This document shows positions 1 through 64,000 of a DNA stretch of 64,000 nucleotides, one piece after another. Below the pieces are notes generated by a model. That model was not told the DNA's origin. It saw nothing but the letters and a program-made list of their open reading frames with translations, and made no database searches. Location of the stretch: assembly GCA_040389905.1 (NCBI GenBank), contig JAZJZK010000027.1, positions 32,001-96,000 on the forward strand, given 5' to 3'. The translations under genes and the position numbers were made by a program. Numbering within the stretch: position 1 is the stretch's first letter; each line of letters starts with the position of its first letter. Origin of the DNA: Gemmatimonadota bacterium (GTDB taxonomy: Bacteria > Gemmatimonadota > Gemmatimonadetes > Gemmatimonadales > Gemmatimonadaceae).

Positions 1-1
1 C

Positions 2-784
2 CTGCTTGCCCTTTTCGGCGCAGAGACAGTGGTGGTACTTGCGGGAGTCGTCCACTTTGCAGGGCGCTGGGGTGCGGGACTTCCTGAGCAACCCCTGGTG
101 CGTCGGATGGCGATGATGGGTTTCCGAGCGAGCCTGTCGCTCATTCCCGCGTATCTCATCGTTCGTGGGGACGTCGTACTCGTACGAATGTGGCGCGGTG
201 CGGCGGAGACCGGATTGTATGCCATCGCAGGCCAGGTCGTGACGCTGATCTGGATGATTCCGGCCGCCGCCGCGCAGGTGCTGTTCAGCAGCATCGCGCG
301 ATCGACGTCGCGCGCAGCCGACGTGGCGCGCGTGAGCGCCGCGATGGTGTGGATCCTCGGATTGGTGTGTGCGGGTGCCTTGGTCATGGGTGCCCCCGCC
401 ATCCGGCTCGTGTTCGGACAGTCGTATTCCGGCGCGTTTCCGATGCTCGCCGTCCTCCTGCCAGGTGCCCTCGCGCTCGGAGTGGAGACAACACTCGTTC
501 AATACTTCAATGCCGGCGGCTACCCACTTCGGATCGTGAGGTACTGGGCGCTGGCGCTTGGGCTCAACGTGTCGCTGAATGTCCTGCTGATTCCCCGCTG
601 GGGCGCACTGGGTGCGGCTGCTTCTTCGACAGCTGGATATGTCCTGATTGCCGCACTTGTTGCGCTTCGCTTCCGCCATGAGACGGGGATCGGATTCCGG
701 GAACTGCTGCGCTTTCCTCGCCTTGCCGCCGCTTCCACTGTGACTGCGGTGCAGGCGAAGTCCGTGACCGGAGCAGTACAGTGA
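2..784 (+). CDS. Polysaccharide flippase (Wzx/MATE-like), C-terminal part; 5' end lies outside the window
   Basis: Frame is open from position 2. Multi-TM protein with 'GDVVLVR..RGAAETGLYAIA' and 'LNVLLIPRWGALGAA' motifs typical of polysaccharide-biosynthesis C-terminal domains; overlaps the GT gene by GTGA. Confidence 0.8.
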   Translation: MLALFGAETVVVLAGVVHFAGRWGAGLPEQPLVRRMAMMGFRASLSLIPAYLIVRGDVVLVRMWRGAAETGLYAIAGQVVTLIWMIPAAAAQVLFSSIARSTSRAADVARVSAAMVWILGLVCAGALVMGAPAIRLVFGQSYSGAFPMLAVLLPGALALGVETTLVQYFNAGGYPLRIVRYWALALGLNVSLNVLLIPRWGALGAAASSTAGYVLIAALVALRFRHETGIGFRELLRFPRLAAASTVTAVQAKSVTGAVQ

Positions 785-2499
785 ACCTCGTCCTGTCGGT
801 GCGAGACCTCGAGCACAAGCGAGTTGTGGCATTCGCGCGAGGGAACGGCGCGCGCGGTCTGTCCGCGGAACATTTCCGCAACATAGGCCCGCTGCGGGCA
901 CTCCAAACCCTGCGCGACCGCGCCTACGACGAGGTGGTGATCTGCGGCACCTCTGAGGAGCTCGAGAACTATCTTGCCGCTCTCTCGGCGGCGTCGCTGG
1001 CAGTGAGTACTCGCGCGAGACGGTGGGAAGACATCACCACCGGGAAAACAGGCCCCCTCACGCGTCGTCGTATCCTGGGCGACATCGCCGGTATGATGCG
1101 CGGCACGGGAGACGGGCTGCTTGCCATTCGACGCAAGAAGCGCGAGGTAGAGGCGCTCACCGCAGGACCGCGCGTTGCGCCGGTGTGGAACGGACCTGCC
1201 GAGCGCATTCTCTACCTGAAGGGTGGTCCGTTCAGCAATGTGAAGGTCGGCGGCTCCGTTGGGCACGTGGCCGGCGTCGCCAACGCCATGACTCGGGCGA
1301 ATCTGGATGTTCGCATGCTCGCTGTCGCCCCGCAGATATCCGTCAGCGATGAAGTAGACATCGATATCGTGCCGCCGCCTGCAACCTGGGGGCTCCCGGT
1401 CGCGGTGAACGCCGTGCGCTATTCCGAAACCTTTCGTCTCGCGGCAGAAGCCGTCGCGCGCGCCTGGGCGCCTTGCCTTTCCTATCAACGATTCAGTCCG
1501 CAGGACCTTACCGGCGCTCACCTCAGGAAGATGGGCATACCGTGGGTCGTCGAGTACAACGGCTCGGAAGTGTGGGCGCAGCGAAACTGGGGGCGAGCCA
1601 GCGCATTCGAGTCACTCGCTCGTCGTGTGGAAGTGTCGGCGCTGAGGCTGGCCGACCTGGTCGTCGTCGTCTCCGAGCCGCTGAAACGCGAGGTGCTCGA
1701 GCTTGGCGTGCCGGAAGAGCGCGTGCTGTGCTACCCGAACTGCATCGATCCCGGGACATTCGATCCGGCGCGCTTCAGCGGTGAAGACATTGCGCGCCTT
1801 CGCGCGGAGTTTGGTATCGCACCCGATGACCTCGTGCTGACCTTCATCGGGACCTTCGGTGAGTGGCACGGGACCGACGTGCTGGCCGATGCGATACGCG
1901 ACCTGATAGATCGTGACGCGGAATGGATGCGGTCGAAGCGCATTCGCTTTCTGCTCGTGGGGTCGGGTCTGCGGCTGCAGTATGCGGTGGACCGGCTCTC
2001 GCAGCCCGGGGATGAGAAGTTCGTGCACTTCGCCGGTGTTCAGCCGCAGGCGCGAGCTCCGCTGATTCTCGCGGCATCGAACATTCTCCTATCTCCGCAC
2101 AAGCCCAATGACGACGGAAGCGCGTTTTTCGGGAGCCCGACCAAGTTCTTCGAGTATCTCGCGATGGCCCGGCTGGTCATCGCGTCGGACCTCGAGCAGA
2201 TCGGCGATGTGGCGCGCGGCTGGATTCCGCTCGCTCCGCGCCCGCAGGCAGGAGTGAAGTCCGACCTGATGATACTCGTGGAACCGGGATCTGTTGACGG
2301 CTTGAATCGAGGGATTCGCGAAGCGTGTGATATGCCGGCTGCCGAGCAAGAGAGAATGGCGCTGAGATGCCGTGACGTGGCGAACGCCCACTTTACATGG
2401 GACGCCAATGTGGCGTGTGTGCTGGAGAGACTTCAGGCCGTCACCGGTGCCCCGGACCATGCGACTCATGCAGGTGAGTTGTCGGGTGTGCACTCATGA
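781..2499 (+). CDS. Glycosyltransferase family 4 (GT-B) with N-terminal extension
   Basis: 'ADLVVVVSEPLK', 'FIGTFGEWHG', 'GSPTKFFEYLAM..VIASDL', 'HFTWD' motifs. Confidence 0.85.
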   Translation: MNLVLSVRDLEHKRVVAFARGNGARGLSAEHFRNIGPLRALQTLRDRAYDEVVICGTSEELENYLAALSAASLAVSTRARRWEDITTGKTGPLTRRRILGDIAGMMRGTGDGLLAIRRKKREVEALTAGPRVAPVWNGPAERILYLKGGPFSNVKVGGSVGHVAGVANAMTRANLDVRMLAVAPQISVSDEVDIDIVPPPATWGLPVAVNAVRYSETFRLAAEAVARAWAPCLSYQRFSPQDLTGAHLRKMGIPWVVEYNGSEVWAQRNWGRASAFESLARRVEVSALRLADLVVVVSEPLKREVLELGVPEERVLCYPNCIDPGTFDPARFSGEDIARLRAEFGIAPDDLVLTFIGTFGEWHGTDVLADAIRDLIDRDAEWMRSKRIRFLLVGSGLRLQYAVDRLSQPGDEKFVHFAGVQPQARAPLILAASNILLSPHKPNDDGSAFFGSPTKFFEYLAMARLVIASDLEQIGDVARGWIPLAPRPQAGVKSDLMILVEPGSVDGLNRGIREACDMPAAEQERMALRCRDVANAHFTWDANVACVLERLQAVTGAPDHATHAGELSGVHS

Positions 2500-3326
2500 G
2501 CGGACCGGTAACAGGAGACGCCGATCGGAAGTCGGCCGTACGCGATTTCTGGAACATGGAATCCTGCGGGGAGCGCTATGCCGTTGGCGCGGATGAAGCA
2601 GCGGCACTCAACGAGCAATCGGAGATTCGTTACGAATTGGAACCGTACCTCCGCTCCTTTGCTCGTTTCCACGACGGGCGCGGCCAGGACGTACTTGAAG
2701 TCGGGGTGGGGATGGGCGCGGATCATCTCGAATGGGCAAAGGAGAAGCCGCGTTCGCTGACCGGGGTCGATCTCACACCGCGCGCCATCGAATTCACGAG
2801 AGCTCGATTTGCGGCTGCCGGTCTTACCGCCAATGTTGAGCTGGCGGACGCCGAGCGGCTGCCATTTCCAGATGAGAGTTTCGACCTTGTGTACTCATGG
2901 GGCGTCCTGCATCACTCCCCGGATACGCAGCGGGCCGTCGACGAGGTGCGCCGTGTCTTGCGACCCGGTGGCAAGGCCCGGATCATGATCTATCACTCGC
3001 GATCGATTGTTGGAGCGGTGCTGTGGGTCCGATACGGACTCTTTGCCGGCGCTCCCTTCCGTTCCCTCTCGTCCATCTACGCCAGTCACCTGGAGAGCCC
3101 CGGGACGAAAGCGTACTCCCTGTCAGATGCGCAACGGCTCTTTGGCCGTTTCTCATCAGCGAAGATGGAGGTGTGCCAGGCGCCCTCTGACCTCCTGCTT
3201 CCCGGGATGGGGCGTCGGCACGAAGGTCCACTACTGACGCTCGCGCAGTTTGTCTGGCCGCGGCGCCTCATCCGGACCTTCGGCCGCGGCGTGGGCCTCT
3301 ACCTCATGATCGACGCGGTGAAGTAA
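2496..3326 (+). CDS. Class I SAM-dependent methyltransferase
   Basis: 'VLEVGVGMG', 'DAERLPFPDESFDLVYSWGVLHH', 'RVLRPGG'. Confidence 0.9.
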   Translation: MSGPVTGDADRKSAVRDFWNMESCGERYAVGADEAAALNEQSEIRYELEPYLRSFARFHDGRGQDVLEVGVGMGADHLEWAKEKPRSLTGVDLTPRAIEFTRARFAAAGLTANVELADAERLPFPDESFDLVYSWGVLHHSPDTQRAVDEVRRVLRPGGKARIMIYHSRSIVGAVLWVRYGLFAGAPFRSLSSIYASHLESPGTKAYSLSDAQRLFGRFSSAKMEVCQAPSDLLLPGMGRRHEGPLLTLAQFVWPRRLIRTFGRGVGLYLMIDAVK

Positions 3327-3328
3327 GC

Positions 3329-4153
3329 CTACTTTTCGCAGAATGCGATCAGGTACCATCCAAAGTGGCGCGCGAGAAATGGGCGCATGAACGCCGGGAT
3401 GACCTTGAAGGCGCGTTGATCGGGCGTCAAGCCGAGATGGTCAACGGCCAGGCGGACGCTGGAGAAAGCAAAAAGCATTTTCCGAAAAGCCGCTCGCCCG
3501 TATCGCTTCACCAGCGGACGTGCGCCACGATCCGCGCTCTGTTCCTCGATCCGCCAGTACGCCGACTCGAGCGAATCGGAGCGCCACGATTTCTCCCGCA
3601 GCCAACGTGCAGCGAAGACCGCCGAGAAAACGGAGTGCCTGTGGTAGACCGCGAGGATTGCCTTGCCACCCGGCTTCAGCACACGGTAAATCTCGTTGAT
3701 CACATCCTGCGTACCGGGGGTGTGGTGGATCACCCCAAAACTGTACACCACATCGAACGTCGCATCCGGGAAGGGAAGCGTCTCCGCGTCGGCCAGGCGG
3801 AGGTCCGCCGGAATGCCCGCCAGCTCGAACCGCTTTCGCGCGAGGCGCTGGTGCGTCGGCGACAGGTCGACACCGGTGACCTTCGCGCCCCCTTTTGCGA
3901 ACTGCATCAGGTCCGTTCCTTGGCCATAGCCGATTTCCAGCACCGACTTCCCGCGATACCCGTCGTAACCCATCACCGTTTTCATCCACGGCGCATAGAT
4001 CTCGTACCGGTCCCGGTCGACGGCGGCGAAGTACTCGGCGGAGCCTTGCTCGAAGCCTGCGCCGCCCGCATAGCCACAGGCGTCGTCCGTCCATTGCTTT
4101 TGTGCTTCGGCCTTGAGCCCAGTGACCTTCGGGGCAGTCTCCGTGACGGGCAA
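3329..4153 (-). CDS. Class I SAM-dependent methyltransferase, paralog of 2496-3326
   Basis: 'VLEIGYGQG', 'DAETLPFPDATFDVVYSFGVIHH', 'RVLKPGG'; TTG start. Confidence 0.88.
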   Translation of the reverse strand: MPVTETAPKVTGLKAEAQKQWTDDACGYAGGAGFEQGSAEYFAAVDRDRYEIYAPWMKTVMGYDGYRGKSVLEIGYGQGTDLMQFAKGGAKVTGVDLSPTHQRLARKRFELAGIPADLRLADAETLPFPDATFDVVYSFGVIHHTPGTQDVINEIYRVLKPGGKAILAVYHRHSVFSAVFAARWLREKSWRSDSLESAYWRIEEQSADRGARPLVKRYGRAAFRKMLFAFSSVRLAVDHLGLTPDQRAFKVIPAFMRPFLARHFGWYLIAFCEK

Positions 4154-4420
4154 TCGATATCTCCAGATCAGACGCGTGAATGGCGTTTCAGCTATTCGGC
4201 ATGGCGCGTCACGGCGGTAGCTGGACGCGCTCCGGCGTTCGTACTACAAGCATCGTGCCCGCCTCAACAGCCATTCGAGTCGTGAACTTTCCCACGTTTC
4301 GGGATGGAGCAGCACCGCCTCGAGTGCTGCGCGCCGGCCTCTGGTCCGCCTGAGCTTGTCCAACGGCACATCTCTAGCAACGATGCCCAATGGAGCACTC
4401 CACGAAAAGCAACAACCTCA

Positions 4421-5257
4421 ATGCCCTCTTTGATGATCAATTCCGTGCGCTTGGCGAAATGGTATCTCTCCCTTCTTCCGGAAAGCCCCCCGGATTACTG
4501 GATGCACCGAGAGCCGATGGTCCGCGCGCGCATGGAATACGATGACGAGCGCTCGGCCGTCGGCTTCCATACGCTATTCACGATGGACCTTGCAAATAAG
4601 GACGTGCTCGACCTGGGATGCGGTTATGGCGGGCGCAGTGTCTACTTCAAGGAGCTCGGTGCGCGTCGCGTGGTAGCGATGGAAATCCGCGGGGAGATGA
4701 TCGATGAGGCGCTTGCGTTCGCCGCGGAGCGCGGCGTCACACTGGAGGGACTCGTTTCCGTTGGTGAGCAAATCGGACTTCCGCATGAAACAATTGACAT
4801 CATCACGTGCTACGACGTGTTCGAGCACGTTGAATCTGTCGCGGCGACGTTACAGGAGTGCTATCGTGTGCTCCGACCAGGCGGGATCGCGTACATCGTG
4901 TTTCCTCCATACCTCCATCCACTTGGCGGATCCCATCTTCACTCGTATCTATCGCGCTCACCTGCGCCCAACGCACTGTTCGGACGAGATACACTCTGGA
5001 CTGCGGTCCGCGAGCTGCTCATCGAGCGCGGAACCTTTGTCCCGGACAAGCGTCCCACTGATCCCCTTCCAGGGGTAAACGGAACAACCATCGCGCAATT
5101 CAGGAAGGCCTTGGCAGCGGTCCCATTCCGCGATGCGCAAGTCACGCTGCGACCTGTCAATGTTCCGCGACTAGGCGCCGTCGCAAGCGCGCTCTCGCGG
5201 ATCCCCGTCGTCCAGGAGGTCGCAGTCAGTCGGCTCCTTTGCGAACTGGCCAAATGA
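4421..5257 (+). CDS. Class I SAM-dependent methyltransferase (start uncertain; ORF open from 4304)
   Basis: 'VLDLGCGYGG', 'DVFEHV', 'RVLRPGG'. Confidence 0.82.
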   Translation: MPSLMINSVRLAKWYLSLLPESPPDYWMHREPMVRARMEYDDERSAVGFHTLFTMDLANKDVLDLGCGYGGRSVYFKELGARRVVAMEIRGEMIDEALAFAAERGVTLEGLVSVGEQIGLPHETIDIITCYDVFEHVESVAATLQECYRVLRPGGIAYIVFPPYLHPLGGSHLHSYLSRSPAPNALFGRDTLWTAVRELLIERGTFVPDKRPTDPLPGVNGTTIAQFRKALAAVPFRDAQVTLRPVNVPRLGAVASALSRIPVVQEVAVSRLLCELAK

Positions 5258-5284
5258 TTGTCTGGCCGTGCAATGAGCACCGCC

Positions 5285-6595
5285 TCAGATGTTCCGCGCC
5301 AGCCTGCTGGTCAGCGGATCCCAGCTGTGACTCCCGTCCTTCGTGATCAGTTCCACGACCGGGAGCGGAAAGATCATTCCTGTACCGGCATCGATCATCG
5401 GCTGCTCACGCTTCAGGAACTCGGTGCGGAAATGCCAGGGCAACACGAGATAGTAGTCCGGCTTCATCGCCCGTGACCGCTCCTCGGAGATGATGGGGAT
5501 ATTCGTGCCCAACGTGCGCGCCCCATCTTTGTCCGGATTGCGGTCGGCCGCGTAGGCGATGTGCGACTTATCCAACCCGCAGGCCTGAAGAATCGTGTTT
5601 CCCTTGGTCGACGCCCCATAGATGTGGATCGTCTTCCCCTGGTCGCGGAGGTGCGTGACCAGCGACGTCAGACTCCGCACGGCGTTCGAGACGCGTGCCT
5701 TGAACAACTCGTACGGCAGGTCTGTCTCAAGTTCGCGCTCGAATTCGCGGTGACGCAGGTCGGTCAGCTCTCGCCGAAACGTATCGTCGCCGACCGGATG
5801 GTCTTCCTCGTGCGTCACGAACACGCGGATGCTGCCGCCGTTGATGCTGTTCAACGCAGCGCGGCGAACCTTCATCCCTCCGGCGGCGACGATCCGCTCG
5901 ATCACGGCGAGACTGTAGTACTCGAGGTGCTCGTGGCAGATGGTGTCGTACGAATTGAGCTCCAGCGTGAGTGGCAAATATGCCACCTCGAAGATCCACA
6001 CACCGCCCGGCGCCAGCAATGCCTTGATGTTGCGCACAAAGTCAACCGGATCCTCGAGGTCGTAGAACATGGCGATCGACGTGACGATATCGAACGGCTG
6101 CTCTCCCGCCGCGCGCTGCAGGGTGCGTGACGGAAAGGTCTCCTGCACGACGTGCACGGTGGGCTCGCAGCCCAGCACCGCGTCGGACGGATCGCACCCG
6201 AACTGCACGACCTCTGCCGGGTAGTTGCGCAGCAGCGTCCCGTCGTTGCAGCCAATATCGAGCACGCGCAGCGGCGTGCGCCCCAACGTGGACATGGCAT
6301 CCGATACCACGCTGGCGAGGTGCCGGCGCATCGTTTCATTCGTGCCGGACCGGTACCAGTAGACCGAATAGAGGATTTCCGGTGGAACGCTGCACACCAT
6401 CTGCACCAGTCCGCACGCCTTTTCATCTCGGCTCGGATCGCAGCGCACCAGTGCTGTGGGAATGCGCCGCATTGGAGGCAACGGCTTTCCCTCCATCACA
6501 AAGGAGCCCTGGAGGTACTGCGGACCGAGGTCCAGCACCGGTGTCAACGCGGAGGATCCACAGGCGCGACACGTCGACCGAAAGGTCAGATGCAT
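5285..6595 (-). CDS. NDP-hexose C-methyltransferase (TylCIII/NovU-like, Zn-binding N-terminus)
   Basis: N-terminal 'CRACG' plus 'VRC...ACGLVQ'; 'VLDIGCNDGTLL', 'HEHLEYYS', 'YGASTKGNT', 'PDYYLVLPWHF'. Confidence 0.88.
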   Translation of the reverse strand: MHLTFRSTCRACGSSALTPVLDLGPQYLQGSFVMEGKPLPPMRRIPTALVRCDPSRDEKACGLVQMVCSVPPEILYSVYWYRSGTNETMRRHLASVVSDAMSTLGRTPLRVLDIGCNDGTLLRNYPAEVVQFGCDPSDAVLGCEPTVHVVQETFPSRTLQRAAGEQPFDIVTSIAMFYDLEDPVDFVRNIKALLAPGGVWIFEVAYLPLTLELNSYDTICHEHLEYYSLAVIERIVAAGGMKVRRAALNSINGGSIRVFVTHEEDHPVGDDTFRRELTDLRHREFERELETDLPYELFKARVSNAVRSLTSLVTHLRDQGKTIHIYGASTKGNTILQACGLDKSHIAYAADRNPDKDGARTLGTNIPIISEERSRAMKPDYYLVLPWHFRTEFLKREQPMIDAGTGMIFPLPVVELITKDGSHSWDPLTSRLARNI

Positions 6596-6599
6596 GGTA

Positions 6600-7625
<1,026 letters not shown>

Positions 7626-7662
7626 AGTGCGAGAAACCGGGACTGGCGAGAGGGGCGAGATT

Positions 7663-8661
7663 CTAGTGATGGTGGAGGGCGTGCGTGTCGACGTACTCGA
7701 GCAGCTCATCCGACGAGACGGTGGCAGCGCCCAACTTTCCGACTTCGATGCCGGCGGCAACGTTCGAGATGTATGCTGCCTCAGCGGCGGACGCGCCGCT
7801 GGCCAGCATACACGCAAGGTAAGCCGTCACGGTGTCTCCAGCTCCCACGACATCGAACACTTCGCGCGCCACCGTCGGTGCACGGGTGATGGCACCGGCC
7901 TCGTCTACAAGAACCATCCCGTGCTCCCCCAGCGTCAAGAGCAGGTATTTCGCGCCGAGCCGCCGCACCGTGTGCGCGAGGGCGTCATGATGCTCCATGT
8001 CGACTTCCGCGCCCATCGCCGCCGCCAGTTCCCGGCGGTTCGGCTTGAAGATTGTCGCGCCCTGAAAGTGGAAAAAATGCCTGAACTTCGGATCGACGAC
8101 GATCGGGATGCCGCGCGCCATAGCGGCCTTGAGGCCCGCGTCGATGAGCGCTTCCGTCAGCACGCCCTTGTTGTAGTCCTCGAGCACGAGGGCGTCTGCA
8201 CCGTCAATTGCGGCGCGCGTATTGTCGATCAGCTGCCCAATTTCCGCACCGGTGAGCGGCGAGTCCTCTTCTTCGTCGATGCGGAGCAACTGCTGGGACC
8301 GCGCCACGATGCGCGTCTTCTGCGTCGTCACTCGGCCGACCGTGGCGACCTGATGGGTGAGGATTCCAGCCGCGCCCAGCATGCTCCGCAGGCGGCCCCC
8401 GCCCGAATCGGCGCCGAGCGCGGCCACGAGTGTACATTCGGCGCCGAGCGCGCGAACGTTTTGTGCCACGTTGGCGGCACCACCGAGCGCATAGTCTCGC
8501 TTCTTGACCCGGACGACAGGTACGGGCGCCTCTGGAGAGATACGCTCGACGTCGCCGGACACGTAGACGTCGAGCATCGCATCGCCAATCACAGCAATTC
8601 GTTGCCCGGCGGCTCTCTTGAGAAGTTCGACCAATCGGCCGCGGCTCGGGGCAGGTATCAT
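7663..8661 (-). CDS. rfaE1: D-glycero-beta-D-manno-heptose-7-phosphate kinase (HldA/RfaE1, PfkB family)
   Basis: '[11 protein letters not shown]', 'GGAANVA', 'DYNKG', '[11 protein letters not shown]', 'VGKLGAATV'; ATG at 8661 is supported by the upstream promoter. Confidence 0.92.
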
Positions 8662-8671
8662 CGTTGCGCTG

Positions 8672-8700
8672 AACCTAGAGATCTTGTCGAGGGCGGTCAA
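8672..8700 (-). promoter_or_regulatory. Sigma70-type promoter for the rfaE1-gmd-C-methyltransferase operon
   Basis: Minus strand reads TTGACC-N17-TAGGTT, ending 10 nt before ATG 8661. Confidence 0.6.
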
Positions 8701-8781
8701 CGTGGATGAGGGCGTTGCCACCGCCATTCTTAGCGCTTTTCGGGCTAGGCGCGCCCGAGGCGCACGTTCACATTACACGCA

Positions 8782-9822
8782 ATGATCGCTGTCGTGACCG
8801 GTTCGTCAGGGTTCATCGGGTCGCACCTCGTCGAGGCGCTGCTCGCGCGCGGCGCGTCGGTGCGTGCGCTGCTGAGGCCGGATTCGGTCACGGGCCATCG
8901 TGATCCTCGTGTGAAATGCTGGCACGCGGACCTCCTCGACGACCGTTCAGTCCGCGAATCGGAGGTATGGCGTGGGGCAACGCACGTCTTCCACGTGGGT
9001 GGCGTGACGAAGGCCAGAACGCTCGCGCAGTTTCGGGACGGCAACACCATTCCCACGGCGAATATTCTCGCCGCGCTGTCGGCGCGTCCGTCGGGGAGCG
9101 TGCGTTTCATTCTCGTGTCATCGCAGGCGGCGGCAGGGCCCGCCGAGTCACCAGACCGGCCGGTGACCGAGGACGATGAGCGGAAGCCGATCGAAGCCTA
9201 CGGGCGGAGCAAGGGCGAAGCGGAAGACGTCACGACGCGATATTCACAATCCATCCCGGTCACGATCCTGCGGCCTGGTGCGGTCTATGGTCCGCGAGAT
9301 GTCGATTTCCTGAATGTGTTCAAGCAGGCAGTGAATCGCGTCGCATTTCATGCAGCGTCGCGCGAGCAGGCGATGTCCGTCGTGTACGTGCGCGACCTGG
9401 TGGAGGCGATACTCATCGCGGCAAATGCACGCGCGGCCGTCGGTCGAACCTATTTCGTGGCGGGCGAGGCGCCTGTGACGTGGGGTCAGATCTACGCACT
9501 GGTCGCGGGTTTTGCGGGCGTTCAGCCGATCGAACTGCAACTTCCTGCCGCAGCGTTGTGGCTCGCCGGTCAGGCCGGAAGCTTGCTTAGTCTCCTCACG
9601 GGCAAGGGTCTGCTCGTGAACGCGAACAAGATGGCACTGGCGCGCCCGAAGTGGTGGCTCTGCGATTCCTCGCGCATTCGCCGAGAACTCGGTTGGTCGG
9701 ACGCGGTCAGCCTACAGCAGGGCATTCTCGAGACGTATCTTTGGTACGTGAATGCTGGATGGCTTCGTCCGGCCGCGGGCGGCACGTCCAGGAACGCAGC
9801 GAACTCGGAGGAATCTGTCTGA
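8782..9822 (+). CDS. NAD-dependent epimerase/dehydratase (extended SDR); candidate 3-keto-ceramide/3-ketosphinganine reductase
   Basis: 'VTGSSGFIGSHL' Rossmann motif, 'YGRSK' (YxxxK), 'RPGAVYGPRD'. The specific role is inferred from context. Confidence 0.8.
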   Translation: MIAVVTGSSGFIGSHLVEALLARGASVRALLRPDSVTGHRDPRVKCWHADLLDDRSVRESEVWRGATHVFHVGGVTKARTLAQFRDGNTIPTANILAALSARPSGSVRFILVSSQAAAGPAESPDRPVTEDDERKPIEAYGRSKGEAEDVTTRYSQSIPVTILRPGAVYGPRDVDFLNVFKQAVNRVAFHAASREQAMSVVYVRDLVEAILIAANARAAVGRTYFVAGEAPVTWGQIYALVAGFAGVQPIELQLPAAALWLAGQAGSLLSLLTGKGLLVNANKMALARPKWWLCDSSRIRRELGWSDAVSLQQGILETYLWYVNAGWLRPAAGGTSRNAANSEESV

Positions 9823-9830
9823 GCACGACG

Positions 9831-12800
9831 ATGAAGAACGATGCGAAACGCGACCGCTGCCGGACACTCTTCGAGCTCGTCGAGTATCGAGCCGAAGCGA
9901 GCGCCGACAGGACGGCCTACCGCTTTGTGTCGTCGTCGGGTGAAGAAGACGGTACGCTGACCTACGGCGAGCTGCGCGAACGAGCAGCAATGATGGCGAG
10001 CCATCTGGCTGCTGTCACCGAGGCCGGCGATCGTGTCATCCTGCTATTGCCGCCGGGGCTGGATTACGTCGCGGCGTTGTTCGCCTGCCAATTTGCGGCC
10101 ACGGTCGCGGTGCCGGCCTATCCGCCCAATCCCCGGCGCCCGGATGGTCGCGTCGCCGGCATTATCGAAGACAGTGGCGCACGCGTCGCCATCGTCTCGT
10201 CCGCATTGCATGGCCGCCTTGGGCGCTCGATCGAGAACTCGCCGGTCCTTGGCCGCGTCGTCTGGCTCGACATCGAATCGATGAACGGGGACTCGGCGGA
10301 CGGCGGCATACGTCCTCCAGCGCGCGATGCGCTCGCGTTTCTGCAGTACACGTCTGGGTCGACGGGTGCACCGCGCGGCGTAATGCTGCCGCATGCGTCG
10401 GTCATGCACAACTTCGGCGTCATCCATCATGCGCTGCGCCACAGCGAAGACGATGAAGGCGTGTTCTGGGTGCCGCCGTACCACGACATGGGCCTCGTTG
10501 GCGGAATTCTCGAGCCGCTGTACGCCGGCTTTCCGACGAATCTGATGTCACCGTCGACGTTCTCGCAGCGGCCCGCGCGGTGGCTCGAGGCATTGTCGAA
10601 GTACCGCGCGACGACGAGCGGCGCGCCGAACTTTGCCTTCGACCTCGCAGCGGAACGCATTACGGAGGAAGAGAAGACCGCGCTCGATCTGTCGCATTGG
10701 CGCGTGGCCGCGAATGGAGCGGAACCGGTGCGCGCGGATACTATCGAGCGCTTCACGCGGGCGTTCGCGCCGTACGGCTTTCGGGCAGAGACCTTCATGC
10801 CGTGTTACGGTCTCGCGGAAATCACGTTGTTCGCGGCAGGAGAAACGCGGGTCACGCCGCCAGTCATCCTCTCCGCCGATCGCGCCCTCCTCGAGGCGCG
10901 ACGCCTCGCCGAAAGTGTTGCTCCCGACGCGTCGCGGCTCGTGACAGTCGGCCCCCCCGCGCGCGGCGTGACGATCTGCATCGTCGATCCCGATACGAAG
11001 CGCGAGTGCGCACGCGACGAAGTGGGGGAGATCTGGCTGGCGAGCGAAAGCATCGGGTCGGGCTATTGGGGACGGCCGGCCGAGACGAAGGATGCCTTCA
11101 ACGCCCGACTGGATGGCCGCGATGAACGATTCCTTCGTACGGGAGACCTCGGCGCGTTCTACGAGGGTGATCTCATCGTCACTGGACGCCTCAAGGATCT
11201 GGCAATCGTCGGTGGCCGCAATTTCTACCCGCAAGACATCGAGCGCGCCGCAGAAGAGAGTCACCCCAACGTACGTTCGGGTGGCGTCGCAGCATTCAGC
11301 GTCGGCGACCTCGGCAGTGAGAAGGTCGTCGTGGTGGCGGAAGTGGTGCGCCACCATCGTGAGCACCAACAGGGTGAGGTCGTCGGCGCGGTCCGGACGT
11401 CGGTCGCCGATGCACTTGGCGTCGTGGTCGACGACGTCGTCCTGATTCGACACGGGACGCTCCCGAAAACGTCGAGCGGAAAGTTGCAGCGCCGGCTCAC
11501 CAGGGCGCGCTTCCAGTCGGGTGAGCTGCGCGGCACGGAACCACCCGCACCGCCGCGGAATGGGACGCACGCGCCGGACGAGCATGCGTCCAGCGCAGAG
11601 CGGGCAGCAGGGATGCGCTCGTGGCTGCGCGATTATGCGCGAACGACGCTCGATTCGCGGCGTATGGATGAACGTCGTGAGATGGATCCGAGTCTTACCC
11701 GCGAGTTCGCCGCGCGCGGATTCTTCGGCTTGCAAACGCCGCAGAGCCTTGGTGGTACGGCGCTCGCGCACACCGATATGCTACGCGTCGTCGAGCAGTT
11801 GTCGGCAATCGATCTGACGCTCGCGACGTACATCGGCGGACACAATTCGCTCGGGATCCAGCCGATTCTCCGTCACGGGTCCACCGCGCTCCGCGATGCC
11901 GTCATCCCCCAGCTTGCGCGCGGTGCGCGGATCGCGGCGTTGGCGGTCACTGAACCGGCCGCCGGCTCGAATCCGTGGGCGATCGAGTCCGTCGCCATTC
12001 CAGTCGACGGGGGTTATCGGCTGCATGGCGTGAAGAGTTGGATTGGTTCGGCAGGTGTGGCCGATGTCTTCAACGTGCTGGCGCGCGTGCCGGGTGATAC
12101 TGGCGGTCTCACGGCCTTCGCGCTCAATGGAGGAGCGGCGGGACTGCGTATTGGTGATCCCGCGCTCACGATGGGCATGCGGGCCATGCTCCAGAATGCC
12201 GTCCATCTCGACGGTGTCTTTGCAGCCAGCGACGTGATTCTCGGCCATGTCGGCGGCGGCTTCGATGTGGCTCACGACACCTTCCTCCAGGCGCGCCTCG
12301 GCGTGGCCGCCATGTGCCTCGGTGCCATCAAGCGTTCGATCCAGCTCGCGCACCGATACGCGGCGCGACGGAAGGTGGCGTCCGGCAAGTTGCTGGCGCA
12401 CCCGGTGACGCGAGCGCGTCTGGGCCGAATGACTGCCTCCGCCGCCGCGCTCGATACCTACCTCGAGGTGATGGCGTTGCGCCTCGATGCCGGTGTGGCG
12501 CTACCGGAAGATGCATTCGTCATCTGCAAGACGGCCGCACCTGAGCTGTTATGGGATGCCGTCGATAGCGCGATGCAACTGCTCGGGGGGCGAGGATACG
12601 TCGAGACGAATCCGTTGGCGCCGATGCTGCGTGATGCTCGGCTCCTCCGCATCTTCGAAGGTCCCACCGAGCCGCTGTTGGTGCATCTCGGTGCCCGAAC
12701 GCTCAGGGAGGGGGCAGGGCAGCGCACGCTCCTCGGCGACGTTCTCGGCGCGCCGGACATTGCGGATCGCGTCGCCGAAGTGGCGCTGTTGACGACGGGC

Positions 12801-14705
12801 CGGCTCCTGCGCTCCGGGCGCGGCACCGCGCGCGCGACGGCGCAACAGTGGGCGAGTTACCGCCTTGGCCTCGTCGTTACCGAAGCGGCCATGTTGGCAT
12901 CGGCACGAATGGCCGCACAGCGCGCCATTCCCGGCGCTGAACACGCCATCACTGTCTTCGAGGAACGGCTCGAGGCAGCCGTCGCGCGCTGCGTCACGCC
13001 GCATGCGGACGAGCGGCCTGCACTCGACGCGCCTGGTCTCGACGATGCCATCGCGTGGGCGGGCGACGACATCGGTGACATTGAACAGCGCTCCAACACG
13101 GCGCTCGACCCCATGCTCGCCGTCGACTGGGACGACTCGCAGCGCCCAGCCGAAGCAGCGGAGGCGCCTGCCTCCGTCGCAGCGACTCGTACGCCGTCGC
13201 TGTCGTTCATCCTCGAGTGGCTCGTCGAGGAATTCCAGCTGCCACCCGGTACGGCGGAACCCGAAACGAGCCTCCGCGATCACGGCCTCGACTCACTGGC
13301 CGCAACGCGACTTGTCGTGGCGCTCGAAACCCACCTTGGTCGTCGGATCGACGCGTCGCTCCTGTGGCGCGCGGCAACGATCGGTGAATTTGCCGCTGCC
13401 GTCGACGGCGCGCGCGTGGAGGCGTTCACCTTTACGCCGCCCCCGGCGGCGCGCGATCATCGTGCGGATGGAATTCCGGTGGAACAGTGGCCCGAGTTCC
13501 GTGCCCTGCGCTCCCGAATGGCCGACGTCACGACACGAGGCACCGCCAACCCGTACTTCGCCGTCCATGAAGGCATCTCGGGAGCGACAGCCGTGGTGGC
13601 CGGGCGCGAGCTGCTGAATTTCGCCAACTACAATTACCTGGGCCTCTCCGGACATCCTGCCGTCACGCGCGCCGCGCGCGATGCAACTGACCAATACGGT
13701 ACGTCAGTGTCGGCGAGCCGTATTGCCTCGGGCGAACGACCGCTTCATGGCCAGCTCGAATCCGCCATCGCGAAATTCGTCGGCGCGGATGACGCGATCG
13801 TTTTCGTGGGTGGACACGCGACGAACGTGTCCGTGCTGTCGCACCTGTTCGGTCCAGGCGATCTCGTCCTCTGTGACGTGCTGATGCACAACAGCGCCCT
13901 GCAGGGAGCCGCGTTCTCGGGCGCGCGCTGGCTCACCTTTCCACACAACGACTGGCAGGCGTGCGATGCCATGCTCGCCGAGCTGCGTGCTCAGCATCGG
14001 CGAGCGGTCGTGGTCATCGAAGGTGTCTACAGCGCCGACGGCGATGTGCCGGATCTCGGCAAATTCGTAGACGTGAAGGTGCGTCACAACGCCATGCTCA
14101 TGGTCGATGAGGCGCATTCGCTCGGCGTGCTCGGAACCGGGGGCCGCGGAATCGCCGAGGGCGCGGGGGTCGAGCCGGCGGCAATCGACATCCTGATGGG
14201 AACGTTGAGCAAGACGTTGGCGAGCTGCGGCGGCTACGTCGCCGGCAGCAGCGCCCTGGTCGAGTATCTCAAGTACACCGCGCCCGGCTTTGTCTACAGC
14301 GTCGGCATCTCACCCCCGAATGCGGCGGCAGCGCTCGAAGCGCTGCGCGTTCTCGAGGCTGAACCCGAGCGCGTTACGCGCCTGCAGCAGCGAGCGGCGT
14401 ACTTTGCCACGGTGGCGAGAGAAGCGGGGCTGAATACGGGGCGCAGTGCAGGGAGTGCCGTCATTCCAATCGTCGTCGGCGACTCGCACCGCGCCGTGCG
14501 CGTCTCGCAACGCCTGTTCGATCGGGGTATCAACGTGCAGCCGATGATCAGCCCCGCGGTGCCGAACGATGAAGCGCGCCTCCGATTCTTCATCTCCAGC
14601 GAGCACACCACTGAGCAAATCGACGAGGCCATTCGCTTGACGGCAGAAGCGCTGGTGTCGAGCACAGAGAGCGATTCGTCGTTGCAACTGACGGAACAAG
14701 CGTAG
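9831..14705 (+). CDS. Multidomain FAAL - acyl-CoA dehydrogenase - ACP - PLP alpha-oxoamine synthase (SPT/AONS family) fusion, ~1624 aa
   Basis: FAAL (~9831-11530): 'FLQYTSGSTG', 'YHDMGL', 'PCYGLAE', 'RTGDLG', 'PKTSSGK'. ACAD (~11610-12700): 'ALAVTEPAAGS', 'GVKSWI', 'QLLGGRGY', 'RIFEGPTE'. ACP: 'GLDSL', Ser at 13293. PLP domain (~13480-14705): 'NYNYLGL', 'VDEAHS', 'GTLSK', Lys at 14211. Confidence 0.9.
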   Translation: MKNDAKRDRCRTLFELVEYRAEASADRTAYRFVSSSGEEDGTLTYGELRERAAMMASHLAAVTEAGDRVILLLPPGLDYVAALFACQFAATVAVPAYPPNPRRPDGRVAGIIEDSGARVAIVSSALHGRLGRSIENSPVLGRVVWLDIESMNGDSADGGIRPPARDALAFLQYTSGSTGAPRGVMLPHASVMHNFGVIHHALRHSEDDEGVFWVPPYHDMGLVGGILEPLYAGFPTNLMSPSTFSQRPARWLEALSKYRATTSGAPNFAFDLAAERITEEEKTALDLSHWRVAANGAEPVRADTIERFTRAFAPYGFRAETFMPCYGLAEITLFAAGETRVTPPVILSADRALLEARRLAESVAPDASRLVTVGPPARGVTICIVDPDTKRECARDEVGEIWLASESIGSGYWGRPAETKDAFNARLDGRDERFLRTGDLGAFYEGDLIVTGRLKDLAIVGGRNFYPQDIERAAEESHPNVRSGGVAAFSVGDLGSEKVVVVAEVVRHHREHQQGEVVGAVRTSVADALGVVVDDVVLIRHGTLPKTSSGKLQRRLTRARFQSGELRGTEPPAPPRNGTHAPDEHASSAERAAGMRSWLRDYARTTLDSRRMDERREMDPSLTREFAARGFFGLQTPQSLGGTALAHTDMLRVVEQLSAIDLTLATYIGGHNSLGIQPILRHGSTALRDAVIPQLARGARIAALAVTEPAAGSNPWAIESVAIPVDGGYRLHGVKSWIGSAGVADVFNVLARVPGDTGGLTAFALNGGAAGLRIGDPALTMGMRAMLQNAVHLDGVFAASDVILGHVGGGFDVAHDTFLQARLGVAAMCLGAIKRSIQLAHRYAARRKVASGKLLAHPVTRARLGRMTASAAALDTYLEVMALRLDAGVALPEDAFVICKTAAPELLWDAVDSAMQLLGGRGYVETNPLAPMLRDARLLRIFEGPTEPLLVHLGARTLREGAGQRTLLGDVLGAPDIADRVAEVALLTTGRLLRSGRGTARATAQQWASYRLGLVVTEAAMLASARMAAQRAIPGAEHAITVFEERLEAAVARCVTPHADERPALDAPGLDDAIAWAGDDIGDIEQRSNTALDPMLAVDWDDSQRPAEAAEAPASVAATRTPSLSFILEWLVEEFQLPPGTAEPETSLRDHGLDSLAATRLVVALETHLGRRIDASLLWRAATIGEFAAAVDGARVEAFTFTPPPAARDHRADGIPVEQWPEFRALRSRMADVTTRGTANPYFAVHEGISGATAVVAGRELLNFANYNYLGLSGHPAVTRAARDATDQYGTSVSASRIASGERPLHGQLESAIAKFVGADDAIVFVGGHATNVSVLSHLFGPGDLVLCDVLMHNSALQGAAFSGARWLTFPHNDWQACDAMLAELRAQHRRAVVVIEGVYSADGDVPDLGKFVDVKVRHNAMLMVDEAHSLGVLGTGGRGIAEGAGVEPAAIDILMGTLSKTLASCGGYVAGSSALVEYLKYTAPGFVYSVGISPPNAAAALEALRVLEAEPERVTRLQQRAAYFATVAREAGLNTGRSAGSAVIPIVVGDSHRAVRVSQRLFDRGINVQPMISPAVPNDEARLRFFISSEHTTEQIDEAIRLTAEALVSSTESDSSLQLTEQA

Positions 14706-14707
14706 TT

Positions 14708-14814
14708 GTCCGCTCGTTTTGTCGCCCTGAGTGAAACGAAGGGCCCCCACATCATGCCGTTGCAAGAGCAGGTGCAGGCGCGTCGCTTCGCTCAGGGCGA
14801 CAAAACGAGCGGAC
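14708..14814. repeat. REP-like palindromic element with perfect 24-bp inverted arms between convergent genes
   Basis: GTCCGCTCGTTTTGTCGCCCTGAG (14708-14731) and its exact reverse complement (14791-14814). Confidence 0.9.
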
Positions 14815-14824
14815 TGCATGGGGC

Positions 14825-15709
14825 CTACAGCAATCTCCGCTCGACGACGCGCGCCACTCCAGTCGCCGCGATGCCCACGAACAACCCTGCCACGACATCC
14901 ACGGCGTAGTGGTATCCGCCGTATACGGCTCCAAACCCAAGCCCGATTGTCACGAAAACCATGACGATGCCGAGCGCTCGCTGAAATCGGAGCGCGCTCA
15001 TGGTCGCGACGACCGACGCCGCCACGTGCGATGAGGGAAAGGCCGTCCCGCGCGATGAGCCCGACTCCAACAGCGCGATGACGATCGAGCGAACGGGGCC
15101 ATCGGGCGCGTCGGACGGACCGAGCAGGAAGCGTGGGCCATCCACGGGCAGCAAGGCATACGTGGCAAAGCACAGGCAGTACACGACGACCAGTGCGAAG
15201 GTTGACCGCACAAACGCGTTCCGACTGCCAGTCAACGTCAACAATGCCGGCGGAGCATAGATGAGGGCATAGTAGGCGAGGTAGCAGAGGTGCAGCACCT
15301 CGCTCAATGCACTCGAGTGCAGCTGGGCGGCCAGCGTACGCGAAGGGTCGGAGGCGAAAGCGCTCGCCTCCCAGCCGCGAACCAACGCGTCCAGGTGCGG
15401 CCGGCCGACGCCTTCGATGATCCACCGCAGCTCGATGTAGAGAAAAGGCCCGACCGCGAGGGGCGTCCAGTCGCGCACGGTGCGCACGATTCGGCTGGGA
15501 AAAGTGCCGCACACCAACGCACATACCACGGCGGAGAGCATCGCGGTGTGCATAGCCAGCGGCGCCCACGTTGCCGTCCTTGCGGCCAGCCCTACGAGGG
15601 GCACGACCATCACAACGAGGTAGACCGACAGGACCCCGAGCGAGAGCGCCGTGTAGCGGTCGCTCACATCGCGGTCCGGCATCCTCAACCGATCGAGTAG
15701 TCGACGCAT
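14825..15709 (-). CDS. PAP2-superfamily membrane protein, AUR1/inositolphosphorylceramide-synthase-like
   Basis: Multiple TM helices; 'YALLPVDGPR', 'AFPSSH' and 'YHYAVD' match the AUR1/PAP2_3-type catalytic His/His-Asp motifs. Confidence 0.78.
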   Translation of the reverse strand: MRRLLDRLRMPDRDVSDRYTALSLGVLSVYLVVMVVPLVGLAARTATWAPLAMHTAMLSAVVCALVCGTFPSRIVRTVRDWTPLAVGPFLYIELRWIIEGVGRPHLDALVRGWEASAFASDPSRTLAAQLHSSALSEVLHLCYLAYYALIYAPPALLTLTGSRNAFVRSTFALVVVYCLCFATYALLPVDGPRFLLGPSDAPDGPVRSIVIALLESGSSRGTAFPSSHVAASVVATMSALRFQRALGIVMVFVTIGLGFGAVYGGYHYAVDVVAGLFVGIAATGVARVVERRLL

Positions 15710-15765
15710 GGCCCGCAGTATTACCTTTGCGCTCATCCGCCGATAGCCACCCGTTCAGGACGCCC

Positions 15766-16905
15766 GTGAGTCTCGAGATCATTTCCGCCGAGTCGAAGCG
15801 CGACATCAACCGCTTCGTCGATCTGCCATGGCAGATCTATACCAAGAAGGACCATGCACAGTGGATCCCACCGCTTCGGTTGACGGTGCTGGACGCACTC
15901 GATCGGAAGAAACCGTTCTACCGAGACGCGGAACGCGCGCTTTTCATCGCGGTGCGCGACGGAAAGGACGTCGGTCGAATCGCCGCGATCGAGAATCGGA
16001 CGCACAACCGCGTGCATGGAGACAAGGTGGGTTTCTGGGGCTTCTTCGAGAGCGTCGACGATCAGGAGGTGGTGAATGCCCTGTTCGACGCTGCCGCGCG
16101 CTGGCTTGCCGGCCGCGGCCTCGATACGATGCGCGGGCCCGTCATGCCGAGCACGAACTACGATTGCGGTCTGCTGGTCGATGGGTTCGAGCATGAGCCG
16201 ACGTTCATGACGCCGTGGAACCCTCGCTCGTATCCCGCCATGATCGAGCGGGCCGGCCAGGCCAAGGTCAAGGACCTCGTGGCCTACGTCATACCGATGG
16301 CTGATGGGTTCGAACTGCCGCCGACGTTCAAGGCACTGGCGGAACGGGCGCAGTCGAAAGCCGAAATCACCTTTCGCGACCTGGATCTCTCGAATTGGGG
16401 TGAGGAACTCGAGCGATGCTGGGATGTTTACAACTCCGCATGGGAGGAGAATTGGGGCTTCGTGCCCATGACGAAGGATGAATTCGTCGTCATGGCGAAG
16501 GACCTCAAGCCGCTCATGATCACGCAGTTCGTCTTCATGGCCGAGGTCAAGGGCGTTCCGGTCGGCTTCATGTTCATCGTGCCGGATTTCAACAAGATCC
16601 TGAAGAACATTCCCAACGGCAAACTCTTTCCAACGGGCGCGTTCAAGTTGCTCCTCGGGAAGTCGAAGCTGCGCGACGGGCGCATCATGGCGTTCGGCAT
16701 CAAGAAGGAATTCCGGTCCCGCTCCATCTTTCCCGTCTTTGCCTACGAAGCATTCCGACGCGGGCGCGCCTACGGAGCAACCAGCGCTGAGGCGAGCTGG
16801 ATTCTCGAGGACAACGAATTGCTCCTCGCGCCGCTGCGGGGGATCGGGCTCAAGGAACACCGCCGGTGGCGTTTGTACGACGGAACGACATCGCGCTCCG
16901 GCTGA
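15766..16905 (+). CDS. GNAT-fold N-acyltransferase of the YghO / bacterial ceramide synthase (bCerS)-like family
   Basis: 'FVDLPWQIY', 'WIPPL', 'VGRIAAI', 'GFWGFFES.DD', 'RGP....N...GLLVDGF', 'YN.AW..NWGF.P', 'SWILEDN'; GTG start after a CAGGA Shine-Dalgarno. Confidence 0.75.
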   Translation: MSLEIISAESKRDINRFVDLPWQIYTKKDHAQWIPPLRLTVLDALDRKKPFYRDAERALFIAVRDGKDVGRIAAIENRTHNRVHGDKVGFWGFFESVDDQEVVNALFDAAARWLAGRGLDTMRGPVMPSTNYDCGLLVDGFEHEPTFMTPWNPRSYPAMIERAGQAKVKDLVAYVIPMADGFELPPTFKALAERAQSKAEITFRDLDLSNWGEELERCWDVYNSAWEENWGFVPMTKDEFVVMAKDLKPLMITQFVFMAEVKGVPVGFMFIVPDFNKILKNIPNGKLFPTGAFKLLLGKSKLRDGRIMAFGIKKEFRSRSIFPVFAYEAFRRGRAYGATSAEASWILEDNELLLAPLRGIGLKEHRRWRLYDGTTSRSG

Positions 16906-17012
16906 GCACGTAGAAAGGAGGTCTCGCGGGTACGCTGAACGGCCGTGTTCGGCACACGCTTTGCCTAGTAGGCAGTACCGAACTGCCCGCCGAGACTCCT
17001 CAGACCGATCGT

Positions 17013-17825
17013 TTGCCGACCCTTTCTACACGCCTCGCGTCCGCCACCAAGGCAAAACTCCGCACCGTTCAGGACTACTTCTCCCTGGCCGGCCGCGCGT
17101 TGGGCTTCATTTTCGCCCGGCCCTTTTACGCGCAGGATCTCATCCAGCAGATGGATGAGATCGGTGTAAAGTCGCTGGGGATCGTGCTGCTCACCGGTTT
17201 CTTCACCGGAATGGTGCTCGCACTGCAATCGAGCGTGCAGCTCCAGACCTTCGGCGCGACGATGTACATCGGACGACTCGTTTCCGCATCGATGATCCGC
17301 GAGCTCGGCCCCGTGCTCGCCGGTCTCATGGTCGCTGGACGCGTAGGGTCCGGAATCGCCGCGCAACTCGGATCCATGCGCGTGACCGAGCAGATCGACG
17401 CCTTGAACACACTCGGCACCGATCCCATCAAGAAGCTGGTGACGCCGCGCGTACTGGCTGCGCTACTCATGCTGCCGGTGCTCACCGTCATCAATGACTT
17501 CGTCGGCATCCTCGGCGGCAATCTCATTTCGACGGTGCTGGTCGGCATTCCGAGCGGGCTGTACTGGCGCACGGTGTGGGAGCAGATCGCGTCCGATGGA
17601 TTCACGATGCGCTTCATTCCGAACGACTTCGTCCAGGGCATCACGAAACCGTTCGTCTTCGGCGGCATCATTTCGATTTCGGCGTGCTACTTCGGGCTCA
17701 ACACGACCGGCGGTACGGAAGGCGTGGGTCAGGCAACGACGCGGACCGTGGTGCTCTCGAGCATCCTGATCCTCATCGTGGACTACTTCCTCACGCAGAT
17801 CCTTCTTTCGCTGTTTGCACCATGA
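17013..17825 (+). CDS. mlaE: MlaE-family ABC permease
   Basis: 'RELGPVLAGLMVAGRVGSGIAAQLGSMRVTEQIDAL', 'GGTEGVGQATT'. Confidence 0.92.
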   Translation: MPTLSTRLASATKAKLRTVQDYFSLAGRALGFIFARPFYAQDLIQQMDEIGVKSLGIVLLTGFFTGMVLALQSSVQLQTFGATMYIGRLVSASMIRELGPVLAGLMVAGRVGSGIAAQLGSMRVTEQIDALNTLGTDPIKKLVTPRVLAALLMLPVLTVINDFVGILGGNLISTVLVGIPSGLYWRTVWEQIASDGFTMRFIPNDFVQGITKPFVFGGIISISACYFGLNTTGGTEGVGQATTRTVVLSSILILIVDYFLTQILLSLFAP

Positions 17826-18742
17826 TCGACGATCCGCGTGACAAGGGCGACGACGGAACGTTGCCGCGCGAGTCCAAGCGTCGCGGTGAAGGCCGGCGTC
17901 TTGCCGAGCGGAAGCCGGAGAACGTGCGCGCGGCCATTCGGGACGAGCTCGCGGTCGATGAGCCTGCCGATGCGGCGATCGCCGCAAAAAAGGCCGAGCG
18001 GGGCGAAGCCGAGGCGATCATCGAGCTCAGCCACGTCTTCCTTGCGTTCGATTCGCCTATTCTCGAAGACGTCTCGTTCGTTGCGCGCAAAGGGGAGACG
18101 ATCTGTGTGGTCGGAGAGTCGGGTACCGGTAAGAGCACAGCGCTCAAGCTCATCCTTCGCCTACTGGTTCCAGACAAGGGATCGGTCTGTATCGATGGCC
18201 AGGACATCACCGGACTCACCTTCAAGGAAGCACTCGAGGTTCGGCAGCGCATGGGCATGGTCTTCCAGGGGGCCGCGCTGTTCGACTCGATGTCCGTGTT
18301 CGAGAACATCGCATACCCGTTGCGAGAGCACACGGATCTGTCCGAGGAGGAGATCGAACAGCGCGTGCGGGAGAAGCTGGATTTCGTCGATCTCGAGCCG
18401 GACCGTGTCATGAGCCAATTGCCGTCGGAGCTGTCTGGGGGCATGCGGAAGCGCGTCGGCATCGCGCGCGGCATGGCCAACAATCCCGAGATCATGCTGT
18501 ACGACGAGCCGACCTCGGGGCTCGATCCGCTCACCACGGGCACGATTACGCGGCTGATCATGAAGCTGCAGCGAGAGCTGAACGTTACCAGCGTGGTCGT
18601 TTCGCACGACATTCGCTCCGTGTTCCGCATGGCGACACGCGTTGCCGTTCTGCACGACCGAAAGATCGCCTTCTTCGGCACGCCGGAAGAGATGTCCGCC
18701 TCCGACGACACTTACCTCCGCGATTTCCTCGGCGGCAACTGA
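17822..18742 (+). CDS. mlaF: MlaF-family ABC ATPase
   Basis: Walker A 'GESGTGKS', 'FQGAALFDSM', 'LSGGMRKRV', 'YDEPTSGLDP'. Confidence 0.92.
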   Translation: MIDDPRDKGDDGTLPRESKRRGEGRRLAERKPENVRAAIRDELAVDEPADAAIAAKKAERGEAEAIIELSHVFLAFDSPILEDVSFVARKGETICVVGESGTGKSTALKLILRLLVPDKGSVCIDGQDITGLTFKEALEVRQRMGMVFQGAALFDSMSVFENIAYPLREHTDLSEEEIEQRVREKLDFVDLEPDRVMSQLPSELSGGMRKRVGIARGMANNPEIMLYDEPTSGLDPLTTGTITRLIMKLQRELNVTSVVVSHDIRSVFRMATRVAVLHDRKIAFFGTPEEMSASDDTYLRDFLGGN

Positions 18743-18743
18743 C

Positions 18744-19721
18744 ATGAAACGCTCTTCGACACTCACGTGGGACCAGCTGCGCGTCGGCCTCGTCATTCTC
18801 CTCGCCGTAGGAGTCATCGGCGTCGCCGTCTACAAGCTGGGAGAATCCGCCAATCTCTTCGCCAAGCGCTACGAACTCATTGCCTATCTGCCGGATGCAA
18901 ACGGGTTGAAGGTAGGGGGCTCGGTGATGATCGCTGGCCAACTCGCCGGCATCGTGGAGAAGATCGATTTCCTTCCCGTGGATGCGGATACGACGCGCAA
19001 CCTGAAGCTCACGCTCAAGGTCGACGTCAACCTCCGCGAGCAGATCCGCCGCGACTCGCGCGGGAAGTTGCGAACACTCGGACTGTTAGGGGACAAGGTG
19101 TTCGACATTTCGCCGGGAACGCCGCGGACGCAGCCGCTCGCGGAGGGCGACACCGTCTCCATCACCGCCGTCCTCGACTATGACGCGGTCATCGCACAGG
19201 CGAGCGGTGCCGTCACGGACATGGTTTCGCTCACGCGTGACCTCCGCGCCATCACCGGCGGCATCGTCCGAGGTGAGGGCTCGCTCGGGAAACTCGTCAC
19301 GGATCGCACCCTCTACGATCAGCTCAACAACACGTTGGCGCGCGCCAATACGATGCTGGCGAGTCTTCAGAATCCCAACGGGACGATGGGACGCATGCTC
19401 AACGATCCCTCGCTCTACAACAAGCTCATTGGCGTCATCAGCTCCACCGACTCGCTGATCATGTCGATCAATTCGAGTAAGGGCACGGCGGGCATGCTGC
19501 TGCGTGATTCGACGCTCTACAAGAACATGGTGGGGATCACCGTCGGGGCGGACTCCTTGCTCAAATCCTTATCGAACGGAAAGGGAACCGTTGGCCGATT
19601 CCTCACGGATCAGACGCTCTACGACCAGGTCAACAAACTCGTGACGGACCTGAGCGCCATTCTTGCTGACATCCGAAAGGATCCCAGCAAATACACGAAG
19701 GGCATCATCAAGGTTTTCTAG
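18744..19721 (+). CDS. mlaD: MlaD/MCE-domain protein with long repeated helical C-terminus
   Basis: N-terminal TM helix; MCE motifs 'ANGLKVGGSVMIAG' and 'GLLGDKVFDISPG'; four 34-aa repeats. Confidence 0.88.
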   Translation: MKRSSTLTWDQLRVGLVILLAVGVIGVAVYKLGESANLFAKRYELIAYLPDANGLKVGGSVMIAGQLAGIVEKIDFLPVDADTTRNLKLTLKVDVNLREQIRRDSRGKLRTLGLLGDKVFDISPGTPRTQPLAEGDTVSITAVLDYDAVIAQASGAVTDMVSLTRDLRAITGGIVRGEGSLGKLVTDRTLYDQLNNTLARANTMLASLQNPNGTMGRMLNDPSLYNKLIGVISSTDSLIMSINSSKGTAGMLLRDSTLYKNMVGITVGADSLLKSLSNGKGTVGRFLTDQTLYDQVNKLVTDLSAILADIRKDPSKYTKGIIKVF

Positions 19722-19812
19722 CACCGTCAGACATACCATGCACAGCACTTGCCCCGCCACTCGCGTCGGACTAAAATCCGGATTCCGGTACCTGACAGGT
19801 ATCGGAACATCC

Positions 19813-19886
19813 GGTCGCGTAGCTCAGCTGGTTAGAGCGCTGCTTTCACACAGCAGAGGTCCACGGTTCGAGTCCGTGCGTGACCA
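19813..19886 (+). tRNA. tRNA-Val (anticodon CAC), CCA not encoded
   Basis: Acceptor stem GGTCGCG/CGTGACC+A; D-arm AGCTCAGCTGGTTAGAGC; anticodon arm CTGCT-TTCACAC-AGCAG; T-arm CACGG-TTCGAGT-CCGTG. Confidence 0.95.
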
Positions 19887-19902
19887 CTCGGTTGCCCGCA
19901 AT

Positions 19903-22425
19903 GTGAGGCGGTCACTCTTTGTGGCCGCCTCTTTGCTGCCCGGCAGCGTCGCCGTCGCGCAACTTCCGACGACGAAACCCACGGCGGCCCAGGCGCAAAC
20001 GCTCCTGCAGACCCGCCCCGATCTCGTCGCGCAACTCAGGCAGCGCTTCGCGACGGCCGGCATGACCAAGGAGCAGGTGCACGCACGCCTGCGGGCCGAG
20101 GGATATCCCGAGGACATGCTCGACGCCTACCTGCCGGGCATTACGGGGAACGCGGCCGAGCCGACCGATGATGTCTTTCGCGCCGTGCGGGCGCTCGGCA
20201 TCGCGGACGCCGAAGAGATTGCCGTGTTGCAAGGCGCGAACGCCGGTCAGGGTGTCCGAAGCAGTGGCGACGCACGCGCTGGCGTGGCAGCGGTCAGCGA
20301 CACGCTGCGTTCCGCGCGGAGCGCGACGGACAGCGCGGCGATCGTGCGCTCCGCCAACGATAGCGGGTTTACCGTGTTCGGCCTCGACATTTTCCGTGGA
20401 TCGACGACGCAATTCGATCCGAACGTCAACGGACCGATCGACGACAACTACCGGCTCGGGCCTGGTGACAAGCTCGTGTTGATCCTGACCGGCGATGTCG
20501 AGGCGAGCTACTCGCTCGATGTCACACGCGAAGGGTTCGTCGTCATTCCGTCGGTCGGCGAGGTGCACGTTGCGAGTTTGACGCTCGGCCAGTTGCGCGC
20601 ACTGTTGGCATCCCGGCTTTCGCGCGTGTACTCGGGCATTCGCGCCAACAATCAGGGAACGACGCGCTTTTCGATCAACGTGGCCCGGTTGCGATCGAAT
20701 CAGGTGTACGTGCTCGGCGATGTGTTGCGCCCAGCCAGCTATGTGGTGTCGAGCGCCGGAACGGCGCTCACGGCGCTCTATGCCGCCGGCGGGCCGACGA
20801 TCAATGGCTCGCTGCGGCGCGTTGAAATCCGGAGGGCAGGCAGTAGCGCCGGAACGGTCGACCTGTACGACTACATCCTTCGTGGCGACGCCTCCCATGA
20901 TCTGCGGCTGGAAACCGGGGACGTCGTATTCGTGCCGGTTCACGGTGCGCGCGTTCGCATCGTTGGCGAGATCGCGCGGCCGGCCACCTACGAACTGCTG
21001 CCAGGGGAAACGCTCACCGACGTGGTGCGAAACGCGGGCGGGTTCCGCGTGACGGCCGCGCGGCAACGAGTACTCGTCGACCGTATCATGCCGCCCGGTG
21101 AGCGGCGCGCCCCGGGCTTCGATCGGGTCACGATCGATGTGGCATCCGAGGCGGGGCTCGCCGCCGCGGGATTCGCGCTGCAGGACGGCGACGTCGTGCA
21201 CGTCCTTGCGATTGCGGACCGTGTGCGCAATCGCATCTCGATTACGGGCAACGTCTACCAGCCGGGCGCGCAGGGCTACACGCCTGGCATGCGATTGTCC
21301 GACGCGCTGCGCAAGGCGGGCGGCCTTCAGCCGGACACGTATCTCGGACAGGTCCTCATCTCGCGTCTCCGCAGCGACTCGACGCGCGCGCAACTGCGCG
21401 CGACGCTGGCTGACACCACAGGTCGGGTGATCGATGACCCCGCGCTTCAGGAGGACGATCAGGTCACGGTGTTCTCGCTGACGTCGTTCCGGCCGGAACG
21501 CTACGTCTCGATCGGCGGTGCGATTCGGAACGGCAACCGCTTTCCGTACCGCGAGGGGATGACGCTGCGCGACCTCATTCTTCTTGCGGGCGGCGTCCAG
21601 GAGAGCGCCTACCTGAAGGAAGCCGAGATCGCACGCCTTCCCGCGAGTCGTGACAGCGGTCGCACCGCGACGACGATTCGCGTGGCGCTTGACTCGACGT
21701 ACCTCCCGGAGCGGAAGCCCAATGGCGACTACCGTGGCGCGCCCGGCCTACCAACGAGCGCGAGCGGCGCACCGGAAGTCATCCTGCAGCCGTATGACAA
21801 CGTCCTCATCCTCCGGCAACCGAGTTGGGAACTGCAGCGCACGGTCCTGCTTCAAGGCGAAGTGCGATTCCCAGGAGCCTATTCGTTGGAGACGAAAAGC
21901 GAACGGTTGTCCGACCTGATCGCGCGTGCGGGTGGGCTGACGGACGAAGCGTATGCGGACGGCATCGTCTTTCTCCGCGCACAGGGCGGTGTCGGTCGCG
22001 TTGGCGTGGATCTCTCCGCGGCGCTCAGAAGCCGAGAGAGCAGCGACAATCTCATCCTCCGCGACGGTGACAACATCACCGTGCCGGCGTTCAATTCCGT
22101 CGTTACCATTCGCGGGGCAGTGAACCAACCGTCGACGGTGGCGTATGTTCGCGGGATGGGCATCGACTACTACATTGGGGCCGCAGGAGGCGCCGCCAAG
22201 AACGGCGACGACGGCCGCGCCTATGTCGCCCAGCCGAGTGGAAAGCTCGAGTCGGTGCGCCGGCACTTTCTGCGTCCGACCTCGATGCCCCGTCCGAAAC
22301 CTGGCAGCGTCGTTACCGTTCCCGAGCTCGATCCGAGTGACAAGAAAGATTTCGTTGCGCTGGCAGGCAGTGTGGCGCAGATCATCGCGGGAACGGTCGC
22401 AATCATCGTGGCGCTTCGGCGCTGA
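19903..22425 (+). CDS. SLBB-domain polysaccharide export outer-membrane protein (Wza/KpsD-like)
   Basis: Signal-peptide-like start, 'YRLGPGDKL' Poly_export motif and multiple SLBB repeats ('GEV.RP..Y', 'AGG'). Start moved downstream of the tRNA to GTG 19903. Confidence 0.88.
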   Translation: MRRSLFVAASLLPGSVAVAQLPTTKPTAAQAQTLLQTRPDLVAQLRQRFATAGMTKEQVHARLRAEGYPEDMLDAYLPGITGNAAEPTDDVFRAVRALGIADAEEIAVLQGANAGQGVRSSGDARAGVAAVSDTLRSARSATDSAAIVRSANDSGFTVFGLDIFRGSTTQFDPNVNGPIDDNYRLGPGDKLVLILTGDVEASYSLDVTREGFVVIPSVGEVHVASLTLGQLRALLASRLSRVYSGIRANNQGTTRFSINVARLRSNQVYVLGDVLRPASYVVSSAGTALTALYAAGGPTINGSLRRVEIRRAGSSAGTVDLYDYILRGDASHDLRLETGDVVFVPVHGARVRIVGEIARPATYELLPGETLTDVVRNAGGFRVTAARQRVLVDRIMPPGERRAPGFDRVTIDVASEAGLAAAGFALQDGDVVHVLAIADRVRNRISITGNVYQPGAQGYTPGMRLSDALRKAGGLQPDTYLGQVLISRLRSDSTRAQLRATLADTTGRVIDDPALQEDDQVTVFSLTSFRPERYVSIGGAIRNGNRFPYREGMTLRDLILLAGGVQESAYLKEAEIARLPASRDSGRTATTIRVALDSTYLPERKPNGDYRGAPGLPTSASGAPEVILQPYDNVLILRQPSWELQRTVLLQGEVRFPGAYSLETKSERLSDLIARAGGLTDEAYADGIVFLRAQGGVGRVGVDLSAALRSRESSDNLILRDGDNITVPAFNSVVTIRGAVNQPSTVAYVRGMGIDYYIGAAGGAAKNGDDGRAYVAQPSGKLESVRRHFLRPTSMPRPKPGSVVTVPELDPSDKKDFVALAGSVAQIIAGTVAIIVALRR

Positions 22426-22428
22426 CGC

Positions 22429-23340
22429 ATGACCGTGGAGCGCGCGCGCGTCTTTCGCGATTCGCGTGCGCCCTACGTGCTCGCAGCGGCGCTACTGGGC
22501 ATCTCGATGTCCGGGCCGCTGGTTCGCCTATCGCATGCACATCCACTGGCGATCGCCACTTGGAGACTGGGCTTCTCGCTCGTCGTCATCGCGGCCATGC
22601 TGGTGCTCACCGGCGAATGGCGTGCGCTCCTGCGGTTGACGCGCGTCGAAGTCGGGATCGCGGCGGGAGCGGGCGTCATGCTCGCCTTTCACTTCTGGAG
22701 CTGGAACGCGTCCGTTCAGCTCACGAGTGTGGCCGCATCCGTCATGCTCGTGAATATGCAACCGGTCGTTGTGGCCGTGCTTTCGGCGGTCTGGTTGCAC
22801 GAGCGACCAACCTCGAGGCAATGGGCGGGGATCGTCGTCGGGATCCTGGGTGCGATCATCGTGGCGTCGCCCGACCTGCTGCATGCCCAGGGCGTGACTG
22901 CGGCGCACCCCAGGGCGATCCTTGGTGATATCCTGGCGCTCGTGGGCGCTGTGACGGCTGCCATTTACTACGTCGCAGGACGGCGGCTCCGGACGACACT
23001 TGGGCTGTGGCCCTACGTTGCACTGGTCTACGGCGTCTGTCTACTTAGCCTGATCGCGCTTGTGTGGTTGAATGACGCCCCCCTCGCTCCCCAGCCTCCA
23101 CGCGAGTTGGGGATTTTCGTCGCCTTGGCACTCGGCCCTATGTTGCTGGGTCATACGGGACTCAACTGGGCGCTCAAGTACTCGCCGGCGTATGTCGTCA
23201 ACGTCACCTTGCTCGGCGAGCCCATCGGCGCGACGCTGATCGCCGCGCTGCTGCCGGGAATACGAGAGGTTCCCGGGCCGGCGACGTTTGTCGGAGGCGC
23301 GGTGGTGTTGGCGGGGATACTCATGACGGCCCGGAAATAG
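22429..23340 (+). CDS. DMT/EamA-family transporter
   Basis: About 10 TM helices; 'TSVAASVMLVNMQP', 'GDILAL', 'LLGEPIGA'. Confidence 0.88.
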   Translation: MTVERARVFRDSRAPYVLAAALLGISMSGPLVRLSHAHPLAIATWRLGFSLVVIAAMLVLTGEWRALLRLTRVEVGIAAGAGVMLAFHFWSWNASVQLTSVAASVMLVNMQPVVVAVLSAVWLHERPTSRQWAGIVVGILGAIIVASPDLLHAQGVTAAHPRAILGDILALVGAVTAAIYYVAGRRLRTTLGLWPYVALVYGVCLLSLIALVWLNDAPLAPQPPRELGIFVALALGPMLLGHTGLNWALKYSPAYVVNVTLLGEPIGATLIAALLPGIREVPGPATFVGGAVVLAGILMTARK

Positions 23341-23519
23341 CCTCCGTTCTCTCGGACATGATGCGCCCGACGTCAGCTGTGTCAGGTATTCAGCGATCAG
23401 CCACCGCAGGCTGCAGCTGGCTACGGGGGCACCTGCCTCATCTGAGTCCGGCGTGGCGCGAGTTTGGACGGTGAGAGCCCACGCGTGATTAGCTTTCGCC
23501 GGACCCCCACCGCGCGCGC

Positions 23520-24515
23520 ATGAAGTCCCTCTCTCTCGATGTGATCGTCACCCGCGGCGCCGTCGTCGAGTCCCGGCACCGCGTGCATGCGGCCGTCGTG
23601 AATTCTGCCGGCGACCTCACGGCCACGGCACGCGACCCGTCACTCGTCTCGCATTGGCGATCCTGCGCCAAGCCGTTTCAGATCATGCCGCTGATCGAGA
23701 GTGGCGGCTTCGATTCCGTCGGGTGGGGTGACGATCAGCTCGCGCTCGCATGCGGCTCGCATGGCGGCGAACCAGAGCACGTGGCGATTGCCCAAGCCAT
23801 GCTCTCGTCGATCGGCCTGGAGGAAGGTGACCTCGCATGCGGTCCGCACGAACCCTTGGCGAGCCGAGGGCAAAAGGTGCTCCGCGAAACGACCGGCCGA
23901 CCGACGCGCTTGCACAACAACTGCTCCGGCAAACACTCGGCGATGCTCGCGCGTGCATTGGCCGCTCGCTGGCCTACCGTCGGCTATGAACGCGAAGATC
24001 ACCCTGTGCAGCAATCCTGTCTCGCAGAAGTTGCGAAATGGACTGGCGTGCCGGCCGGTGACATTCCCCTCGCGGTCGATGGCTGCGGCTGCGTCGTGTT
24101 CGCGCTTCCCCTCGACGCGATGGCGCGCTCATACGCGCGTTTGGCCGATGGGGCGCGCCGCTCGCACGAGATTCCGTCTCGCGTCATCCACGCGATGCAA
24201 ACGCGCCCGTTCCTGGTGGGTGGAAGCGATCGGTTCGACTCGGCGCTCATTGAAGTGACCAACGGCCGAGTCGTTGCCAAGGTCGGCGCGGAGGGCGTGC
24301 ATTCGATCGCGTTGATCGACGACGGAATCGGAATCGCGATCAAAGTCGAGGACGGCGCCCAACGCGCCCAGTTCCCGGCCGTGATCAGCGTTCTCCAGCA
24401 TTTTGGCCAATTGCCCCGCGACCTGCCTCCCCGGCTTCTCGATTTCACCTATCGCCAGCTTCGCAACACCCGCGGGGAAATCGTTGGTGAGGTACGCCCA
24501 CTGGACGCGTCATGA
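23520..24515 (+). CDS. L-asparaginase II (Rhizobium AnsA type)
   Basis: 'RSCAKP', 'SHGGE..H', 'NNCSGKH', 'DGCG', 'AKVGAEG'. Confidence 0.88.
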   Translation: MKSLSLDVIVTRGAVVESRHRVHAAVVNSAGDLTATARDPSLVSHWRSCAKPFQIMPLIESGGFDSVGWGDDQLALACGSHGGEPEHVAIAQAMLSSIGLEEGDLACGPHEPLASRGQKVLRETTGRPTRLHNNCSGKHSAMLARALAARWPTVGYEREDHPVQQSCLAEVAKWTGVPAGDIPLAVDGCGCVVFALPLDAMARSYARLADGARRSHEIPSRVIHAMQTRPFLVGGSDRFDSALIEVTNGRVVAKVGAEGVHSIALIDDGIGIAIKVEDGAQRAQFPAVISVLQHFGQLPRDLPPRLLDFTYRQLRNTRGEIVGEVRPLDAS

Positions 24516-24552
24516 CCGGGAGTGCGATGCCCGCTGCGCGAACTGGGCTGGA

Positions 24553-24641
24553 TGTCATCCCGAGCGAAGTCGAGGGATCTGCACCTTCAGTCTGGGTTTA
24601 AGGTGCAGACCCTCGACTCGCGTCGCTCGCTCGGGGTGACA
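24553..24641. repeat. TGTC-tagged palindromic repeat pair forming a long hairpin
   Basis: TGTCATCCCGAGCGAAGTCGAGGGATCTGCACCTT ... AAGGTGCAGACCCTCGACT...TCGCTCGGGGTGACA. Confidence 0.85.
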
Positions 24642-24682
24642 GCGCTTGGAATTGGCCGTTTCGTGAGAGGAATTAGCCTCGC

Positions 24683-25312
24683 ATGACGACCGCACCATTG
24701 TCGACGCTCGACGAGCCGACCAGCATCCTGGTGCAGCTGGCGGCACACATCGCCGGCTCGGCCGAGCCGGAGGTTCGCGGAGCGTTCTCCGCGGCGGTCG
24801 GCCGCGTGCCGACGGAATGGGTCGAGGAACTCATCGTCCAGAGCTATCTCTTCTGCGGCTTTCCCCGCGCGCTGAATGCGGCGCGCGAGTGGCGTCGAGC
24901 GTCTTCGGAATTGGCTCCGATTACCGATGAGGGCGACGACCTGCGCCGCATCGCCGAGTGGCAGACGCGTGGACAAGTCACCTGTGCGGCCGTCTATGGC
25001 TCCATGTACGACAAGTTGCGGGTCAACGTCCGTGCCCTGCATCCTGCACTCGACGCCGCGATGCTCGTCGAAGGCTACGGCAAGATCCTGAGCCGGCCGG
25101 GGCTGGATCTTCCGCGGCGCGAACTCTGTATCGTCGCCGCGTGCGCGGTGACAGGGCAGGAGCGCCAGCTTCATTCGCACCTGCACGGCGCGCTCAACGT
25201 CGGCGTTTCCAGCGCGGCGCTCGCCGCCGCCCTCGACGCGCTCGAGTCGATTCTCGGAACCGAACGCACGAGATCGGCGCGACTCCTGCTCGCCCGGGTC
25301 GCCGCCGGGTAG
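24683..25312 (+). CDS. Carboxymuconolactone decarboxylase (CMD/AhpD) family protein
   Basis: 'YLFCGFPRALNA', 'YG.ILSRPGLD..RREL', 'HLHGALNVG'. Confidence 0.82.
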   Translation: MTTAPLSTLDEPTSILVQLAAHIAGSAEPEVRGAFSAAVGRVPTEWVEELIVQSYLFCGFPRALNAAREWRRASSELAPITDEGDDLRRIAEWQTRGQVTCAAVYGSMYDKLRVNVRALHPALDAAMLVEGYGKILSRPGLDLPRRELCIVAACAVTGQERQLHSHLHGALNVGVSSAALAAALDALESILGTERTRSARLLLARVAAG

Positions 25313-25401
25313 CTTTCGGATTGCACGAAAACGATGTCCCCTGCGGCAGAACGATCACGCACTCTCTGCCGGTGGGTTCTACCTTCTCTCGAGTCAACAA
25401 G

Positions 25402-26421
25402 ATGTTCATCGACCGCGTCATCGTCCGCGTCGCCGCCGGTTCCGGCGGCTCGGGCATCGCCAGCTTCCGCCGCGAAAAGTTTGCACCCATGGGCGGGCCC
25501 GATGGCGGAGACGGAGGCAAAGGAGGAGACGTCATCGTGCGTGCCGATAGTAACCTCGCGACCCTGCTCGACTACACGTACCGCAACCAGTGGGAAGCGG
25601 AACGCGGCGAGCATGGCAGCGGCTCGAACAAGACCGGCCGTTCCGGCGCCGATATCGTGCTGCCCGTTCCCCCCGGCACCATCATTCGCAACAAGGACAC
25701 GGGCGAAATCCTCGGCGAAACGCTCGAGGATGGCGACACCTTCACCGTCGCCAAGGGTGGTCGCGGCGGGAAGGGAAACTCATGGTTTGCAACCTCCGTT
25801 CACCGCAGTCCGCGAGAATGGCAGCCCGGGGAAGACGGCATCGAGTTGACCCTCGAGTTCGAGCTCAAGCTCATCGCCGATGTCGGCCTCGTGGGCCAGC
25901 CGAACGCCGGCAAATCGACGTTGCTGTCGGTGATTAGCGCGGCGACTCCCAAGATTGGCGACTATCCATTCACGACGCTTGAGCCCAACCTTGGCGTCGT
26001 GCAGATGAGCGACCAACGGACGTTCGTCGTCGCGGACATCCCCGGCATCATCGAAGGCGCGCACGAGGGGAAGGGGCTGGGCCTCCAGTTTCTGCGACAC
26101 ATCGAGCGGACGCGGTTGTTGGCGTTTCTCGTCCCCATCGATTCGATGGATTGGCAGGCTGAGTACGACCAGCTCCGTGCAGAGATCGCACAGTATTCGA
26201 GTGAGTTGGCGGAAAAGCCGCATTGTGTGGTCTTCACGAAGATGGACCTGCTGGGCGAGGATGAGCCTGCCCCAATCGATGCGCCAGATGCGTTCGGCGT
26301 CTATGCGATTTCGGCCGCAGGGCGTGGAGGACTGGAGGAGCTCAAGCTCGCGTGGTGGCGCCGGTTGCTGGAGATGCGCAAAGCGTCGCTGGAGCCGGTC
26401 AAGGATGTGGTGCTGCCCTGA
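25402..26421 (+). CDS. obgE: GTPase ObgE/CgtA
   Basis: 'MFIDRV', 'FRREKF.P.GGPDGGDGG', 'GQPNAGKSTL', 'YPFTTL', 'DIPG'. Confidence 0.96.
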   Translation: MFIDRVIVRVAAGSGGSGIASFRREKFAPMGGPDGGDGGKGGDVIVRADSNLATLLDYTYRNQWEAERGEHGSGSNKTGRSGADIVLPVPPGTIIRNKDTGEILGETLEDGDTFTVAKGGRGGKGNSWFATSVHRSPREWQPGEDGIELTLEFELKLIADVGLVGQPNAGKSTLLSVISAATPKIGDYPFTTLEPNLGVVQMSDQRTFVVADIPGIIEGAHEGKGLGLQFLRHIERTRLLAFLVPIDSMDWQAEYDQLRAEIAQYSSELAEKPHCVVFTKMDLLGEDEPAPIDAPDAFGVYAISAAGRGGLEELKLAWWRRLLEMRKASLEPVKDVVLP

Positions 26422-27263
26422 GGGTCGCTCTCCGGCGCGGCGGTGACGGCTACCCGCAGGAGCTTCTGGACTTGCCGCATCCCCCGGCCACACTCTGGGC
26501 GCGCGGCAACCTCTCCGTTCTCGCGCAGCCGTGCGTCGCCATTGTGGGAACGCGGCGGGCCACGCCGTACGCCACGCGCGTCGCGCGAGAGTTGGGCCGC
26601 TCGCTCGCGAGAGCCGGAGCATGCGTCGTCAGCGGGCTCGCCCGTGGCGTGGATGCCGAGGCGCACCGCGGAGCGCTCGATGTCGGTGGCGCGACGTGCG
26701 CGGTGCTCGGCACTGGGCTCGATGTCGTGTTTCCAAAGGGTCATGCACAACTGCAGGCCGACATCGCGGCGCGCGGCCTGCTGCTTTCGGAGCTCGAGCC
26801 GCAACACGCTGCGCACCGCGGCTCCTTCCCGAACCGAAACCGGATCATCGCCGCGTTGTCGAAGGCGACCATCGTCGTCGAAGCACCGTTGCTGAGCGGC
26901 GCGCTGATCACGTCGAGAGTCGCATTCGAACTCGGCCGGAGTGTCGGTGCTATTCCAGGTCCAATCGATGTTCCGCAATCCCAAGGCAGCAACGAGGTGC
27001 TCAGGGACTATGGCTGCGCGATCACCAGCATCACCGACGCCATTACCCTGATGGGGCTCAATGCTCCCATTCGGCTTGCGGAATTACCCGAAGGCTCCCC
27101 TGAGCGACGCATGTGGGAGGCTCTTGCCGACGGCGCGGCCGATCTCGATACGCTCTGCACGCGCTCGAGGCTTCCGGCACATGAAGGGATGGCGGCGGTG
27201 AGCGCGCTCGAGCTTCGCGGCTTGGTCGAGTGTGCGCTCACGGGAGAAATCCGGAGATCGTGA
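26418..27263 (+). CDS. dprA: DNA-processing protein DprA (short form; start codon uncertain)
   Basis: 'YPQELL', 'VAIVGTR', 'VSGLARGVD..AH', 'FPNRNRIIAALS', C-terminal winged helix 'LELRGLV'. Confidence 0.85.
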   Translation: MRVALRRGGDGYPQELLDLPHPPATLWARGNLSVLAQPCVAIVGTRRATPYATRVARELGRSLARAGACVVSGLARGVDAEAHRGALDVGGATCAVLGTGLDVVFPKGHAQLQADIAARGLLLSELEPQHAAHRGSFPNRNRIIAALSKATIVVEAPLLSGALITSRVAFELGRSVGAIPGPIDVPQSQGSNEVLRDYGCAITSITDAITLMGLNAPIRLAELPEGSPERRMWEALADGAADLDTLCTRSRLPAHEGMAAVSALELRGLVECALTGEIRRS

Positions 27264-27430
27264 TTCGCTCTGCAACGGGCCGGTCCAACTGATTGAGGAA
27301 CGGATTGGGCGGACTTGCACGGAGACCGCCGGATCATTCAATCGTTGGATCAGGAGTTTCTGTCGCATCCGGGTGAAGAAGCGATCTGGTTGTTTCCGTC
27401 GCATCCGTGAAATCCGCTCCTGAAGCAGGA

Positions 27431-28567
27431 ATGATTCAGCGATATTCACTCGTGCCCCGCCACATCTACGTCCACGTTCCGTTCTGCGCTCGCCGCTGCT
27501 CGTACTGCGACTTTTCGATCGCCGTGCGACGCGCGGTGCCCGTTGACGAATACCTCGGCGCGCTCGGCGCGGAGCTTCGCACGCGTTTCGGCGAGCCACA
27601 GGGGCTGGAAGTCGACACGCTCTACTTCGGTGGCGGCACCCCATCGCGCCTCGGCGGCGAGGGCTTGGCGCGCGCTGTTACACTCGTGAGCGAATTCTTC
27701 CGGCCGGCGTCGGGTGCTGAAGTCACCGCGGAAGCCAATCCAGAAGACATCACGCCCGACGCTGTGCGCCGGTGGCGAATGGCGGGCCTCAATCGACTGT
27801 CACTGGGTGCCCAGTCCTTCGATGACCGCGTGTTGGCATGGATGCATCGGACGCATGACGCCACAGCCATCTCGCATGCGGTGCAGACAGCTCGGGATGG
27901 CGGGATCACAAATCTGTCGCTCGATCTCATCTTCGCCCTCCCGGAATCCCTTCAGCGTAACTTTGAAAGTGATGTTCGGCGGTTATTGGAGCTCTCGCCA
28001 GACCATGTTTCACTCTACGGGCTTACCGTCGAGCCGCAGACCGCCTTGGGGAAATGGGTCGCCGACGGAATAACTGTCGAACAGCCGGAAGAAGGGTACG
28101 AATCGGACTTCCTCCTCGCCAACGAGGCGTTGACCGCCGCCGGCCTGATCCACTACGAAGTATCCAACTACGCGATGCCAAACCGCCGGGCGCGACACAA
28201 TTCCGCATATTGGTCTGGGGCGGCGTACGTGGGGCTCGGCCCCGCCGCACACGGCTTCGATGGCCGCGTAAGGCGTTGGAACGCAAAACATTACGCGGAA
28301 TGGCGCGACCGGGCGGTGTCCGGCCTCGACCCTTTGGCGGGAGAGGAATCGCTCACGGAGGACAACAAGAGCGCCGAAGCGGTGTACCTCGGATTGCGAT
28401 CAGACGCCGGGCTCCCGATCATGCCGGGTGACGAAATCCTGACTGGCCGCTGGCGCGAGGAGGGATGGATTCACCTACCGTCGGATGACCGCATTCGCTG
28501 CACTGCAAGAGGGTGGCTCCGCCTCGATGCGCTCGCCGCCGCCTTGACGCATCACCGAAGTCGTTAG
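27431..28567 (+). CDS. hemW: Radical SAM heme chaperone HemW
   Basis: 'YVHVPFCARRCSYCDF', 'FGGGTPS', 'YEVSNY', 'HNSAYW'; lies upstream of hrcA. Confidence 0.92.
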   Translation: MIQRYSLVPRHIYVHVPFCARRCSYCDFSIAVRRAVPVDEYLGALGAELRTRFGEPQGLEVDTLYFGGGTPSRLGGEGLARAVTLVSEFFRPASGAEVTAEANPEDITPDAVRRWRMAGLNRLSLGAQSFDDRVLAWMHRTHDATAISHAVQTARDGGITNLSLDLIFALPESLQRNFESDVRRLLELSPDHVSLYGLTVEPQTALGKWVADGITVEQPEEGYESDFLLANEALTAAGLIHYEVSNYAMPNRRARHNSAYWSGAAYVGLGPAAHGFDGRVRRWNAKHYAEWRDRAVSGLDPLAGEESLTEDNKSAEAVYLGLRSDAGLPIMPGDEILTGRWREEGWIHLPSDDRIRCTARGWLRLDALAAALTHHRSR

Positions 28568-28580
28568 CATATTTACACTT

Positions 28581-29636
28581 ATGGCCACCGCAGACGAGCT
28601 CACGCCACGCGAGCGCCGCGTCCTCAATGCGGTCATTCAGACATACGTGCAAACCGCTGAACCCGCCGGCTCGCGCATCCTGTCTCGACGGTTCAGCCTG
28701 GGTGTCTCTCCGGCCACCATTCGGAACACCATGAGCGACCTCGAGGAAAAGGGGTTTCTCATGCATCCGCATACGTCAGCCGGCCGCGTCCCCACGGACA
28801 AGGCCTACCGGACCTATGTGGACTCGTTGCTCACCGCGCCGCCGGAAACGATCGTTGCGGCTGAGCGCGAACGGCTTCAGGCCGAGATCTCGTCCAGCAA
28901 TTCCACGATCGACACCATTCTTCGACGCGCGGCGCAATCGCTGGGCGTTTTGACGCAGGAACTCGGCGTGGCGCTCGGACCGCGGCTCGACGCGAGCGTT
29001 CTCCGCTCGCTCGAATTGGTTCGCGTCGGCGGCGAGCGCTTGTTGCTCGTCCTCACGCTCGACGGCGGTGTCGTGCGCACGGTGTTCGTCGAAGTCCGAG
29101 GAACGCTCGCGGACTCCGCCGTAACTGAAGTCACGCGCGTGCTCAACGAGCGACTCGCTGGGCACACGCTGCGGGCACTCCGCGCCTCGGTTGGGGAGCG
29201 GCTTCGCGATTCCGCCACCATGCCGGAGGCCGAGGAGCTCCTGAATGTGTTCGTGCAGGAAGGCGAGCAGTTGCTCGATTCCGCGTTGCCCATCAGTGAA
29301 GGCGTCATCGTGGGACAGGCGAGCGTGCTGGCTGCGCAGCCGGAATTCGGTGGGGCGGAGAACTTACGGCGGCTTTTGACGCTTACTGAAGAGCCGGCGC
29401 GCCTCGCCGATGCCTTGCGTCGCACCCACGAAGGGCGGGAGCGCCCCGGGGTGAGCATCACCATCGGCGGCGAGCACGGCGATCCGCGCCTCGAACAATT
29501 CACGGTCGTGACGGCGGAGTATCATGCCGGTGCGCTCGCCGGAATTATCGGGGTGATCGGGCCGACGCGCATGCCGTACGAGAAGGTCATATCGCTTGTG
29601 CAGCACACGTCTCGTCTCTTGTCCGACCTGTTGTAG
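28581..29636 (+). CDS. hrcA: Heat-inducible transcription repressor HrcA
   Basis: 'SPATIRNTMSDLE', 'HPHTSAGRVPT', 'GVIGPTRMPY'. Confidence 0.95.
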   Translation: MATADELTPRERRVLNAVIQTYVQTAEPAGSRILSRRFSLGVSPATIRNTMSDLEEKGFLMHPHTSAGRVPTDKAYRTYVDSLLTAPPETIVAAERERLQAEISSSNSTIDTILRRAAQSLGVLTQELGVALGPRLDASVLRSLELVRVGGERLLLVLTLDGGVVRTVFVEVRGTLADSAVTEVTRVLNERLAGHTLRALRASVGERLRDSATMPEAEELLNVFVQEGEQLLDSALPISEGVIVGQASVLAAQPEFGGAENLRRLLTLTEEPARLADALRRTHEGRERPGVSITIGGEHGDPRLEQFTVVTAEYHAGALAGIIGVIGPTRMPYEKVISLVQHTSRLLSDLL

Positions 29637-29647
29637 CTTCTACCTGT

Positions 29648-29688
29648 TGTCACCCCGGGCGAGCGAAGCTTTGTCCAGGGGTCTGCAC
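29648..29688. repeat. Degenerate single copy of the 24553-24641 repeat unit
   Basis: TGTCACCCCGGGCGAGCGAAGC...AGGGGTCTGCAC resembles the reverse complement of 24603-24641. Confidence 0.6.
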
Positions 29689-29734
29689 TTTCCGAAGTAC
29701 ACGCTTTACCTGCATCGCGAGTTTTTGAGAGACC

Positions 29735-30862
29735 ATGGCCGATTTCTACGCAGTCCTCGGTGTCGAACGGAGTGCCGCCGACGACGAGATCAAGAAAGCA
29801 TACCGAAAGCTTGCGATGGCCTACCATCCCGACAGGAATGGCGGCTCGAAGGAGGCTGAGGAGAAGTTCAAGGAGATTACCGAGGCATACGACGTGCTCC
29901 GCGATCCGCAAAAGCGCGCCACGTTCGATCGGTATGGCGAGGCGGGTCTACGCCGCGGTGGCGCGGACTTCCATCACGTCGACCTCTCGGAAGCACTCGG
30001 CATTTTCATGCGGGATTTCGGCGGGATGGGCGGACTCGAGGACCTGTTCGGCGGGCGCGGGGGCAGCAACCAGCGCAGTGGAATGGACGTCAAGATCACC
30101 CTGCCGCTCACGCTCGTGGAAGTCGCCACCGGTGTCGACAAGGAGATCAAGCTCAAGGTTCTCGACTCCTGCGAGGCCTGCAAAGGCAGCGGCGCGGAAC
30201 CCGGAACGAAATCCGCGCCCTGCGCGACGTGCGCGGGTCACGGTGAGGTTCGGCGGGCGCAGCGCTCGTTCTTCGGCCAGTTCGTCACGGTCGCGCCATG
30301 CCCTGCGTGCAAGGGCGAGGGGCAGGTGATCGAGACACCGTGCAGAAAGTGCCGAGGCGAAGGTCGCGTGCGTGGCGACAAGTCGATCAAGGTTTCCGTT
30401 CCCGCAGGAGTCGCGACCGGTCAGTACATGACGCTGCGCGGTGTTGGCAATGCCGGCACACGGAATGGAGAGCGTGGCGATGTGCATGTCGTCTTCGACG
30501 TCGCCGAGGATCCGCGATTCGAGCGCGAAGGCGAAGACCTGTACACCGAAGTTCTCCTCACCTATCCACAGCTCGTTTTCGGTGCGACGGTCGAGGTGCC
30601 GACGGCCACGAGCGCGGTCGCGCTCAGTGTTCCGCCGGCGACCCAGAGTGGTCAGGTGTTCCACCTGCGTGGTCGCGGTCTCTCGCGTGTGAACGCGGCC
30701 GGGACGGGCGATCTCCACGTGCGCGTCCAGCTTTGGACGCCGGACAAGATGAGCGACGAAGAGAAGCGCTTGCTCGGTCGGCTCGGCGAGATTCAGGGGG
30801 CCGTTCCCACCGACCGCGGCAAAGGTCTGTGGGCGAAGATGCGCGAAGCGCTCGGCGCATGA
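29735..30862 (+). CDS. dnaJ: Chaperone DnaJ
   Basis: J-domain HPD motif and four CxxCxGxG repeats. Confidence 0.97.
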
Positions 30863-31680
30863 CCTGGCTCTCAGTTCGCGTTCGTCCCGGAGCGTTTCGC
30901 GACCGGGCGCTCGCGGCGTTGTTCGGCGCCGGCTCGGAAGGGGTCCACGAGGCAGGTGACGAGCTCGTCACGCACTTTCCCGGCGAGACCGACGCGGAGT
31001 ATGTGACGTCGCTCGTCCTCGAGGCCGATCCGGACGCGCAGGTCGACGCGTCACTGGTGCCCGCGGTCGACTGGACGCAGGAGTGGAAGAAGGGCGTCGG
31101 CGCGCATGACCTCGGAGCGCTTGCGATTGTGCCTCCGTGGCTCGCGGCAGGGCGCGATCCCGCTCGCACGATCGTGATCGAACCGCAGATGGCGTTCGGC
31201 ACAGGTGAGCACGAGACAACCCGCGGCGTCGTCCGCCTCCTGCCCGATATCATTCGCGTCGGGGATCGTGTGGCCGATCTCGGCAGCGGGAGCGCAGTCC
31301 TTTCCATCGGCGCGGCCAAGCTCGGCGCACGACACGTGAGCGCCATCGAAATCGATCACGACTCGATCGCCAACGCCCACGAGAACGTTGCACGCAATGG
31401 CGTGGCAGACCGCGTGTCGATTCTCGAGGGAGACGCCACGATTCTGTTGCCGCTGATTGCGCCTTTCCGTGTGATTCTCGCGAACATCATTTCGTCGGTG
31501 CTCACCGAACTGACGCCGGCGATCGTCGCGTCGCTCACCGTGGACGGCGTAGTCGTACTCAGTGGAATCCTTGGCGAGGAGCGCGAGATGATGATCGGCG
31601 TGGCCAACGCGAACGGGCTGTCGCTGGTGTCCGAAGACGCCGAGGGGCTGTGGTGGAGCGCGAGCTTCAGGCGCACATAG
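30859..31680 (+). CDS. prmA: Ribosomal protein L11 methyltransferase
   Basis: '[15 protein letters not shown]', 'DLGSGS', 'ANI', 'LSGI'; follows dnaJ. Confidence 0.93.
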
Positions 31681-32393
31681 CGACGTACTACGCGCCGGGC
31701 GCGTGGGGCGATCGCGTCGAACTCGCCGAGAGCGCCGCGCATCATGCGACTGTGAAGCGCGCGAGTGTCGGCGATGCCGTGGGTCTCTCGAGCGGAGACG
31801 GTCGACTCGCGGTCGGCGTAATTGCGGAGTTGAGCAAGAAGCGTCTCGTGATTGCCGTCGATCCGAACACGGTCGAACGCATTGCTGCGCCGCCGCGCGT
31901 CGAGCTCTGGGCGCCAGTTGGTGACCGCGACCGCATGCTGTTGCTCGCGGAGAAGACGGTGGAGCTGGGCGTGAGTGTCTGGCAGCCCGTCGTGTACGCA
32001 CGATCGCGTTCTGTCGTGCCGCGTGGCGAGGGTGAATCGTTTCGCGAGAAGGTGCGATCGCGCCAGGTGAGTGCGCTGGAACAGAGCGGAAGTGCGTGGC
32101 TCCCGGAGTCCTTCGCAGAGTCTCCCTTCGGGGACCGCATCGCCGCAGACGCGGCGGGAGCTGGCGCATCTCGTCTTCTGCTTGACGCGCAGGGTCCATC
32201 GATCGTGGAGCTGCTTCCCGCACTGCATGCTCCTGTACGAATTGCCCTCGGTCCCGAGGGCGGGTTGGAGGAGGAGGAGCGCGAACGTTTTCTGCAAGCG
32301 GGCTGGCAAACCGTGTCGCTGGGTGCGAATGTCCTGCGCTTCGAGACAGCGGGCATCGCAGCGGTTGCCATGGTCCGTTCACATCTACGCTGA
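31650..32393 (+). CDS. rsmE: 16S rRNA m3U1498 methyltransferase
   Basis: 'EKTVELGV', 'ALEQSG', 'GPEGG', 'LGANVLRFETA'. Confidence 0.9.
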   Translation: MVERELQAHIATYYAPGAWGDRVELAESAAHHATVKRASVGDAVGLSSGDGRLAVGVIAELSKKRLVIAVDPNTVERIAAPPRVELWAPVGDRDRMLLLAEKTVELGVSVWQPVVYARSRSVVPRGEGESFREKVRSRQVSALEQSGSAWLPESFAESPFGDRIAADAAGAGASRLLLDAQGPSIVELLPALHAPVRIALGPEGGLEEEERERFLQAGWQTVSLGANVLRFETAGIAAVAMVRSHLR

Positions 32394-32403
32394 CCGAGTC
32401 ATC

Positions 32404-32745
32404 ATGTCCGACAGTTGTCTCTTCTGCCGAATCGCCCGCAAGGAAATTCCAGCCGCCATCGTGATGGAGAATGATCATGTCGTGGCGTTCAGGGATATCG
32501 ATCCGAAAGCGCCGACGCACGTGCTCATCGTACCGCGCACGCACATCGCGACGTTGAGTGACGCAACCGATCCCGGTGTGCTCGGGGAACTCATGCTGGC
32601 GGCGGCGAGCGTTGCGCGGATGGAGGGGATTGACGCCGGCGGCTATCGCGCTGTCGTGAACTCCGGCGCGGACGCCGGGCAGACCGTCTTTCACGTGCAC
32701 GTGCACGTACTCGGCGGCCGCAAGCTCGCCTGGCCGCCCGGTTAG
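32404..32745 (+). CDS. hinT: Histidine triad nucleotide-binding protein
   Basis: 'CLFCRI', 'P.APTHVLIVP', 'GQTVFHVHVHVLGGR..WPPG'. Confidence 0.93.
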   Translation: MSDSCLFCRIARKEIPAAIVMENDHVVAFRDIDPKAPTHVLIVPRTHIATLSDATDPGVLGELMLAAASVARMEGIDAGGYRAVVNSGADAGQTVFHVHVHVLGGRKLAWPPG

Positions 32746-32756
32746 CGGGACCAAGG

Positions 32757-34037
32757 GTGTTGACGTCAGGCGTATTCGAACGACACCGATTCGTCACTGG
32801 ATTTACGATCGCCGCGTGCATCATTCTGGTTACCGATCTCGGCGTCGGTAGCCTTCGCTACTCTCGGCCACCCGCGCCTGTCCCCGCCGGCGTGCCGCAT
32901 GAGCAATCGTATCGACGCGCGAATCCGAGGTATCACCATGACCTGATTCCGCTCATCAGCGAGGACTCAGCGCAGTGGGGACCGATCCGTTATCGCGTTC
33001 GGACGAACTCGCTCGGGTTCAAGGACGCCGTTGCGCGTCAGGTCGTCGCCGACACCGCGCGCCCGATGGTGCTGCTGCTCGGTGACTCGTTCACCGAAGG
33101 AATCGGCGTGGAGTTCGAGGCGACCTTTGCGGGACGGCTCGCGTCGCTCGGCCGACAGGTGAAACTGGATGTTCTGAACGGCGCCGTAGCGTCCTATGCG
33201 CCCTCGATCTACTGGCGAAAGGTGGTCGACCTGCTCGATCGCCGGCACGTTGGCTTCGCGGAGGTCGTCGTCTTCATCGATATCTCCGACGTGCCGGATG
33301 AAACGGAATACTTCGTGGATTCGGATACGAATGTGCAATCGCATTGGCCGATGAGTGTCGCGGGTCCGATGGTCCCCGCGCACCCCGCGGCGGAGGGGGG
33401 ATGGGCGCGCACGGTGACCTGGCTGCGGCGACATTCATTCGCGCTCTACTCCGCCGCAGCGATCGCGAAGACGAGTCTTGGCAGCGGCCGTCTCTCCGCG
33501 ACGTTGCCGGCGTCCAGCGGTACCGCGCCGCATCCGTGCGTCATCCCGGTCTCGCATTCGGACAGCTATTGTCGATCGGCGTGGGCCTTCGACACGGCCG
33601 CGATGACGTCGTTTGGCGACGCCGGGCTCGCGAACGCGACGCGGCATATGAGCGCCCTCGCCGGGGATCTGCGCCGAAGGAGCATTCCACTCACGATCGT
33701 GGTCTATCCCTGGAGGCAACTCATCGTCGAACGCGGGCGGCGTTCTATCGCGTCTTCACGGTGGCGAGAGTGGGCTGCCACCGAACGCGTCAATTTTCTC
33801 GATCTCTTTCCTGCGTTCTTTGCCCTCGCAGATGCGGAGGGAGATGCGGCCGCGACCGACAGCTTGGGCATTCGCGGCGATATTCATTGGAACGAGCGCG
33901 GACATGCATTCGTCGAGAAGGCGTTCTTGACCGCATACTGCTCGGCGTCGGCCGAGCCCGGCTTCGGCGTGCGGCCGTTGGCGCGCGTCTGCCGTACGCC
34001 GCCCGTGCGCGATGCGCCCCGCGTTCCAGAGCGGTAG
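32757..34037 (+). CDS. SGNH/GDSL hydrolase-like membrane-anchored protein
   Basis: N-terminal TM helix, 'TNSLGFKD', 'LLGDSFTEG', 'DIHWNERGH'. Confidence 0.75.
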   Translation: MLTSGVFERHRFVTGFTIAACIILVTDLGVGSLRYSRPPAPVPAGVPHEQSYRRANPRYHHDLIPLISEDSAQWGPIRYRVRTNSLGFKDAVARQVVADTARPMVLLLGDSFTEGIGVEFEATFAGRLASLGRQVKLDVLNGAVASYAPSIYWRKVVDLLDRRHVGFAEVVVFIDISDVPDETEYFVDSDTNVQSHWPMSVAGPMVPAHPAAEGGWARTVTWLRRHSFALYSAAAIAKTSLGSGRLSATLPASSGTAPHPCVIPVSHSDSYCRSAWAFDTAAMTSFGDAGLANATRHMSALAGDLRRRSIPLTIVVYPWRQLIVERGRRSIASSRWREWAATERVNFLDLFPAFFALADAEGDAAATDSLGIRGDIHWNERGHAFVEKAFLTAYCSASAEPGFGVRPLARVCRTPPVRDAPRVPER

Positions 34038-34063
34038 ATTTCAAGACTACACTCTGAACTACC

Positions 34064-34501
34064 ATGCCACTTTTCGATACGCTCCAATCCGATCTCAACG
34101 CCGCGCGGAAGGCGCAGGACAAGCCGCGCGTGCTTGTGCTGGGCACGATCTTCTCCGACGCGAAGAACAGGAAGATCGAACTGCGCCGCGACCTCACCGA
34201 CGACGAGGTCATCGACGTCCTGCGAAAGGGGATCAAGCGCCGCCGCGAGTCCATCGAGATGTATGCCGGCAAGCGCGACGATCTCGCCGATAAGGAGCGC
34301 GCCGAAGTCTCCATTCTCGAGGCATATCTGCCCGCCTCCGTGAGCGATGACGAGTTGCGCGCGGCGGTTCGTGCCGCCATCGCCGGCGGTGCGACGCAGA
34401 TTGGTGCCGTCATGGGCAAGGTTCTCCCGCAGTTCAAGGGACGCGCCGAAGGCAGCACGATCAACGCGATCGCGCGCGAGGAACTGAGCAAGCAGGGATG
34501 A
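34064..34501 (+). CDS. GatB/YqeY domain protein
   Basis: 'KRRRESIE.Y', 'E.SILEAYLP', 'G.VMG'. Confidence 0.88.
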   Translation: MPLFDTLQSDLNAARKAQDKPRVLVLGTIFSDAKNRKIELRRDLTDDEVIDVLRKGIKRRRESIEMYAGKRDDLADKERAEVSILEAYLPASVSDDELRAAVRAAIAGGATQIGAVMGKVLPQFKGRAEGSTINAIAREELSKQG

Positions 34502-34511
34502 CGGCAGTGCG

Positions 34512-36914
34512 ATGAACACGCACGCCCTTGGTATCCTCGAGTTTCCGCGCCTGCTGGAGCTCGTGGCGGAGCGCGCCGCTTCTGCACCGGGAGCAGCGCG
34601 TGTTCGTGCGCTCACGCCCTCCGCAGACATCGGCTGGCTGGAGGCAGAACATCGTCGCGTCGCGGCGGTGCGTTCACTCCTCGGAAGTGATCCCCCCTGG
34701 CGGCCAGAACCGGTTCCTGAGCTGGCTGGCCCGATCCAGCGGCTGCGCGTCATCGGCAGTGTGTGGAATGGACTCGAGCTGCTGGCTGGCGGCGTTTTGT
34801 TGCGGTCGGCACGCCGGACGCGCGAAGCTCTGCGGGACGAACGTCGCCCAGCGCTCATCCGGGCCGTGCTCGGCGGCTTTGCCGAGCGCATGATCGTCGC
34901 GAAGGCGCAGGAAGACGAGATCGAGCGCGCGCTTGGCGAGGACGGCCTGCTCAAGGATGACGCGTCACCGGTTCTGCGACGCATTCGTCGTGAGTTGCGG
35001 GCGTCGCACGGTGAGCTGATCCGCATTCTTGAGCGAGCAATGAGCGGGCTCGAGGCACATCACCGCGCGCCGGATATGTCCGTGACCGTGCGCGAGGGCC
35101 GGTACGTCATTCCAGTGCGCCGCGAGGGCGTGAAGGGGCTCGGCGGCATCGTGCACGGCACCTCGAGCAGTGGCGGGATGATGTTCGTCGAACCACCCGC
35201 GGCGATCGAGTACGGCAACCGCATTCGGGAGCTCGAAGCGGAAGAGCAGGAGGAAGTCGAGCGTATTCTCGCCGAACTCACCGATCATATCCGTCCGCAC
35301 CGCGAAGGTCTGGCGGACTCGCTCGACGCGTTGGCCGAGCTGGATTCGCTGCACGCGCGTGCGCGCTACGCAATCCAGTTCGAGTGCACGCCCGCCGATC
35401 TTGTTCCTGCGCGTAGTGGCTTCGCGATTCGCGATGGCCGGCATCCGTTGTTGCTAGCCAAGGGTATCAATGTCGTTCCCTTCGATTTGGCGATTCTCCC
35501 GGGCGAGCGGACGCTACTCGTGTCCGGGCCGAACACCGGTGGCAAGACGGTGCTGTTGAAGGCGATCGGACTGGTTTCCATGATGGCGCAGGCGGGGATT
35601 CCGGCGCCGGTGGGAGCGGAGAGCAGCATTCCCGTGTTCGACGACGTGCTTGCCGACATCGGTGACGAACAGTCGATCGAGGCGAGTCTCTCCACATTTT
35701 CCGCGCACCTCAAGAACCTCTCGGAGATCCTTCGACTGGCGACATCCGACTCCCTCGTCCTCATCGACGAGCTTGGGTCGGGCACCGATCCGCAGGAGGG
35801 TGCTGCGCTCGGCTGGGCGATTCTGGAAACGCTGACGGCTCGTGGAACGACGACACTCGCGTCGACACATCTCGGTCAACTCAAGGAGCTCGCGTCGCAG
35901 GTCGACGGTGTCGTGAACGCGTCACTGCAATTCGACGCGGTGCAACTGGCACCGACCTACCGGCTCATCAAGGGCATACCCGGGCGATCGTACGGCATCA
36001 GCATTGCGCGCCGGCTGAATCTTCCTGCGGACGTCGTCGCCCGCGCCGAGGAGCGGCTACCCCAGGGTGAGCGCGACATGGCGGCGCTCATCGAACGGCT
36101 CGAGAGGAAAGAGGAGGAGCTCTCAGCGCGCGAGCGCGAAGCGGCGCTCATCGCCGACGATGCCCGTAATCGCATCGCGATGGTCGTCAAACGCGAGCAC
36201 AACGTGCGCGACCGCGAGCGCACAGTGGAGAAAACGAGTCGGCAGGAAGCGCGAAAATACGTACTCGAAGCGCGTGCCGAGATCGACCGCACGATCAAGG
36301 AGTTGAAGAAGAAGGGTGCGGAGGCCGCCGACGGTGCGATCGACGAAATGGGTCGAGAGGCGCGTCGCAAGGCGGAGGAGATGGCCGCGCGGCAGGCGAA
36401 CGTGTTGGAACGCCTCGACAAGGAGGAGCGGTCCGTCCAGCGCAAGCGTGGGACGGTGGCGCCCTCCGAGCGAAAGCCGATCGCCGTTGGCGACATGGTT
36501 GAAGTGGGAACGCTCGGCGGAAAGCTGGGCCGGGTGCTCGAGCTCCGCGGCACGGACGCGCACATCGTCGTCGGCTCGATGAAGCTGACGGTGAAGTTGT
36601 CCACGCTGAGGAAGAGCGATCAGGCGCCGGAAGTTGCCGTCAGCTATATCGGCGACGCGCCTGAGGTGCACGTGAATACGGAGGTCAACCTCCTCGGAAT
36701 GCGGGCCGATGAAGCAGAGGGGATGGTGCTGCAGGCCCTCGACGGAGCCATCCGCGCCGACCTGAAGAGCCTCCGCATCATTCACGGGAAGGGAACCGGC
36801 GCGCTGCGCCAGGTCGTGGATGAGATGCTGCGCAAGGACACGCGCGTTCGCGAGTTTCGCATGGCCGGCTGGAATGAGGGCGGCGCCGGCGTGACGATCG
36901 CGGTGTTTGCGTGA
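34512..36914 (+). CDS. mutS2: Endonuclease MutS2
   Basis: 'SGPNTGGKT', 'DEQSIEASLSTFSAH', 'DELGSGTDP', C-terminal Smr domain 'IIHGKGTG'. Confidence 0.95.
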   Translation: MNTHALGILEFPRLLELVAERAASAPGAARVRALTPSADIGWLEAEHRRVAAVRSLLGSDPPWRPEPVPELAGPIQRLRVIGSVWNGLELLAGGVLLRSARRTREALRDERRPALIRAVLGGFAERMIVAKAQEDEIERALGEDGLLKDDASPVLRRIRRELRASHGELIRILERAMSGLEAHHRAPDMSVTVREGRYVIPVRREGVKGLGGIVHGTSSSGGMMFVEPPAAIEYGNRIRELEAEEQEEVERILAELTDHIRPHREGLADSLDALAELDSLHARARYAIQFECTPADLVPARSGFAIRDGRHPLLLAKGINVVPFDLAILPGERTLLVSGPNTGGKTVLLKAIGLVSMMAQAGIPAPVGAESSIPVFDDVLADIGDEQSIEASLSTFSAHLKNLSEILRLATSDSLVLIDELGSGTDPQEGAALGWAILETLTARGTTTLASTHLGQLKELASQVDGVVNASLQFDAVQLAPTYRLIKGIPGRSYGISIARRLNLPADVVARAEERLPQGERDMAALIERLERKEEELSAREREAALIADDARNRIAMVVKREHNVRDRERTVEKTSRQEARKYVLEARAEIDRTIKELKKKGAEAADGAIDEMGREARRKAEEMAARQANVLERLDKEERSVQRKRGTVAPSERKPIAVGDMVEVGTLGGKLGRVLELRGTDAHIVVGSMKLTVKLSTLRKSDQAPEVAVSYIGDAPEVHVNTEVNLLGMRADEAEGMVLQALDGAIRADLKSLRIIHGKGTGALRQVVDEMLRKDTRVREFRMAGWNEGGAGVTIAVFA

Positions 36915-38749
36915 TTCCCGACGAGACGATCGAGCGCATTCGCGACGCGGCGGACATCGTCGGCATCATCGGGGAATACGTCGAGTTGAAGCGGCAGGGC
37001 GCAGACTACCGCGGCCCATGCCCATTTCACCAGGGCACGAACCGCAATTTCTCGGTCTCGCCGAAGAAGGCGATGTACTATTGCTTCGTCTGCAAGGAAT
37101 CGGGCGACGTTTTCAAGTTTCTCCAGAAACGGATTGGCCTCGACTGGCCGTCTGCCGTGCGTGCTGTCGCCGAGAAGTCGGGCATCGAAGTCGTCGAGAC
37201 ACACAGCCGCCGGCAGCAGGAAGAAAAGGATGCGCTCGCGCCATTCTGGGAAGCAAATGGCGCGGCGGCGGATTACTTCAAACGGGTCCTCTGGGAGGAC
37301 GAGCTTGGCGAGCACGCGCGTGATTACCTCGGTGAACGCGGCATCAGTCGCGAGCTCGCCGAGCGCGCAGGGCTCGGCTTTGCGCCGCGCGAGATCGGGT
37401 TGATGCGTGCCTATCTGAACACGCTTGGCTTCGAGAACGAACGGTTGATCGAGGCGGGTCTTCTCGTCGTTCCGGACGAGGGCAGCGAGCCGCGCCCCAG
37501 GTTCAGGAATCGGCTGATCTTTCCGATCCTCGACGCGTCCAGCCGCGTCGTGGGCTTTGGCGGGCGTCTCCTCGGGCCGGGTGAACCGAAGTACCTCAAC
37601 TCCGCCGAGTCGCCCACGTTCAACAAGGGCAAGCTTCTCTACGGAATGCACTGGGCGAAGCAGGCCGCTCGGCGCGACGAGCGCATTCTCGTGGTCGAAG
37701 GCTACTTCGACCTCCTGCGCTTGCTCGATGCAGGCATTGAGAGCGTCGTCGCGCCGATGGGGACTGCGCTGACCGAGGAGCAGGCGAAGCTCATTCGTCG
37801 TTACACCCAGCGAGTGTTTCTGCTGTACGACTCGGATAAAGCGGGCCTCAAGGCGACGTTTCGTTCCGGCGATGAATTGCTGGCCCAGGGCGCCGCCGTG
37901 CAGGTGGTGACGCTTCCGGAGGGAGAAGATCCCGACAGCTTTGTGCGCACGCATGGCGCGAAAGGAATCGAGGCGCAACTCGCCAATTCGATCGATGTGT
38001 TCGAGCGAAAGATCCAATTGCTCGAGCGGGGCGGCTGGTTCTCCGACCTGCGCAAAAAGCGTCAGGCATTGGACCGGCTGCTGCCCTCCATTCGCGCAAC
38101 GGTCGACCCGCTCACCCGGGACATGTATCTCGGGTACGCCGCGACGGCCGCCGGTGTCTCACGCGACCTGCTCGAGCGTGAGCTGGCGGCGCCACCGCGC
38201 AACAGGCCAGGACGAAGCGCTGCCCGTACGGAGCCACCACCGGAGCAACCGTTCGAGCGCGCGTCGCTGCCGGTAATCGCACAGGTTCGGCAGCGCGACC
38301 GGCGGCGCGTGGCGGGTGAGCGAGCCTCGAGCGCCGAGCGCGAGCTCCTTCGCGTGCTTCTGCATCGCCCACCCTACTTTGAGCAGGTGATGGAGCGCGC
38401 CGACGAGCACAGCTTTCGGGATCCTCAGCTCAAGCGGATCTTCGGGGCAATGATGGCGCACGGGGCGGATGCGGGTCCGGATGTCCTCGCCGAACATCTC
38501 GATGGGGACTCCGTCGTCATCATGCAGGAGTTACTCGAGGAAGACGGTGGCCTCGATCGCGCGGATGAGGTCGTCGTGGCGAGCCTCTCCGTCATGCACG
38601 AGCGAAAGCTCACCGACCGCATGTCCGAGATCGACCGCGAAATGCCGATTGCGTCGGACGGGCAGAAGGACGAGCTGACCCGTGAAAAGCGTCAGCTGAT
38701 GGAAGAGCTTCGCAGTCTGGGCGGACGTTGGTGGAAGAAATTTCGATAA
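36911..38749 (+). CDS. dnaG: DNA primase
   Basis: 'CPFH..CFVC' Zn domain, 'PKYLNS', TOPRIM motifs 'VEGYFD', 'DSDKAG', 'DPD'. Confidence 0.96.
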   Translation: MIPDETIERIRDAADIVGIIGEYVELKRQGADYRGPCPFHQGTNRNFSVSPKKAMYYCFVCKESGDVFKFLQKRIGLDWPSAVRAVAEKSGIEVVETHSRRQQEEKDALAPFWEANGAAADYFKRVLWEDELGEHARDYLGERGISRELAERAGLGFAPREIGLMRAYLNTLGFENERLIEAGLLVVPDEGSEPRPRFRNRLIFPILDASSRVVGFGGRLLGPGEPKYLNSAESPTFNKGKLLYGMHWAKQAARRDERILVVEGYFDLLRLLDAGIESVVAPMGTALTEEQAKLIRRYTQRVFLLYDSDKAGLKATFRSGDELLAQGAAVQVVTLPEGEDPDSFVRTHGAKGIEAQLANSIDVFERKIQLLERGGWFSDLRKKRQALDRLLPSIRATVDPLTRDMYLGYAATAAGVSRDLLERELAAPPRNRPGRSAARTEPPPEQPFERASLPVIAQVRQRDRRRVAGERASSAERELLRVLLHRPPYFEQVMERADEHSFRDPQLKRIFGAMMAHGADAGPDVLAEHLDGDSVVIMQELLEEDGGLDRADEVVVASLSVMHERKLTDRMSEIDREMPIASDGQKDELTREKRQLMEELRSLGGRWWKKFR

Positions 38750-38797
38750 TCTTCGGCTCCGGAGTTATCATCCAATGCTAGGGTTGCAGGTTGAGTT

Positions 38798-38832
38798 GTC
38801 CCCTGTCACCTGACTCCCGTCCCCTGTCCCCT
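38798..38832. repeat. Five tandem heptamers (consensus GTCCCCT)
   Basis: GTCCCCT GTCACCT GACTCCC GTCCCCT GTCCCCT. Confidence 0.65.
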
Positions 38833-38840
38833 TTCGTTCA

Positions 38841-39548
38841 ATGCATCCTGACGTTCAGTCGCTGCTCGCCGTACAGGTCGATGATGTGCACGTGTATGCG
38901 CTCGAAGATCGCCTTGCGACGCTCGCTCCGAGGCTTGCGGCACTCGAGAGGGAACGCAACTCGGTGGCGTCGCAGCTCGAGAAGGCCAACGCCGGCGTCG
39001 CCGCGGAGGAATCCAGGCATCGTGAAGCAAACCTTCGCGTGGAGGCCAACCGAAAGCTGGTCGAGCGGAGCCAACGTGCCTACGAGAGTGTGACGACGCC
39101 GAAGGAGGCGAACGCCGCGTCCACACAGCTCGAGCAGACGAAGCGGATGGTGGACGACAGCGAGCGCGAGGCCGCGCAGGTACAGGGGCGGATCAATGAA
39201 CTGCGCCACGTCGTGGCCGATCTCGAGGTAGCCCTCGCGGACGTCGAGGAGCGACAGACCGCCGCACGCTCGGCGCTGGCAGACGAGCGCAAGGCAATCG
39301 AAGCGGAGATCGTGGCCGCGCACGCAAAGCGCGAGGTCACGGCGCGTGCCGTGCCGCGAGCGATGCTGACGAAGTATGATCGGGTTCGGCAGCGAAAGCG
39401 GAGCGAGTCTGTCTTTCCGCTGCGCGGCATGTCGTGCAGCGCGTGCGATACGGCGATCCCCACGCAGCGCCGCTCCGCGATGATCTCCCTGGGTGCCATC
39501 GAGATGTGCGAAGGCTGTGGCGTATTGCTCTATGCTGCGGGGGAATGA
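38841..39548 (+). CDS. Coiled-coil C4 zinc-ribbon protein (DUF164/CT398-like)
   Basis: Long coiled coil followed by 'CSAC...CEGCG.LLY'. Confidence 0.85.
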   Translation: MHPDVQSLLAVQVDDVHVYALEDRLATLAPRLAALERERNSVASQLEKANAGVAAEESRHREANLRVEANRKLVERSQRAYESVTTPKEANAASTQLEQTKRMVDDSEREAAQVQGRINELRHVVADLEVALADVEERQTAARSALADERKAIEAEIVAAHAKREVTARAVPRAMLTKYDRVRQRKRSESVFPLRGMSCSACDTAIPTQRRSAMISLGAIEMCEGCGVLLYAAGE

Positions 39549-39596
39549 TTACGGTTGACAGTTGAGCGGGCATTTCGCGATGTCTAGCTTCAGCGT

Positions 39597-41315
39597 ATGA
39601 CCGCGGCGCCACCAGTCTCTCGTCCACCCGCGCGGTGGATTCTTCCCGTTGCGCCTGACCCTGCAGAGGTTCGGGCGCTCTGCGAGGAGCTCAAGTTGCC
39701 GGAGCCACTCTGTCGGCTGTTGGCGGCCCGCGGTCACTCGCCCGCCGAGACGGCCAAGCGCTATCTGCGACCGCGGCTCGAACAGCTACTGCCCCCCGAG
39801 CAAATGCTCGACCTCGGTCGCGCCGTGGAGCGGTTGGTTTCGGCAATCAAGGCTGGAGAGACCATTCTCGTGCACGGCGACTACGACGTGGACGGGATGT
39901 GTTCGACCACGCTCCTGACGCGCGCATTACGGCTCCTCGGCGGCACGGTGGTGCCGTTCATCCCGCAGCGGCTCGTCGACGGCTACGACCTCGGCGATGC
40001 GGGCGTGAAGGCCGCGATCGCCGCGGGTGCGACCGTTGTCGTCACCTGTGATTGTGGCACCAGCGCGGTGGCACCCGTTGCTGCGCTTCAAGCGGCGGGC
40101 ATCGACGTCATCATCTCCGATCATCACCTTCCCGGCGGCGACCTCCCGAACGCCTTTGCGGTGTTGAATCCAAAGCGGCCGGGCTGCGAATCCGAAGACA
40201 AGGACCTCGCTGCCGTTGGCGTCGCGTTCAAGATCGCACTGGCAGTCACGCGCGCCATGGGAGGCAATGAGAACGCGATCTTTGGCATGCTCGATCTGGT
40301 CGCGCTCGCGACAATCGCCGACATTGCGCCGCTCCGCGGCGAGAATCGCGTCTTCGCGCGGTACGGTCTCAAGATGCTTGCCGATACGAGGAACATCGGC
40401 CTGCGGGCGTTGCTGCGCTCTTCGGGGCTGGATGGCAAGCCGCTCACCGCCGGCCGCATCGGATTCATTCTGGCACCACGTCTCAATGCCGTCGGGCGAC
40501 TCGACCGCGCGATGCGCGGCGTCGAGTTGCTGATGAGCTCCACCGAGCACGAGGCGAACGCCATCGCGCGCGATCTCGAGGAGCTCAACGCCAAACGGCA
40601 GGACATTGACAAGGCCGTGCTGCGCGACGCACGCAAGCGCGTCCTCGAGCTCGATCTCGACGAGACGTTCGGCATCGTGCTCGCGGATCAGAGCTGGCAC
40701 CCAGGGGTCATCGGAATCGTCGCATCGCGCGTCGTCGAGGAGTTCGGCCGTCCGACGATCCTCATCGGAGAAGACGGCAAGGGCTCCGGCCGGTCAATCT
40801 CTCGTTTCGATCTGCACGCTGGTATCGCGCGCTGTCGTCATCTCCTCGAGCGCTTCGGAGGCCATCGCAGCGCCGCGGGAGTGACGATCACGGCGGCCAA
40901 CGTCGAGGAGTTCCAACGCGCGTTCAACGACAGTGTGCGTTCGGAACTCGCGCTCGAGGACCTCATCCCGGAATTGCGGGTCGATCTCGAGGTCGACATC
41001 GGTGAGATCGACGCCGACTTCGAAAAGCTCCTTCACCACCTCGAGCCGTGCGGCATGGGAAATCCCGCTCCAATGCTCGTCACGCGCGGTGTTCGCCTCG
41101 CGTCGCCGCCGCGCATCGTGGGTGAGACGGGTCTCAAGCTGCTCATCGCCACAGCGTCGGGAGAACCGCTCGAGGCCATTGGTTGGTCACTTGGCTCCCG
41201 GATCGGTGAACTCACGGGCACGAGCGTGATCGACATTGCGTACCGGCTCGAACGCGATGAATTCCGCGGGAAGTCGCGGCTTCAGGCGCGCTTGTCGGAT
41301 TTCCGCGTCGTCTGA
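39597..41315 (+). CDS. recJ: ssDNA exonuclease RecJ
   Basis: 'HGDYDVDG', 'DCG', 'SDHH', 'PRLNAVGR', 'GSGRS', 'GGH..AAG'. Confidence 0.96.
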   Translation: MTAAPPVSRPPARWILPVAPDPAEVRALCEELKLPEPLCRLLAARGHSPAETAKRYLRPRLEQLLPPEQMLDLGRAVERLVSAIKAGETILVHGDYDVDGMCSTTLLTRALRLLGGTVVPFIPQRLVDGYDLGDAGVKAAIAAGATVVVTCDCGTSAVAPVAALQAAGIDVIISDHHLPGGDLPNAFAVLNPKRPGCESEDKDLAAVGVAFKIALAVTRAMGGNENAIFGMLDLVALATIADIAPLRGENRVFARYGLKMLADTRNIGLRALLRSSGLDGKPLTAGRIGFILAPRLNAVGRLDRAMRGVELLMSSTEHEANAIARDLEELNAKRQDIDKAVLRDARKRVLELDLDETFGIVLADQSWHPGVIGIVASRVVEEFGRPTILIGEDGKGSGRSISRFDLHAGIARCRHLLERFGGHRSAAGVTITAANVEEFQRAFNDSVRSELALEDLIPELRVDLEVDIGEIDADFEKLLHHLEPCGMGNPAPMLVTRGVRLASPPRIVGETGLKLLIATASGEPLEAIGWSLGSRIGELTGTSVIDIAYRLERDEFRGKSRLQARLSDFRVV

Positions 41316-41318
41316 ACG

Positions 41319-41840
41319 ATGCGCATCGTTGCTGGGCAGTGGCGCGGCCGACGGCTCGTTGTCCCGAAGGGCGACGTCGTGCGCCCGACCGCAGACCGGG
41401 TCCGCGAGGCGTGGATGAGCATTGTGAATCCCTGGCTCGCGGACGCGAAGGTGCTCGACCTCTTCGCCGGCTCCGGCGCCCTCGGGATCGAAGCGCTCTC
41501 CCGCGGCGCGGCGAGCGCCGACTTTGTCGAAACAGCGGCGCCGAGCCTCGCGTCGATCGCGCAGAACCTGGAGACGGTGGGTGCTGGAGATGCCGCGCAT
41601 GTGCATCGTCTCGACGCGCTCACGTTCATCGCCGCGCTGCCAGCGCATGCGTATGACGTCGCGTTTGCAGATCCACCGTACGACAAGGGACTCGCCGCGA
41701 AAGTCGCCGAGCGCTGGCTCGCCGAGCCGTTCGCCGACATCCTCGGCGTCGAGCATCGTACCTTCGAGCCTATGCCCGGAGGTGGCGAGAAGCGGAAGTA
41801 CGGTGGTACGGCCATTTCGTTCTATCGGTTCGAGGGATAG
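41319..41840 (+). CDS. rsmD: 16S rRNA m2G966 methyltransferase
   Basis: 'MRIVAG', 'RPT.DRVRE', 'LDLFAGSG', 'DPPY'. Confidence 0.94.
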   Translation: MRIVAGQWRGRRLVVPKGDVVRPTADRVREAWMSIVNPWLADAKVLDLFAGSGALGIEALSRGAASADFVETAAPSLASIAQNLETVGAGDAAHVHRLDALTFIAALPAHAYDVAFADPPYDKGLAAKVAERWLAEPFADILGVEHRTFEPMPGGGEKRKYGGTAISFYRFEG

Positions 41841-41855
41841 AACGGCGCAATAGCA

Positions 41856-41955
41856 GGTGCGGGCCCTTCGCTTCACTCAGGGCGACAAAACGAGCGGAAC
41901 CTTACAACAGCACACGCTTGTTTTGTCGCCCTGGTCAACGCGAAGGGCCCGCACC
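41856..41955. repeat. Second copy of the 14708 palindromic family, arms in the opposite order
   Basis: GGTGCGGGCCCTTCGCTTCACTCAGGGCGACAAAACGAGCG ... CGCTTGTTTTGTCGCCCTGGTCAACGCGAAGGGCCCGCACC. Confidence 0.88.
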
Positions 41956-42022
41956 GCCGCTTTCTGCACCTGTTGTTCCGCGTTCCGTTGCGCTTTAGCT
42001 CACACCCATCGATTCTTAGCCC

Positions 42023-42514
42023 GTGCCGAACTCACGCATCGCCATCTACGCGGGCAGCTTCGATCCGATCACGCGGGGACATGAGGACCTCATGCACCGC
42101 AGCCTCGAGTTCGTTGACACGCTTGTCGTCGCCGTCGCGACCAATTCGTCGAAAGCGCCATTGTTCACCATCGAGGAGCGCGTTGAGTTGATTCGCGCCT
42201 CCATTGGCGAGGACGCGCGCATCGAAGTGCGGTCGTTTGGTGGACTGCTCGTCGATTTTGCACGCGATGTCGGTGCATCGCTGCTGATTCGCGGGCTCCG
42301 CGCTGTGAGTGACTTCGAGTACGAATACCAGATGGCGCTCATGAATCGCCACCTCTCCGAGAAGCTCGAAACGGTCTTCATGGTGCCCTCACTCGACACG
42401 ACGTACATCAGCGCCAGCCTGGTCAGGGAAGTGGCGCGCTACGGCGGCGACGTGAGCGACCTCGTGCACCCGACCGTCGCCACCGCCATGCGCGCCAAGT
42501 TCGCACGATCGTGA
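42023..42514 (+). CDS. coaD: Phosphopantetheine adenylyltransferase
   Basis: 'YAGSFDPITRGH', 'IRGLRAVSDFEYE'. Confidence 0.96.
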   Translation: MPNSRIAIYAGSFDPITRGHEDLMHRSLEFVDTLVVAVATNSSKAPLFTIEERVELIRASIGEDARIEVRSFGGLLVDFARDVGASLLIRGLRAVSDFEYEYQMALMNRHLSEKLETVFMVPSLDTTYISASLVREVARYGGDVSDLVHPTVATAMRAKFARS

Positions 42515-43521
42515 GCTTTCTCGCCTCGCTGCATGCGCGTGCCGCCAGCCAGCCGCGCCGAATCGTATTCGCCGAAGCGTTCGATCCCCGCGTTCGGGAA
42601 GCGGTCCAGGCGCTCCAGTCGCGTGGAATCGTGCACCCGGTGCTCGTCGGTGAGGCGAAGGACGCAGTGCGCGGCGTCGAGCACATCGACGTCGCCGACC
42701 CCACGTTCTCTGCAGACGTTGCTGCTGCAATCTTCCAGGCGCGATCATCAAAGGGCATGACGGAAGCCGAGGCCGCCAAGCAGGCGCGCTCCCCGTTGCT
42801 GGCCGCCAATGCGATGGTTCGACTCGGCCGCGCGGACGGCTGCGTCGCTGGATGTGTCGCCACGACCGCTGATGTGGTACGCGCGGCGCTATGGCTCATT
42901 GGCGTCGCACCGGGCACCAAGACGCTCTCGAGTGCGTTCTATATGGATGTGCCCGCTTTTCGGTCCGCAGATGGTGAGGTGCTCACCTTCACCGACTGCG
43001 CCATCGTGAAGAAACCGAGTGCAGAGCAACTCGCAGATATTGCGCTCGCGGCAGCCGCTGACCGTCGCCGCATCGTCGGGGACGAGCCTCGGGTCGCATT
43101 TCTATCGTTCAGTACGTACGGAAGTGCACGGGGAGAGAGCATTGACAGAATCCGCGCCGCGCTCGCCCTGGTTCGGTCGAAAGTACCCGAGCTCGCCGTG
43201 GACGGAGAATTGCAAGGGGACGCAGCGCTGATAGGGGCTGTTTCGGCGCGCAAGTCGCCGGACAGCCCGGTTGGCGGGCGGGCGAACGTGCTGGTCTTTC
43301 CGGATCTCGATTCGGGAAATATTGCGTACAAGCTGGTACAGCGGCTGGCGTCGGCGAGTGCGATCGGGCCCATCCTTCAGGGGATGCGCCATCCATGCAA
43401 CGATCTCTCGCGCGGAGCGAGTGCAGAGGACATCTTCAATGTGGCTGCCGTGACCGCCCTCCAAGCGGGCGATCACGCGGCCACGCTACTGAACGGGTTC
43501 CGTCAGGAGACAGACACATGA
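42511..43521 (+). CDS. pta: Phosphate acetyltransferase (short form)
   Basis: 'FLSFST.GS', 'DGELQGDAA', 'VFPDLDSGNIAYKL', 'NDLSRG'. Confidence 0.9.
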   Translation: MSFLASLHARAASQPRRIVFAEAFDPRVREAVQALQSRGIVHPVLVGEAKDAVRGVEHIDVADPTFSADVAAAIFQARSSKGMTEAEAAKQARSPLLAANAMVRLGRADGCVAGCVATTADVVRAALWLIGVAPGTKTLSSAFYMDVPAFRSADGEVLTFTDCAIVKKPSAEQLADIALAAAADRRRIVGDEPRVAFLSFSTYGSARGESIDRIRAALALVRSKVPELAVDGELQGDAALIGAVSARKSPDSPVGGRANVLVFPDLDSGNIAYKLVQRLASASAIGPILQGMRHPCNDLSRGASAEDIFNVAAVTALQAGDHAATLLNGFRQETDT

Positions 43522-43850
43522 GCTTCTCGATCAAGAAGCAGGGTGAAATCGTCGTGGTAGATGTCGAAGGTCAACTCATCGTCGGAAATCGCCAGGAGCT
43601 CAAGCAGAAGGTGCTGGATGAGCTCGAGCGTGGCGAAAAGAAGTTCCTCATCGATTTTGCGCAGACCGGCTACATCGATAGCTCCGGTCTTGGCGTCCTC
43701 GTATCACTCTCCAAGAAGATTCGTGAACAGGGTGGGGAGCTCCGGCTTGCCAACCTCAACGACGATCTTCGCACGCTCTTCGAGTTGACGAAGCTCGATA
43801 CACTGTTCCAGATCTCGGACACACGCGATCGGGCACTCTCCAGCTTCTGA
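43518..43850 (+). CDS. STAS-domain anti-sigma antagonist (RsbV-like)
   Basis: 'YIDSSGLGVLV' phospho-Ser motif, 'FELTKLD'. Confidence 0.92.
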   Translation: MSFSIKKQGEIVVVDVEGQLIVGNRQELKQKVLDELERGEKKFLIDFAQTGYIDSSGLGVLVSLSKKIREQGGELRLANLNDDLRTLFELTKLDTLFQISDTRDRALSSF

Positions 43851-43946
43851 TGTCGTAGCGTCCCCGGCAACGCGGCCCACCCGTTGGTGGGCCGCGCTGC
43901 GTCGTCTGCGGGCCCGTGCACACGTTTCTCAGTGAGCCACTTTCCT

Positions 43947-44405
43947 ATGGCCGCGTTTCCAACGTCCAGCGTGGGCCTCCGCGTGTCGCTCCACGTCGAA
44001 ATCCCGAGCGACGTCGCGTATATCGAACGGGTGGTCGACCTCGTCCGCCACCCATGCGCGGAACTGCAGTTCAATCCACACCATCTCGCGCTCAACGTGC
44101 CGGTCGCGCTGAGTGAGGCGTTGTCCAACGCGATCCTGCGGGGAAACCAGGAGAGCGCAACCAAGACGGTCAGGATCACGGCGGACGTCGACGTCACCAG
44201 ACTCGTCGTCGAAATCGCCGATCAAGGCGCGCGCTTCGATCTCGATTCGAAAACGCGTGACGCCACCAGCGTCGAGAACCTCGAGCGCGAGGATGGTCGA
44301 GGACTGTTCTTGATGCGAAAGCTGATGGACAACGTCCAGCGCTTCGACGCGCCCGGTGGCGGCGTCGAGGGCAATGTCATTCGGCTTACGCTGAGCCGGC
44401 GTTGA
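43947..44405 (+). CDS. Anti-sigma factor Ser kinase (RsbW-like HATPase)
   Basis: 'EALSNAI', 'DQG..FD', 'GRGLFLM..LMD'. Confidence 0.88.
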   Translation: MAAFPTSSVGLRVSLHVEIPSDVAYIERVVDLVRHPCAELQFNPHHLALNVPVALSEALSNAILRGNQESATKTVRITADVDVTRLVVEIADQGARFDLDSKTRDATSVENLEREDGRGLFLMRKLMDNVQRFDAPGGGVEGNVIRLTLSRR

Positions 44406-45997
44406 GCGAGCTTGGCGACGTCCTCGCCGCGTTCCACGAGGCGACCGCCTGTGATGCTGCCGTGTGGCGCCGGGAGGCCGGCCCGGCGTCGCCGCTCAAG
44501 TTCCTCGCGGGGACACGAAAGGGGTTGCCGCCGGCGGACGCGCTGCTTCCCGAGTCGGGGGCGATCACCGACGAGGTGACCGAGCACGGTCGGCTGCTTA
44601 TCGTGCCGGTCGCGGGCAGTCGTACGTCGTGGATTGTGCTGGGCCCATGCCCGGCGGATCGCGCCGCGCTGGATCGGTACCTCACCTTCCTTCGGCCAGT
44701 CGTCGCGCAATTCCTCCAGAACACGCTCGAGGTCGAGCACGCCGCGAACGAGTTGGCGGAGCGGTATGAAGAGATCAACCTGCTGTACTCCATCAGTGAA
44801 ATCCTCGGACGCACGGTGTCTCTCGAAGAGGGCGCGGCGACGATCCTGCGCGAGGTCAGCGAGACGGTCGGTGCCCATCGCGGCTCGATTCTCCTTCACG
44901 ATCACGACAACCATTCGCTGAAGGTGATCGCTCGCATCGGCGGTGAAGGCATTCCCACGACGCCGATCGCCCTCGACGACGAATGCAGCGTGAGTGCACG
45001 CGTCTTTCGCTCCCTTCAGGCTGTCATTGTGGATGACGGCGAGATGGTCTGCGAGGCGGAGAGCGCGTTCCGGCGTGGCGCCATGCTCACAGTGCCGATC
45101 CTCTGGACGGCGCAGGACGGCAGCCAGCCCCTCGGCGTCGTGAATCTGTCCGATCGCCGGTCGGGGCAGGTGTTCACCGCCGGCGATCAGAAGCTGGTGA
45201 CGGCAATCGCCAGCCAGATCGGCGCCGCAATCCAGAACGCGCAACTCGTTCGCCAATCGCTCGACCAGCAGCGTCTCCAGCAAGAGATGCAGCTTGCGCA
45301 CGATCTGCAGATGAAGCTCCTTCCCGACGCCGCGCACGTCGCGCCGGAGGCCACGGTCGCCGCGCGCGTTGTTCCCGCCGAAGACGTTGGCGGCGACTTC
45401 TACAATCTGTACCGGCTACCGCAGGGGCGGATCGGTGTCATGATCGGCGACGTTTCCGGCCATGGATATCAGGCGGCGCTCATCATGGCGCTCACGATGA
45501 GCGCGTCCGCGATCCATGCCCAGGGCACTGACGATCCCGCCGAAATGCTGCGGCGATTGTACGTGAGCGTGAAGGAAGAGCTCACGACGACGGAGATGTT
45601 CGTCAGCGCCATGTACGCGGTCGTCGATCGCAACGCGGGTGTGCTGCGCTTTGGCAACATGGGTCATCCGCATGCGTTCGTCATCTCGCGCAATGGCGAC
45701 ACCGAGCGACTGAGCGCCGGTGGCCCTCCCCTCGGCATGCTCGACGAGGCGCCCGACTCCGAGTCGAGGCCGTGGGATGTCGACGGTGACGTTCTGCTTC
45801 TTTTCACCGATGGCATCGCAGATGCGCGCAACGGTGAGGGCCGGCGTCTCGACGAAGAGCCCGTCCTCGAGTGCGTGCGAGAGCACCGGCATGAGTCCCC
45901 CGCGCGTATCGCGGAACTCGTCTTCGAACTCCTGGATGCGTACACCGGCGACGTCCCCCGTCGCGACGACCTCACTCTCGTGATTCTCAAGAGTTGA
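44402..45997 (+). CDS. GAF + PP2C (SpoIIE/RsbU-like) phosphatase
   Basis: GAF domain followed by 'VGGDFY', 'GDVSGHG', 'FTDG', 'DDLT'. Confidence 0.9.
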   Translation: MSELGDVLAAFHEATACDAAVWRREAGPASPLKFLAGTRKGLPPADALLPESGAITDEVTEHGRLLIVPVAGSRTSWIVLGPCPADRAALDRYLTFLRPVVAQFLQNTLEVEHAANELAERYEEINLLYSISEILGRTVSLEEGAATILREVSETVGAHRGSILLHDHDNHSLKVIARIGGEGIPTTPIALDDECSVSARVFRSLQAVIVDDGEMVCEAESAFRRGAMLTVPILWTAQDGSQPLGVVNLSDRRSGQVFTAGDQKLVTAIASQIGAAIQNAQLVRQSLDQQRLQQEMQLAHDLQMKLLPDAAHVAPEATVAARVVPAEDVGGDFYNLYRLPQGRIGVMIGDVSGHGYQAALIMALTMSASAIHAQGTDDPAEMLRRLYVSVKEELTTTEMFVSAMYAVVDRNAGVLRFGNMGHPHAFVISRNGDTERLSAGGPPLGMLDEAPDSESRPWDVDGDVLLLFTDGIADARNGEGRRLDEEPVLECVREHRHESPARIAELVFELLDAYTGDVPRRDDLTLVILKS

Positions 45998-46380
45998 TCG
46001 GGCGGTCCGCAGCTACTAAAAAGGCGTTTTTCGGGGGAGAGAAGCAGATTTGACGGATTCCAGGGGACTCTACGGATTGTTCCATCACAAACAGAGAGAG
46101 AATCCGCTGCTGCAGTTCCGCACAATCTGCTTCATTCCCGACGAACGACGCCCCTCTCCGACGCCCTGTGTTCAAGGCCGCCACTATTGCGCGTCCGCGC
46201 AGATCTCGATTCAAGGGTGCTGATCCGGTTTGCTTCCGTGGCATCCGATGCGACAGCTTGAGGAACGGATTGAACGGATGCGCCTGAAACAACCCCGATT
46301 TCAAAGGCCAAGTCTTTGTGCATGGATGTCACAGGTCGTCCGCCGGCCAATTCGCACCATGAAGACGCTACATTCGGAGG

Positions 46381-47214
46381 ATGATTGACGACGTAGCGCG
46401 CGGACGCGGGCGCGCATTCCCGCCGACACGCAAGAGTCTCGGGCAACACTTTCTCACCGACCGCCGCATCCTCGGTCGCATCGCGGATGCGCTGCACCTT
46501 GCGGGCGACGAAACCGTGCTCGAGATCGGGCCCGGTCGTGGCGCGCTCACCGACATTCTCGCCGAGCGCGTGGAGCGCGGACGGTTGGTCGCGATCGAGT
46601 ATGACAGGGCGCTCGCCGAGATGCTCCGGCAACGCTACGCGAAGCGAAGCAATGTGCTCATCGCGGAAGCCGACGTTCTCGAAGTCTCGCTCGGTGAGCT
46701 CGCTGCAGGGCCATACGTCCTCGTCGGCAACGTGCCGTACTACATCACCACGCCGATTCTCTTCCATGCGCTCGTTCCTCCGCGCGCGCAGCGCTCCGTA
46801 TACCTCGTGCAGCGAGAGGTTGCGGACCGGCTTGTGTCGAAGCCGGGCTCGAAGGAGTATGGCGCGCTTACCGTGAATGTCGCTGCGATTGCACGCGCTG
46901 AATTCATGTTCGCCGTGCCGGCGGGCGCCTTCGTTCCGCCACCGAAAGTGGAGAGCGCTGTCGTGCGAATTACGCCGCTCGACGTCGCGCTCGTCGCGCC
47001 GGAGGAAGAGCGCCCATTTCGCCTGCTCGTCCAGGGCGCGTTCGGCATGCGCCGCAAGCAGATGCGACGGGTGTTGCGTTCACTCTATGCTGTGGATGCA
47101 GATGCTGCGGACGCCGTGCTGACGACGGCCGGGATCGATCCTCAGGCGAGGCCCGAGACGCTGTCGCCGGAACAGTTCGCGATCATCCTGCGCGCCTTCG
47201 CCCGACCCTCCTAA
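46381..47214 (+). CDS. rsmA: 16S rRNA dimethyladenosine transferase
   Basis: 'KSLGQHFL', 'EIGPG.G.LT', 'GNVPYYITT', 'F.PPPKV.S'. Confidence 0.95.
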   Translation: MIDDVARGRGRAFPPTRKSLGQHFLTDRRILGRIADALHLAGDETVLEIGPGRGALTDILAERVERGRLVAIEYDRALAEMLRQRYAKRSNVLIAEADVLEVSLGELAAGPYVLVGNVPYYITTPILFHALVPPRAQRSVYLVQREVADRLVSKPGSKEYGALTVNVAAIARAEFMFAVPAGAFVPPPKVESAVVRITPLDVALVAPEEERPFRLLVQGAFGMRRKQMRRVLRSLYAVDADAADAVLTTAGIDPQARPETLSPEQFAIILRAFARPS

Positions 47215-47834
47215 TCTTTGTTGGTCAACGCGAACGTCAGCCCTTCGAGCTCCATCGCCATGTTCACCGTCTTCACCGTCACGTCCGATGGTGCGGTCAG
47301 CTGTGCTGGGGCGAAGTTGAGGACGGCCTTGATGCCGGCCACCGCCACGCGATCCAGCACTTTCTGCGCATCCTCCGTTGGGATGGCGAGCACCGCGATG
47401 TCAGGCGGCTCAGTTCCGACATCCCCCTCGAACCGAGCCATGTCACGGATCTCGATGCCCTCGAGCGTCTTTCCGATCTTCTCTCGGTTGGTATCGTATG
47501 CGGCGACGATGGTGAATCCGCGCTGGCGGAAGCCTCGATACTGGGCCAGCGCCGCGCCGATTTTGCCGGCACCAATGATGACGACGCGCCACTCCCGGCC
47601 GAGCCCCAGTATCTCTCGCAGGGCCGTTCCGAGTTCCGGCACAGAATACCCGAGTCCTCGCTTCCCGAAGGAACCGAAGAACGAGAGATCCTTGCGCACC
47701 TGCGCCGAGGTCGTGCCCCCGCGCCGGGCGAGCTCCTCGCTCGAAACAGTCGCCAATCCACGCCCCTCGAATTCCTCGAGAAAGCGCAGGTAGATGGAAA
47801 GTCGTCTGACGGTGGAATCGGCGATGCGTTTCAA
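47211..47834 (-). CDS. rex: Redox-sensing transcriptional repressor Rex
   Basis: 'RRLS.Y.R', 'QVRKDLS.FG.FG..G.GY', 'GAGKIG', 'LNFAP'; likely TTG start at 47834. Confidence 0.95.
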   Translation of the reverse strand: MKRIADSTVRRLSIYLRFLEEFEGRGLATVSSEELARRGGTTSAQVRKDLSFFGSFGKRGLGYSVPELGTALREILGLGREWRVVIIGAGKIGAALAQYRGFRQRGFTIVAAYDTNREKIGKTLEGIEIRDMARFEGDVGTEPPDIAVLAIPTEDAQKVLDRVAVAGIKAVLNFAPAQLTAPSDVTVKTVNMAMELEGLTFALTNKD

Positions 47835-47848
47835 GGGCGCGACAAGGC

Positions 47849-47866
47849 TTGTGAATGAATTCACAA
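47849..47866. promoter_or_regulatory. Rex operator (ROP box)
   Basis: TTGTGAA-TGAA-TTCACAA is an exact match to the TTGTGAA-N4-TTCACAA consensus. It overlaps a minus-strand TTGGTG-N17-TACCTT promoter (47865-47893). Confidence 0.9.
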
Positions 47867-47978
47867 GGTAGCGGGTTTTTCCATGGACACCAAGGCTGCT
47901 ACCCCCAGAGAGCCAACCCGTTGCAGCGCATAACTATGCAAGTGGACGCGGCCTACACCATCGGGTTATCTTCGGGCG

Positions 47979-49214
47979 ATGACCGTCCATGTCACTTCGG
48001 AGATCGGGCGCCTCCGGTCCGTCATTGTACACACGCCAGGCGCAGAGCTTCTCGGCGTCACCCCGGCCACGCGCGAGGCCTATCTGTACGACGACCTTCC
48101 GGACGCCGAGCAGGCGCGGAAGGAGCACCGCCGGTTCAGCGCGGTGCTCGAGCGATTCTGCCAGGTGCTCGAGGTGCGCGATCTTCTGGCCGACGTCCTG
48201 GAGAACGCGGAGACGCGCGAGCTGTTGGTGCGCGAGACGATGAACATCGTCCCCAGCGAGCCACTCGCTCGCGAGATTAGCGCGCTCCCGGCACCGGAGC
48301 TCGTCACGATGCTCATCGAGGGGCGCGTGGAAACCCCGGGGCCATTGGCTCGCACCCTCAACGAGTTCGGCTTCGAGCTTCCACCGTTGCCCAACCTCTT
48401 CTTCACCCGCGACTCGGCCATGAGTGTGGGACGGCACGTGCTGGTTGGCTCCATGCGGTATGGCATCCGCTGGCCCGAAGAGCTGATCATGAAGGCGCTG
48501 TTCCGCTATCACCCGCTGCTGCGGAACGAGGGGATTCTCTACGACGGATCCACCGAACGCCGGCTCAACTACACGCTCGAGGGCGGCGACGTTCATCCGC
48601 TGCGCGAGGACCTCGTCGTCATCGGCTTCAGCGAGCGTTCGAGCCCAGGGGCAATCGACCACCTCGTGTCGCTACTCTTTGCGAACACGCGCGTTACGGA
48701 CATCATCATCGTCGTGATGCCGAAGGAGAACACGGCCATTCACCTCGACATGATCTTCACGCAGGTCGACCGCGATCTGTGCGTGTGTTTCGCTCCGCAC
48801 TTCCGAGGTCCGGAACGACTGAGCGTGTTGCATTGGAAGAAGGGAGACGAAACCCTCCACGAGTGTGCCGACATCTTCGCCGCGTTGCGCGATTGCGGGA
48901 TGCCGATGACGCCGATCTTCGCAGGCGGCGAGCGACGCATTGTTCAGGAGCGGGAGCAGTGGGCCTCCGGGTGCAATTTCGTCGCATTGCAGCCTGGTGT
49001 CGTGTTGTCCTACGCTCGCAACGTCGGCACCTTGCGCGAGATGGAGCGGGCGGGATTCACAGTGGTCTCGGGCGTCAACTATCTCACGGGAGACACGCGT
49101 CTCGCCGATGGCGAACGGGCGGTGATCACGTTCGATGGCGCCGAGTTGGTGCGTGGCGGCGGCGGGCCACGGTGCATGACGTGTCCCGTGGAGCGCGACG
49201 ACCCGTGGAGCTGA
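47979..49214 (+). CDS. arcA: Arginine deiminase
   Basis: 'SEIGRL', 'LPNLFFTRD', 'EGGDV', 'HLD', 'RGGGGPRCMTCP'. Confidence 0.92.
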   Translation: MTVHVTSEIGRLRSVIVHTPGAELLGVTPATREAYLYDDLPDAEQARKEHRRFSAVLERFCQVLEVRDLLADVLENAETRELLVRETMNIVPSEPLAREISALPAPELVTMLIEGRVETPGPLARTLNEFGFELPPLPNLFFTRDSAMSVGRHVLVGSMRYGIRWPEELIMKALFRYHPLLRNEGILYDGSTERRLNYTLEGGDVHPLREDLVVIGFSERSSPGAIDHLVSLLFANTRVTDIIIVVMPKENTAIHLDMIFTQVDRDLCVCFAPHFRGPERLSVLHWKKGDETLHECADIFAALRDCGMPMTPIFAGGERRIVQEREQWASGCNFVALQPGVVLSYARNVGTLREMERAGFTVVSGVNYLTGDTRLADGERAVITFDGAELVRGGGGPRCMTCPVERDDPWS

Positions 49215-50170
49215 TTCCCGTCGATCCGGTGTCGGGAATGCGCGTGGCCGCGGATCAACCCGCGGGCGTCGGAACGCATGCGGGATCGAGTCTGCTGGTC
49301 GATCGTGCGGCGGACTTTCTGAAGGCAGGCCCCGCGTCGTCGCAAGTATTGGTAGCGTCCGTCTGTCAACTGTCGGCACTTCCTGCCGCGATCGCGGAAC
49401 ATATGGCGGTAACGCTGCTGCGCGACCAGCCTCGATTTCATCGCACGGGTGATGGCGGTTGGCGTCTGGGCGAACCCGCGCCGCCGGTGTGGCCTGGTCG
49501 CGGCGTCTCGGATGAACCACTGCTGACGGAGCTGTCATTTGCGGTCGTCGATACTGAGACGACTGGCGGGACATCCTACATCAACGACCGGATCACCGAG
49601 ATCGCGGTGGTCATCGTGCGCAACGGTGCGATTCAGAGCGTGTACGAAACGCTGGTCAATCCAGAACGGGCGATCTCGCCCTTCGTGTCACGCTTGACCA
49701 ACATCACCTGGAACATGGTGAGCGACAAGAAGCCCTTTCGCGGGATCTGCGACGACGTGCTCGCTGCCCTCGAGGGACACATTTTCGTTGCGCATAACGC
49801 GGCGTTCGACTGGCGCTTCATAAGTGCCGAGTTGACGAGGACGAATGGCCGGGTGTTGACCGGTCGTCGTCTGTGCACGGTGCGACTCGCGAAGCGCTTG
49901 CTTCCGCAGCTTCGGAAAGTGTCGCTCGATTGGGTGGCGGGATTCTATGGCGTGGAAATTCCGCACGGGCGCCGGCATCGCGCCGGTGGCGACGCGATTG
50001 CCACGGCCGAGTGTCTCATCCGAATGCTCAAGGATGCGCGCGGCCACGGGTGCGAGCGCTGGTCGGACCTGGAACGGTTTCTTTCGACCGGCAGCGCGTC
50101 GCGGAAGAAGAAACGACGGCGGCGGCCGCTCGCGATGCCGCAGCCGGTCAGCAAGGACACGACGGCGTAG
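49205..50170 (+). CDS. DEDDh 3'-5' exonuclease (DnaQ/PolC-like); start uncertain (GTG 49205 or ATG 49238)
   Basis: 'VVDTETTG', 'VAHNAAFD', 'HRAGGDA'. Confidence 0.85.
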   Translation: MELIPVDPVSGMRVAADQPAGVGTHAGSSLLVDRAADFLKAGPASSQVLVASVCQLSALPAAIAEHMAVTLLRDQPRFHRTGDGGWRLGEPAPPVWPGRGVSDEPLLTELSFAVVDTETTGGTSYINDRITEIAVVIVRNGAIQSVYETLVNPERAISPFVSRLTNITWNMVSDKKPFRGICDDVLAALEGHIFVAHNAAFDWRFISAELTRTNGRVLTGRRLCTVRLAKRLLPQLRKVSLDWVAGFYGVEIPHGRRHRAGGDAIATAECLIRMLKDARGHGCERWSDLERFLSTGSASRKKKRRRRPLAMPQPVSKDTTA

Positions 50171-50195
50171 CGAGGAGTAACGGAACTGCTTTTGA

Positions 50196-50265
50196 ACCAC
50201 GGAGGACACAGAGAACACAGAGGACTGCATGTGCAGTTCTCCGTGACCTCTGTGTCCGCTATGGT
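50196..50265. repeat. Imperfect palindrome of (CAC[A/G]GAG)n type
   Basis: ACCACGGAGGACACAGAGAACACAGAG ... CTCCGTGACCTCTGTGTCCGCTATGGT. Confidence 0.7.
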
Positions 50266-50287
50266 AAATTCATGTTGTCGTTGCGTA

Positions 50288-50332
50288 GTTCCGCGCGTTT
50301 TGTCGCCCTGCGCCGCGCGAAGGGCCCGCACC
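50288..50332. repeat. Single-arm third copy of the 14708/41856 repeat family
   Basis: GTTCCGCGCGTTTTGTCGCCCTGCGCCGCGCGAAGGGCCCGCACC. Confidence 0.8.
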
Positions 50333-50345
50333 TCACGAGGTTCTG

Positions 50346-51230
50346 TTGCCCCTACTTCCACTCGTCCAGACTCGAACTGTCGGCGAGCTCCGCGTCCACG
50401 CATTGCAGGCGGGACTCCAGCGCCTGGACGGCGGCGCGATGTTCGGCGTCGTACCGAAATCGCTCTGGGAGCGAAAGATCCCTGCCGACGAGCGAAATCG
50501 AATTCCACTCGGCATGCGGTGTCTGCTCGTCGAGCATCCCGATGCGCTCGTGCTGATCGACACCGGTCTCGGGAACAAGGAGACCGGAAAGTTCGCGCAG
50601 ATCTACGGCGTCGAGAACGAGCCCGTCGGCGGTGTGGGCCCGACGCAACTCGAGAGCGCGCTCGCCGAAGCGGGGTTTTCGCCGAACGATGTCACAATTG
50701 TGATCGATAGTCATCTGCATTTCGACCACGCCGGCGGGAACACGACGCGCGATGAGGCGGGCGCCATCGTTCCGTCCTTTCCGAACGCCCGGTACGTGGT
50801 GAGCCGCGGGGAGTGGGAGTGGGCGCATCACACGAACGAGCGCACCTCGGCGAGTTATTTCCCGCACAACTTCGATCCCATCGAGACAGCAGGCCTCCTC
50901 GAGCTTGTGGACAACGAGCACCATGTCCTTCCGGGCATCGAGCTGCGCCACACGCCGGGCCATACGCCGCACCACCTGGGGATTCTGATCACGTCAGGAT
51001 CCGAGCGGATGTTCTACGCGGCGGATATGGCTCCGACGACAGCCCACGTGCCGCTTCCCTGGATCATGGGGTACGACGTCGAGCCGCTTCGCACGTTGGA
51101 GTCGAAGCGCCGGATTTGGGCGGAGGCGGCGGATGAGGGGTGGACGGTGGTGTTCGAGCATGACTCGGTGAACGCATGGGCGCGGATCCATCGCGAGGGG
51201 AAGGGATACGTGTGCGAGCTGCAGCCGTAG
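50346..51230 (+). CDS. MBL-fold metallohydrolase (YtnP-like)
   Basis: 'LDGGAMFGVVPK.LW', 'SHLHFDHAGG', 'PGHT', 'MGYD', 'FEHD'. Confidence 0.9.
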   Translation: MPLLPLVQTRTVGELRVHALQAGLQRLDGGAMFGVVPKSLWERKIPADERNRIPLGMRCLLVEHPDALVLIDTGLGNKETGKFAQIYGVENEPVGGVGPTQLESALAEAGFSPNDVTIVIDSHLHFDHAGGNTTRDEAGAIVPSFPNARYVVSRGEWEWAHHTNERTSASYFPHNFDPIETAGLLELVDNEHHVLPGIELRHTPGHTPHHLGILITSGSERMFYAADMAPTTAHVPLPWIMGYDVEPLRTLESKRRIWAEAADEGWTVVFEHDSVNAWARIHREGKGYVCELQP

Positions 51231-51304
51231 GCGTCAGAACGGCTGAGCCATCAGCTCGAGCTCTCAGCTCGTGTCTGCTCATTGCTCGAGGCTCACGCTC
51301 AGTC

Positions 51305-51332
51305 TTGACTTCCCCCCGAAATCGCCTAAGTT
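51305..51332 (+). promoter_or_regulatory. Sigma70-type promoter of infC-rpmI-rplT
   Basis: TTGACT-N16-TAAGTT. Confidence 0.55.
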
Positions 51333-51467
51333 CCGCTGTGACAACCAGCTAAGCGATTTCTCCATGTGGGGAAATCCACCCTCTGGCCCTCGCGCGAGCG
51401 AGGCGTGCTACAGGAGTCAGTGATTCGCTCGGGCCCCCAGCCTGTTTGGTGGGCGTCGCGCGCTTTT

Positions 51468-51504
51468 TGCGGACTCTTCTCCAGAAGGTCCGCATTTTTG
51501 TTTT
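51468..51504 (+). terminator. Intrinsic-terminator-like hairpin in the infC leader (attenuator candidate)
   Basis: TGCGGAC-TCTTCTCCAGAAG-GTCCGCA followed by TTTTTGTTTT. Confidence 0.65.
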
Positions 51505-51525
51505 CTCTCTCCGAGGTATCCGAGT

Positions 51526-52041
51526 ATTCAGGACACCACCAAGCGTGTGCGGGTCAATCGCATGATTCGCATCAGCCCGGTCCGCGTGATCGGCGCCGAC
51601 GGTTCGCAACTCGGAATCCTCGAGGTGGACACGGCGCTCCGAATGGCGGAAGAAGCCGGGTTGGATCTCGTCGAAGTTGCCGCAACGGCTCGCCCCCCGG
51701 TCGTCCGCATCATGGACTACGGGAAATACAAGTTCGAAATGGCGAAGCAGGCGCGGGTCGCGAAGAAAAAGCAACACGTCATCGAGCTCAAGGAAGTGAA
51801 GTACCGCCCCGGCATCGATGACCACGATTTCGACACGAAGACACGGCACGCGCGCAGGTTCCTCGAGGAGAAGAACAAGGTCAAGGTCACGATGATGTTC
51901 CGTGGCCGGCAGGTCGCCCATCCCGAGCTCGGTCAGGCCGTGCTCGATCGGGTCAGCAGTGCACTCGCCGATATCGGCAAGATCGAAAGCGCCGGACGGC
52001 TGGAAGGGAAGTCCATGACGATGATTCTCACGCCCAAATAA
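51526..52041 (+). CDS. infC: Translation initiation factor IF-3, ATT start
   Basis: 'LDLVEV', 'MDYGKYKFE', 'FRGRQ'; in-frame ATT at 51526, 8 nt after a GAGGT Shine-Dalgarno. Confidence 0.95.
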   Translation: MQDTTKRVRVNRMIRISPVRVIGADGSQLGILEVDTALRMAEEAGLDLVEVAATARPPVVRIMDYGKYKFEMAKQARVAKKKQHVIELKEVKYRPGIDDHDFDTKTRHARRFLEEKNKVKVTMMFRGRQVAHPELGQAVLDRVSSALADIGKIESAGRLEGKSMTMILTPK

Positions 52042-52053
52042 AGGGTTCGTGCT

Positions 52054-52254
52054 ATGCCGAAAATGAAGACGCACAAGGGCGCTGCAAAGCGCTTCAGGGT
52101 AACCGGTTCGGGAAAGGTCAAGCGCTACAAGGCGTTCAAGAGCCACATCCTTACCAAGAAGACCTCCAAGCGGAAGCGGAATCTGCGCCAGGCTGGATTG
52201 ATCGCCACGAACGGCGAACAGAAGCGAATCAAGCGCCTGATTCAGGCCGCGTAA
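52054..52254 (+). CDS. rpmI: 50S ribosomal protein L35
   Basis: '[14 protein letters not shown]', 'HILTKK'. Confidence 0.97.
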
Positions 52255-52268
52255 CAGGAGCTTAGACT

Positions 52269-52634
52269 ATGCCACGCGCAGTATCCAACGTCCCGCGCCT
52301 CAAGCGGAAGAAGCAAATCCTCAAGCACGCCCGCGGCGCCTTTGGCGGACGCTCCAAGCTGTGGAAGGCAGCCAAGGAAACCGTCGAGCGCGGCTGGGTG
52401 TACGCCTATCGGGATCGCAAGAACAAGAAGCGCGATTTCCGGAAGCTCTGGATCGTCCGCATCAACGCGGCCGCACGCCAGAACGACATGTCGTACTCGG
52501 TGTTCATGAACGGCCTCAAGCTCTCGGGCATCGAGATCGACCGGAAGATCCTGGCCGACATCGCCGTCCGCGACCCACAGGCGTTTGCAGCGATCGCCGA
52601 TGCGGCGCGCGCCGCGCTGAACGCTGCCGCGTAG
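52269..52634 (+). CDS. rplT: 50S ribosomal protein L20
   Basis: '[22 protein letters not shown]', 'DRKILAD.A'. Confidence 0.97.
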
Positions 52635-52652
52635 GTAATCCTTCGCAGGCAC

Positions 52653-52690
52653 TCGGCGGCGGCGCGACCCTTCGGTCACGCCGCCGCCGA
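52653..52690 (+). terminator. Strong GC hairpin after rplT (terminator or mRNA stabiliser; weak U tract)
   Basis: TCGGCGGCGGCG-CGACCCTTCGGTCA-CGCCGCCGCCGA. Confidence 0.5.
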
Positions 52691-52796
52691 ATCGTTTCAG
52701 GCTGCCCCACCGTCGGGGATCGCCGCGGGTGGGGTCAGAGTTGTTGAAAAATGGTACGGGATCCTGCGGGGCTTTGACCATCATCAGCGCGAGAAC

Positions 52797-53825
52797 ATGA
52801 CGATCGACGAATACAAGACACGAGCAGAAGTACACAAGGCCGAGGCGAGCGCGCAAATACTCGCGGCGGAGACGACGAACGCGCTCGAGGAAGCGCGCAC
52901 CGCAGTCTGGTCGCGCACGGTGCAGCAGTCGTTCAGCAAGGCACTCGGCGAGCTTCCCGCGGAGGACCGCCGCGAGGCAGGTCGTGTGTTCAATGAGCTG
53001 AAAGAACATGTCGACGGGGTGCTCGCGGCTCAGCAGGCGACCATCGACGCATCGAGCCGAGCGACGGCAGGGCCGCCGTTCGACCTCACCATGCCCGCGC
53101 GTCAGCGCTGGCAGGGCGCGAAGCATCCCGTCACGCTCGTCATCGACGAGATCGTCGCCATCTTCCGCGAACTCGGCTTCACCGTCGCACTTGGTCCGGA
53201 AAGCGAATCGGAGTGGTATAACTTCGGAGCGCTGAATTTCCCGGCCGACCACCCGGCGATGGACATGCACGACACCTTCTACCTCGGCGAGGCGGCGCTG
53301 TTGCGCACGCATACCTCGCCGGTGCAGATCCGCACGCTCCAGAGCTACGCGCCGCCCATTCGCATTCTCGCGCCAGGCACGGTGTATCGTCGCGATCCAT
53401 TCGACGCGTCGCACGCGCCGGCATTCCCACAGTTGGAAGGGCTTGCAGTTGACGAAGGCATCTCCTTCGTCGACCTCAAGGCGACGCTGATGCATTTCGC
53501 CGAGAAGTTCTTCGGCAAGACGCGCACGCGCTTTCGGCCGAGCTACTTCCCGTTCACGGAGCCGTCCGCGGAGATGGACGTGGAATGCGTGCTCTGCGCT
53601 GGCGCCGGCTGCTCCGCGTGCAAGGGCACCGGATGGATGGAAATCCTTGGATCGGGCATGGTGCATCCGTCCGTGCTCGAAGCCACCGGGATCGACAGCG
53701 AGCGATACACCGGCTGGGCCTTCGGCATGGGACCCGGCCGCATGGCCATGCTGCGGTATGGCATTCCGGACATTCGTCTGCTGTACGATTCCGACGTTCG
53801 CTTTCTCGCGCAGGTGGCAGAATGA
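52797..53825 (+). CDS. pheS: Phenylalanine-tRNA ligase alpha subunit
   Basis: 'HPAMDMHDTFY', 'LRTHTSPVQIR', 'YFPFTEPS', 'GWAFGMG'. Confidence 0.96.
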   Translation: MTIDEYKTRAEVHKAEASAQILAAETTNALEEARTAVWSRTVQQSFSKALGELPAEDRREAGRVFNELKEHVDGVLAAQQATIDASSRATAGPPFDLTMPARQRWQGAKHPVTLVIDEIVAIFRELGFTVALGPESESEWYNFGALNFPADHPAMDMHDTFYLGEAALLRTHTSPVQIRTLQSYAPPIRILAPGTVYRRDPFDASHAPAFPQLEGLAVDEGISFVDLKATLMHFAEKFFGKTRTRFRPSYFPFTEPSAEMDVECVLCAGAGCSACKGTGWMEILGSGMVHPSVLEATGIDSERYTGWAFGMGPGRMAMLRYGIPDIRLLYDSDVRFLAQVAE

Positions 53826-56272
53826 ATACGTCCGTCGCATGGCTCAATGCGTTCCTCGATTCGCCGAAAACGGCGGTCGAGTTGCGCGACCTGCTCACCG
53901 CGCACACCGCGACGGTCGAGGAGTTGATTGCGCTGCGCGCCGATCTGGCCTCGATCGTCGTCGCGAAGGTCATTACCGAAGCGCCGCATCCGGACTCCGA
54001 TCACCTCCACATCACCAAGGTGGACGACGGCAGCGGTGAGTTGCTCGACGTGGTGTGCGGCGCACCGAACGTGACGGCAGGGAAGTTCTATCCCTTCGCG
54101 CGAACGGGAACGACGCTTCCGGGTGGGCTCACGCTCACGAAGAGAAAGATCCGCGGCCAGACGTCGAACGGCATGTTGTGCTCAGCGCGCGAGCTCGAAC
54201 TCGGCGACGAACATGATGGCATCATGGAACTCGATGTCGATGTCGCGCCAGGCACGCCGTTCCTCGAAGCGGTTTCAGTCGGCGACACGCGGCTTATCGT
54301 CGACGTGCTGCCGAATCGGCCGGACCTGCTGTCGCACCTGGGCGTCGCGCGCGAAATCAGTGCGCTCACGGGCGCGTCGCTTTCGCTGCCCGACATCGGC
54401 GCGACGAACGTCGTCATCCCAGAGGCCAAGCGCTTCCGTCGCGCTGGCAACGCGGGCGGCATCGTGCTGCATCTCGAAGATGCGAAACTCGCGACGCGCT
54501 TCATGGGCATTGTCATCCGCGGCGTGAAAGTTGGTCCGAGTCCGGCATGGCTCGTCGAACGGCTGATCGCCGTCGGCTCGCGCTCGATCAACAACGTGGT
54601 CGATGCCACGAACTACGTGCTGCACGAGCTCGGTCAGCCAACACACGCCTATGATTTCGCGAAGATCGACCCCGAGCCGAAGATGCCGGAGAAGACGATC
54701 GTCGTGCGGTCTGCCAAGAATGGTGAGACGCTCGTCACGCTCGACGGCGTGACGCGGACGCTCACGCCCGAGATGTCCGTGATCGCCGACTCGGTGAATG
54801 CCATCGGGATCGCGGGTGTCATGGGTGGACGTGACACGGAGGTGACCGAGGAAACGACCGACGTGTTCGTGGAGGCGGCAACCTTCGACGCACCGCGCAC
54901 GCGTCGCACACGTCGCGCGGCCGGTCTGTCGACGGACGCGAGCTACCGCTTCGAACGCGGGGTGGACGTCGCGCTCGCACCGCGTGCGCTCGAGCGCGTC
55001 GCGTCACTCATCGTCTCTCTCGCGGGAGGAACCGTCGTTCACGAGCCTGTTGATCTCCACGCTGGCGAAGCGAAGCGCGTTCCACTTGTGCTGCGGACTT
55101 CGCGCGTTGCCCGCGTCCTTGGCGTGGCGCTCGACGCTGCGCGGATCGCTGAGTTGCTTCGCCTGATCGGTTGCACGGCGGACGCCGAGGATGGAGGCAC
55201 GATCGTGCACGTGGTCGCCCCAACATGGAGGCGCGACCTTGTGTCCGAGGCGGACCTCATCGAGGAAATCGCGCGCTTGCACGGCTACGACGCCCTGCCG
55301 ACCGATATTCGTCCATATCGTCCGGGCACATCGAGCGATGCGCCGTTGTGGACGTTGTCGGCCAAGCTGCGCGAGCTGCTGTCAGGCGCGGGTTTCCTCG
55401 AAGCGCGCCCGATTCCCTTCGTGGCTGGCGGGGAAGGACACGTGCGCATTTCGAATCCTCTTGCCGAAAACGAAGGGCACCTTCGCCGCACCTTGCTCGA
55501 AACGCTCGCTCGGCGCGCCGAGCACAACCTCGCGCACATGCAGGGGAATGTACGGCTGTACGAGATCGGGTCGGTGTTCGCGCCTGGAGCAGAAGCACTT
55601 CCGCTCGAGACAGTGAACGTCGCACTCCTCCTCATGGGAGATCGGGATCCCGCGCATTTCACCAACGCGAAGCCTGCGCGGTTCGACGCGTGGGATGCCA
55701 AGGGACTCGCTGCAGCGGTTGCCACGGCGGCATTCGGCAACGCGATACTCGAGCCGAGCGCGGACGGTGGCGACGTGCTGTGGAATGTCGTCGTCGGTGG
55801 TCAGCGACGCGGTATCGTGACCCGCGTTGCGCTGGATGCGCCCGTCTGGGCGTCGCCGGCGTTCGGGGTGGAAATCGAGCTCAGTGCACTGTCGAACGCG
55901 GATATTGCGCCGGCGGGCGAGCACGCGCACGGCGCCGTCGCGCCAGAGCCGCCACGGGCGGTTTCGAAGTATCGCGCCCTGCCGACGACGCCGGCGTCGG
56001 TATTCGATCTCGCGCTCCTCGTCCCCGAAACGGTGATTGCCGCGGACGTCGAACGCGTGATCCGGTCGTCGGCAGGAGAATTGCTCGAACAGCTGATGGC
56101 GTTCGATGTGTATGAGGGCGCGGGGGTTGATGCCGGGCACCGATCGGTGGCGTGGCGGTTGACCTTACGGCATCCTGAGCGCACTCTACGAGATAAGGAA
56201 ATCGAAGGAAGGCGGGCGAAAATCCTCACAGCGCTCCAGAGTGAGCTGAATGTCCGACAGCGTTCGACCTGA
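53822..56272 (+). CDS. pheT: Phenylalanine-tRNA ligase beta subunit
   Basis: 'VVCGAPN', 'S.GMLCS..EL', 'PNRPDLLS', 'SYRFERG', 'DLIEEIAR..GY', 'ERTL.D.E'. Confidence 0.96.
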   Translation: MNTSVAWLNAFLDSPKTAVELRDLLTAHTATVEELIALRADLASIVVAKVITEAPHPDSDHLHITKVDDGSGELLDVVCGAPNVTAGKFYPFARTGTTLPGGLTLTKRKIRGQTSNGMLCSARELELGDEHDGIMELDVDVAPGTPFLEAVSVGDTRLIVDVLPNRPDLLSHLGVAREISALTGASLSLPDIGATNVVIPEAKRFRRAGNAGGIVLHLEDAKLATRFMGIVIRGVKVGPSPAWLVERLIAVGSRSINNVVDATNYVLHELGQPTHAYDFAKIDPEPKMPEKTIVVRSAKNGETLVTLDGVTRTLTPEMSVIADSVNAIGIAGVMGGRDTEVTEETTDVFVEAATFDAPRTRRTRRAAGLSTDASYRFERGVDVALAPRALERVASLIVSLAGGTVVHEPVDLHAGEAKRVPLVLRTSRVARVLGVALDAARIAELLRLIGCTADAEDGGTIVHVVAPTWRRDLVSEADLIEEIARLHGYDALPTDIRPYRPGTSSDAPLWTLSAKLRELLSGAGFLEARPIPFVAGGEGHVRISNPLAENEGHLRRTLLETLARRAEHNLAHMQGNVRLYEIGSVFAPGAEALPLETVNVALLLMGDRDPAHFTNAKPARFDAWDAKGLAAAVATAAFGNAILEPSADGGDVLWNVVVGGQRRGIVTRVALDAPVWASPAFGVEIELSALSNADIAPAGEHAHGAVAPEPPRAVSKYRALPTTPASVFDLALLVPETVIAADVERVIRSSAGELLEQLMAFDVYEGAGVDAGHRSVAWRLTLRHPERTLRDKEIEGRRAKILTALQSELNVRQRST

Positions 56273-56561
56273 AGTCGTCGCGTTCCGTGAGCTCGAAACG
56301 CTCGTCCGCCATCTTGGGGACGAGCTGGCGGGCTTTCGCCGTCGCGCGCTCCTCGCCGAGGCAAAGGTGCGCGAGACGGAGACGCATGGCGGCGAGCCGA
56401 TGGTGCAGCAGCAGCGCGAGCTGTCGGATCGGGTGACGGCGCTCGAGCACGAGAACGCGGCCTTGAAGGGCCGGCTCGACGCCGCCACGGCGCGTACCAA
56501 GCAGGTGCTCGACCGCGTGCGGTTCATTCGGCAGCAGTCCCAGGGCGGAGGCGACAAGTGA
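56250..56561 (+). CDS. Coiled-coil protein, ZapB-like
   Basis: Heptad-rich sequence between pheT and zapA, overlapping both. Confidence 0.6.
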   Translation: MSDSVRPEVVAFRELETLVRHLGDELAGFRRRALLAEAKVRETETHGGEPMVQQQRELSDRVTALEHENAALKGRLDAATARTKQVLDRVRFIRQQSQGGGDK

Positions 56562-56875
56562 ATCCGAAGAAAACCTCGGTCAAGGTCGAGATCCTGGGCG
56601 AGTCGTACGTCCTGCGGACGGATGCGGCGCCCGAGCACACGAAGGCCGTTGCGGAGCACCTCGACAAGGCGATTCGGCAGATCCTGTCGAGTGGAGCGGT
56701 GATCGAAGCGAACCGCGCGGCAATTCTGGCGGCACTACAGATCACATCCGAGCTGTTTCAGGCGCGCGAAGCCAACGGATCACTGGTTGGATCGATGCAG
56801 GGTCTTTCGGCGGATATTCGGCGACTGCTACCACCGGCCAAGCGGGATTCGATAGCCGCAAGTACAGTCAGCTAG
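56558..56875 (+). CDS. zapA: Cell division protein ZapA
   Basis: 'V.VEILG.SY', 'AILAALQI..EL'; conserved position after pheT. Confidence 0.88.
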   Translation: MNPKKTSVKVEILGESYVLRTDAAPEHTKAVAEHLDKAIRQILSSGAVIEANRAAILAALQITSELFQAREANGSLVGSMQGLSADIRRLLPPAKRDSIAASTVS

Positions 56876-56915
56876 CGCCTGAAGGTGCCGTTTCTGGCGG
56901 ACGTCGCGCGACGAG

Positions 56916-57050
56916 CGTGAAGAAATCGTGAAGAAGACCGTGACGAAAAGCGTGAAAAAGGCCGTGAAGAAAGGCGTGAAACGTCGTGGACGGGTTTTCA
57001 CGCCTTTATTCACGTAGTTCTTCACGGGTCATTTCACGTCGTCTTTCACG
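56916..57050. repeat. 12-nt-periodic tandem array followed by its inverted counterpart
   Basis: CGTGA at 56916, 56927, 56939, 56951, 56963, 56975; TTCACG at 56997, 57009, 57021, 57033, 57045. Confidence 0.85.
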
Positions 57051-57100
57051 CATTTGAGCCACCAAGGCTGTGTGATCCCCGGCTCCGACGAGATAGCTGC

Positions 57101-57129
57101 TTGCACCGCCCGGCCCCGCCTCATAACTT
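57101..57129 (+). promoter_or_regulatory. Sigma70-type promoter upstream of rny
   Basis: TTGCAC-N17-TAACTT. Confidence 0.5.
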
Positions 57130-57297
57130 CCGCGAGTAACCCAGCTGTGCCGTAGGTTGAAGCGCCCTTTGTAGTTAGCTCGCTCCATGCCGCACCCTAC
57201 GTCGGTGCGTCCTCGAGCGTTGCGCTATACGGCGGCGCTCCGCGGTTCGGCGGTGGTATCCTTTCTCCTGCGGCCTCCGCGGTGGAGCATAGATCAT

Positions 57298-58893
57298 ATG
57301 GACAGAATGGCATTATTTGCCGCGCTTGGCGCATTCCTGATCGCCTCGCCGGCTTTCTTCTTTTTCGGACGCAGCCTCGGCATCGGCAAGGGCAGACAGG
57401 CTGAGATCGAACGCCTCGCCGCCGCGAAGGGCACGGCGGAGGAAACAGCAAAGCGCATCGTCGCCGAGGCGGAACGCGAGGTGGAGACCACCCGCAAGAG
57501 CGCCGTCATCTCCGGGAAGGAAGAGGTGATGAAGTTGCGGGAGACCGCGGAGCAGGAAATGCGGTCCCGCCGAGCCAGTGTCGAGCAGGAGGAGCGTCGC
57601 GTCAGTGAGCGCGAGAGCACCCTCGATCGAAAGCTCGAGCTGGTCGAACAGCGTGATCGAGACGTCGGCCGCCGAGCGAGCGATTTCGGCCGCCGCGAGA
57701 AACTCGTCCAGACGCGCGAAGAGGAACTCGAAAAGCTGATCGCCGACGAGCGTCGCCGCCTCGAGCAGATGGCCGGCATGTCCGCGCAGGACGCCAAGAA
57801 CGAGTTGATTCGCCGGTTGGAAGAAGAAGCACATGCTGACGCGGCCAACATGCTGCGGGAAATCCGCGAGAGTGCCCGCCGGAACGCCGAGCGTGAAGCG
57901 AAGAAAATCGTTGCCCTGGCCATTCAGCGCATTGCGGCGGACACGACGGCGGAGACCACCGTGTCCGCAGTATCGTTGCCGAACGATGAAATGAAGGGCC
58001 GCATCATCGGCCGCGAAGGCAGGAACATTCGCGCCTTCGAGTTGGCCACCGGCGTCGACGTCATTATCGACGATACGCCCGACACCGTCGTGGTTTCCTG
58101 CTTCGATCCGATTCGCCGCGAAGTCGCACGCCTCGCGCTCGAGAAGCTGGTGTCCGATGGTCGAATCCATCCAGGACGCATCGAGGAGGTCGTGAACAAG
58201 TCGAAGAAGGAAGTCGACATCGCGATCGTCGAAACGGGAGAGCAGGCCGCATACAACACCGGCGTCCACGGGTTGCACCCTGAGCTGATCAAGCTCATCG
58301 GACGCATGAAGTGGCGCACGAGTTATGGCCAGAACATCCTCCAGCATTCGCAGGAGGTGGCACACCTCGCGGGCATCATGGCCGCGGAACTCGGACTCGA
58401 CGTGGCGATGTCCAAGCGTGGCGCGCTGCTCCACGATGTGGGCAAGGTGCTCACGCACGAGCATGAAGGCACGCACGTGCAGCTTGGCGTGGAAATGGCC
58501 ACCAAGTACGGCGAAAACCCGCTAGTGGTGAATTGTATTGCGGCGCATCACGACGACGTCCCACATGAGAGCGAAGTTTCGGTGCTCGTTCAGGCTGCCG
58601 ATTCGATATCGGGCTCGCGTCCCGGCGCGCGACGCGAAGCATTTGAGACGTACGTCAAGCGGCTCGAAGGGCTCGAACGCATCGCGTCGAGCTACAAGGG
58701 CGTCGAGCGCGTATTCGCGATTCAGGCGGGCCGCGAAATCCGCGTCATCGTCGTACCGGACGATGTGGATGACATGCGCATGACGACGCTCTCCGAGGAG
58801 ATCGCGCGTCGTATCGAGGCGGAACTCCAGTATCCAGGACAGATCAAGGTGGTGTTGATTCGCGAAACGCGGGCGGTGGACTTTGCCCGCTGA
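57298..58893 (+). CDS. rny: Ribonuclease Y
   Basis: N-terminal TM helix, coiled coil, KH motif '[13 protein letters not shown]', HD motifs 'RTSYGQN' and 'LLHDVGK'. Confidence 0.96.
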
Positions 58894-59767
58894 TCTCATC
58901 GACGGTACCGCTCTCGCGAAGCTGATTCGCGGCGAGGTCGCCGCGGAAGTCACCGGCCTGCACGCCAAGGGGGTGACACCAGGCCTGACCGTCGTTCTTG
59001 TCGGCGACGACGCGGCGAGCGCCGTATACGTCGGCGCGAAGGAGAAGGCATCGCGCGAGGCGGGAATGGCTGGCGAAACCATTCGCTTGCCCTCGACGAC
59101 GACACAAGCCGAGTTGCTCGCGCTCGTCGGACAACTCAATGCCGACACGACGGTGCACGGCATCCTCGTGCAGATGCCGCTGCCGAAGCACATCGACCCG
59201 GACACAGTCATTCGCCACATCGATCCGGCGAAGGACGTCGACGGCTTTCATCCGGTGAACGTCGGCAAGACCCTCATCGGGCACACCGATGGCTTCGCGC
59301 CGTGCACGCCGGCTGGCGTGCAGCGGATGCTCTTGCACTACAATGTTCCGACCAGCGGCGCAGACTGCGTCATCGTCGGACGCAGCACGATCGTCGGCAA
59401 GCCGATGGCGTCGCTGATGGTGCAGGCCGGTGCCGGCGCCGATGCGACCGTCACCATCTGTCACAGCCGTACACGCAACCTCGCCGATCACACGCGTCGT
59501 GCCGACATTCTCATCGTGGCCGCGGGGCGCGCACAGATGGTCACCGGCGACATGGTGAAACCGGGCGCCGTCGTCATCGACGTCGGGATGAACCGCATCG
59601 CCGACGCGTCCACGAAGAGCGGCACGCGCCTCGTCGGTGATGTGGATTTCCAGACTGTGCGCGACGTCGCGTCGTTGATCACGCCAGTTCCCGGCGGCGT
59701 CGGGCCGATGACGATCGCGATGTTGTTGAGAAACACCGTCCGATCGGCTGCACGGTCGATCGGCTGA
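58883..59767 (+). CDS. folD: Methylenetetrahydrofolate dehydrogenase/cyclohydrolase
   Basis: 'KDVDGFHP', 'PCTP', 'GRS.IVGKP', '[11 protein letters not shown]'. Confidence 0.96.
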
Positions 59768-61026
59768 TGCGCCGTCGCGCCGAATCGGCGTCTGGCGGCC
59801 CGGGCGACTCGCCGTCGCTGTTCGATTCCGGGCTTCCGTTCGATGATCCGGTCATCGACGATCCCGATGTCTTTCCAGGTTCCAGCCCGCGGTCGGCCAT
59901 CGCGATTGCGACGCTGACGCAGACCGCTAAGGACATCCTCGAGGGCGCGTTCCCACCCATCTGGGTGCGTGGCGAGATCAGTGACTTCAAGTCGCATCGC
60001 AACGGACACTGGTATTTCGCACTTCGTGATCGCACGTCGCAGCTCAAATGCGTCGTCTGGTCGCGCGACCAGATGGGTATCCCCGCCGCGCCCGACGACG
60101 GAATGCAGGTTACGGCACTCGGCCAGCTCGGCGTGTACGCTGCTCGCGGCGAAATGCAGTTCACCGTCAAGCGGATCGATGCGCAGGGTGATGGGCTCTG
60201 GCGAAAGGCGTTCGACGCCACGCGCGCCAAGCTCGACGCCGAGGGACTCCTCGCTCCCGGCCGAAAGCGCCCACTGCCGAGGCATCCGCGCTGTATTGCT
60301 TTTGTGACGAGCGCCAGCGGGGCGGCATTGCGAGATGTCATCTCGGTGTTGCACCGCCGGGCGCCTGGCGTGGAACTCGTCGTCGTTCACGCGGCGGTGC
60401 AGGGTGCCAGTGCGCCGCAGGAAATCTGCCGCGCGCTCAAGCGCGTCGCGCGGTGGGGAAAGGCGGAACTGGTGATCATCGGACGAGGTGGCGGGTCGCG
60501 CGAGGATCTCTGGGCATTCAATGACGAGCGTGTTGCGCGCGCCGTCGCCGCGTGTGCGGTGCCCACGATTTCGGCGGTCGGTCACGAGGTCGATTTCTCG
60601 ATTTGCGATCTCGTCGCGGACGTTCGCGCCGCAACACCGTCTGCCGCGGCGGAAGCCGCCGTGCGGTCGCACGAGGAAATCGTCGGCGGACTGGTGGCCC
60701 TGCGCCGGCGCATGGTGCAGGCGATCGACAATCGGCTGTACGAACCGAGAGCACGCGCCGTCGCCGCTGCGCACGACATTGCCGGAGCGACGCAGGAACT
60801 CCTGCACGCACGTGGGCATCGTCTCGGCGCCCTGTCGGGCCGACTCAATGCACTCAGTCCGCTCGCAACACTCGAGCGCGGGTACGCCGTTGCACGCGCA
60901 ACGGATGGCCGCACACTGGCATCCGTGGCTGACTTCTCGCCGCAGCTTCCATTCACGCTACGCGTACGCGATGGTGAGATCGATGCCGTTGCCGGCGAGC
61001 GCCATTCGGGTGCGAAGACCGCATGA
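59767..61026 (+). CDS. xseA: Exodeoxyribonuclease VII large subunit
   Basis: 'GEIS', 'GHWYF.L.D', 'RGGGS.EDLW.FN', 'GHE.D', 'TPSAAAE', 'L.RGYA'. Confidence 0.95.
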   Translation: MRRRAESASGGPGDSPSLFDSGLPFDDPVIDDPDVFPGSSPRSAIAIATLTQTAKDILEGAFPPIWVRGEISDFKSHRNGHWYFALRDRTSQLKCVVWSRDQMGIPAAPDDGMQVTALGQLGVYAARGEMQFTVKRIDAQGDGLWRKAFDATRAKLDAEGLLAPGRKRPLPRHPRCIAFVTSASGAALRDVISVLHRRAPGVELVVVHAAVQGASAPQEICRALKRVARWGKAELVIIGRGGGSREDLWAFNDERVARAVAACAVPTISAVGHEVDFSICDLVADVRAATPSAAAEAAVRSHEEIVGGLVALRRRMVQAIDNRLYEPRARAVAAAHDIAGATQELLHARGHRLGALSGRLNALSPLATLERGYAVARATDGRTLASVADFSPQLPFTLRVRDGEIDAVAGERHSGAKTA

Positions 61027-61241
61027 CACTCGAACAGCGCCTCGAGCGCCTCGAGGCGATCGTTGCAGAGCTCGAGCGGGAGAAGCTCGACTTGTCCGCG
61101 GCGTTGACCCTGTTCGAAGAGGGGGTCACCTGCTTGCGCGACGCTGCGGCGTCGCTCGCCGAAGCCGAGACGCGTGTAAGGAAGCTGACCCGGCTGGCCG
61201 ACGGTGCCTTCGTACTCGAGGAGCTCGACGAAGATGAGTGA
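61023..61241 (+). CDS. xseB: Exodeoxyribonuclease VII small subunit
   Basis: 'LE.IV.ELE...L.L...L.LFEEG'. Confidence 0.92.
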   Translation: MTLEQRLERLEAIVAELEREKLDLSAALTLFEEGVTCLRDAAASLAEAETRVRKLTRLADGAFVLEELDEDE

Positions 61242-62142
61242 CGTAGCCGTTCGCGGCGATGTCGCATCGCTCGTACGGCACCGGGACGCGATTCTCGTCG
61301 TGCTCGCAGCCGTCTGCGAGCGCTATCTGCCGGGCTTGCGTCCACCGGTTGGTGAGGCCATTCGCTATGGGCTGATGGGTGAAGGAAAGCGAATGCGAGG
61401 CATCCTCTTTCTGAGCGCCTACGAGGCTGCCGCTGGAACGCACGACGCCGCACTGCTCGGCGCATCGATCGAGGTCGTCCACGCCTATTCGCTCGTGCAC
61501 GACGACCTGCCATGTATGGACGACGACGAGTTCAGGCGCGGGCGACCGACCACTCACCGGGTGTACGGAGTTGCGGCCGCGACGGCAGCGGGCCTCGCCA
61601 TGGTACCGCTCGCCGCCCGCTGCGCAGCGGACGGAGCTCGCCAACTCGGCCTCTCGGAGACCGAGGTGGGAATAATCGTCGCCGAGCTGATGCGTGCCTC
61701 GGGCGCGGGCGGCATGATCGGCGGACAGCTTTTGGACCTCGAGGGTGAAGGGCGGGCGCTCTCGCTCGACGAGCTCGAGCGCATTCATCGCGCGAAGACC
61801 GGCGCGCTCATCACGGCGGCCGCGACCCTCGGCGGCCGGGCCGCCCGCGCAAGCACCGAGCGTCTGGACGCCCTCGCGTTGTATGGTCAGGCGGTCGGCC
61901 TGGCCTTCCAGATTGCCGACGACGTCCTCGACGTCACCGCGACGACCGACCAGCTTGGAAAGACGGCGGGACGGGATCTCGACCTCCAGAAAGGGACGTA
62001 CCCGTCGTTGCTCGGCATTGACGGCGCACGGCATCGGGCGGCAGCGTTGATCGACGAGGGTTGTCGCGCCCTGGACGATGTCGGGCTGCTGACGCCGGAC
62101 CTGGCGCAGATCGCCCGCTTCACCGTGGAGCGCACCTCTTAG
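61234..62142 (+). CDS. ispA: Polyprenyl (farnesyl) diphosphate synthase
   Basis: 'GKRMR', 'SLVHDDLPCMDDD..RRG', 'GGQ..D', 'KTG', 'FQIADD'. Confidence 0.92.
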   Translation: MSDVAVRGDVASLVRHRDAILVVLAAVCERYLPGLRPPVGEAIRYGLMGEGKRMRGILFLSAYEAAAGTHDAALLGASIEVVHAYSLVHDDLPCMDDDEFRRGRPTTHRVYGVAAATAAGLAMVPLAARCAADGARQLGLSETEVGIIVAELMRASGAGGMIGGQLLDLEGEGRALSLDELERIHRAKTGALITAAATLGGRAARASTERLDALALYGQAVGLAFQIADDVLDVTATTDQLGKTAGRDLDLQKGTYPSLLGIDGARHRAAALIDEGCRALDDVGLLTPDLAQIARFTVERTS

Positions 62143-62154
62143 ATTTCCCGGACC

Positions 62155-64000
62155 ATGTCCATTCTCGATCGCATCAATTCGCCCGCCGACATTCGGCCGC
62201 TCACCCGTGACGAGCTTCGCACGCTTGCGGCGGATATCCGCGCCCGCATGGTCGACGTCTGCTCGCGCACCGGTGGCCACATCGGCGCGGGGCTTGGCGT
62301 CGTCGAGCTCACCATCGCGCTGCACTACGCGTTCAAGACGCCGCGCGACCAGCTGGTCTGGGACGTCGGTCACCAGGGCTATCCCCACAAGCTGCTCACC
62401 GGCCGCAATACGCGGATGGAGACACTGCGCCAGGAGAACGGCATCTCCGGCTTCCTCAAGCGCAGCGAGAGCGAGTACGACACCTTCGGCGCCGGTCACG
62501 CGTCCACCGCCATTTCAGCCGGACTCGGCATGGCCGCCGCGCGCGATATCAATGGCGAGGAGGATCTCAAGGTCGTTGCCATTCTCGGCGATGGCGCACT
62601 CACGAGCGGCCTGTCGTACGAAGGGTTGAACAACGCCGGCCATTCGGATCGGGATTTCATCGTCGTCCTGAACGACAACGAGATGTCGATCGCGCCGAAC
62701 GTCGGCGCCATGCACAAGTACCTGACGTCGATTCAGCGGAACCCGCTCTACAACCGGGTGCGGTCGAAGTTGGGCGAAATCGTGGACAACGCCGGCGCTG
62801 TTGGGACGATTGTCCGGAAGTGGGAAGAGAGCATGAAGTCCTTCCTGACCCCCGGCGTGCTCTTCGAAGAGCTGGGCTTCCGCTATTTCGGCCCGATCGA
62901 CGGCCACGATCTCGACATGCTCGTCGATACCTTTGCCGCCGTCCGTGAGCTCGATGGTCCGCGGCTGGTGCACGTCATCACGCAGAAGGGTAAGGGCTTT
63001 CCGGCGGGAGAACACGCGACGGGTGAGAAGTGGCACGCGCTACCGCCGGGTCACGATCCCTCGACCGGCAAGCAGCTCAAGGTGTCGACCGCCAACCCCG
63101 CATACACGGCAGCGTTCGGAAAGGGACTCACTGAGCTTGCCACCGAGAACAAGAAAGTCGTGACGATCACGGCGGCGATGCCGAGCGGCACGGGTGTGGG
63201 CACTTTCGCCAAAACGCATCCCGATCGGTTCTTCGACGTCGGCATCGCCGAGGGACACGCGGTGACCTTCGCGGCGGGGCTTGCGACACGTGGTTTGCGA
63301 CCGGTGTGCGCGATCTACTCGACGTTCCTCCAGCGCGCCTACGACAACATCATTCACGACTGCGCGATTCAGTCGTTGCCGGTTGTCTTCGCGATGGACC
63401 GTGCTGGACTCGTTGGTGAGGATGGCGAAACGCATGCGGGGCTCTATGACATCGCCTACATGTTGGCGGTCCCGAACATGACCGTGACCGCGCCGAAGGA
63501 CGGGCGCGAAATGCTTGCGCTGCTACGCGCAGGAATCGAGCAGTCGCGCGGGCCGTTCTGCTTGCGCTATCCGCGTGATGCTGTCCCCGCAGCCGTGCCG
63601 GATATGCAGGACATCGCAGCCACCCCGCATGCGACGTGGGAAGTGCTGCGCAATGGATCGGAGGTGGCGATCCTCGCGGTCGGAACGATGGTCGGTACCG
63701 CGCTTGCCGCCGCAGCGACACTCGCGGAGGAAGGGCTCGACGTCTCTGTCGTGAACTGTCGCTACCTGAAACCGTACGATGAAGTGACGCTCGCCGCGAT
63801 ACTCTCGCAGCACAAGCAGATCCTCATCGTCGAGGAAGGCACCGTGATCAATGGGTTTGGCGCATACATGAGCGCGATCATCGAACGTCACGATCCCGGT
63901 GTCCGCGTCCACACACACGGTGTTCCCGATCGGATCATCTATGCCGCATCGCGCGCCACGCAGTTGGCGGCGTTGGGGCTGGACGCGCCGGGAATTGCCG
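62155..64000 (+). CDS. dxs: 1-deoxy-D-xylulose-5-phosphate synthase (runs off the window end)
   Basis: Translated by hand: MSILDRINSPADIR...GGHIGAGLGVVELTIALH...WDVGHQGYPHKLLTGR...GDGALT...GIAEGHAVTFAAGLA. Absent from the ORF track because it has no stop in the window. Confidence 0.95.
   Translation, partial: MSILDRINSPADIRPLTRDELRTLAADIRARMVDVCSRTGGHIGAGLGVVELTIALHYAFKTPRDQLVWDVGHQGYPHKLLTGRNTRMETLRQENGISGFLKRSESEYDTFGAGHASTAISAGLGMAAARDINGEEDLKVVAILGDGALTSGLSYEGLNNAGHSDRDFIVVLNDNEMSIAPNVGAMHKYLTSIQRNPLYNRVRSKLGEIVDNAGAVGTIVRKWEESMKSFLTPGVLFEELGFRYFGPIDGHDLDMLVDTFAAVRELDGPRLVHVITQKGKGFPAGEHATGEKWHALPPGHDPSTGKQLKVSTANPAYTAAFGKGLTELATENKKVVTITAAMPSGTGVGTFAKTHPDRFFDVGIAEGHAVTFAAGLATRGLRPVCAIYSTFLQRAYDNIIHDCAIQSLPVVFAMDRAGLVGEDGETHAGLYDIAYMLAVPNMTVTAPKDGREMLALLRAGIEQSRGPFCLRYPRDAVPAAVPDMQDIAATPHATWEVLRNGSEVAILAVGTMVGTALAAAATLAEEGLDVSVVNCRYLKPYDEVTLAAILSQHKQILIVEEGTVINGFGAYMSAIIERHDPGVRVHTHGVPDRIIYAASRATQLAALGLDAPGIA

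Follow-up and report, generated by a model that had tools for sequence, protein, structure and literature searches.

A four-domain FAAL-ACAD-ACP-oxoamine synthase fusion in a predicted ceramide-type gene module of Gemmatimonadota

We propose, with moderate confidence, that a compact gene module in a Gemmatimonadota bacterium makes a ceramide-type membrane sphingolipid, and that a four-domain fusion protein encoded within it uses its internal carrier arm to build an unsaturated long-chain base. The module was analyzed in a window of 64,000 nucleotides (the whole stretch of DNA under study), where all seven genes described in the original prediction, the fusion included, are present across 8782..19721, six of them on the plus strand and the PAP2_3 gene alone on the minus strand:

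8782..9822, plus: extended SDR, candidate CerR (epi); Pfam PF01370 Epimerase, E 2e-28
9831..14705, plus: four-domain synthase (FAAL-ACAD-ACP-alpha-oxoamine synthase) in a single open frame of 1,624 aa; Pfam and NCBIfam domains
9831..11555, plus: FAAL domain of the fusion (AasR equivalent); NCBIfam FAAL models and E. coli AasR alignment
11601..13100, plus: acyl-CoA-dehydrogenase-family (ACAD) domain of VLCAD/ACAD9 architecture; RIFEG motif, Glu943 kept
13191..13415, plus: ACP domain, Ser1155 (DSL motif) for phosphopantetheine; Pfam PF00550, E 6e-12
13476..14660, plus: PLP alpha-oxoamine synthase (AOS) domain, assigned to the PfSgaB/RkpG clade; Lys1461 in GTLSK, trees
14825..15736, minus: AUR1/IPC-synthase-like PAP2_3 membrane protein, candidate head-group transferase; Pfam PF14378, E 2e-12
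15766..16905, plus: YghO/bCerS-family tandem GNAT, candidate ceramide synthase; full-length YghO alignment, structure model
17013..17825, plus: mlaE; Pfam and NCBIfam
17576..18742, plus: mlaF; coordinates are those of the open frame, with the start not fixed
18744..19721, plus: mlaD; Pfam and NCBIfam

Promoter and terminator scans of the locus gave results at chance level, and GC content gave no sign of recent transfer.

The fusion carries, in order, Pfam domains for AMP-binding, three acyl-CoA dehydrogenase domains, PP-binding and Aminotran_1_2. It is not an assembly artefact, since about 16 full-length four-domain relatives from independent sources are found at 65-69% identity, and the same ACAD recurs at 60% identity or more in 16 of 55 genus genomes, a count that takes in G000 and the unpublished G217. 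NCBIfam FAAL models score 383-429 bits on the FAAL domain, the NF004837 model for long-chain CoA ligases scores 167 bits, and none reaches its cut-off; the domain is 34% identical to E. coli AasR (ECD_02851). D1154 and S1155 of the ACP are invariant in 14 four-domain proteins; E. coli AcpR, used as a query, had no match in this genome. The phosphopantetheinyl transferase of this genome is encoded elsewhere, outside the cluster. Matches listed from a profile scan of genome contigs were mostly generic FAALs, and a metagenome scan for the fusion returned one distant locus.

The condensing domain groups with SgaB-like and RkpG-like proteins (100% SH-aLRT) and contains the motifs of the PfSgaB/RkpG clade, GTSVSASR, GHATN and GTLSK. 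It is 56% identical to a PKS-adjacent Pseudomonas AOS (L113), 49% to a Sinorhizobium AOS and 34% to E. coli Spt. The link to PfSgaB runs through L113 as a proxy, a close ortholog as judged by eye; a search for SgaB in four Pseudomonas genomes returned none. Three curated Spt models were tested on the domain and none passed (315, 300 and 221 bits for cut-offs of 640, 500 and 670). A single clade of the domain with Gemmatimonadota Spt was rejected (p-AU 8e-6, for a group defined after an earlier tree), which rules out descent of the fused AOS from native Spt. Judged from these trees, the condensing domain is a PfSgaB/RkpG-clade enzyme and not a canonical Spt, and the fusion appears to have displaced the native Spt rather than to derive from it. 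The claim that activation, carrier and condensation are fused in one polypeptide thus stands as regards the domains, which share one frame and include a PLP oxoamine synthase, but not as regards a fused canonical Spt. All fusions of the genus fall together in the FAAL and AOS trees, one of which is a quick tree only, with the four-domain L124 shifting between groups.

Databases name the PLP domain as BioF of biotin synthesis, a reading to which we attach practically no credence. The best NCBIfam match is indeed bioF (343 bits), and the source annotation reads "8-amino-7-oxononanoate synthase"; however, the score lies under the 426-bit cut-off, and an SgaB-like protein likewise matches bioF best, at 332 bits. 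Among five genomes, four with a completeness of 96% or more, none has a bioD match and none a bioB match over cut-off; we rejected BioF on this absence and on the missed cut-off. Kbl was rejected as well: apart from the fused AOS, G000 encodes just one, its Kbl, a separate gene adjoining tdh.

We analyzed the genomic position of the fusion in a phylum sample of 201 genomes, in which 127 others carry a strong GNAT match. An oxoamine synthase lies at most 5 kb upstream of the GNAT, on the same strand, in at least 113 of the 127, a lower bound counted among the matches listed, beside which stand a further 218 AOS matches; without the unpublished G056, G096 and G181 the count is at least 111 of 124. 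The distance is 250 bp or less in at least 110 of the 127. All 13 stand-alone upstream enzymes that were scored matched the Bacteroidota Spt model best, at 446-532 bits for a cut-off of 640. These stand-alone Gemmatimonadota Spts fall under the model's cut-off, and their function is putative. Within the genus, no Spt-like AOS was found in 55 genomes, none exceeding 343 bits on the Bacteroidota model. The check set beforehand, whether a stand-alone spt holds the same slot elsewhere, was therefore answered positively: the fusion occupies the place of the stand-alone Spt in this genus's ceramide-type gene set.

The genes also co-occur in other genomes, as had been anticipated. The GNAT is present in 25 of 26 genus genomes with a fused AOS versus one of eight without, these genomes being kin and not independent, and a four-gene module of SDR, fusion, PAP2 protein and GNAT, with or without the ACAD, is conserved across the genus loci. 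In 18 of 21 such loci the SDR gene precedes the fusion, and in 19 the GNAT is found, the three and two misses being contig ends; the PAP2 gene is antisense in all 21. Condensing-enzyme, N-acyltransferase and reductase genes co-occur both in the genus and in other Gemmatimonadota. Only five of 38 other sampled genomes of the same family have the GNAT, and the lipid is therefore not essential family-wide.

The GNAT has no Pfam or NCBIfam match, and E. coli YghO itself has no NCBIfam match. The two align over their full length at 33% identity (E 2e-65), and the GNAT structure model matches tandem GNAT structures, in agreement with the earlier assignment of this protein as YghO/bCerS-like. It is present in single copy and is the sole match of YghO in the genome. 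YghO is given as the homolog of Caulobacter CC_1154 (PMC9386255), and our bCerS and CerR comparisons were made through the E. coli counterparts, which have proposed roles in the pathway. For each of YghO, AasR, Epi and Spt of E. coli BL21, the best match in the genome lies in the cluster. The SDR is 26% identical to ECD_02852, whose best match in the genome it is by a narrow difference (82.8 versus 79.7 bits for a second SDR), and 35-37% identical to the SDR adjoining stand-alone Spt in other Gemmatimonadota; its tentative assignment as CerR, weak by sequence, leans on synteny. The PAP2 protein belongs to the PAP2_3 family, and H237, H276 and D280 do not vary across the 11 proteins aligned, a triad that we take to be that of AUR1/IPC synthases. 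It does not pass the phosphoinositol dihydroceramide synthase model NF052609 (29 bits, cut-off 480). Together, the YghO-family GNAT, the exchange in the Spt slot and the co-occurrence make a pathway equivalent to that of Caulobacter, as originally suggested, a well-supported reading of the module, with the ceramide-type product predicted.

L-serine is the predicted amino acid substrate because of the membership of the AOS domain in the PfSgaB clade, PfSgaB using L-serine almost exclusively, accepting C16-CoA and excluding alanine and glycine (PMC12134224). We consider it very unlikely that the fusion instead takes alanine, glycine or cysteate, or that its product is a diffusible amino-ketone or amino-alcohol metabolite. 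First-shell residues do not reveal AOS specificity (PMC13692747), and similar fusions elsewhere lack ceramide genes: no GNAT was found in the available DNA flanking the inspected three- and four-domain fusions outside the genus (L028, L029, L031, L042, L051, L056 and L084), so that a ceramide product does not follow from the architecture by itself. The tested clade member, however, excludes two of these amino acids, and a head-group transferase would require the C1 hydroxyl of serine. The cysteate transferase 28eh scores 128 bits on the domain against 219 bits for S. multivorum SPT, which rules out cysteate transferase identity.

The ACAD domain finds its best PDB sequence matches in VLCAD and ACAD9, and its model (pLDDT 86.5; structure models cover the ACAD-ACP and the GNAT only) has the same two enzymes as top fold matches. 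The domain shows the VLCAD-type fold with an extra C-terminal helical domain and has the FEG catalytic glutamate; the RIFEG motif is kept in six of six four-domain loci checked. Of the 150 library relatives closest to it, at least 88 come after a FAAL domain, which places it in a subfamily tied to FAAL loading modules, and FAAL-associated ACADs desaturate lipopeptide acyl chains (PMC9113097). As judged by sequence and model, the domain is intact and VLCAD-like, with catalysis predicted, and a double bond near the head of the chain is therefore likely, at a position that is not readable from the sequence; lipopeptide ACADs of 60% identity yield delta-2 or cis-3 products (PMC9113097). ETF genes are present in this genome. 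The same ceramide pathway could make an ordinary dihydroceramide, with the ACAD a passenger of an imported FAAL-ACAD-ACP module or an editor or shortener of chains. We regard this as unlikely: FAAL-ACAD-ACP is a mobile loading unit, and the genus loci divide into 12 three-domain forms without ACAD and six four-domain forms (n = 21), most of the genus being able to do without the ACAD, but in every four-domain locus checked the ACAD retains its catalytic and FAD motifs, and its conservation (60-69%) equals that of the FAAL. Three-domain forms, the commoner of the two, have a phosphopantetheinyl transferase gene inside the cluster in 11 of 12 loci.

Based on these observations, the preferred pathway, with an unsaturated base, would proceed as follows: (i) the FAAL activates a long fatty acid by adenylation and transfers it to the internal ACP, which, as family chemistry suggests, is primed by an Sfp-type phosphopantetheinyl transferase; (ii) the ACAD takes two hydrogens near the thioester, most likely at 2,3 or 3,4, with electrons probably passing to ETF; (iii) the PLP domain joins the chain to L-serine and would release a 3-keto base with its double bond at C4 or C5; (iv) the YghO-family GNAT N-acylates the base and the SDR reduces the ketone, in either order; and (v) the AUR1-like protein may add a phospho head group, possibly phosphoinositol because an inositol-phosphate synthase gene beside a CDP-alcohol transferase gene is present in the genome, unlinked to the cluster. 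Oxoamine synthases and VLCAD-type dehydrogenases work as homodimers, and the fusion is probably a homodimer too. A tentative and rather doubtful extension is that trans-2-enoyl-ACP and serine give 3-keto-sphing-4-enine, which would constitute a one-polypeptide, desaturase-free and oxygen-independent route to 4E-sphingosine, the backbone of animal-type ceramide; the AUR1-like enzyme would then give an inositol phosphoceramide whose base is a true sphingosine. Eukaryotes, as far as is known, reach the 4E-sphingosine backbone only afterwards, by an oxygen-dependent desaturase.

In the genus, the module sits at the edge of polysaccharide regions (wza, wzc, wzi, glycosyltransferases). Capsule clusters carry AOS of the same clade, and for rkp/wcb-type PKS-AOS clusters the lipid has been proposed as a polysaccharide anchor or primer. 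That the lipid serves mainly in this role, and not as free membrane ceramide, is compatible with the preferred pathway but seems quite unlikely to us: the module has bCerS- and AUR1-like genes and no LTA-synthase-like or capsule-anchor gene, the neighbors vary between genomes while the four genes stay constant, and the common location in a single genus may simply have been inherited. The mlaEFD genes, predicted to be the lipid transporter of the system, fall away: they follow the GNAT in none of 19 related loci, and on this synteny we rejected them as the dedicated exporter. Relatives carry the module within an older hldE|mlaEFD-wza junction, and in G076 mlaEFD lies 26 kb from the module, beside hldE and wza. 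Their adjacency here arose only through rearrangement.

The same five functions are predicted here as in the AasR-AcpR-Spt, bCerS (CC_1154/YghO) and CerR (CC_1164/ECD_02852) system of Caulobacter crescentus and E. coli BL21(DE3) (PMC9386255, PMC11087976, PMC11324152), with a FAAL-type loader, a dedicated carrier, a YghO-family N-acyltransferase and an epimerase-family reductase in common. Here, in contrast, loader, carrier and condensing enzyme form one polypeptide, the condensing domain comes from another clade (E. coli Spt identity 34%), the set gains an ACAD and an AUR1-like gene, and LptF/G-like neighbors are absent. PfSgaABC of Pseudomonas fluorescens MYb115 (PMC12134224) and the Sinorhizobium rkp cluster share the condensing-enzyme clade and a carrier-bound acyl chain from a megasynthase. 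In PfSgaABC, however, the C24-C28 chains come from an iterative PKS, and a classical SDR leads to free sphinganines and phosphoglycerol sphingolipids (PMC12134224), whereas here the FAAL would load a preformed fatty acid, the AOS is part of the fusion and the module includes a bCerS-like enzyme; upstream of the AOS domain FAAL-ACAD-ACP replaces the iterative PKS, and the genome has no close SgaA-like match. NvlI of nostovalerolactone (PMC9324945) and LipB, Orf22, Tar5/6 and enduracidin Orf45 of lipopeptides (PMC9113097) likewise combine activation with subsequent carrier-bound dehydrogenation, a likeness in reaction order, but feed a PKS or NRPS, whereas here the chain would pass directly to PLP condensation, likely for a membrane lipid. 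BT_1522 phosphoinositol dihydroceramide synthase and yeast AUR1 (PMC9246714) share the PAP2_3 family and His-His-Asp motifs, and this genome has MIPS and a CDP-alcohol transferase; unlike in that setting, the profile match is weak and the inositol genes are unlinked.

The literature searched held no one-protein route to an unsaturated ceramide backbone and no Gemmatimonadota sphingolipid paper, although published Spt/bCerS homolog lists may already include such fusions and this phylum; a negative paper on Nostoc punctiforme deals with a BioF-type enzyme (PMC8895605) and was left aside. If the proposal is true, the fusion would join stand-alone Spt and PKS-fed SgaB as a third architecture for the entry into bacterial sphingolipid synthesis. 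SgaB-type enzymes, usually annotated BioF, would then plug into the bCerS pathway, surveys for canonical Spt only would miss such producers, Gemmatimonadota would be widespread likely sphingolipid producers, and a soluble single-chain enzyme that turns a fatty acid into an unsaturated base would be useful as a biocatalyst. The same genes occur with either a three-domain or a four-domain ortholog, a natural pair that makes the question of how bacteria could unsaturate the sphingoid base directly testable. Elsewhere in the phylum, G106 has a match at 36% identity within a 1,216-aa open frame.

The seven genes named in the original prediction are all real and lie at the positions it gave in the window sequence, with the PAP2 gene antisense and the remaining six on the plus strand. 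The SDR, the fusion, the PAP2 protein (AUR1-like) and the GNAT form the module, which is organized around one large gene:

9831–14705, plus strand: fusion gene, 1,624 aa; domain order FAAL, acyl-CoA dehydrogenase (ACAD), ACP, PLP oxoamine synthase (AOS)

The catalytic marks of the fusion are intact: TSGST, Glu943 in RIFEG, Ser1155, Asp1426/His1429 and Lys1461 are invariant in an alignment of 14 four-domain proteins. The GNAT has no match in domain and family libraries but belongs to the YghO-family tandem GNATs. The best matches of E. coli BL21 YghO, AasR, Epi and Spt in the source genome (G000) each fall within the window cluster, Epi by a narrow margin, and AcpR has no match in that genome; the YghO/bCerS-like description of the GNAT is supported. 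In PMC9386255, YghO and ECD_02852 are given as homologs of Caulobacter CC_1154 and CC_1164 by naming, not by assay. The antisense PAP2 gene starts 30–90 bp from the GNAT start (14825–16905), a layout kept across the genus, and transcription from the upstream operon may run through the PAP2 gene into the GNAT. The module is flanked by a surface polysaccharide region (2496–8727 and 19663–22425) encoding methyltransferases, a sugar C-methyltransferase, gmd, an hldE-like kinase and a large Wza-like SLBB protein.

Among the relatives listed by protein search, about 16 full-length four-domain proteins share 65–69% identity with the fusion and eight further ones 40–44% (two named Nostoc), alongside a long series of ~1,100-aa FAAL-ACP-AOS proteins lacking the ACAD. 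The source names of close homologs, L024 included, put the organism in Gemmatimonadota. Among 150 matches listed from a 201-genome phylum sample, the close fused form occurs only in G000 and G076, both of one genus. Within this genus, 28 of 36 sampled genomes (one being the unpublished G217) carry the fused AOS and 16 of 55 the four-domain ACAD. Loci fetched from 21 of the 28 (L132 repeats L024 and was counted once) comprise 6 four-domain, 12 three-domain and 3 cut forms. The predicted co-occurrence of the genes was found: the antisense PAP2 is present in 21/21 loci, the GNAT in 19/21 and the upstream SDR in 18/21, with all misses at contig ends. Four additional four-domain loci have the same layout as far as the contig extends. 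An Sfp-type transferase gene lies 3′ of the fusion in 11/12 three-domain loci versus 1/7 four-domain loci (window counted); that of G000 is on contig C2. On G000:C37:16–24 kb, a further FAAL (42% to the fusion) and a gene for a fatty-acid desaturase are separated by about 6 kb.

Outside the genus the same GNAT is widespread (134/201 phylum-sample genomes), and a stand-alone spt-like gene, as the original prediction proposed to look for, mostly occupies the same slot. In at least 113 of 127 genomes with a strong GNAT match (G000 apart), an AOS match in the same orientation sits no more than 5 kb 5′ of the GNAT, a floor that leaves out weak GNAT matches and 218 unlisted AOS matches; without unpublished genomes the count is at least 111/124. 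The usual order in fetched loci is AOS-GNAT-SDR(-PAP2). By profile, the top-scoring model for 13/13 stand-alone AOSs is that of Bacteroidota Spt (446–532 bits against a cut-off of 640); on this model no AOS in the 55 genomes of the fusion genus scores higher than 343 bits. Across the 34 of 36 genus genomes searched, which are kin and many of them incomplete, the GNAT occurs in 25/26 with the fusion versus 1/8 without, and in the single exception both GNAT and PAP2 lie where a contig ends. The slot exchange and the missing Spt-like AOS indicate, at the level of gene content, that the fusion would replace Spt within a four-function set that is otherwise shared. In most sampled Gemmatimonadota (L009–L023 and the phylum sample), spt, yghO and an SDR gene, with or without PAP2, make up a compact operon whose Spt is of the Bacteroidota type.

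The fused condensing enzyme, assigned to a ceramide set by the original prediction, holds the slot of Spt but is not a canonical Spt: it scores under the cut-offs of the curated models for Spt, and its identity to the E. coli enzyme is 34%. Identity is 56% to an AOS that follows a type I PKS on a plasmid of Pseudomonas, and 49% to a Sinorhizobium AOS in an rkp-like cluster. In quick trees, the fused AOS domains of this genus all group with these two on a long branch that has 100% SH-aLRT support and is separate from canonical Spts; a tree test, in which the tested group was named after the first tree was seen, rejected a single clade shared with Gemmatimonadota Spt. The GNAT of the genus falls among Gemmatimonadota GNATs, and the simplest reading of the two placements is that an imported enzyme displaced the native Spt. 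The plasmid AOS agrees by eye with the PfSgaB sequence printed in the PMC12134224 supplement, and that paper establishes PfSgaB as a serine-selective SPT able to use C16-CoA. An independent tie between the fused-AOS clade and bCerS is provided by G005, from a second family of the phylum, where an SgaABC-like PKS cluster is coupled to a YghO-like GNAT. The cluster (L005, on G005:C105; also L006 and L008) encodes a 2,549-aa PKS, an AOS and a classical SDR, directly followed by the GNAT and an efflux system, and is a candidate PKS-derived ceramide pathway.

The ACAD is nearest to VLCAD/ACAD9 by sequence and by the fold of its model, including the extra helical domain. Among its 150 nearest relatives listed, FAAL-ACAD(-ACP) loading modules make up the majority, and 10 proteins also have an AOS, some of them from other AOS clades. 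According to PMC9113097, known FAAL-linked ACADs introduce delta-2, cis-3 or delta-4 bonds, and two at 60% identity differ in bond position; a remark on beta,gamma bonds for NvlI in PMC9324945 is ambiguous. If the acyl chain carried a 2,3 bond, the base would have C4=C5 (sphingosine type); with a 3,4 bond it would have C5=C6. Given a ceramide product, desaturation by the ACAD is probable, with the trans-2 case taking less than half of that probability. ETF genes are present in G000.

The ceramide-type pathway proposed originally is very likely; the detailed mechanism, in which the base is unsaturated, is somewhat favored, and 4E-sphingosine is an unlikely product. Each chemical step has precedent. 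In the literature searched, with most subscription papers outside its coverage, a FAAL-(ACAD)-ACP-AOS fusion is nowhere described as part of sphingolipid synthesis, and the sphingolipids of Gemmatimonadota are the subject of no study. Neither the combination, nor an SgaB-type fusion that displaces Spt, nor the built-in dehydrogenase has a precedent there. As for the head group, the PAP2 protein retains His237, His276 and Asp280 and weakly matches a phosphoinositol dihydroceramide synthase model. A CDP-alcohol phosphatidyltransferase and a myo-inositol-1-phosphate synthase are encoded in tandem elsewhere in G000 (C34:74.7–76.7 kb, L139), a pair likely to serve phosphatidylinositol synthesis, which would make phosphoinositol a plausible candidate for the head group.

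The inclusion of mlaEFD in the system did not hold up. These genes follow the GNAT in 0/19 related loci, and hldE directly adjoins mlaE in G076 and G230; adjacency to the module is a rearrangement, the module being inserted within the hldE/mlaE junction in the window. An mlaEFD ortholog at 84–93% is found in 5/5 relatives searched, and a role in lipid movement is conceivable.

Related fusions occur elsewhere: FAAL-ACP-AOS with an Spt-like AOS in Limnothrix (L042:9949–13299) or with another AOS clade in Blastocatellia (L084:5322–8699), and a split AOS plus FAAL-ACAD-ACP in Noviherbaspirillum (L068:9629–15035). These arrangements suggest that the fusion arose more than once. Three-domain fusions are present in planctomycetes as well (L031 and L056). 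Two 2,600-aa proteins (P0035, P0068) continue from FAAL-ACP-AOS into a second FAAL-ACP and a class III aminotransferase. In an actinomycete, a single operon on Streptomyces plasmid NZ_CP108712.1 (L115, 4769–9295) encodes an Spt-like AOS, a YghO-like GNAT, an epimerase-family SDR and a condensation-domain protein.

Follow-up and report, generated by a model that had tools for sequence, protein, structure and literature searches.

A FAAL–ACAD–ACP–AOS fusion in a ceramide-type gene cluster of a Gemmatimonadota bacterium as a candidate route to unsaturated, possibly 4E, sphingoid bases

The window analysed here, a stretch of 64,000 nucleotides from a Gemmatimonadota bacterium, contains a gene whose product combines FAAL, acyl-CoA dehydrogenase (ACAD), ACP and alpha-oxoamine synthase (AOS) domains in a single chain (Table 1). 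Translation of the plus strand from 9831 to 14705 gave 1624 aa without an internal stop, and Pfam placed along it, in this order, AMP-binding (aa 18-413, followed by the FAAL C-lobe to 567), the N, M and C domains of Acyl-CoA_dh (aa 595-955), PP-binding (aa 1128-1191) and Aminotran_1_2 (aa 1260-1602). A motif search located the FAAL P-loop QYTSGSTG from 10344, IFEG from 12651 with Glu943 at 12657, GLDSL from 13284 with Ser1155 at 13293, and GTLSK from 14199 with Lys1461 at 14211; the other AOS motifs start at 13698 (GTSVSASR), 13728 (SGERP), 13812 (GHATNV) and 14280 (APGFVYSVG). The single uninterrupted ORF with intact motifs that a preliminary description of this DNA had reported was confirmed by translation, Pfam and motif positions, and the coordinates it gave for the Glu, Ser and Lys residues were all three correct. 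An alternative GTG start at 9651 would give a longer ORF, but this would overlap with the upstream gene, and homologue alignments begin at the 9831 start rather than at the GTG.

Table 1. Genes and domains of the fusion locus, in coordinates of the window.
Feature	Position	Strand	Basis
Extended SDR, CerR-like, likely 3-keto reductase	8782..9822	+	Pfam, synteny, genome search
Four-domain FAAL-ACAD-ACP-AOS gene, 1624 aa	9831..14705	+	Translation, Pfam
FAAL domain (aa 18-567), P-loop at 10344	9882..11531	+	Pfam, NCBIfam, motif, PDB matches
Acyl-CoA dehydrogenase core (aa 595-955), catalytic-position Glu943 at 12657	11613..12695	+	Pfam, alignment
C-terminal ACAD extension, common to starter-module ACADs of the family	12696..13130	+	Alignment
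ACP domain (aa 1128-1191), Ser1155 at 13293	13212..13403	+	Pfam, motif
PLP alpha-oxoamine synthase domain (aa 1260-1602), SgaB type	13608..14636	+	Pfam, alignment, tree
PAP2_3 membrane protein, start codon uncertain	14825..15736	-	Pfam, NCBIfam
bCerS-like N-acyltransferase, GTG start read from sequence	15766..16905	+	Likeness, synteny

Homologues were searched with residues 560-1624 as the query, and 120 proteins among the matches listed, query included, were considered. The domain-architecture search for which the preliminary description had called found all four families on one chain in 28 of these 120 proteins, which argues against a chance read-through as the origin of the fusion. Three-domain FAAL-ACP-AOS proteins account for 86 of the listed homologues, and partial or thioesterase-led ACAD-ACP-AOS forms for the other six. 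The nearest named relatives, among the matches listed, belong to the Gemmatimonadota.

The SDR gene ends 8 nt upstream of the fusion gene, and the two are likely to be co-transcribed; a scan for promoters and terminators gave a signal at chance level. This SDR is the best match in the genome to the SDR beside Sphingomonas spt, and the bCerS-like gene is the sole match in the genome to the acyltransferase neighbouring Sphingomonas spt, its product being 35% identical over 382 aa to a protein encoded ∼6 kb from spt. No Pfam or NCBIfam model matched the 380-aa bCerS-like protein, the label of which comes from synteny and likeness. In Sphingomonas the gene directly ahead of spt codes for an SDR, and ∼6 kb past spt there is a homologue of the 380-aa protein (33-35% identity); the CerR and bCerS proteins of these loci were labelled by position after PMC11324152 and not by annotation. 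This layout matches that of Caulobacter, in which aasR, cerR, acpR and spt follow one another and cerS belongs to an operon close by (PMC11324152).

Since a bCerS-like and a CerR-like gene lie close to the AOS, the cluster was taken to be of the ceramide type, and the released product would probably be N-acylated and reduced to ceramide rather than left as a free base. Among 13 four-domain Gemmatimonad loci, which overlap the family genomes counted below and are not independent evidence, the SDR lies upstream in 12 and PAP2 and acyltransferase genes downstream in nine, the loci without them being short contigs. The PAP2_3 protein gave a weak, below-cut-off match to phosphoinositol dihydroceramide synthase, and is a possible head-group transferase or phosphatase. 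Further upstream the window contains a block of polysaccharide genes; a link to this block was rejected, as relatives carry other genes there. Elsewhere in the genome, which is 84.6% complete, there are two desaturase-family genes, and no FA_hydroxylase was found in it.

The FAAL domain has an ANL fold nearer to FAALs than to CoA ligases, together with the intact P-loop and a carrier in cis. In a PDB search its closest solved structures were 7R7E-G, followed by known FAALs, with FadD32, FadD23, FadD28 and the E. coli FAAL among the top matches. The top NCBIfam matches were likewise FAAL-type models, all under their equivalog cut-offs. Genes for a PPTase and for an ETF pair are present in the genome, and in some relatives a PPTase gene lies directly 3' of the fusion.

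The AOS domain (PF00155, E 2e-48) is a fold-type I PLP domain with the His, Asp-x-Ala-His, PLP Lys and C-terminal Arg of this group, and all 19 homologues that were aligned keep His1353, Asp1426, His1429, Lys1461 and Arg1585. Its best PDB match is a bacterial SPT. It shares 55% identity with a PKS-adjacent AOS from Halomonas (L009) and ∼59% with PfSgaB (205 identities over 348 ungapped positions, a count made by eye against the sequence in the supplement of PMC12134224). In a quick tree of 46 rows, with SH-aLRT support only, some long-branch warnings and PfSgaB itself absent, the domain falls with PKS-adjacent, planctomycete and cyanobacterial AOS domains into a 30-row clade with support of 100, which contains neither Sphingomonas Spt nor the separate spt-like genes found in this bacterial family. 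Within the window no PKS adjoins the fusion gene, PKS adjacency being one of the marks of RkpG/WcbT. The BioF and Kbl assignments were rejected, at 338 bits against a cut-off of 426 and 289 against 460, respectively, so that the BioF activity named earlier as an alternative is judged unlikely. The other AOS of the genome lies directly after a zinc-dehydrogenase-like gene read as tdh.

The preliminary description had cautioned that the AOS motifs resemble those of the RkpG/WcbT subfamily and that the amino-acid substrate was therefore unproven. The flagged motifs, or close variants of them, occur in the PfSgaB sequence in the supplement of PMC12134224, and by analogy this makes the caution an argument for serine: PfSgaB is a proven SPT that joins acyl thioesters to L-serine almost to the exclusion of Ala and Gly (PMC12134224). 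The assays used acyl-CoA surrogates (PMC12134224) of C16-C20, chain lengths that were read here from the product masses. The proposed logic of FAAL loading and AOS release, and with it a sphingoid product, gains support from the PfSgaB-like AOS and the ceramide-type gene context, and we regard a serine sphingolipid pathway for the fusion as very probable.

It is improbable that the product lies outside serine sphingolipids, i.e., that the AOS works with a different amino acid, or that its product is an aminoketone metabolite or the lipid anchor of a polysaccharide, the neighbouring polysaccharide genes then belonging to it. The domain scored under the cut-offs of the curated SPT models NF047599 (296 of 500 bits), NF047600 (310 of 640) and NF047603 (221 of 670), all that were compared, but these models cover other clades of SPT, and PfSgaB, a close relative, is selective for serine (PMC12134224). 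AOS enzymes do vary in the amino acid they use (PMC13612406). The polysaccharide block lies within the window, but it is not a conserved neighbour among relatives, whereas the bCerS-like and CerR-like genes co-occur with the fusion; moreover, the single copy per genome in most of the genus fits a membrane lipid.

An acyltransferase gene is present in 39 of 151 family genomes (G007, G033, G034 and G134 among the 151 are unpublished). In 21 of the 39 a separate, more distant AOS gene (32-39% identity to the query) lies within 350 nt of the acyltransferase, a single-domain spt-acyltransferase-SDR layout being confirmed in three of these 21, while in nine the fusion lies 45-4151 nt from it; the remaining nine have no assigned layout from the listed rows. 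When the separate spt-like protein was searched against the nine fusion genomes, including the present one at 84.6% completeness, no match exceeded 43%, as against 59% in a control genome. As judged from gene content, the fusion stands in for the separate spt-like gene beside the acyltransferase in this family. From the adjacency to the acyltransferase and the absence of a separate spt-like match, it therefore most likely does the job of Spt in the membrane-lipid pathway.

At the level of the genus, the fused-type AOS occurs in 41 of 55 genomes and is a single match in 40. An ACAD at at least 60% identity was found in 16 of the 41 (one of them, G159, unpublished), and the other 25 have no close ACAD match.

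The ACAD has the N, M and C domains and a Glu at the MCAD/VLCAD position; its nearest solved relatives are VLCAD and ACAD9, with the RIFEG Glu of which Glu943 aligns. The catalytic-position Glu is kept in all 34 ACAD-AOS homologues, and the ACAD shows 66-72% conservation, which is not below the 47-67% of the FAAL. Of the residues of the FAD motifs, TEP, KxWIGS, Arg847 and QxxGGRG are kept. QFG is the canonical ACAD FAD-binding motif; the family has VASG in its place, and EGP for EGA/EGT after the Glu. This family is a large assembly-line set, 37-50% identical outside the close clade, and mostly consists of FAAL-ACAD-ACP starters that precede KS, condensation or reductase domains, as seen by Pfam on 31 of 150 listed representatives.

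The Gemmatimonad three- and four-domain forms make up one clade on both the AOS and the FAAL tree, with support of 100 on each. In the AOS tree the four-domain forms sit nested (support 98), and on the FAAL tree eight of nine group at 100 with one unresolved. From these topologies, it appears likely that an older protein of three domains gained the ACAD in a single insertion, and later losses are possible. The cyanobacterial four-domain proteins group apart on both trees, which suggests a separate origin of their layout; downstream of one of their genes lie a short-chain reductase gene and a glycosyltransferase gene. In the AOS alignment 26 columns distinguish ACAD-plus from ACAD-minus forms, a comparison confounded by the one origin.

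Whether the ACAD acts on the chain before its release bears directly on the product. The ACAD sits on one chain with the AOS, and saturated acyl-ACP could arrive at the AOS first. In that case the protein would be a self-loading SPT with mainly saturated 3-ketosphinganine as its product, the ACAD being bypassed, acting on a minor part of the chains, or carrying out other chemistry, for example hydroxylation toward a 4-hydroxy base. The ACAD is dispensable for the pathway in the 25 of 41 fused-AOS genomes of the genus that have no close ACAD match, of which those examined keep the neighbouring genes. The products of PfSgaB are saturated (PMC12134224), and the FAD motifs of the ACAD are non-canonical. 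However, in 16 genomes the ACAD is intact and conserved like the FAAL, Glu943 is at the dehydrogenase position, and the cyanobacterial four-domain layout, which stands apart on the AOS and FAAL trees, argues for a selected function. A saturated or hydroxylated base thus appears unlikely, and we consider an ACAD-desaturated base fairly probable.

The position of the bond depends on the regiochemistry of the ACAD. In established chemistry, ACADs form trans-2-enoyl thioesters with the Glu as alpha-proton base, and in Spt-type condensation C2-C3 of the acyl chain become C4-C5 of the base. Among ACADs that work on chains loaded by a FAAL, delta-2, delta-3-cis and delta-4 bonds are all known; LipB forms delta-3-cis and the 60% identical Orf22 delta-2, while lipopeptide ACADs mostly give delta-2 or delta-2,4 (PMC9113097). 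TamT is predicted to form a 3,4 bond (PMC5939613). Within the same pathway, the ACAD could accordingly yield a beta,gamma (delta-3, perhaps cis) or shifted bond and hence a 5-ene base, and a non-conjugated thioester would avoid 1,4-addition in the AOS site. LipB and TamT are possible precedents for this alternative, and the delta-2 or delta-2,4 bonds of most lipopeptide ACADs tell against it.

The nearest linked relative with a known product is an NvlI-like FAAL-ACAD-ACP protein in Nostoc, of the same ACAD family, whose ACAD is 40% identical over 521 aa to that of the window; it is linked to the product by the matching gene set of two Nostoc loci with nvl-like genes, one of which was scanned by Pfam. 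According to the nvl paper, double-bond formation "seems" to be beta,gamma, the domain (ACAD or PKS DH) being unspecified (PMC9324945). The remark adds to the case for a shifted bond if it refers to the ACAD. Its two references are reportedly PKS double-bond-shift studies, and given these it may concern DH domains instead. Mammalian SPT accepts trans-9 acyl-CoA and rejects cis-unsaturated chains, according to a review (PMC11765627); by this preference a trans bond would be favoured if the chain passes the AOS, which tells against a delta-3-cis chain. The use of a 2-enoyl thioester by an AOS is not reported in the portions of PMC11765627, PMC13612406, PMC6148460 and PMC13351049 that were covered. 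On balance, a 5-ene or otherwise shifted bond seems rather unlikely.

Taken together, our tentative interpretation, drawn from sequence comparison, is that the fusion makes an unsaturated sphingoid base in a ceramide-type cluster, with the 4E bond of sphingosine as the most likely position. In the proposed mechanism, the FAAL would adenylate a long-chain fatty acid and load it onto the ACP, where the FAD-dependent ACAD would oxidise the acyl-ACP at C2-C3 with Glu943 as the base and the electrons probably passing to ETF. The SgaB-type AOS would then join the enoyl-ACP and L-serine to 3-keto-sphing-4-enine, which the bCerS-like acyltransferase and the SDR, in either order, would convert to a ceramide whose base is d(n):1; head groups may come from the PAP2 protein and a set of glycosyltransferases. 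Members of the genus without the ACAD would give the saturated version. The complete scenario, i.e., 4E ceramides from a dehydrogenase-first one-protein line that arose when a PKS starter ACAD was inserted into a self-loading SPT displacing spt, is possible and is put forward with caution. On the same reading, cyanobacteria would have separately built the same four-domain layout. If true, the dehydrogenase-first route would be a second way to the 4E bond, one that needs no oxygenase.

The bacterial sphingoid bases described in PMC12134224 and PMC11334938 are mostly saturated. A soluble single protein making an unsaturated base from fatty acid, ATP and serine would, if the interpretation is true, be a new route and a compact biocatalyst for sphingosine, and d18:1-type ceramides in soil or water lipidomes would then not have to be eukaryotic. 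The 16 ACAD-plus and 25 ACAD-minus genomes within one genus provide a natural control. Even with the bond elsewhere, there would be more sphingolipid makers that are missed by the curated Spt models.

The literature searched contains no description of the four-domain protein, although one may exist in subscription papers and supplements. The parts of PMC8460268 and PMC11837247 covered contain no fusion of a FAAL with an oxoamine or oxononanoate synthase, and those of PMC11334938 and PMC11087976 no fusion or desaturase for the terms searched. Three-domain A-CP-AOS proteins were catalogued in 2013 with no product assigned (PMC3870968); nine of the 46 Aminotran_1_2 rows in Table S1 of that paper have AMP-binding, carrier and SPT-like domains in one chain, and among all 46 rows there is no ACAD and one luciferase-like domain. 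What appears to be new is the built-in ACAD, with the desaturation step proposed for it, in a one-protein enzyme of a probable ceramide pathway, each part being singly known.

The closest known system for the AOS is PfSgaAB(C) of Pseudomonas fluorescens MYb115, with which the fusion locus shares the SgaB-type AOS, a carrier-bound donor, a nearby reductase and, as predicted here, a sphingoid product (PMC12134224). There, an iterative PKS builds the chain, a stand-alone protein serves as AOS and the bases are saturated C24-C28 (PMC12134224), whereas the window system has a FAAL-supplied chain, a built-in ACAD and bCerS-like and CerR-like flanks. An acyl-ACP synthetase working with ACP, Spt, CerR and CerS has a precedent in Caulobacter and other Rhodobacteria (PMC11324152), and the AasR, AcpR, Spt, CerR and CerS functions are all represented at the window locus. 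Compared with that pathway, the first three functions are fused here, the ligase is a FAAL and a dehydrogenase is added; the AOS belongs to a different clade from Sphingomonas Spt, at 30-33% identity.

Loading followed by ACAD action on the carrier is known from the FAAL-ACAD-ACP starters NvlI (PMC9324945), Orf45 and LipB/Tar5 (PMC9113097) and TamA/TamT (PMC5939613), the enduracidin Orf45 being a FAAL-ACAD; these starters pass the chain to a KS, a condensation domain or a reductase-transaminase in the making of specialised metabolites. Unlike them, the window fusion would pass it to an in-cis AOS in an apparent membrane-lipid cluster. The 4E-ceramide end product of the proposed route would be shared with DES1/DEGS1, the dihydroceramide delta-4 desaturase of eukaryotes. 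DES1, an O2-dependent membrane di-iron enzyme, acts last to install the sphingosine 4E bond, whereas the window route would begin with the oxidation of the acyl-ACP by a flavin dehydrogenase.

Linkage of the fusion gene to the polysaccharide-type block at the start of the window is not conserved. In most relatives the genes that adjoin the SDR-fusion pair encode a GT4 glycosyltransferase, an LPG_synthase_TM protein and a polysaccharide deacetylase, and these proteins may decorate the ceramide. In the source genome this set lies ~30 kb upstream of the SDR and fusion genes, separated from them by other genes, among them the polysaccharide block. The lipid transport genes MlaE/F/D, located downstream of the fusion, are close to the cluster in two other loci as well (L089 and L090).

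Locations of the features discussed
Feature	Location	Remark
Polysaccharide-type block	window 29-8727	GT4, three SAM methyltransferases, C-methyltransferase, gmd, HldE kinase domain
GHATN motif	window 13812-13829	AOS domain of the fusion
MlaE/F/D genes	window 17013-19721	after the acyltransferase gene
GT4, LPG_synthase_TM, polysaccharide deacetylase	G000 (source genome) C27:7938-10689	outside the window
GT4, LPG_synthase_TM, polysaccharide deacetylase	L086:3676-6469	other locus
Second FAAL cluster	G000 C37:13350-24455	
Nostoc AOS, FAAL, ACAD, desaturase, ACP in a row	L146:6604-15118	also L141, L161, L178, L184
Cyanobacterial four-domain proteins	L122:8147-18007	also L118-L120

The second FAAL cluster of the source genome also encodes a fatty acid desaturase and proteins resembling a carrier plus reductase, an acyltransferase, a methyltransferase and a PEP utiliser, all labels except FAAL and desaturase being assigned by eye.

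In the five Nostoc loci, AOS, FAAL and ACAD are separate genes, and the ACAD belongs to the same family as that of the fusion. Here the same chemistry is divided among separate proteins, and the AOS comes from a different clade. The cyanobacterial four-domain loci, which occur in cultured strains, are possible glycosphingolipid loci. Downstream of its four-domain protein, L122 encodes an SDR, an MGDG-synthase-like glycosyltransferase, a fatty acid hydroxylase and a second FAAL. L119 carries an SDR, a Rieske oxygenase and a lactone oxidase.

Two homologues (P0027 and P0030) have a thioesterase-ACAD-ACP-AOS layout without FAAL. Most ACAD-less three-domain homologues carry GHPAN in place of GHATN, whereas the AOS domains of ACAD-containing proteins retain GHATN, as does PfSgaB, the Ser-selective SPT of Pseudomonas fluorescens.
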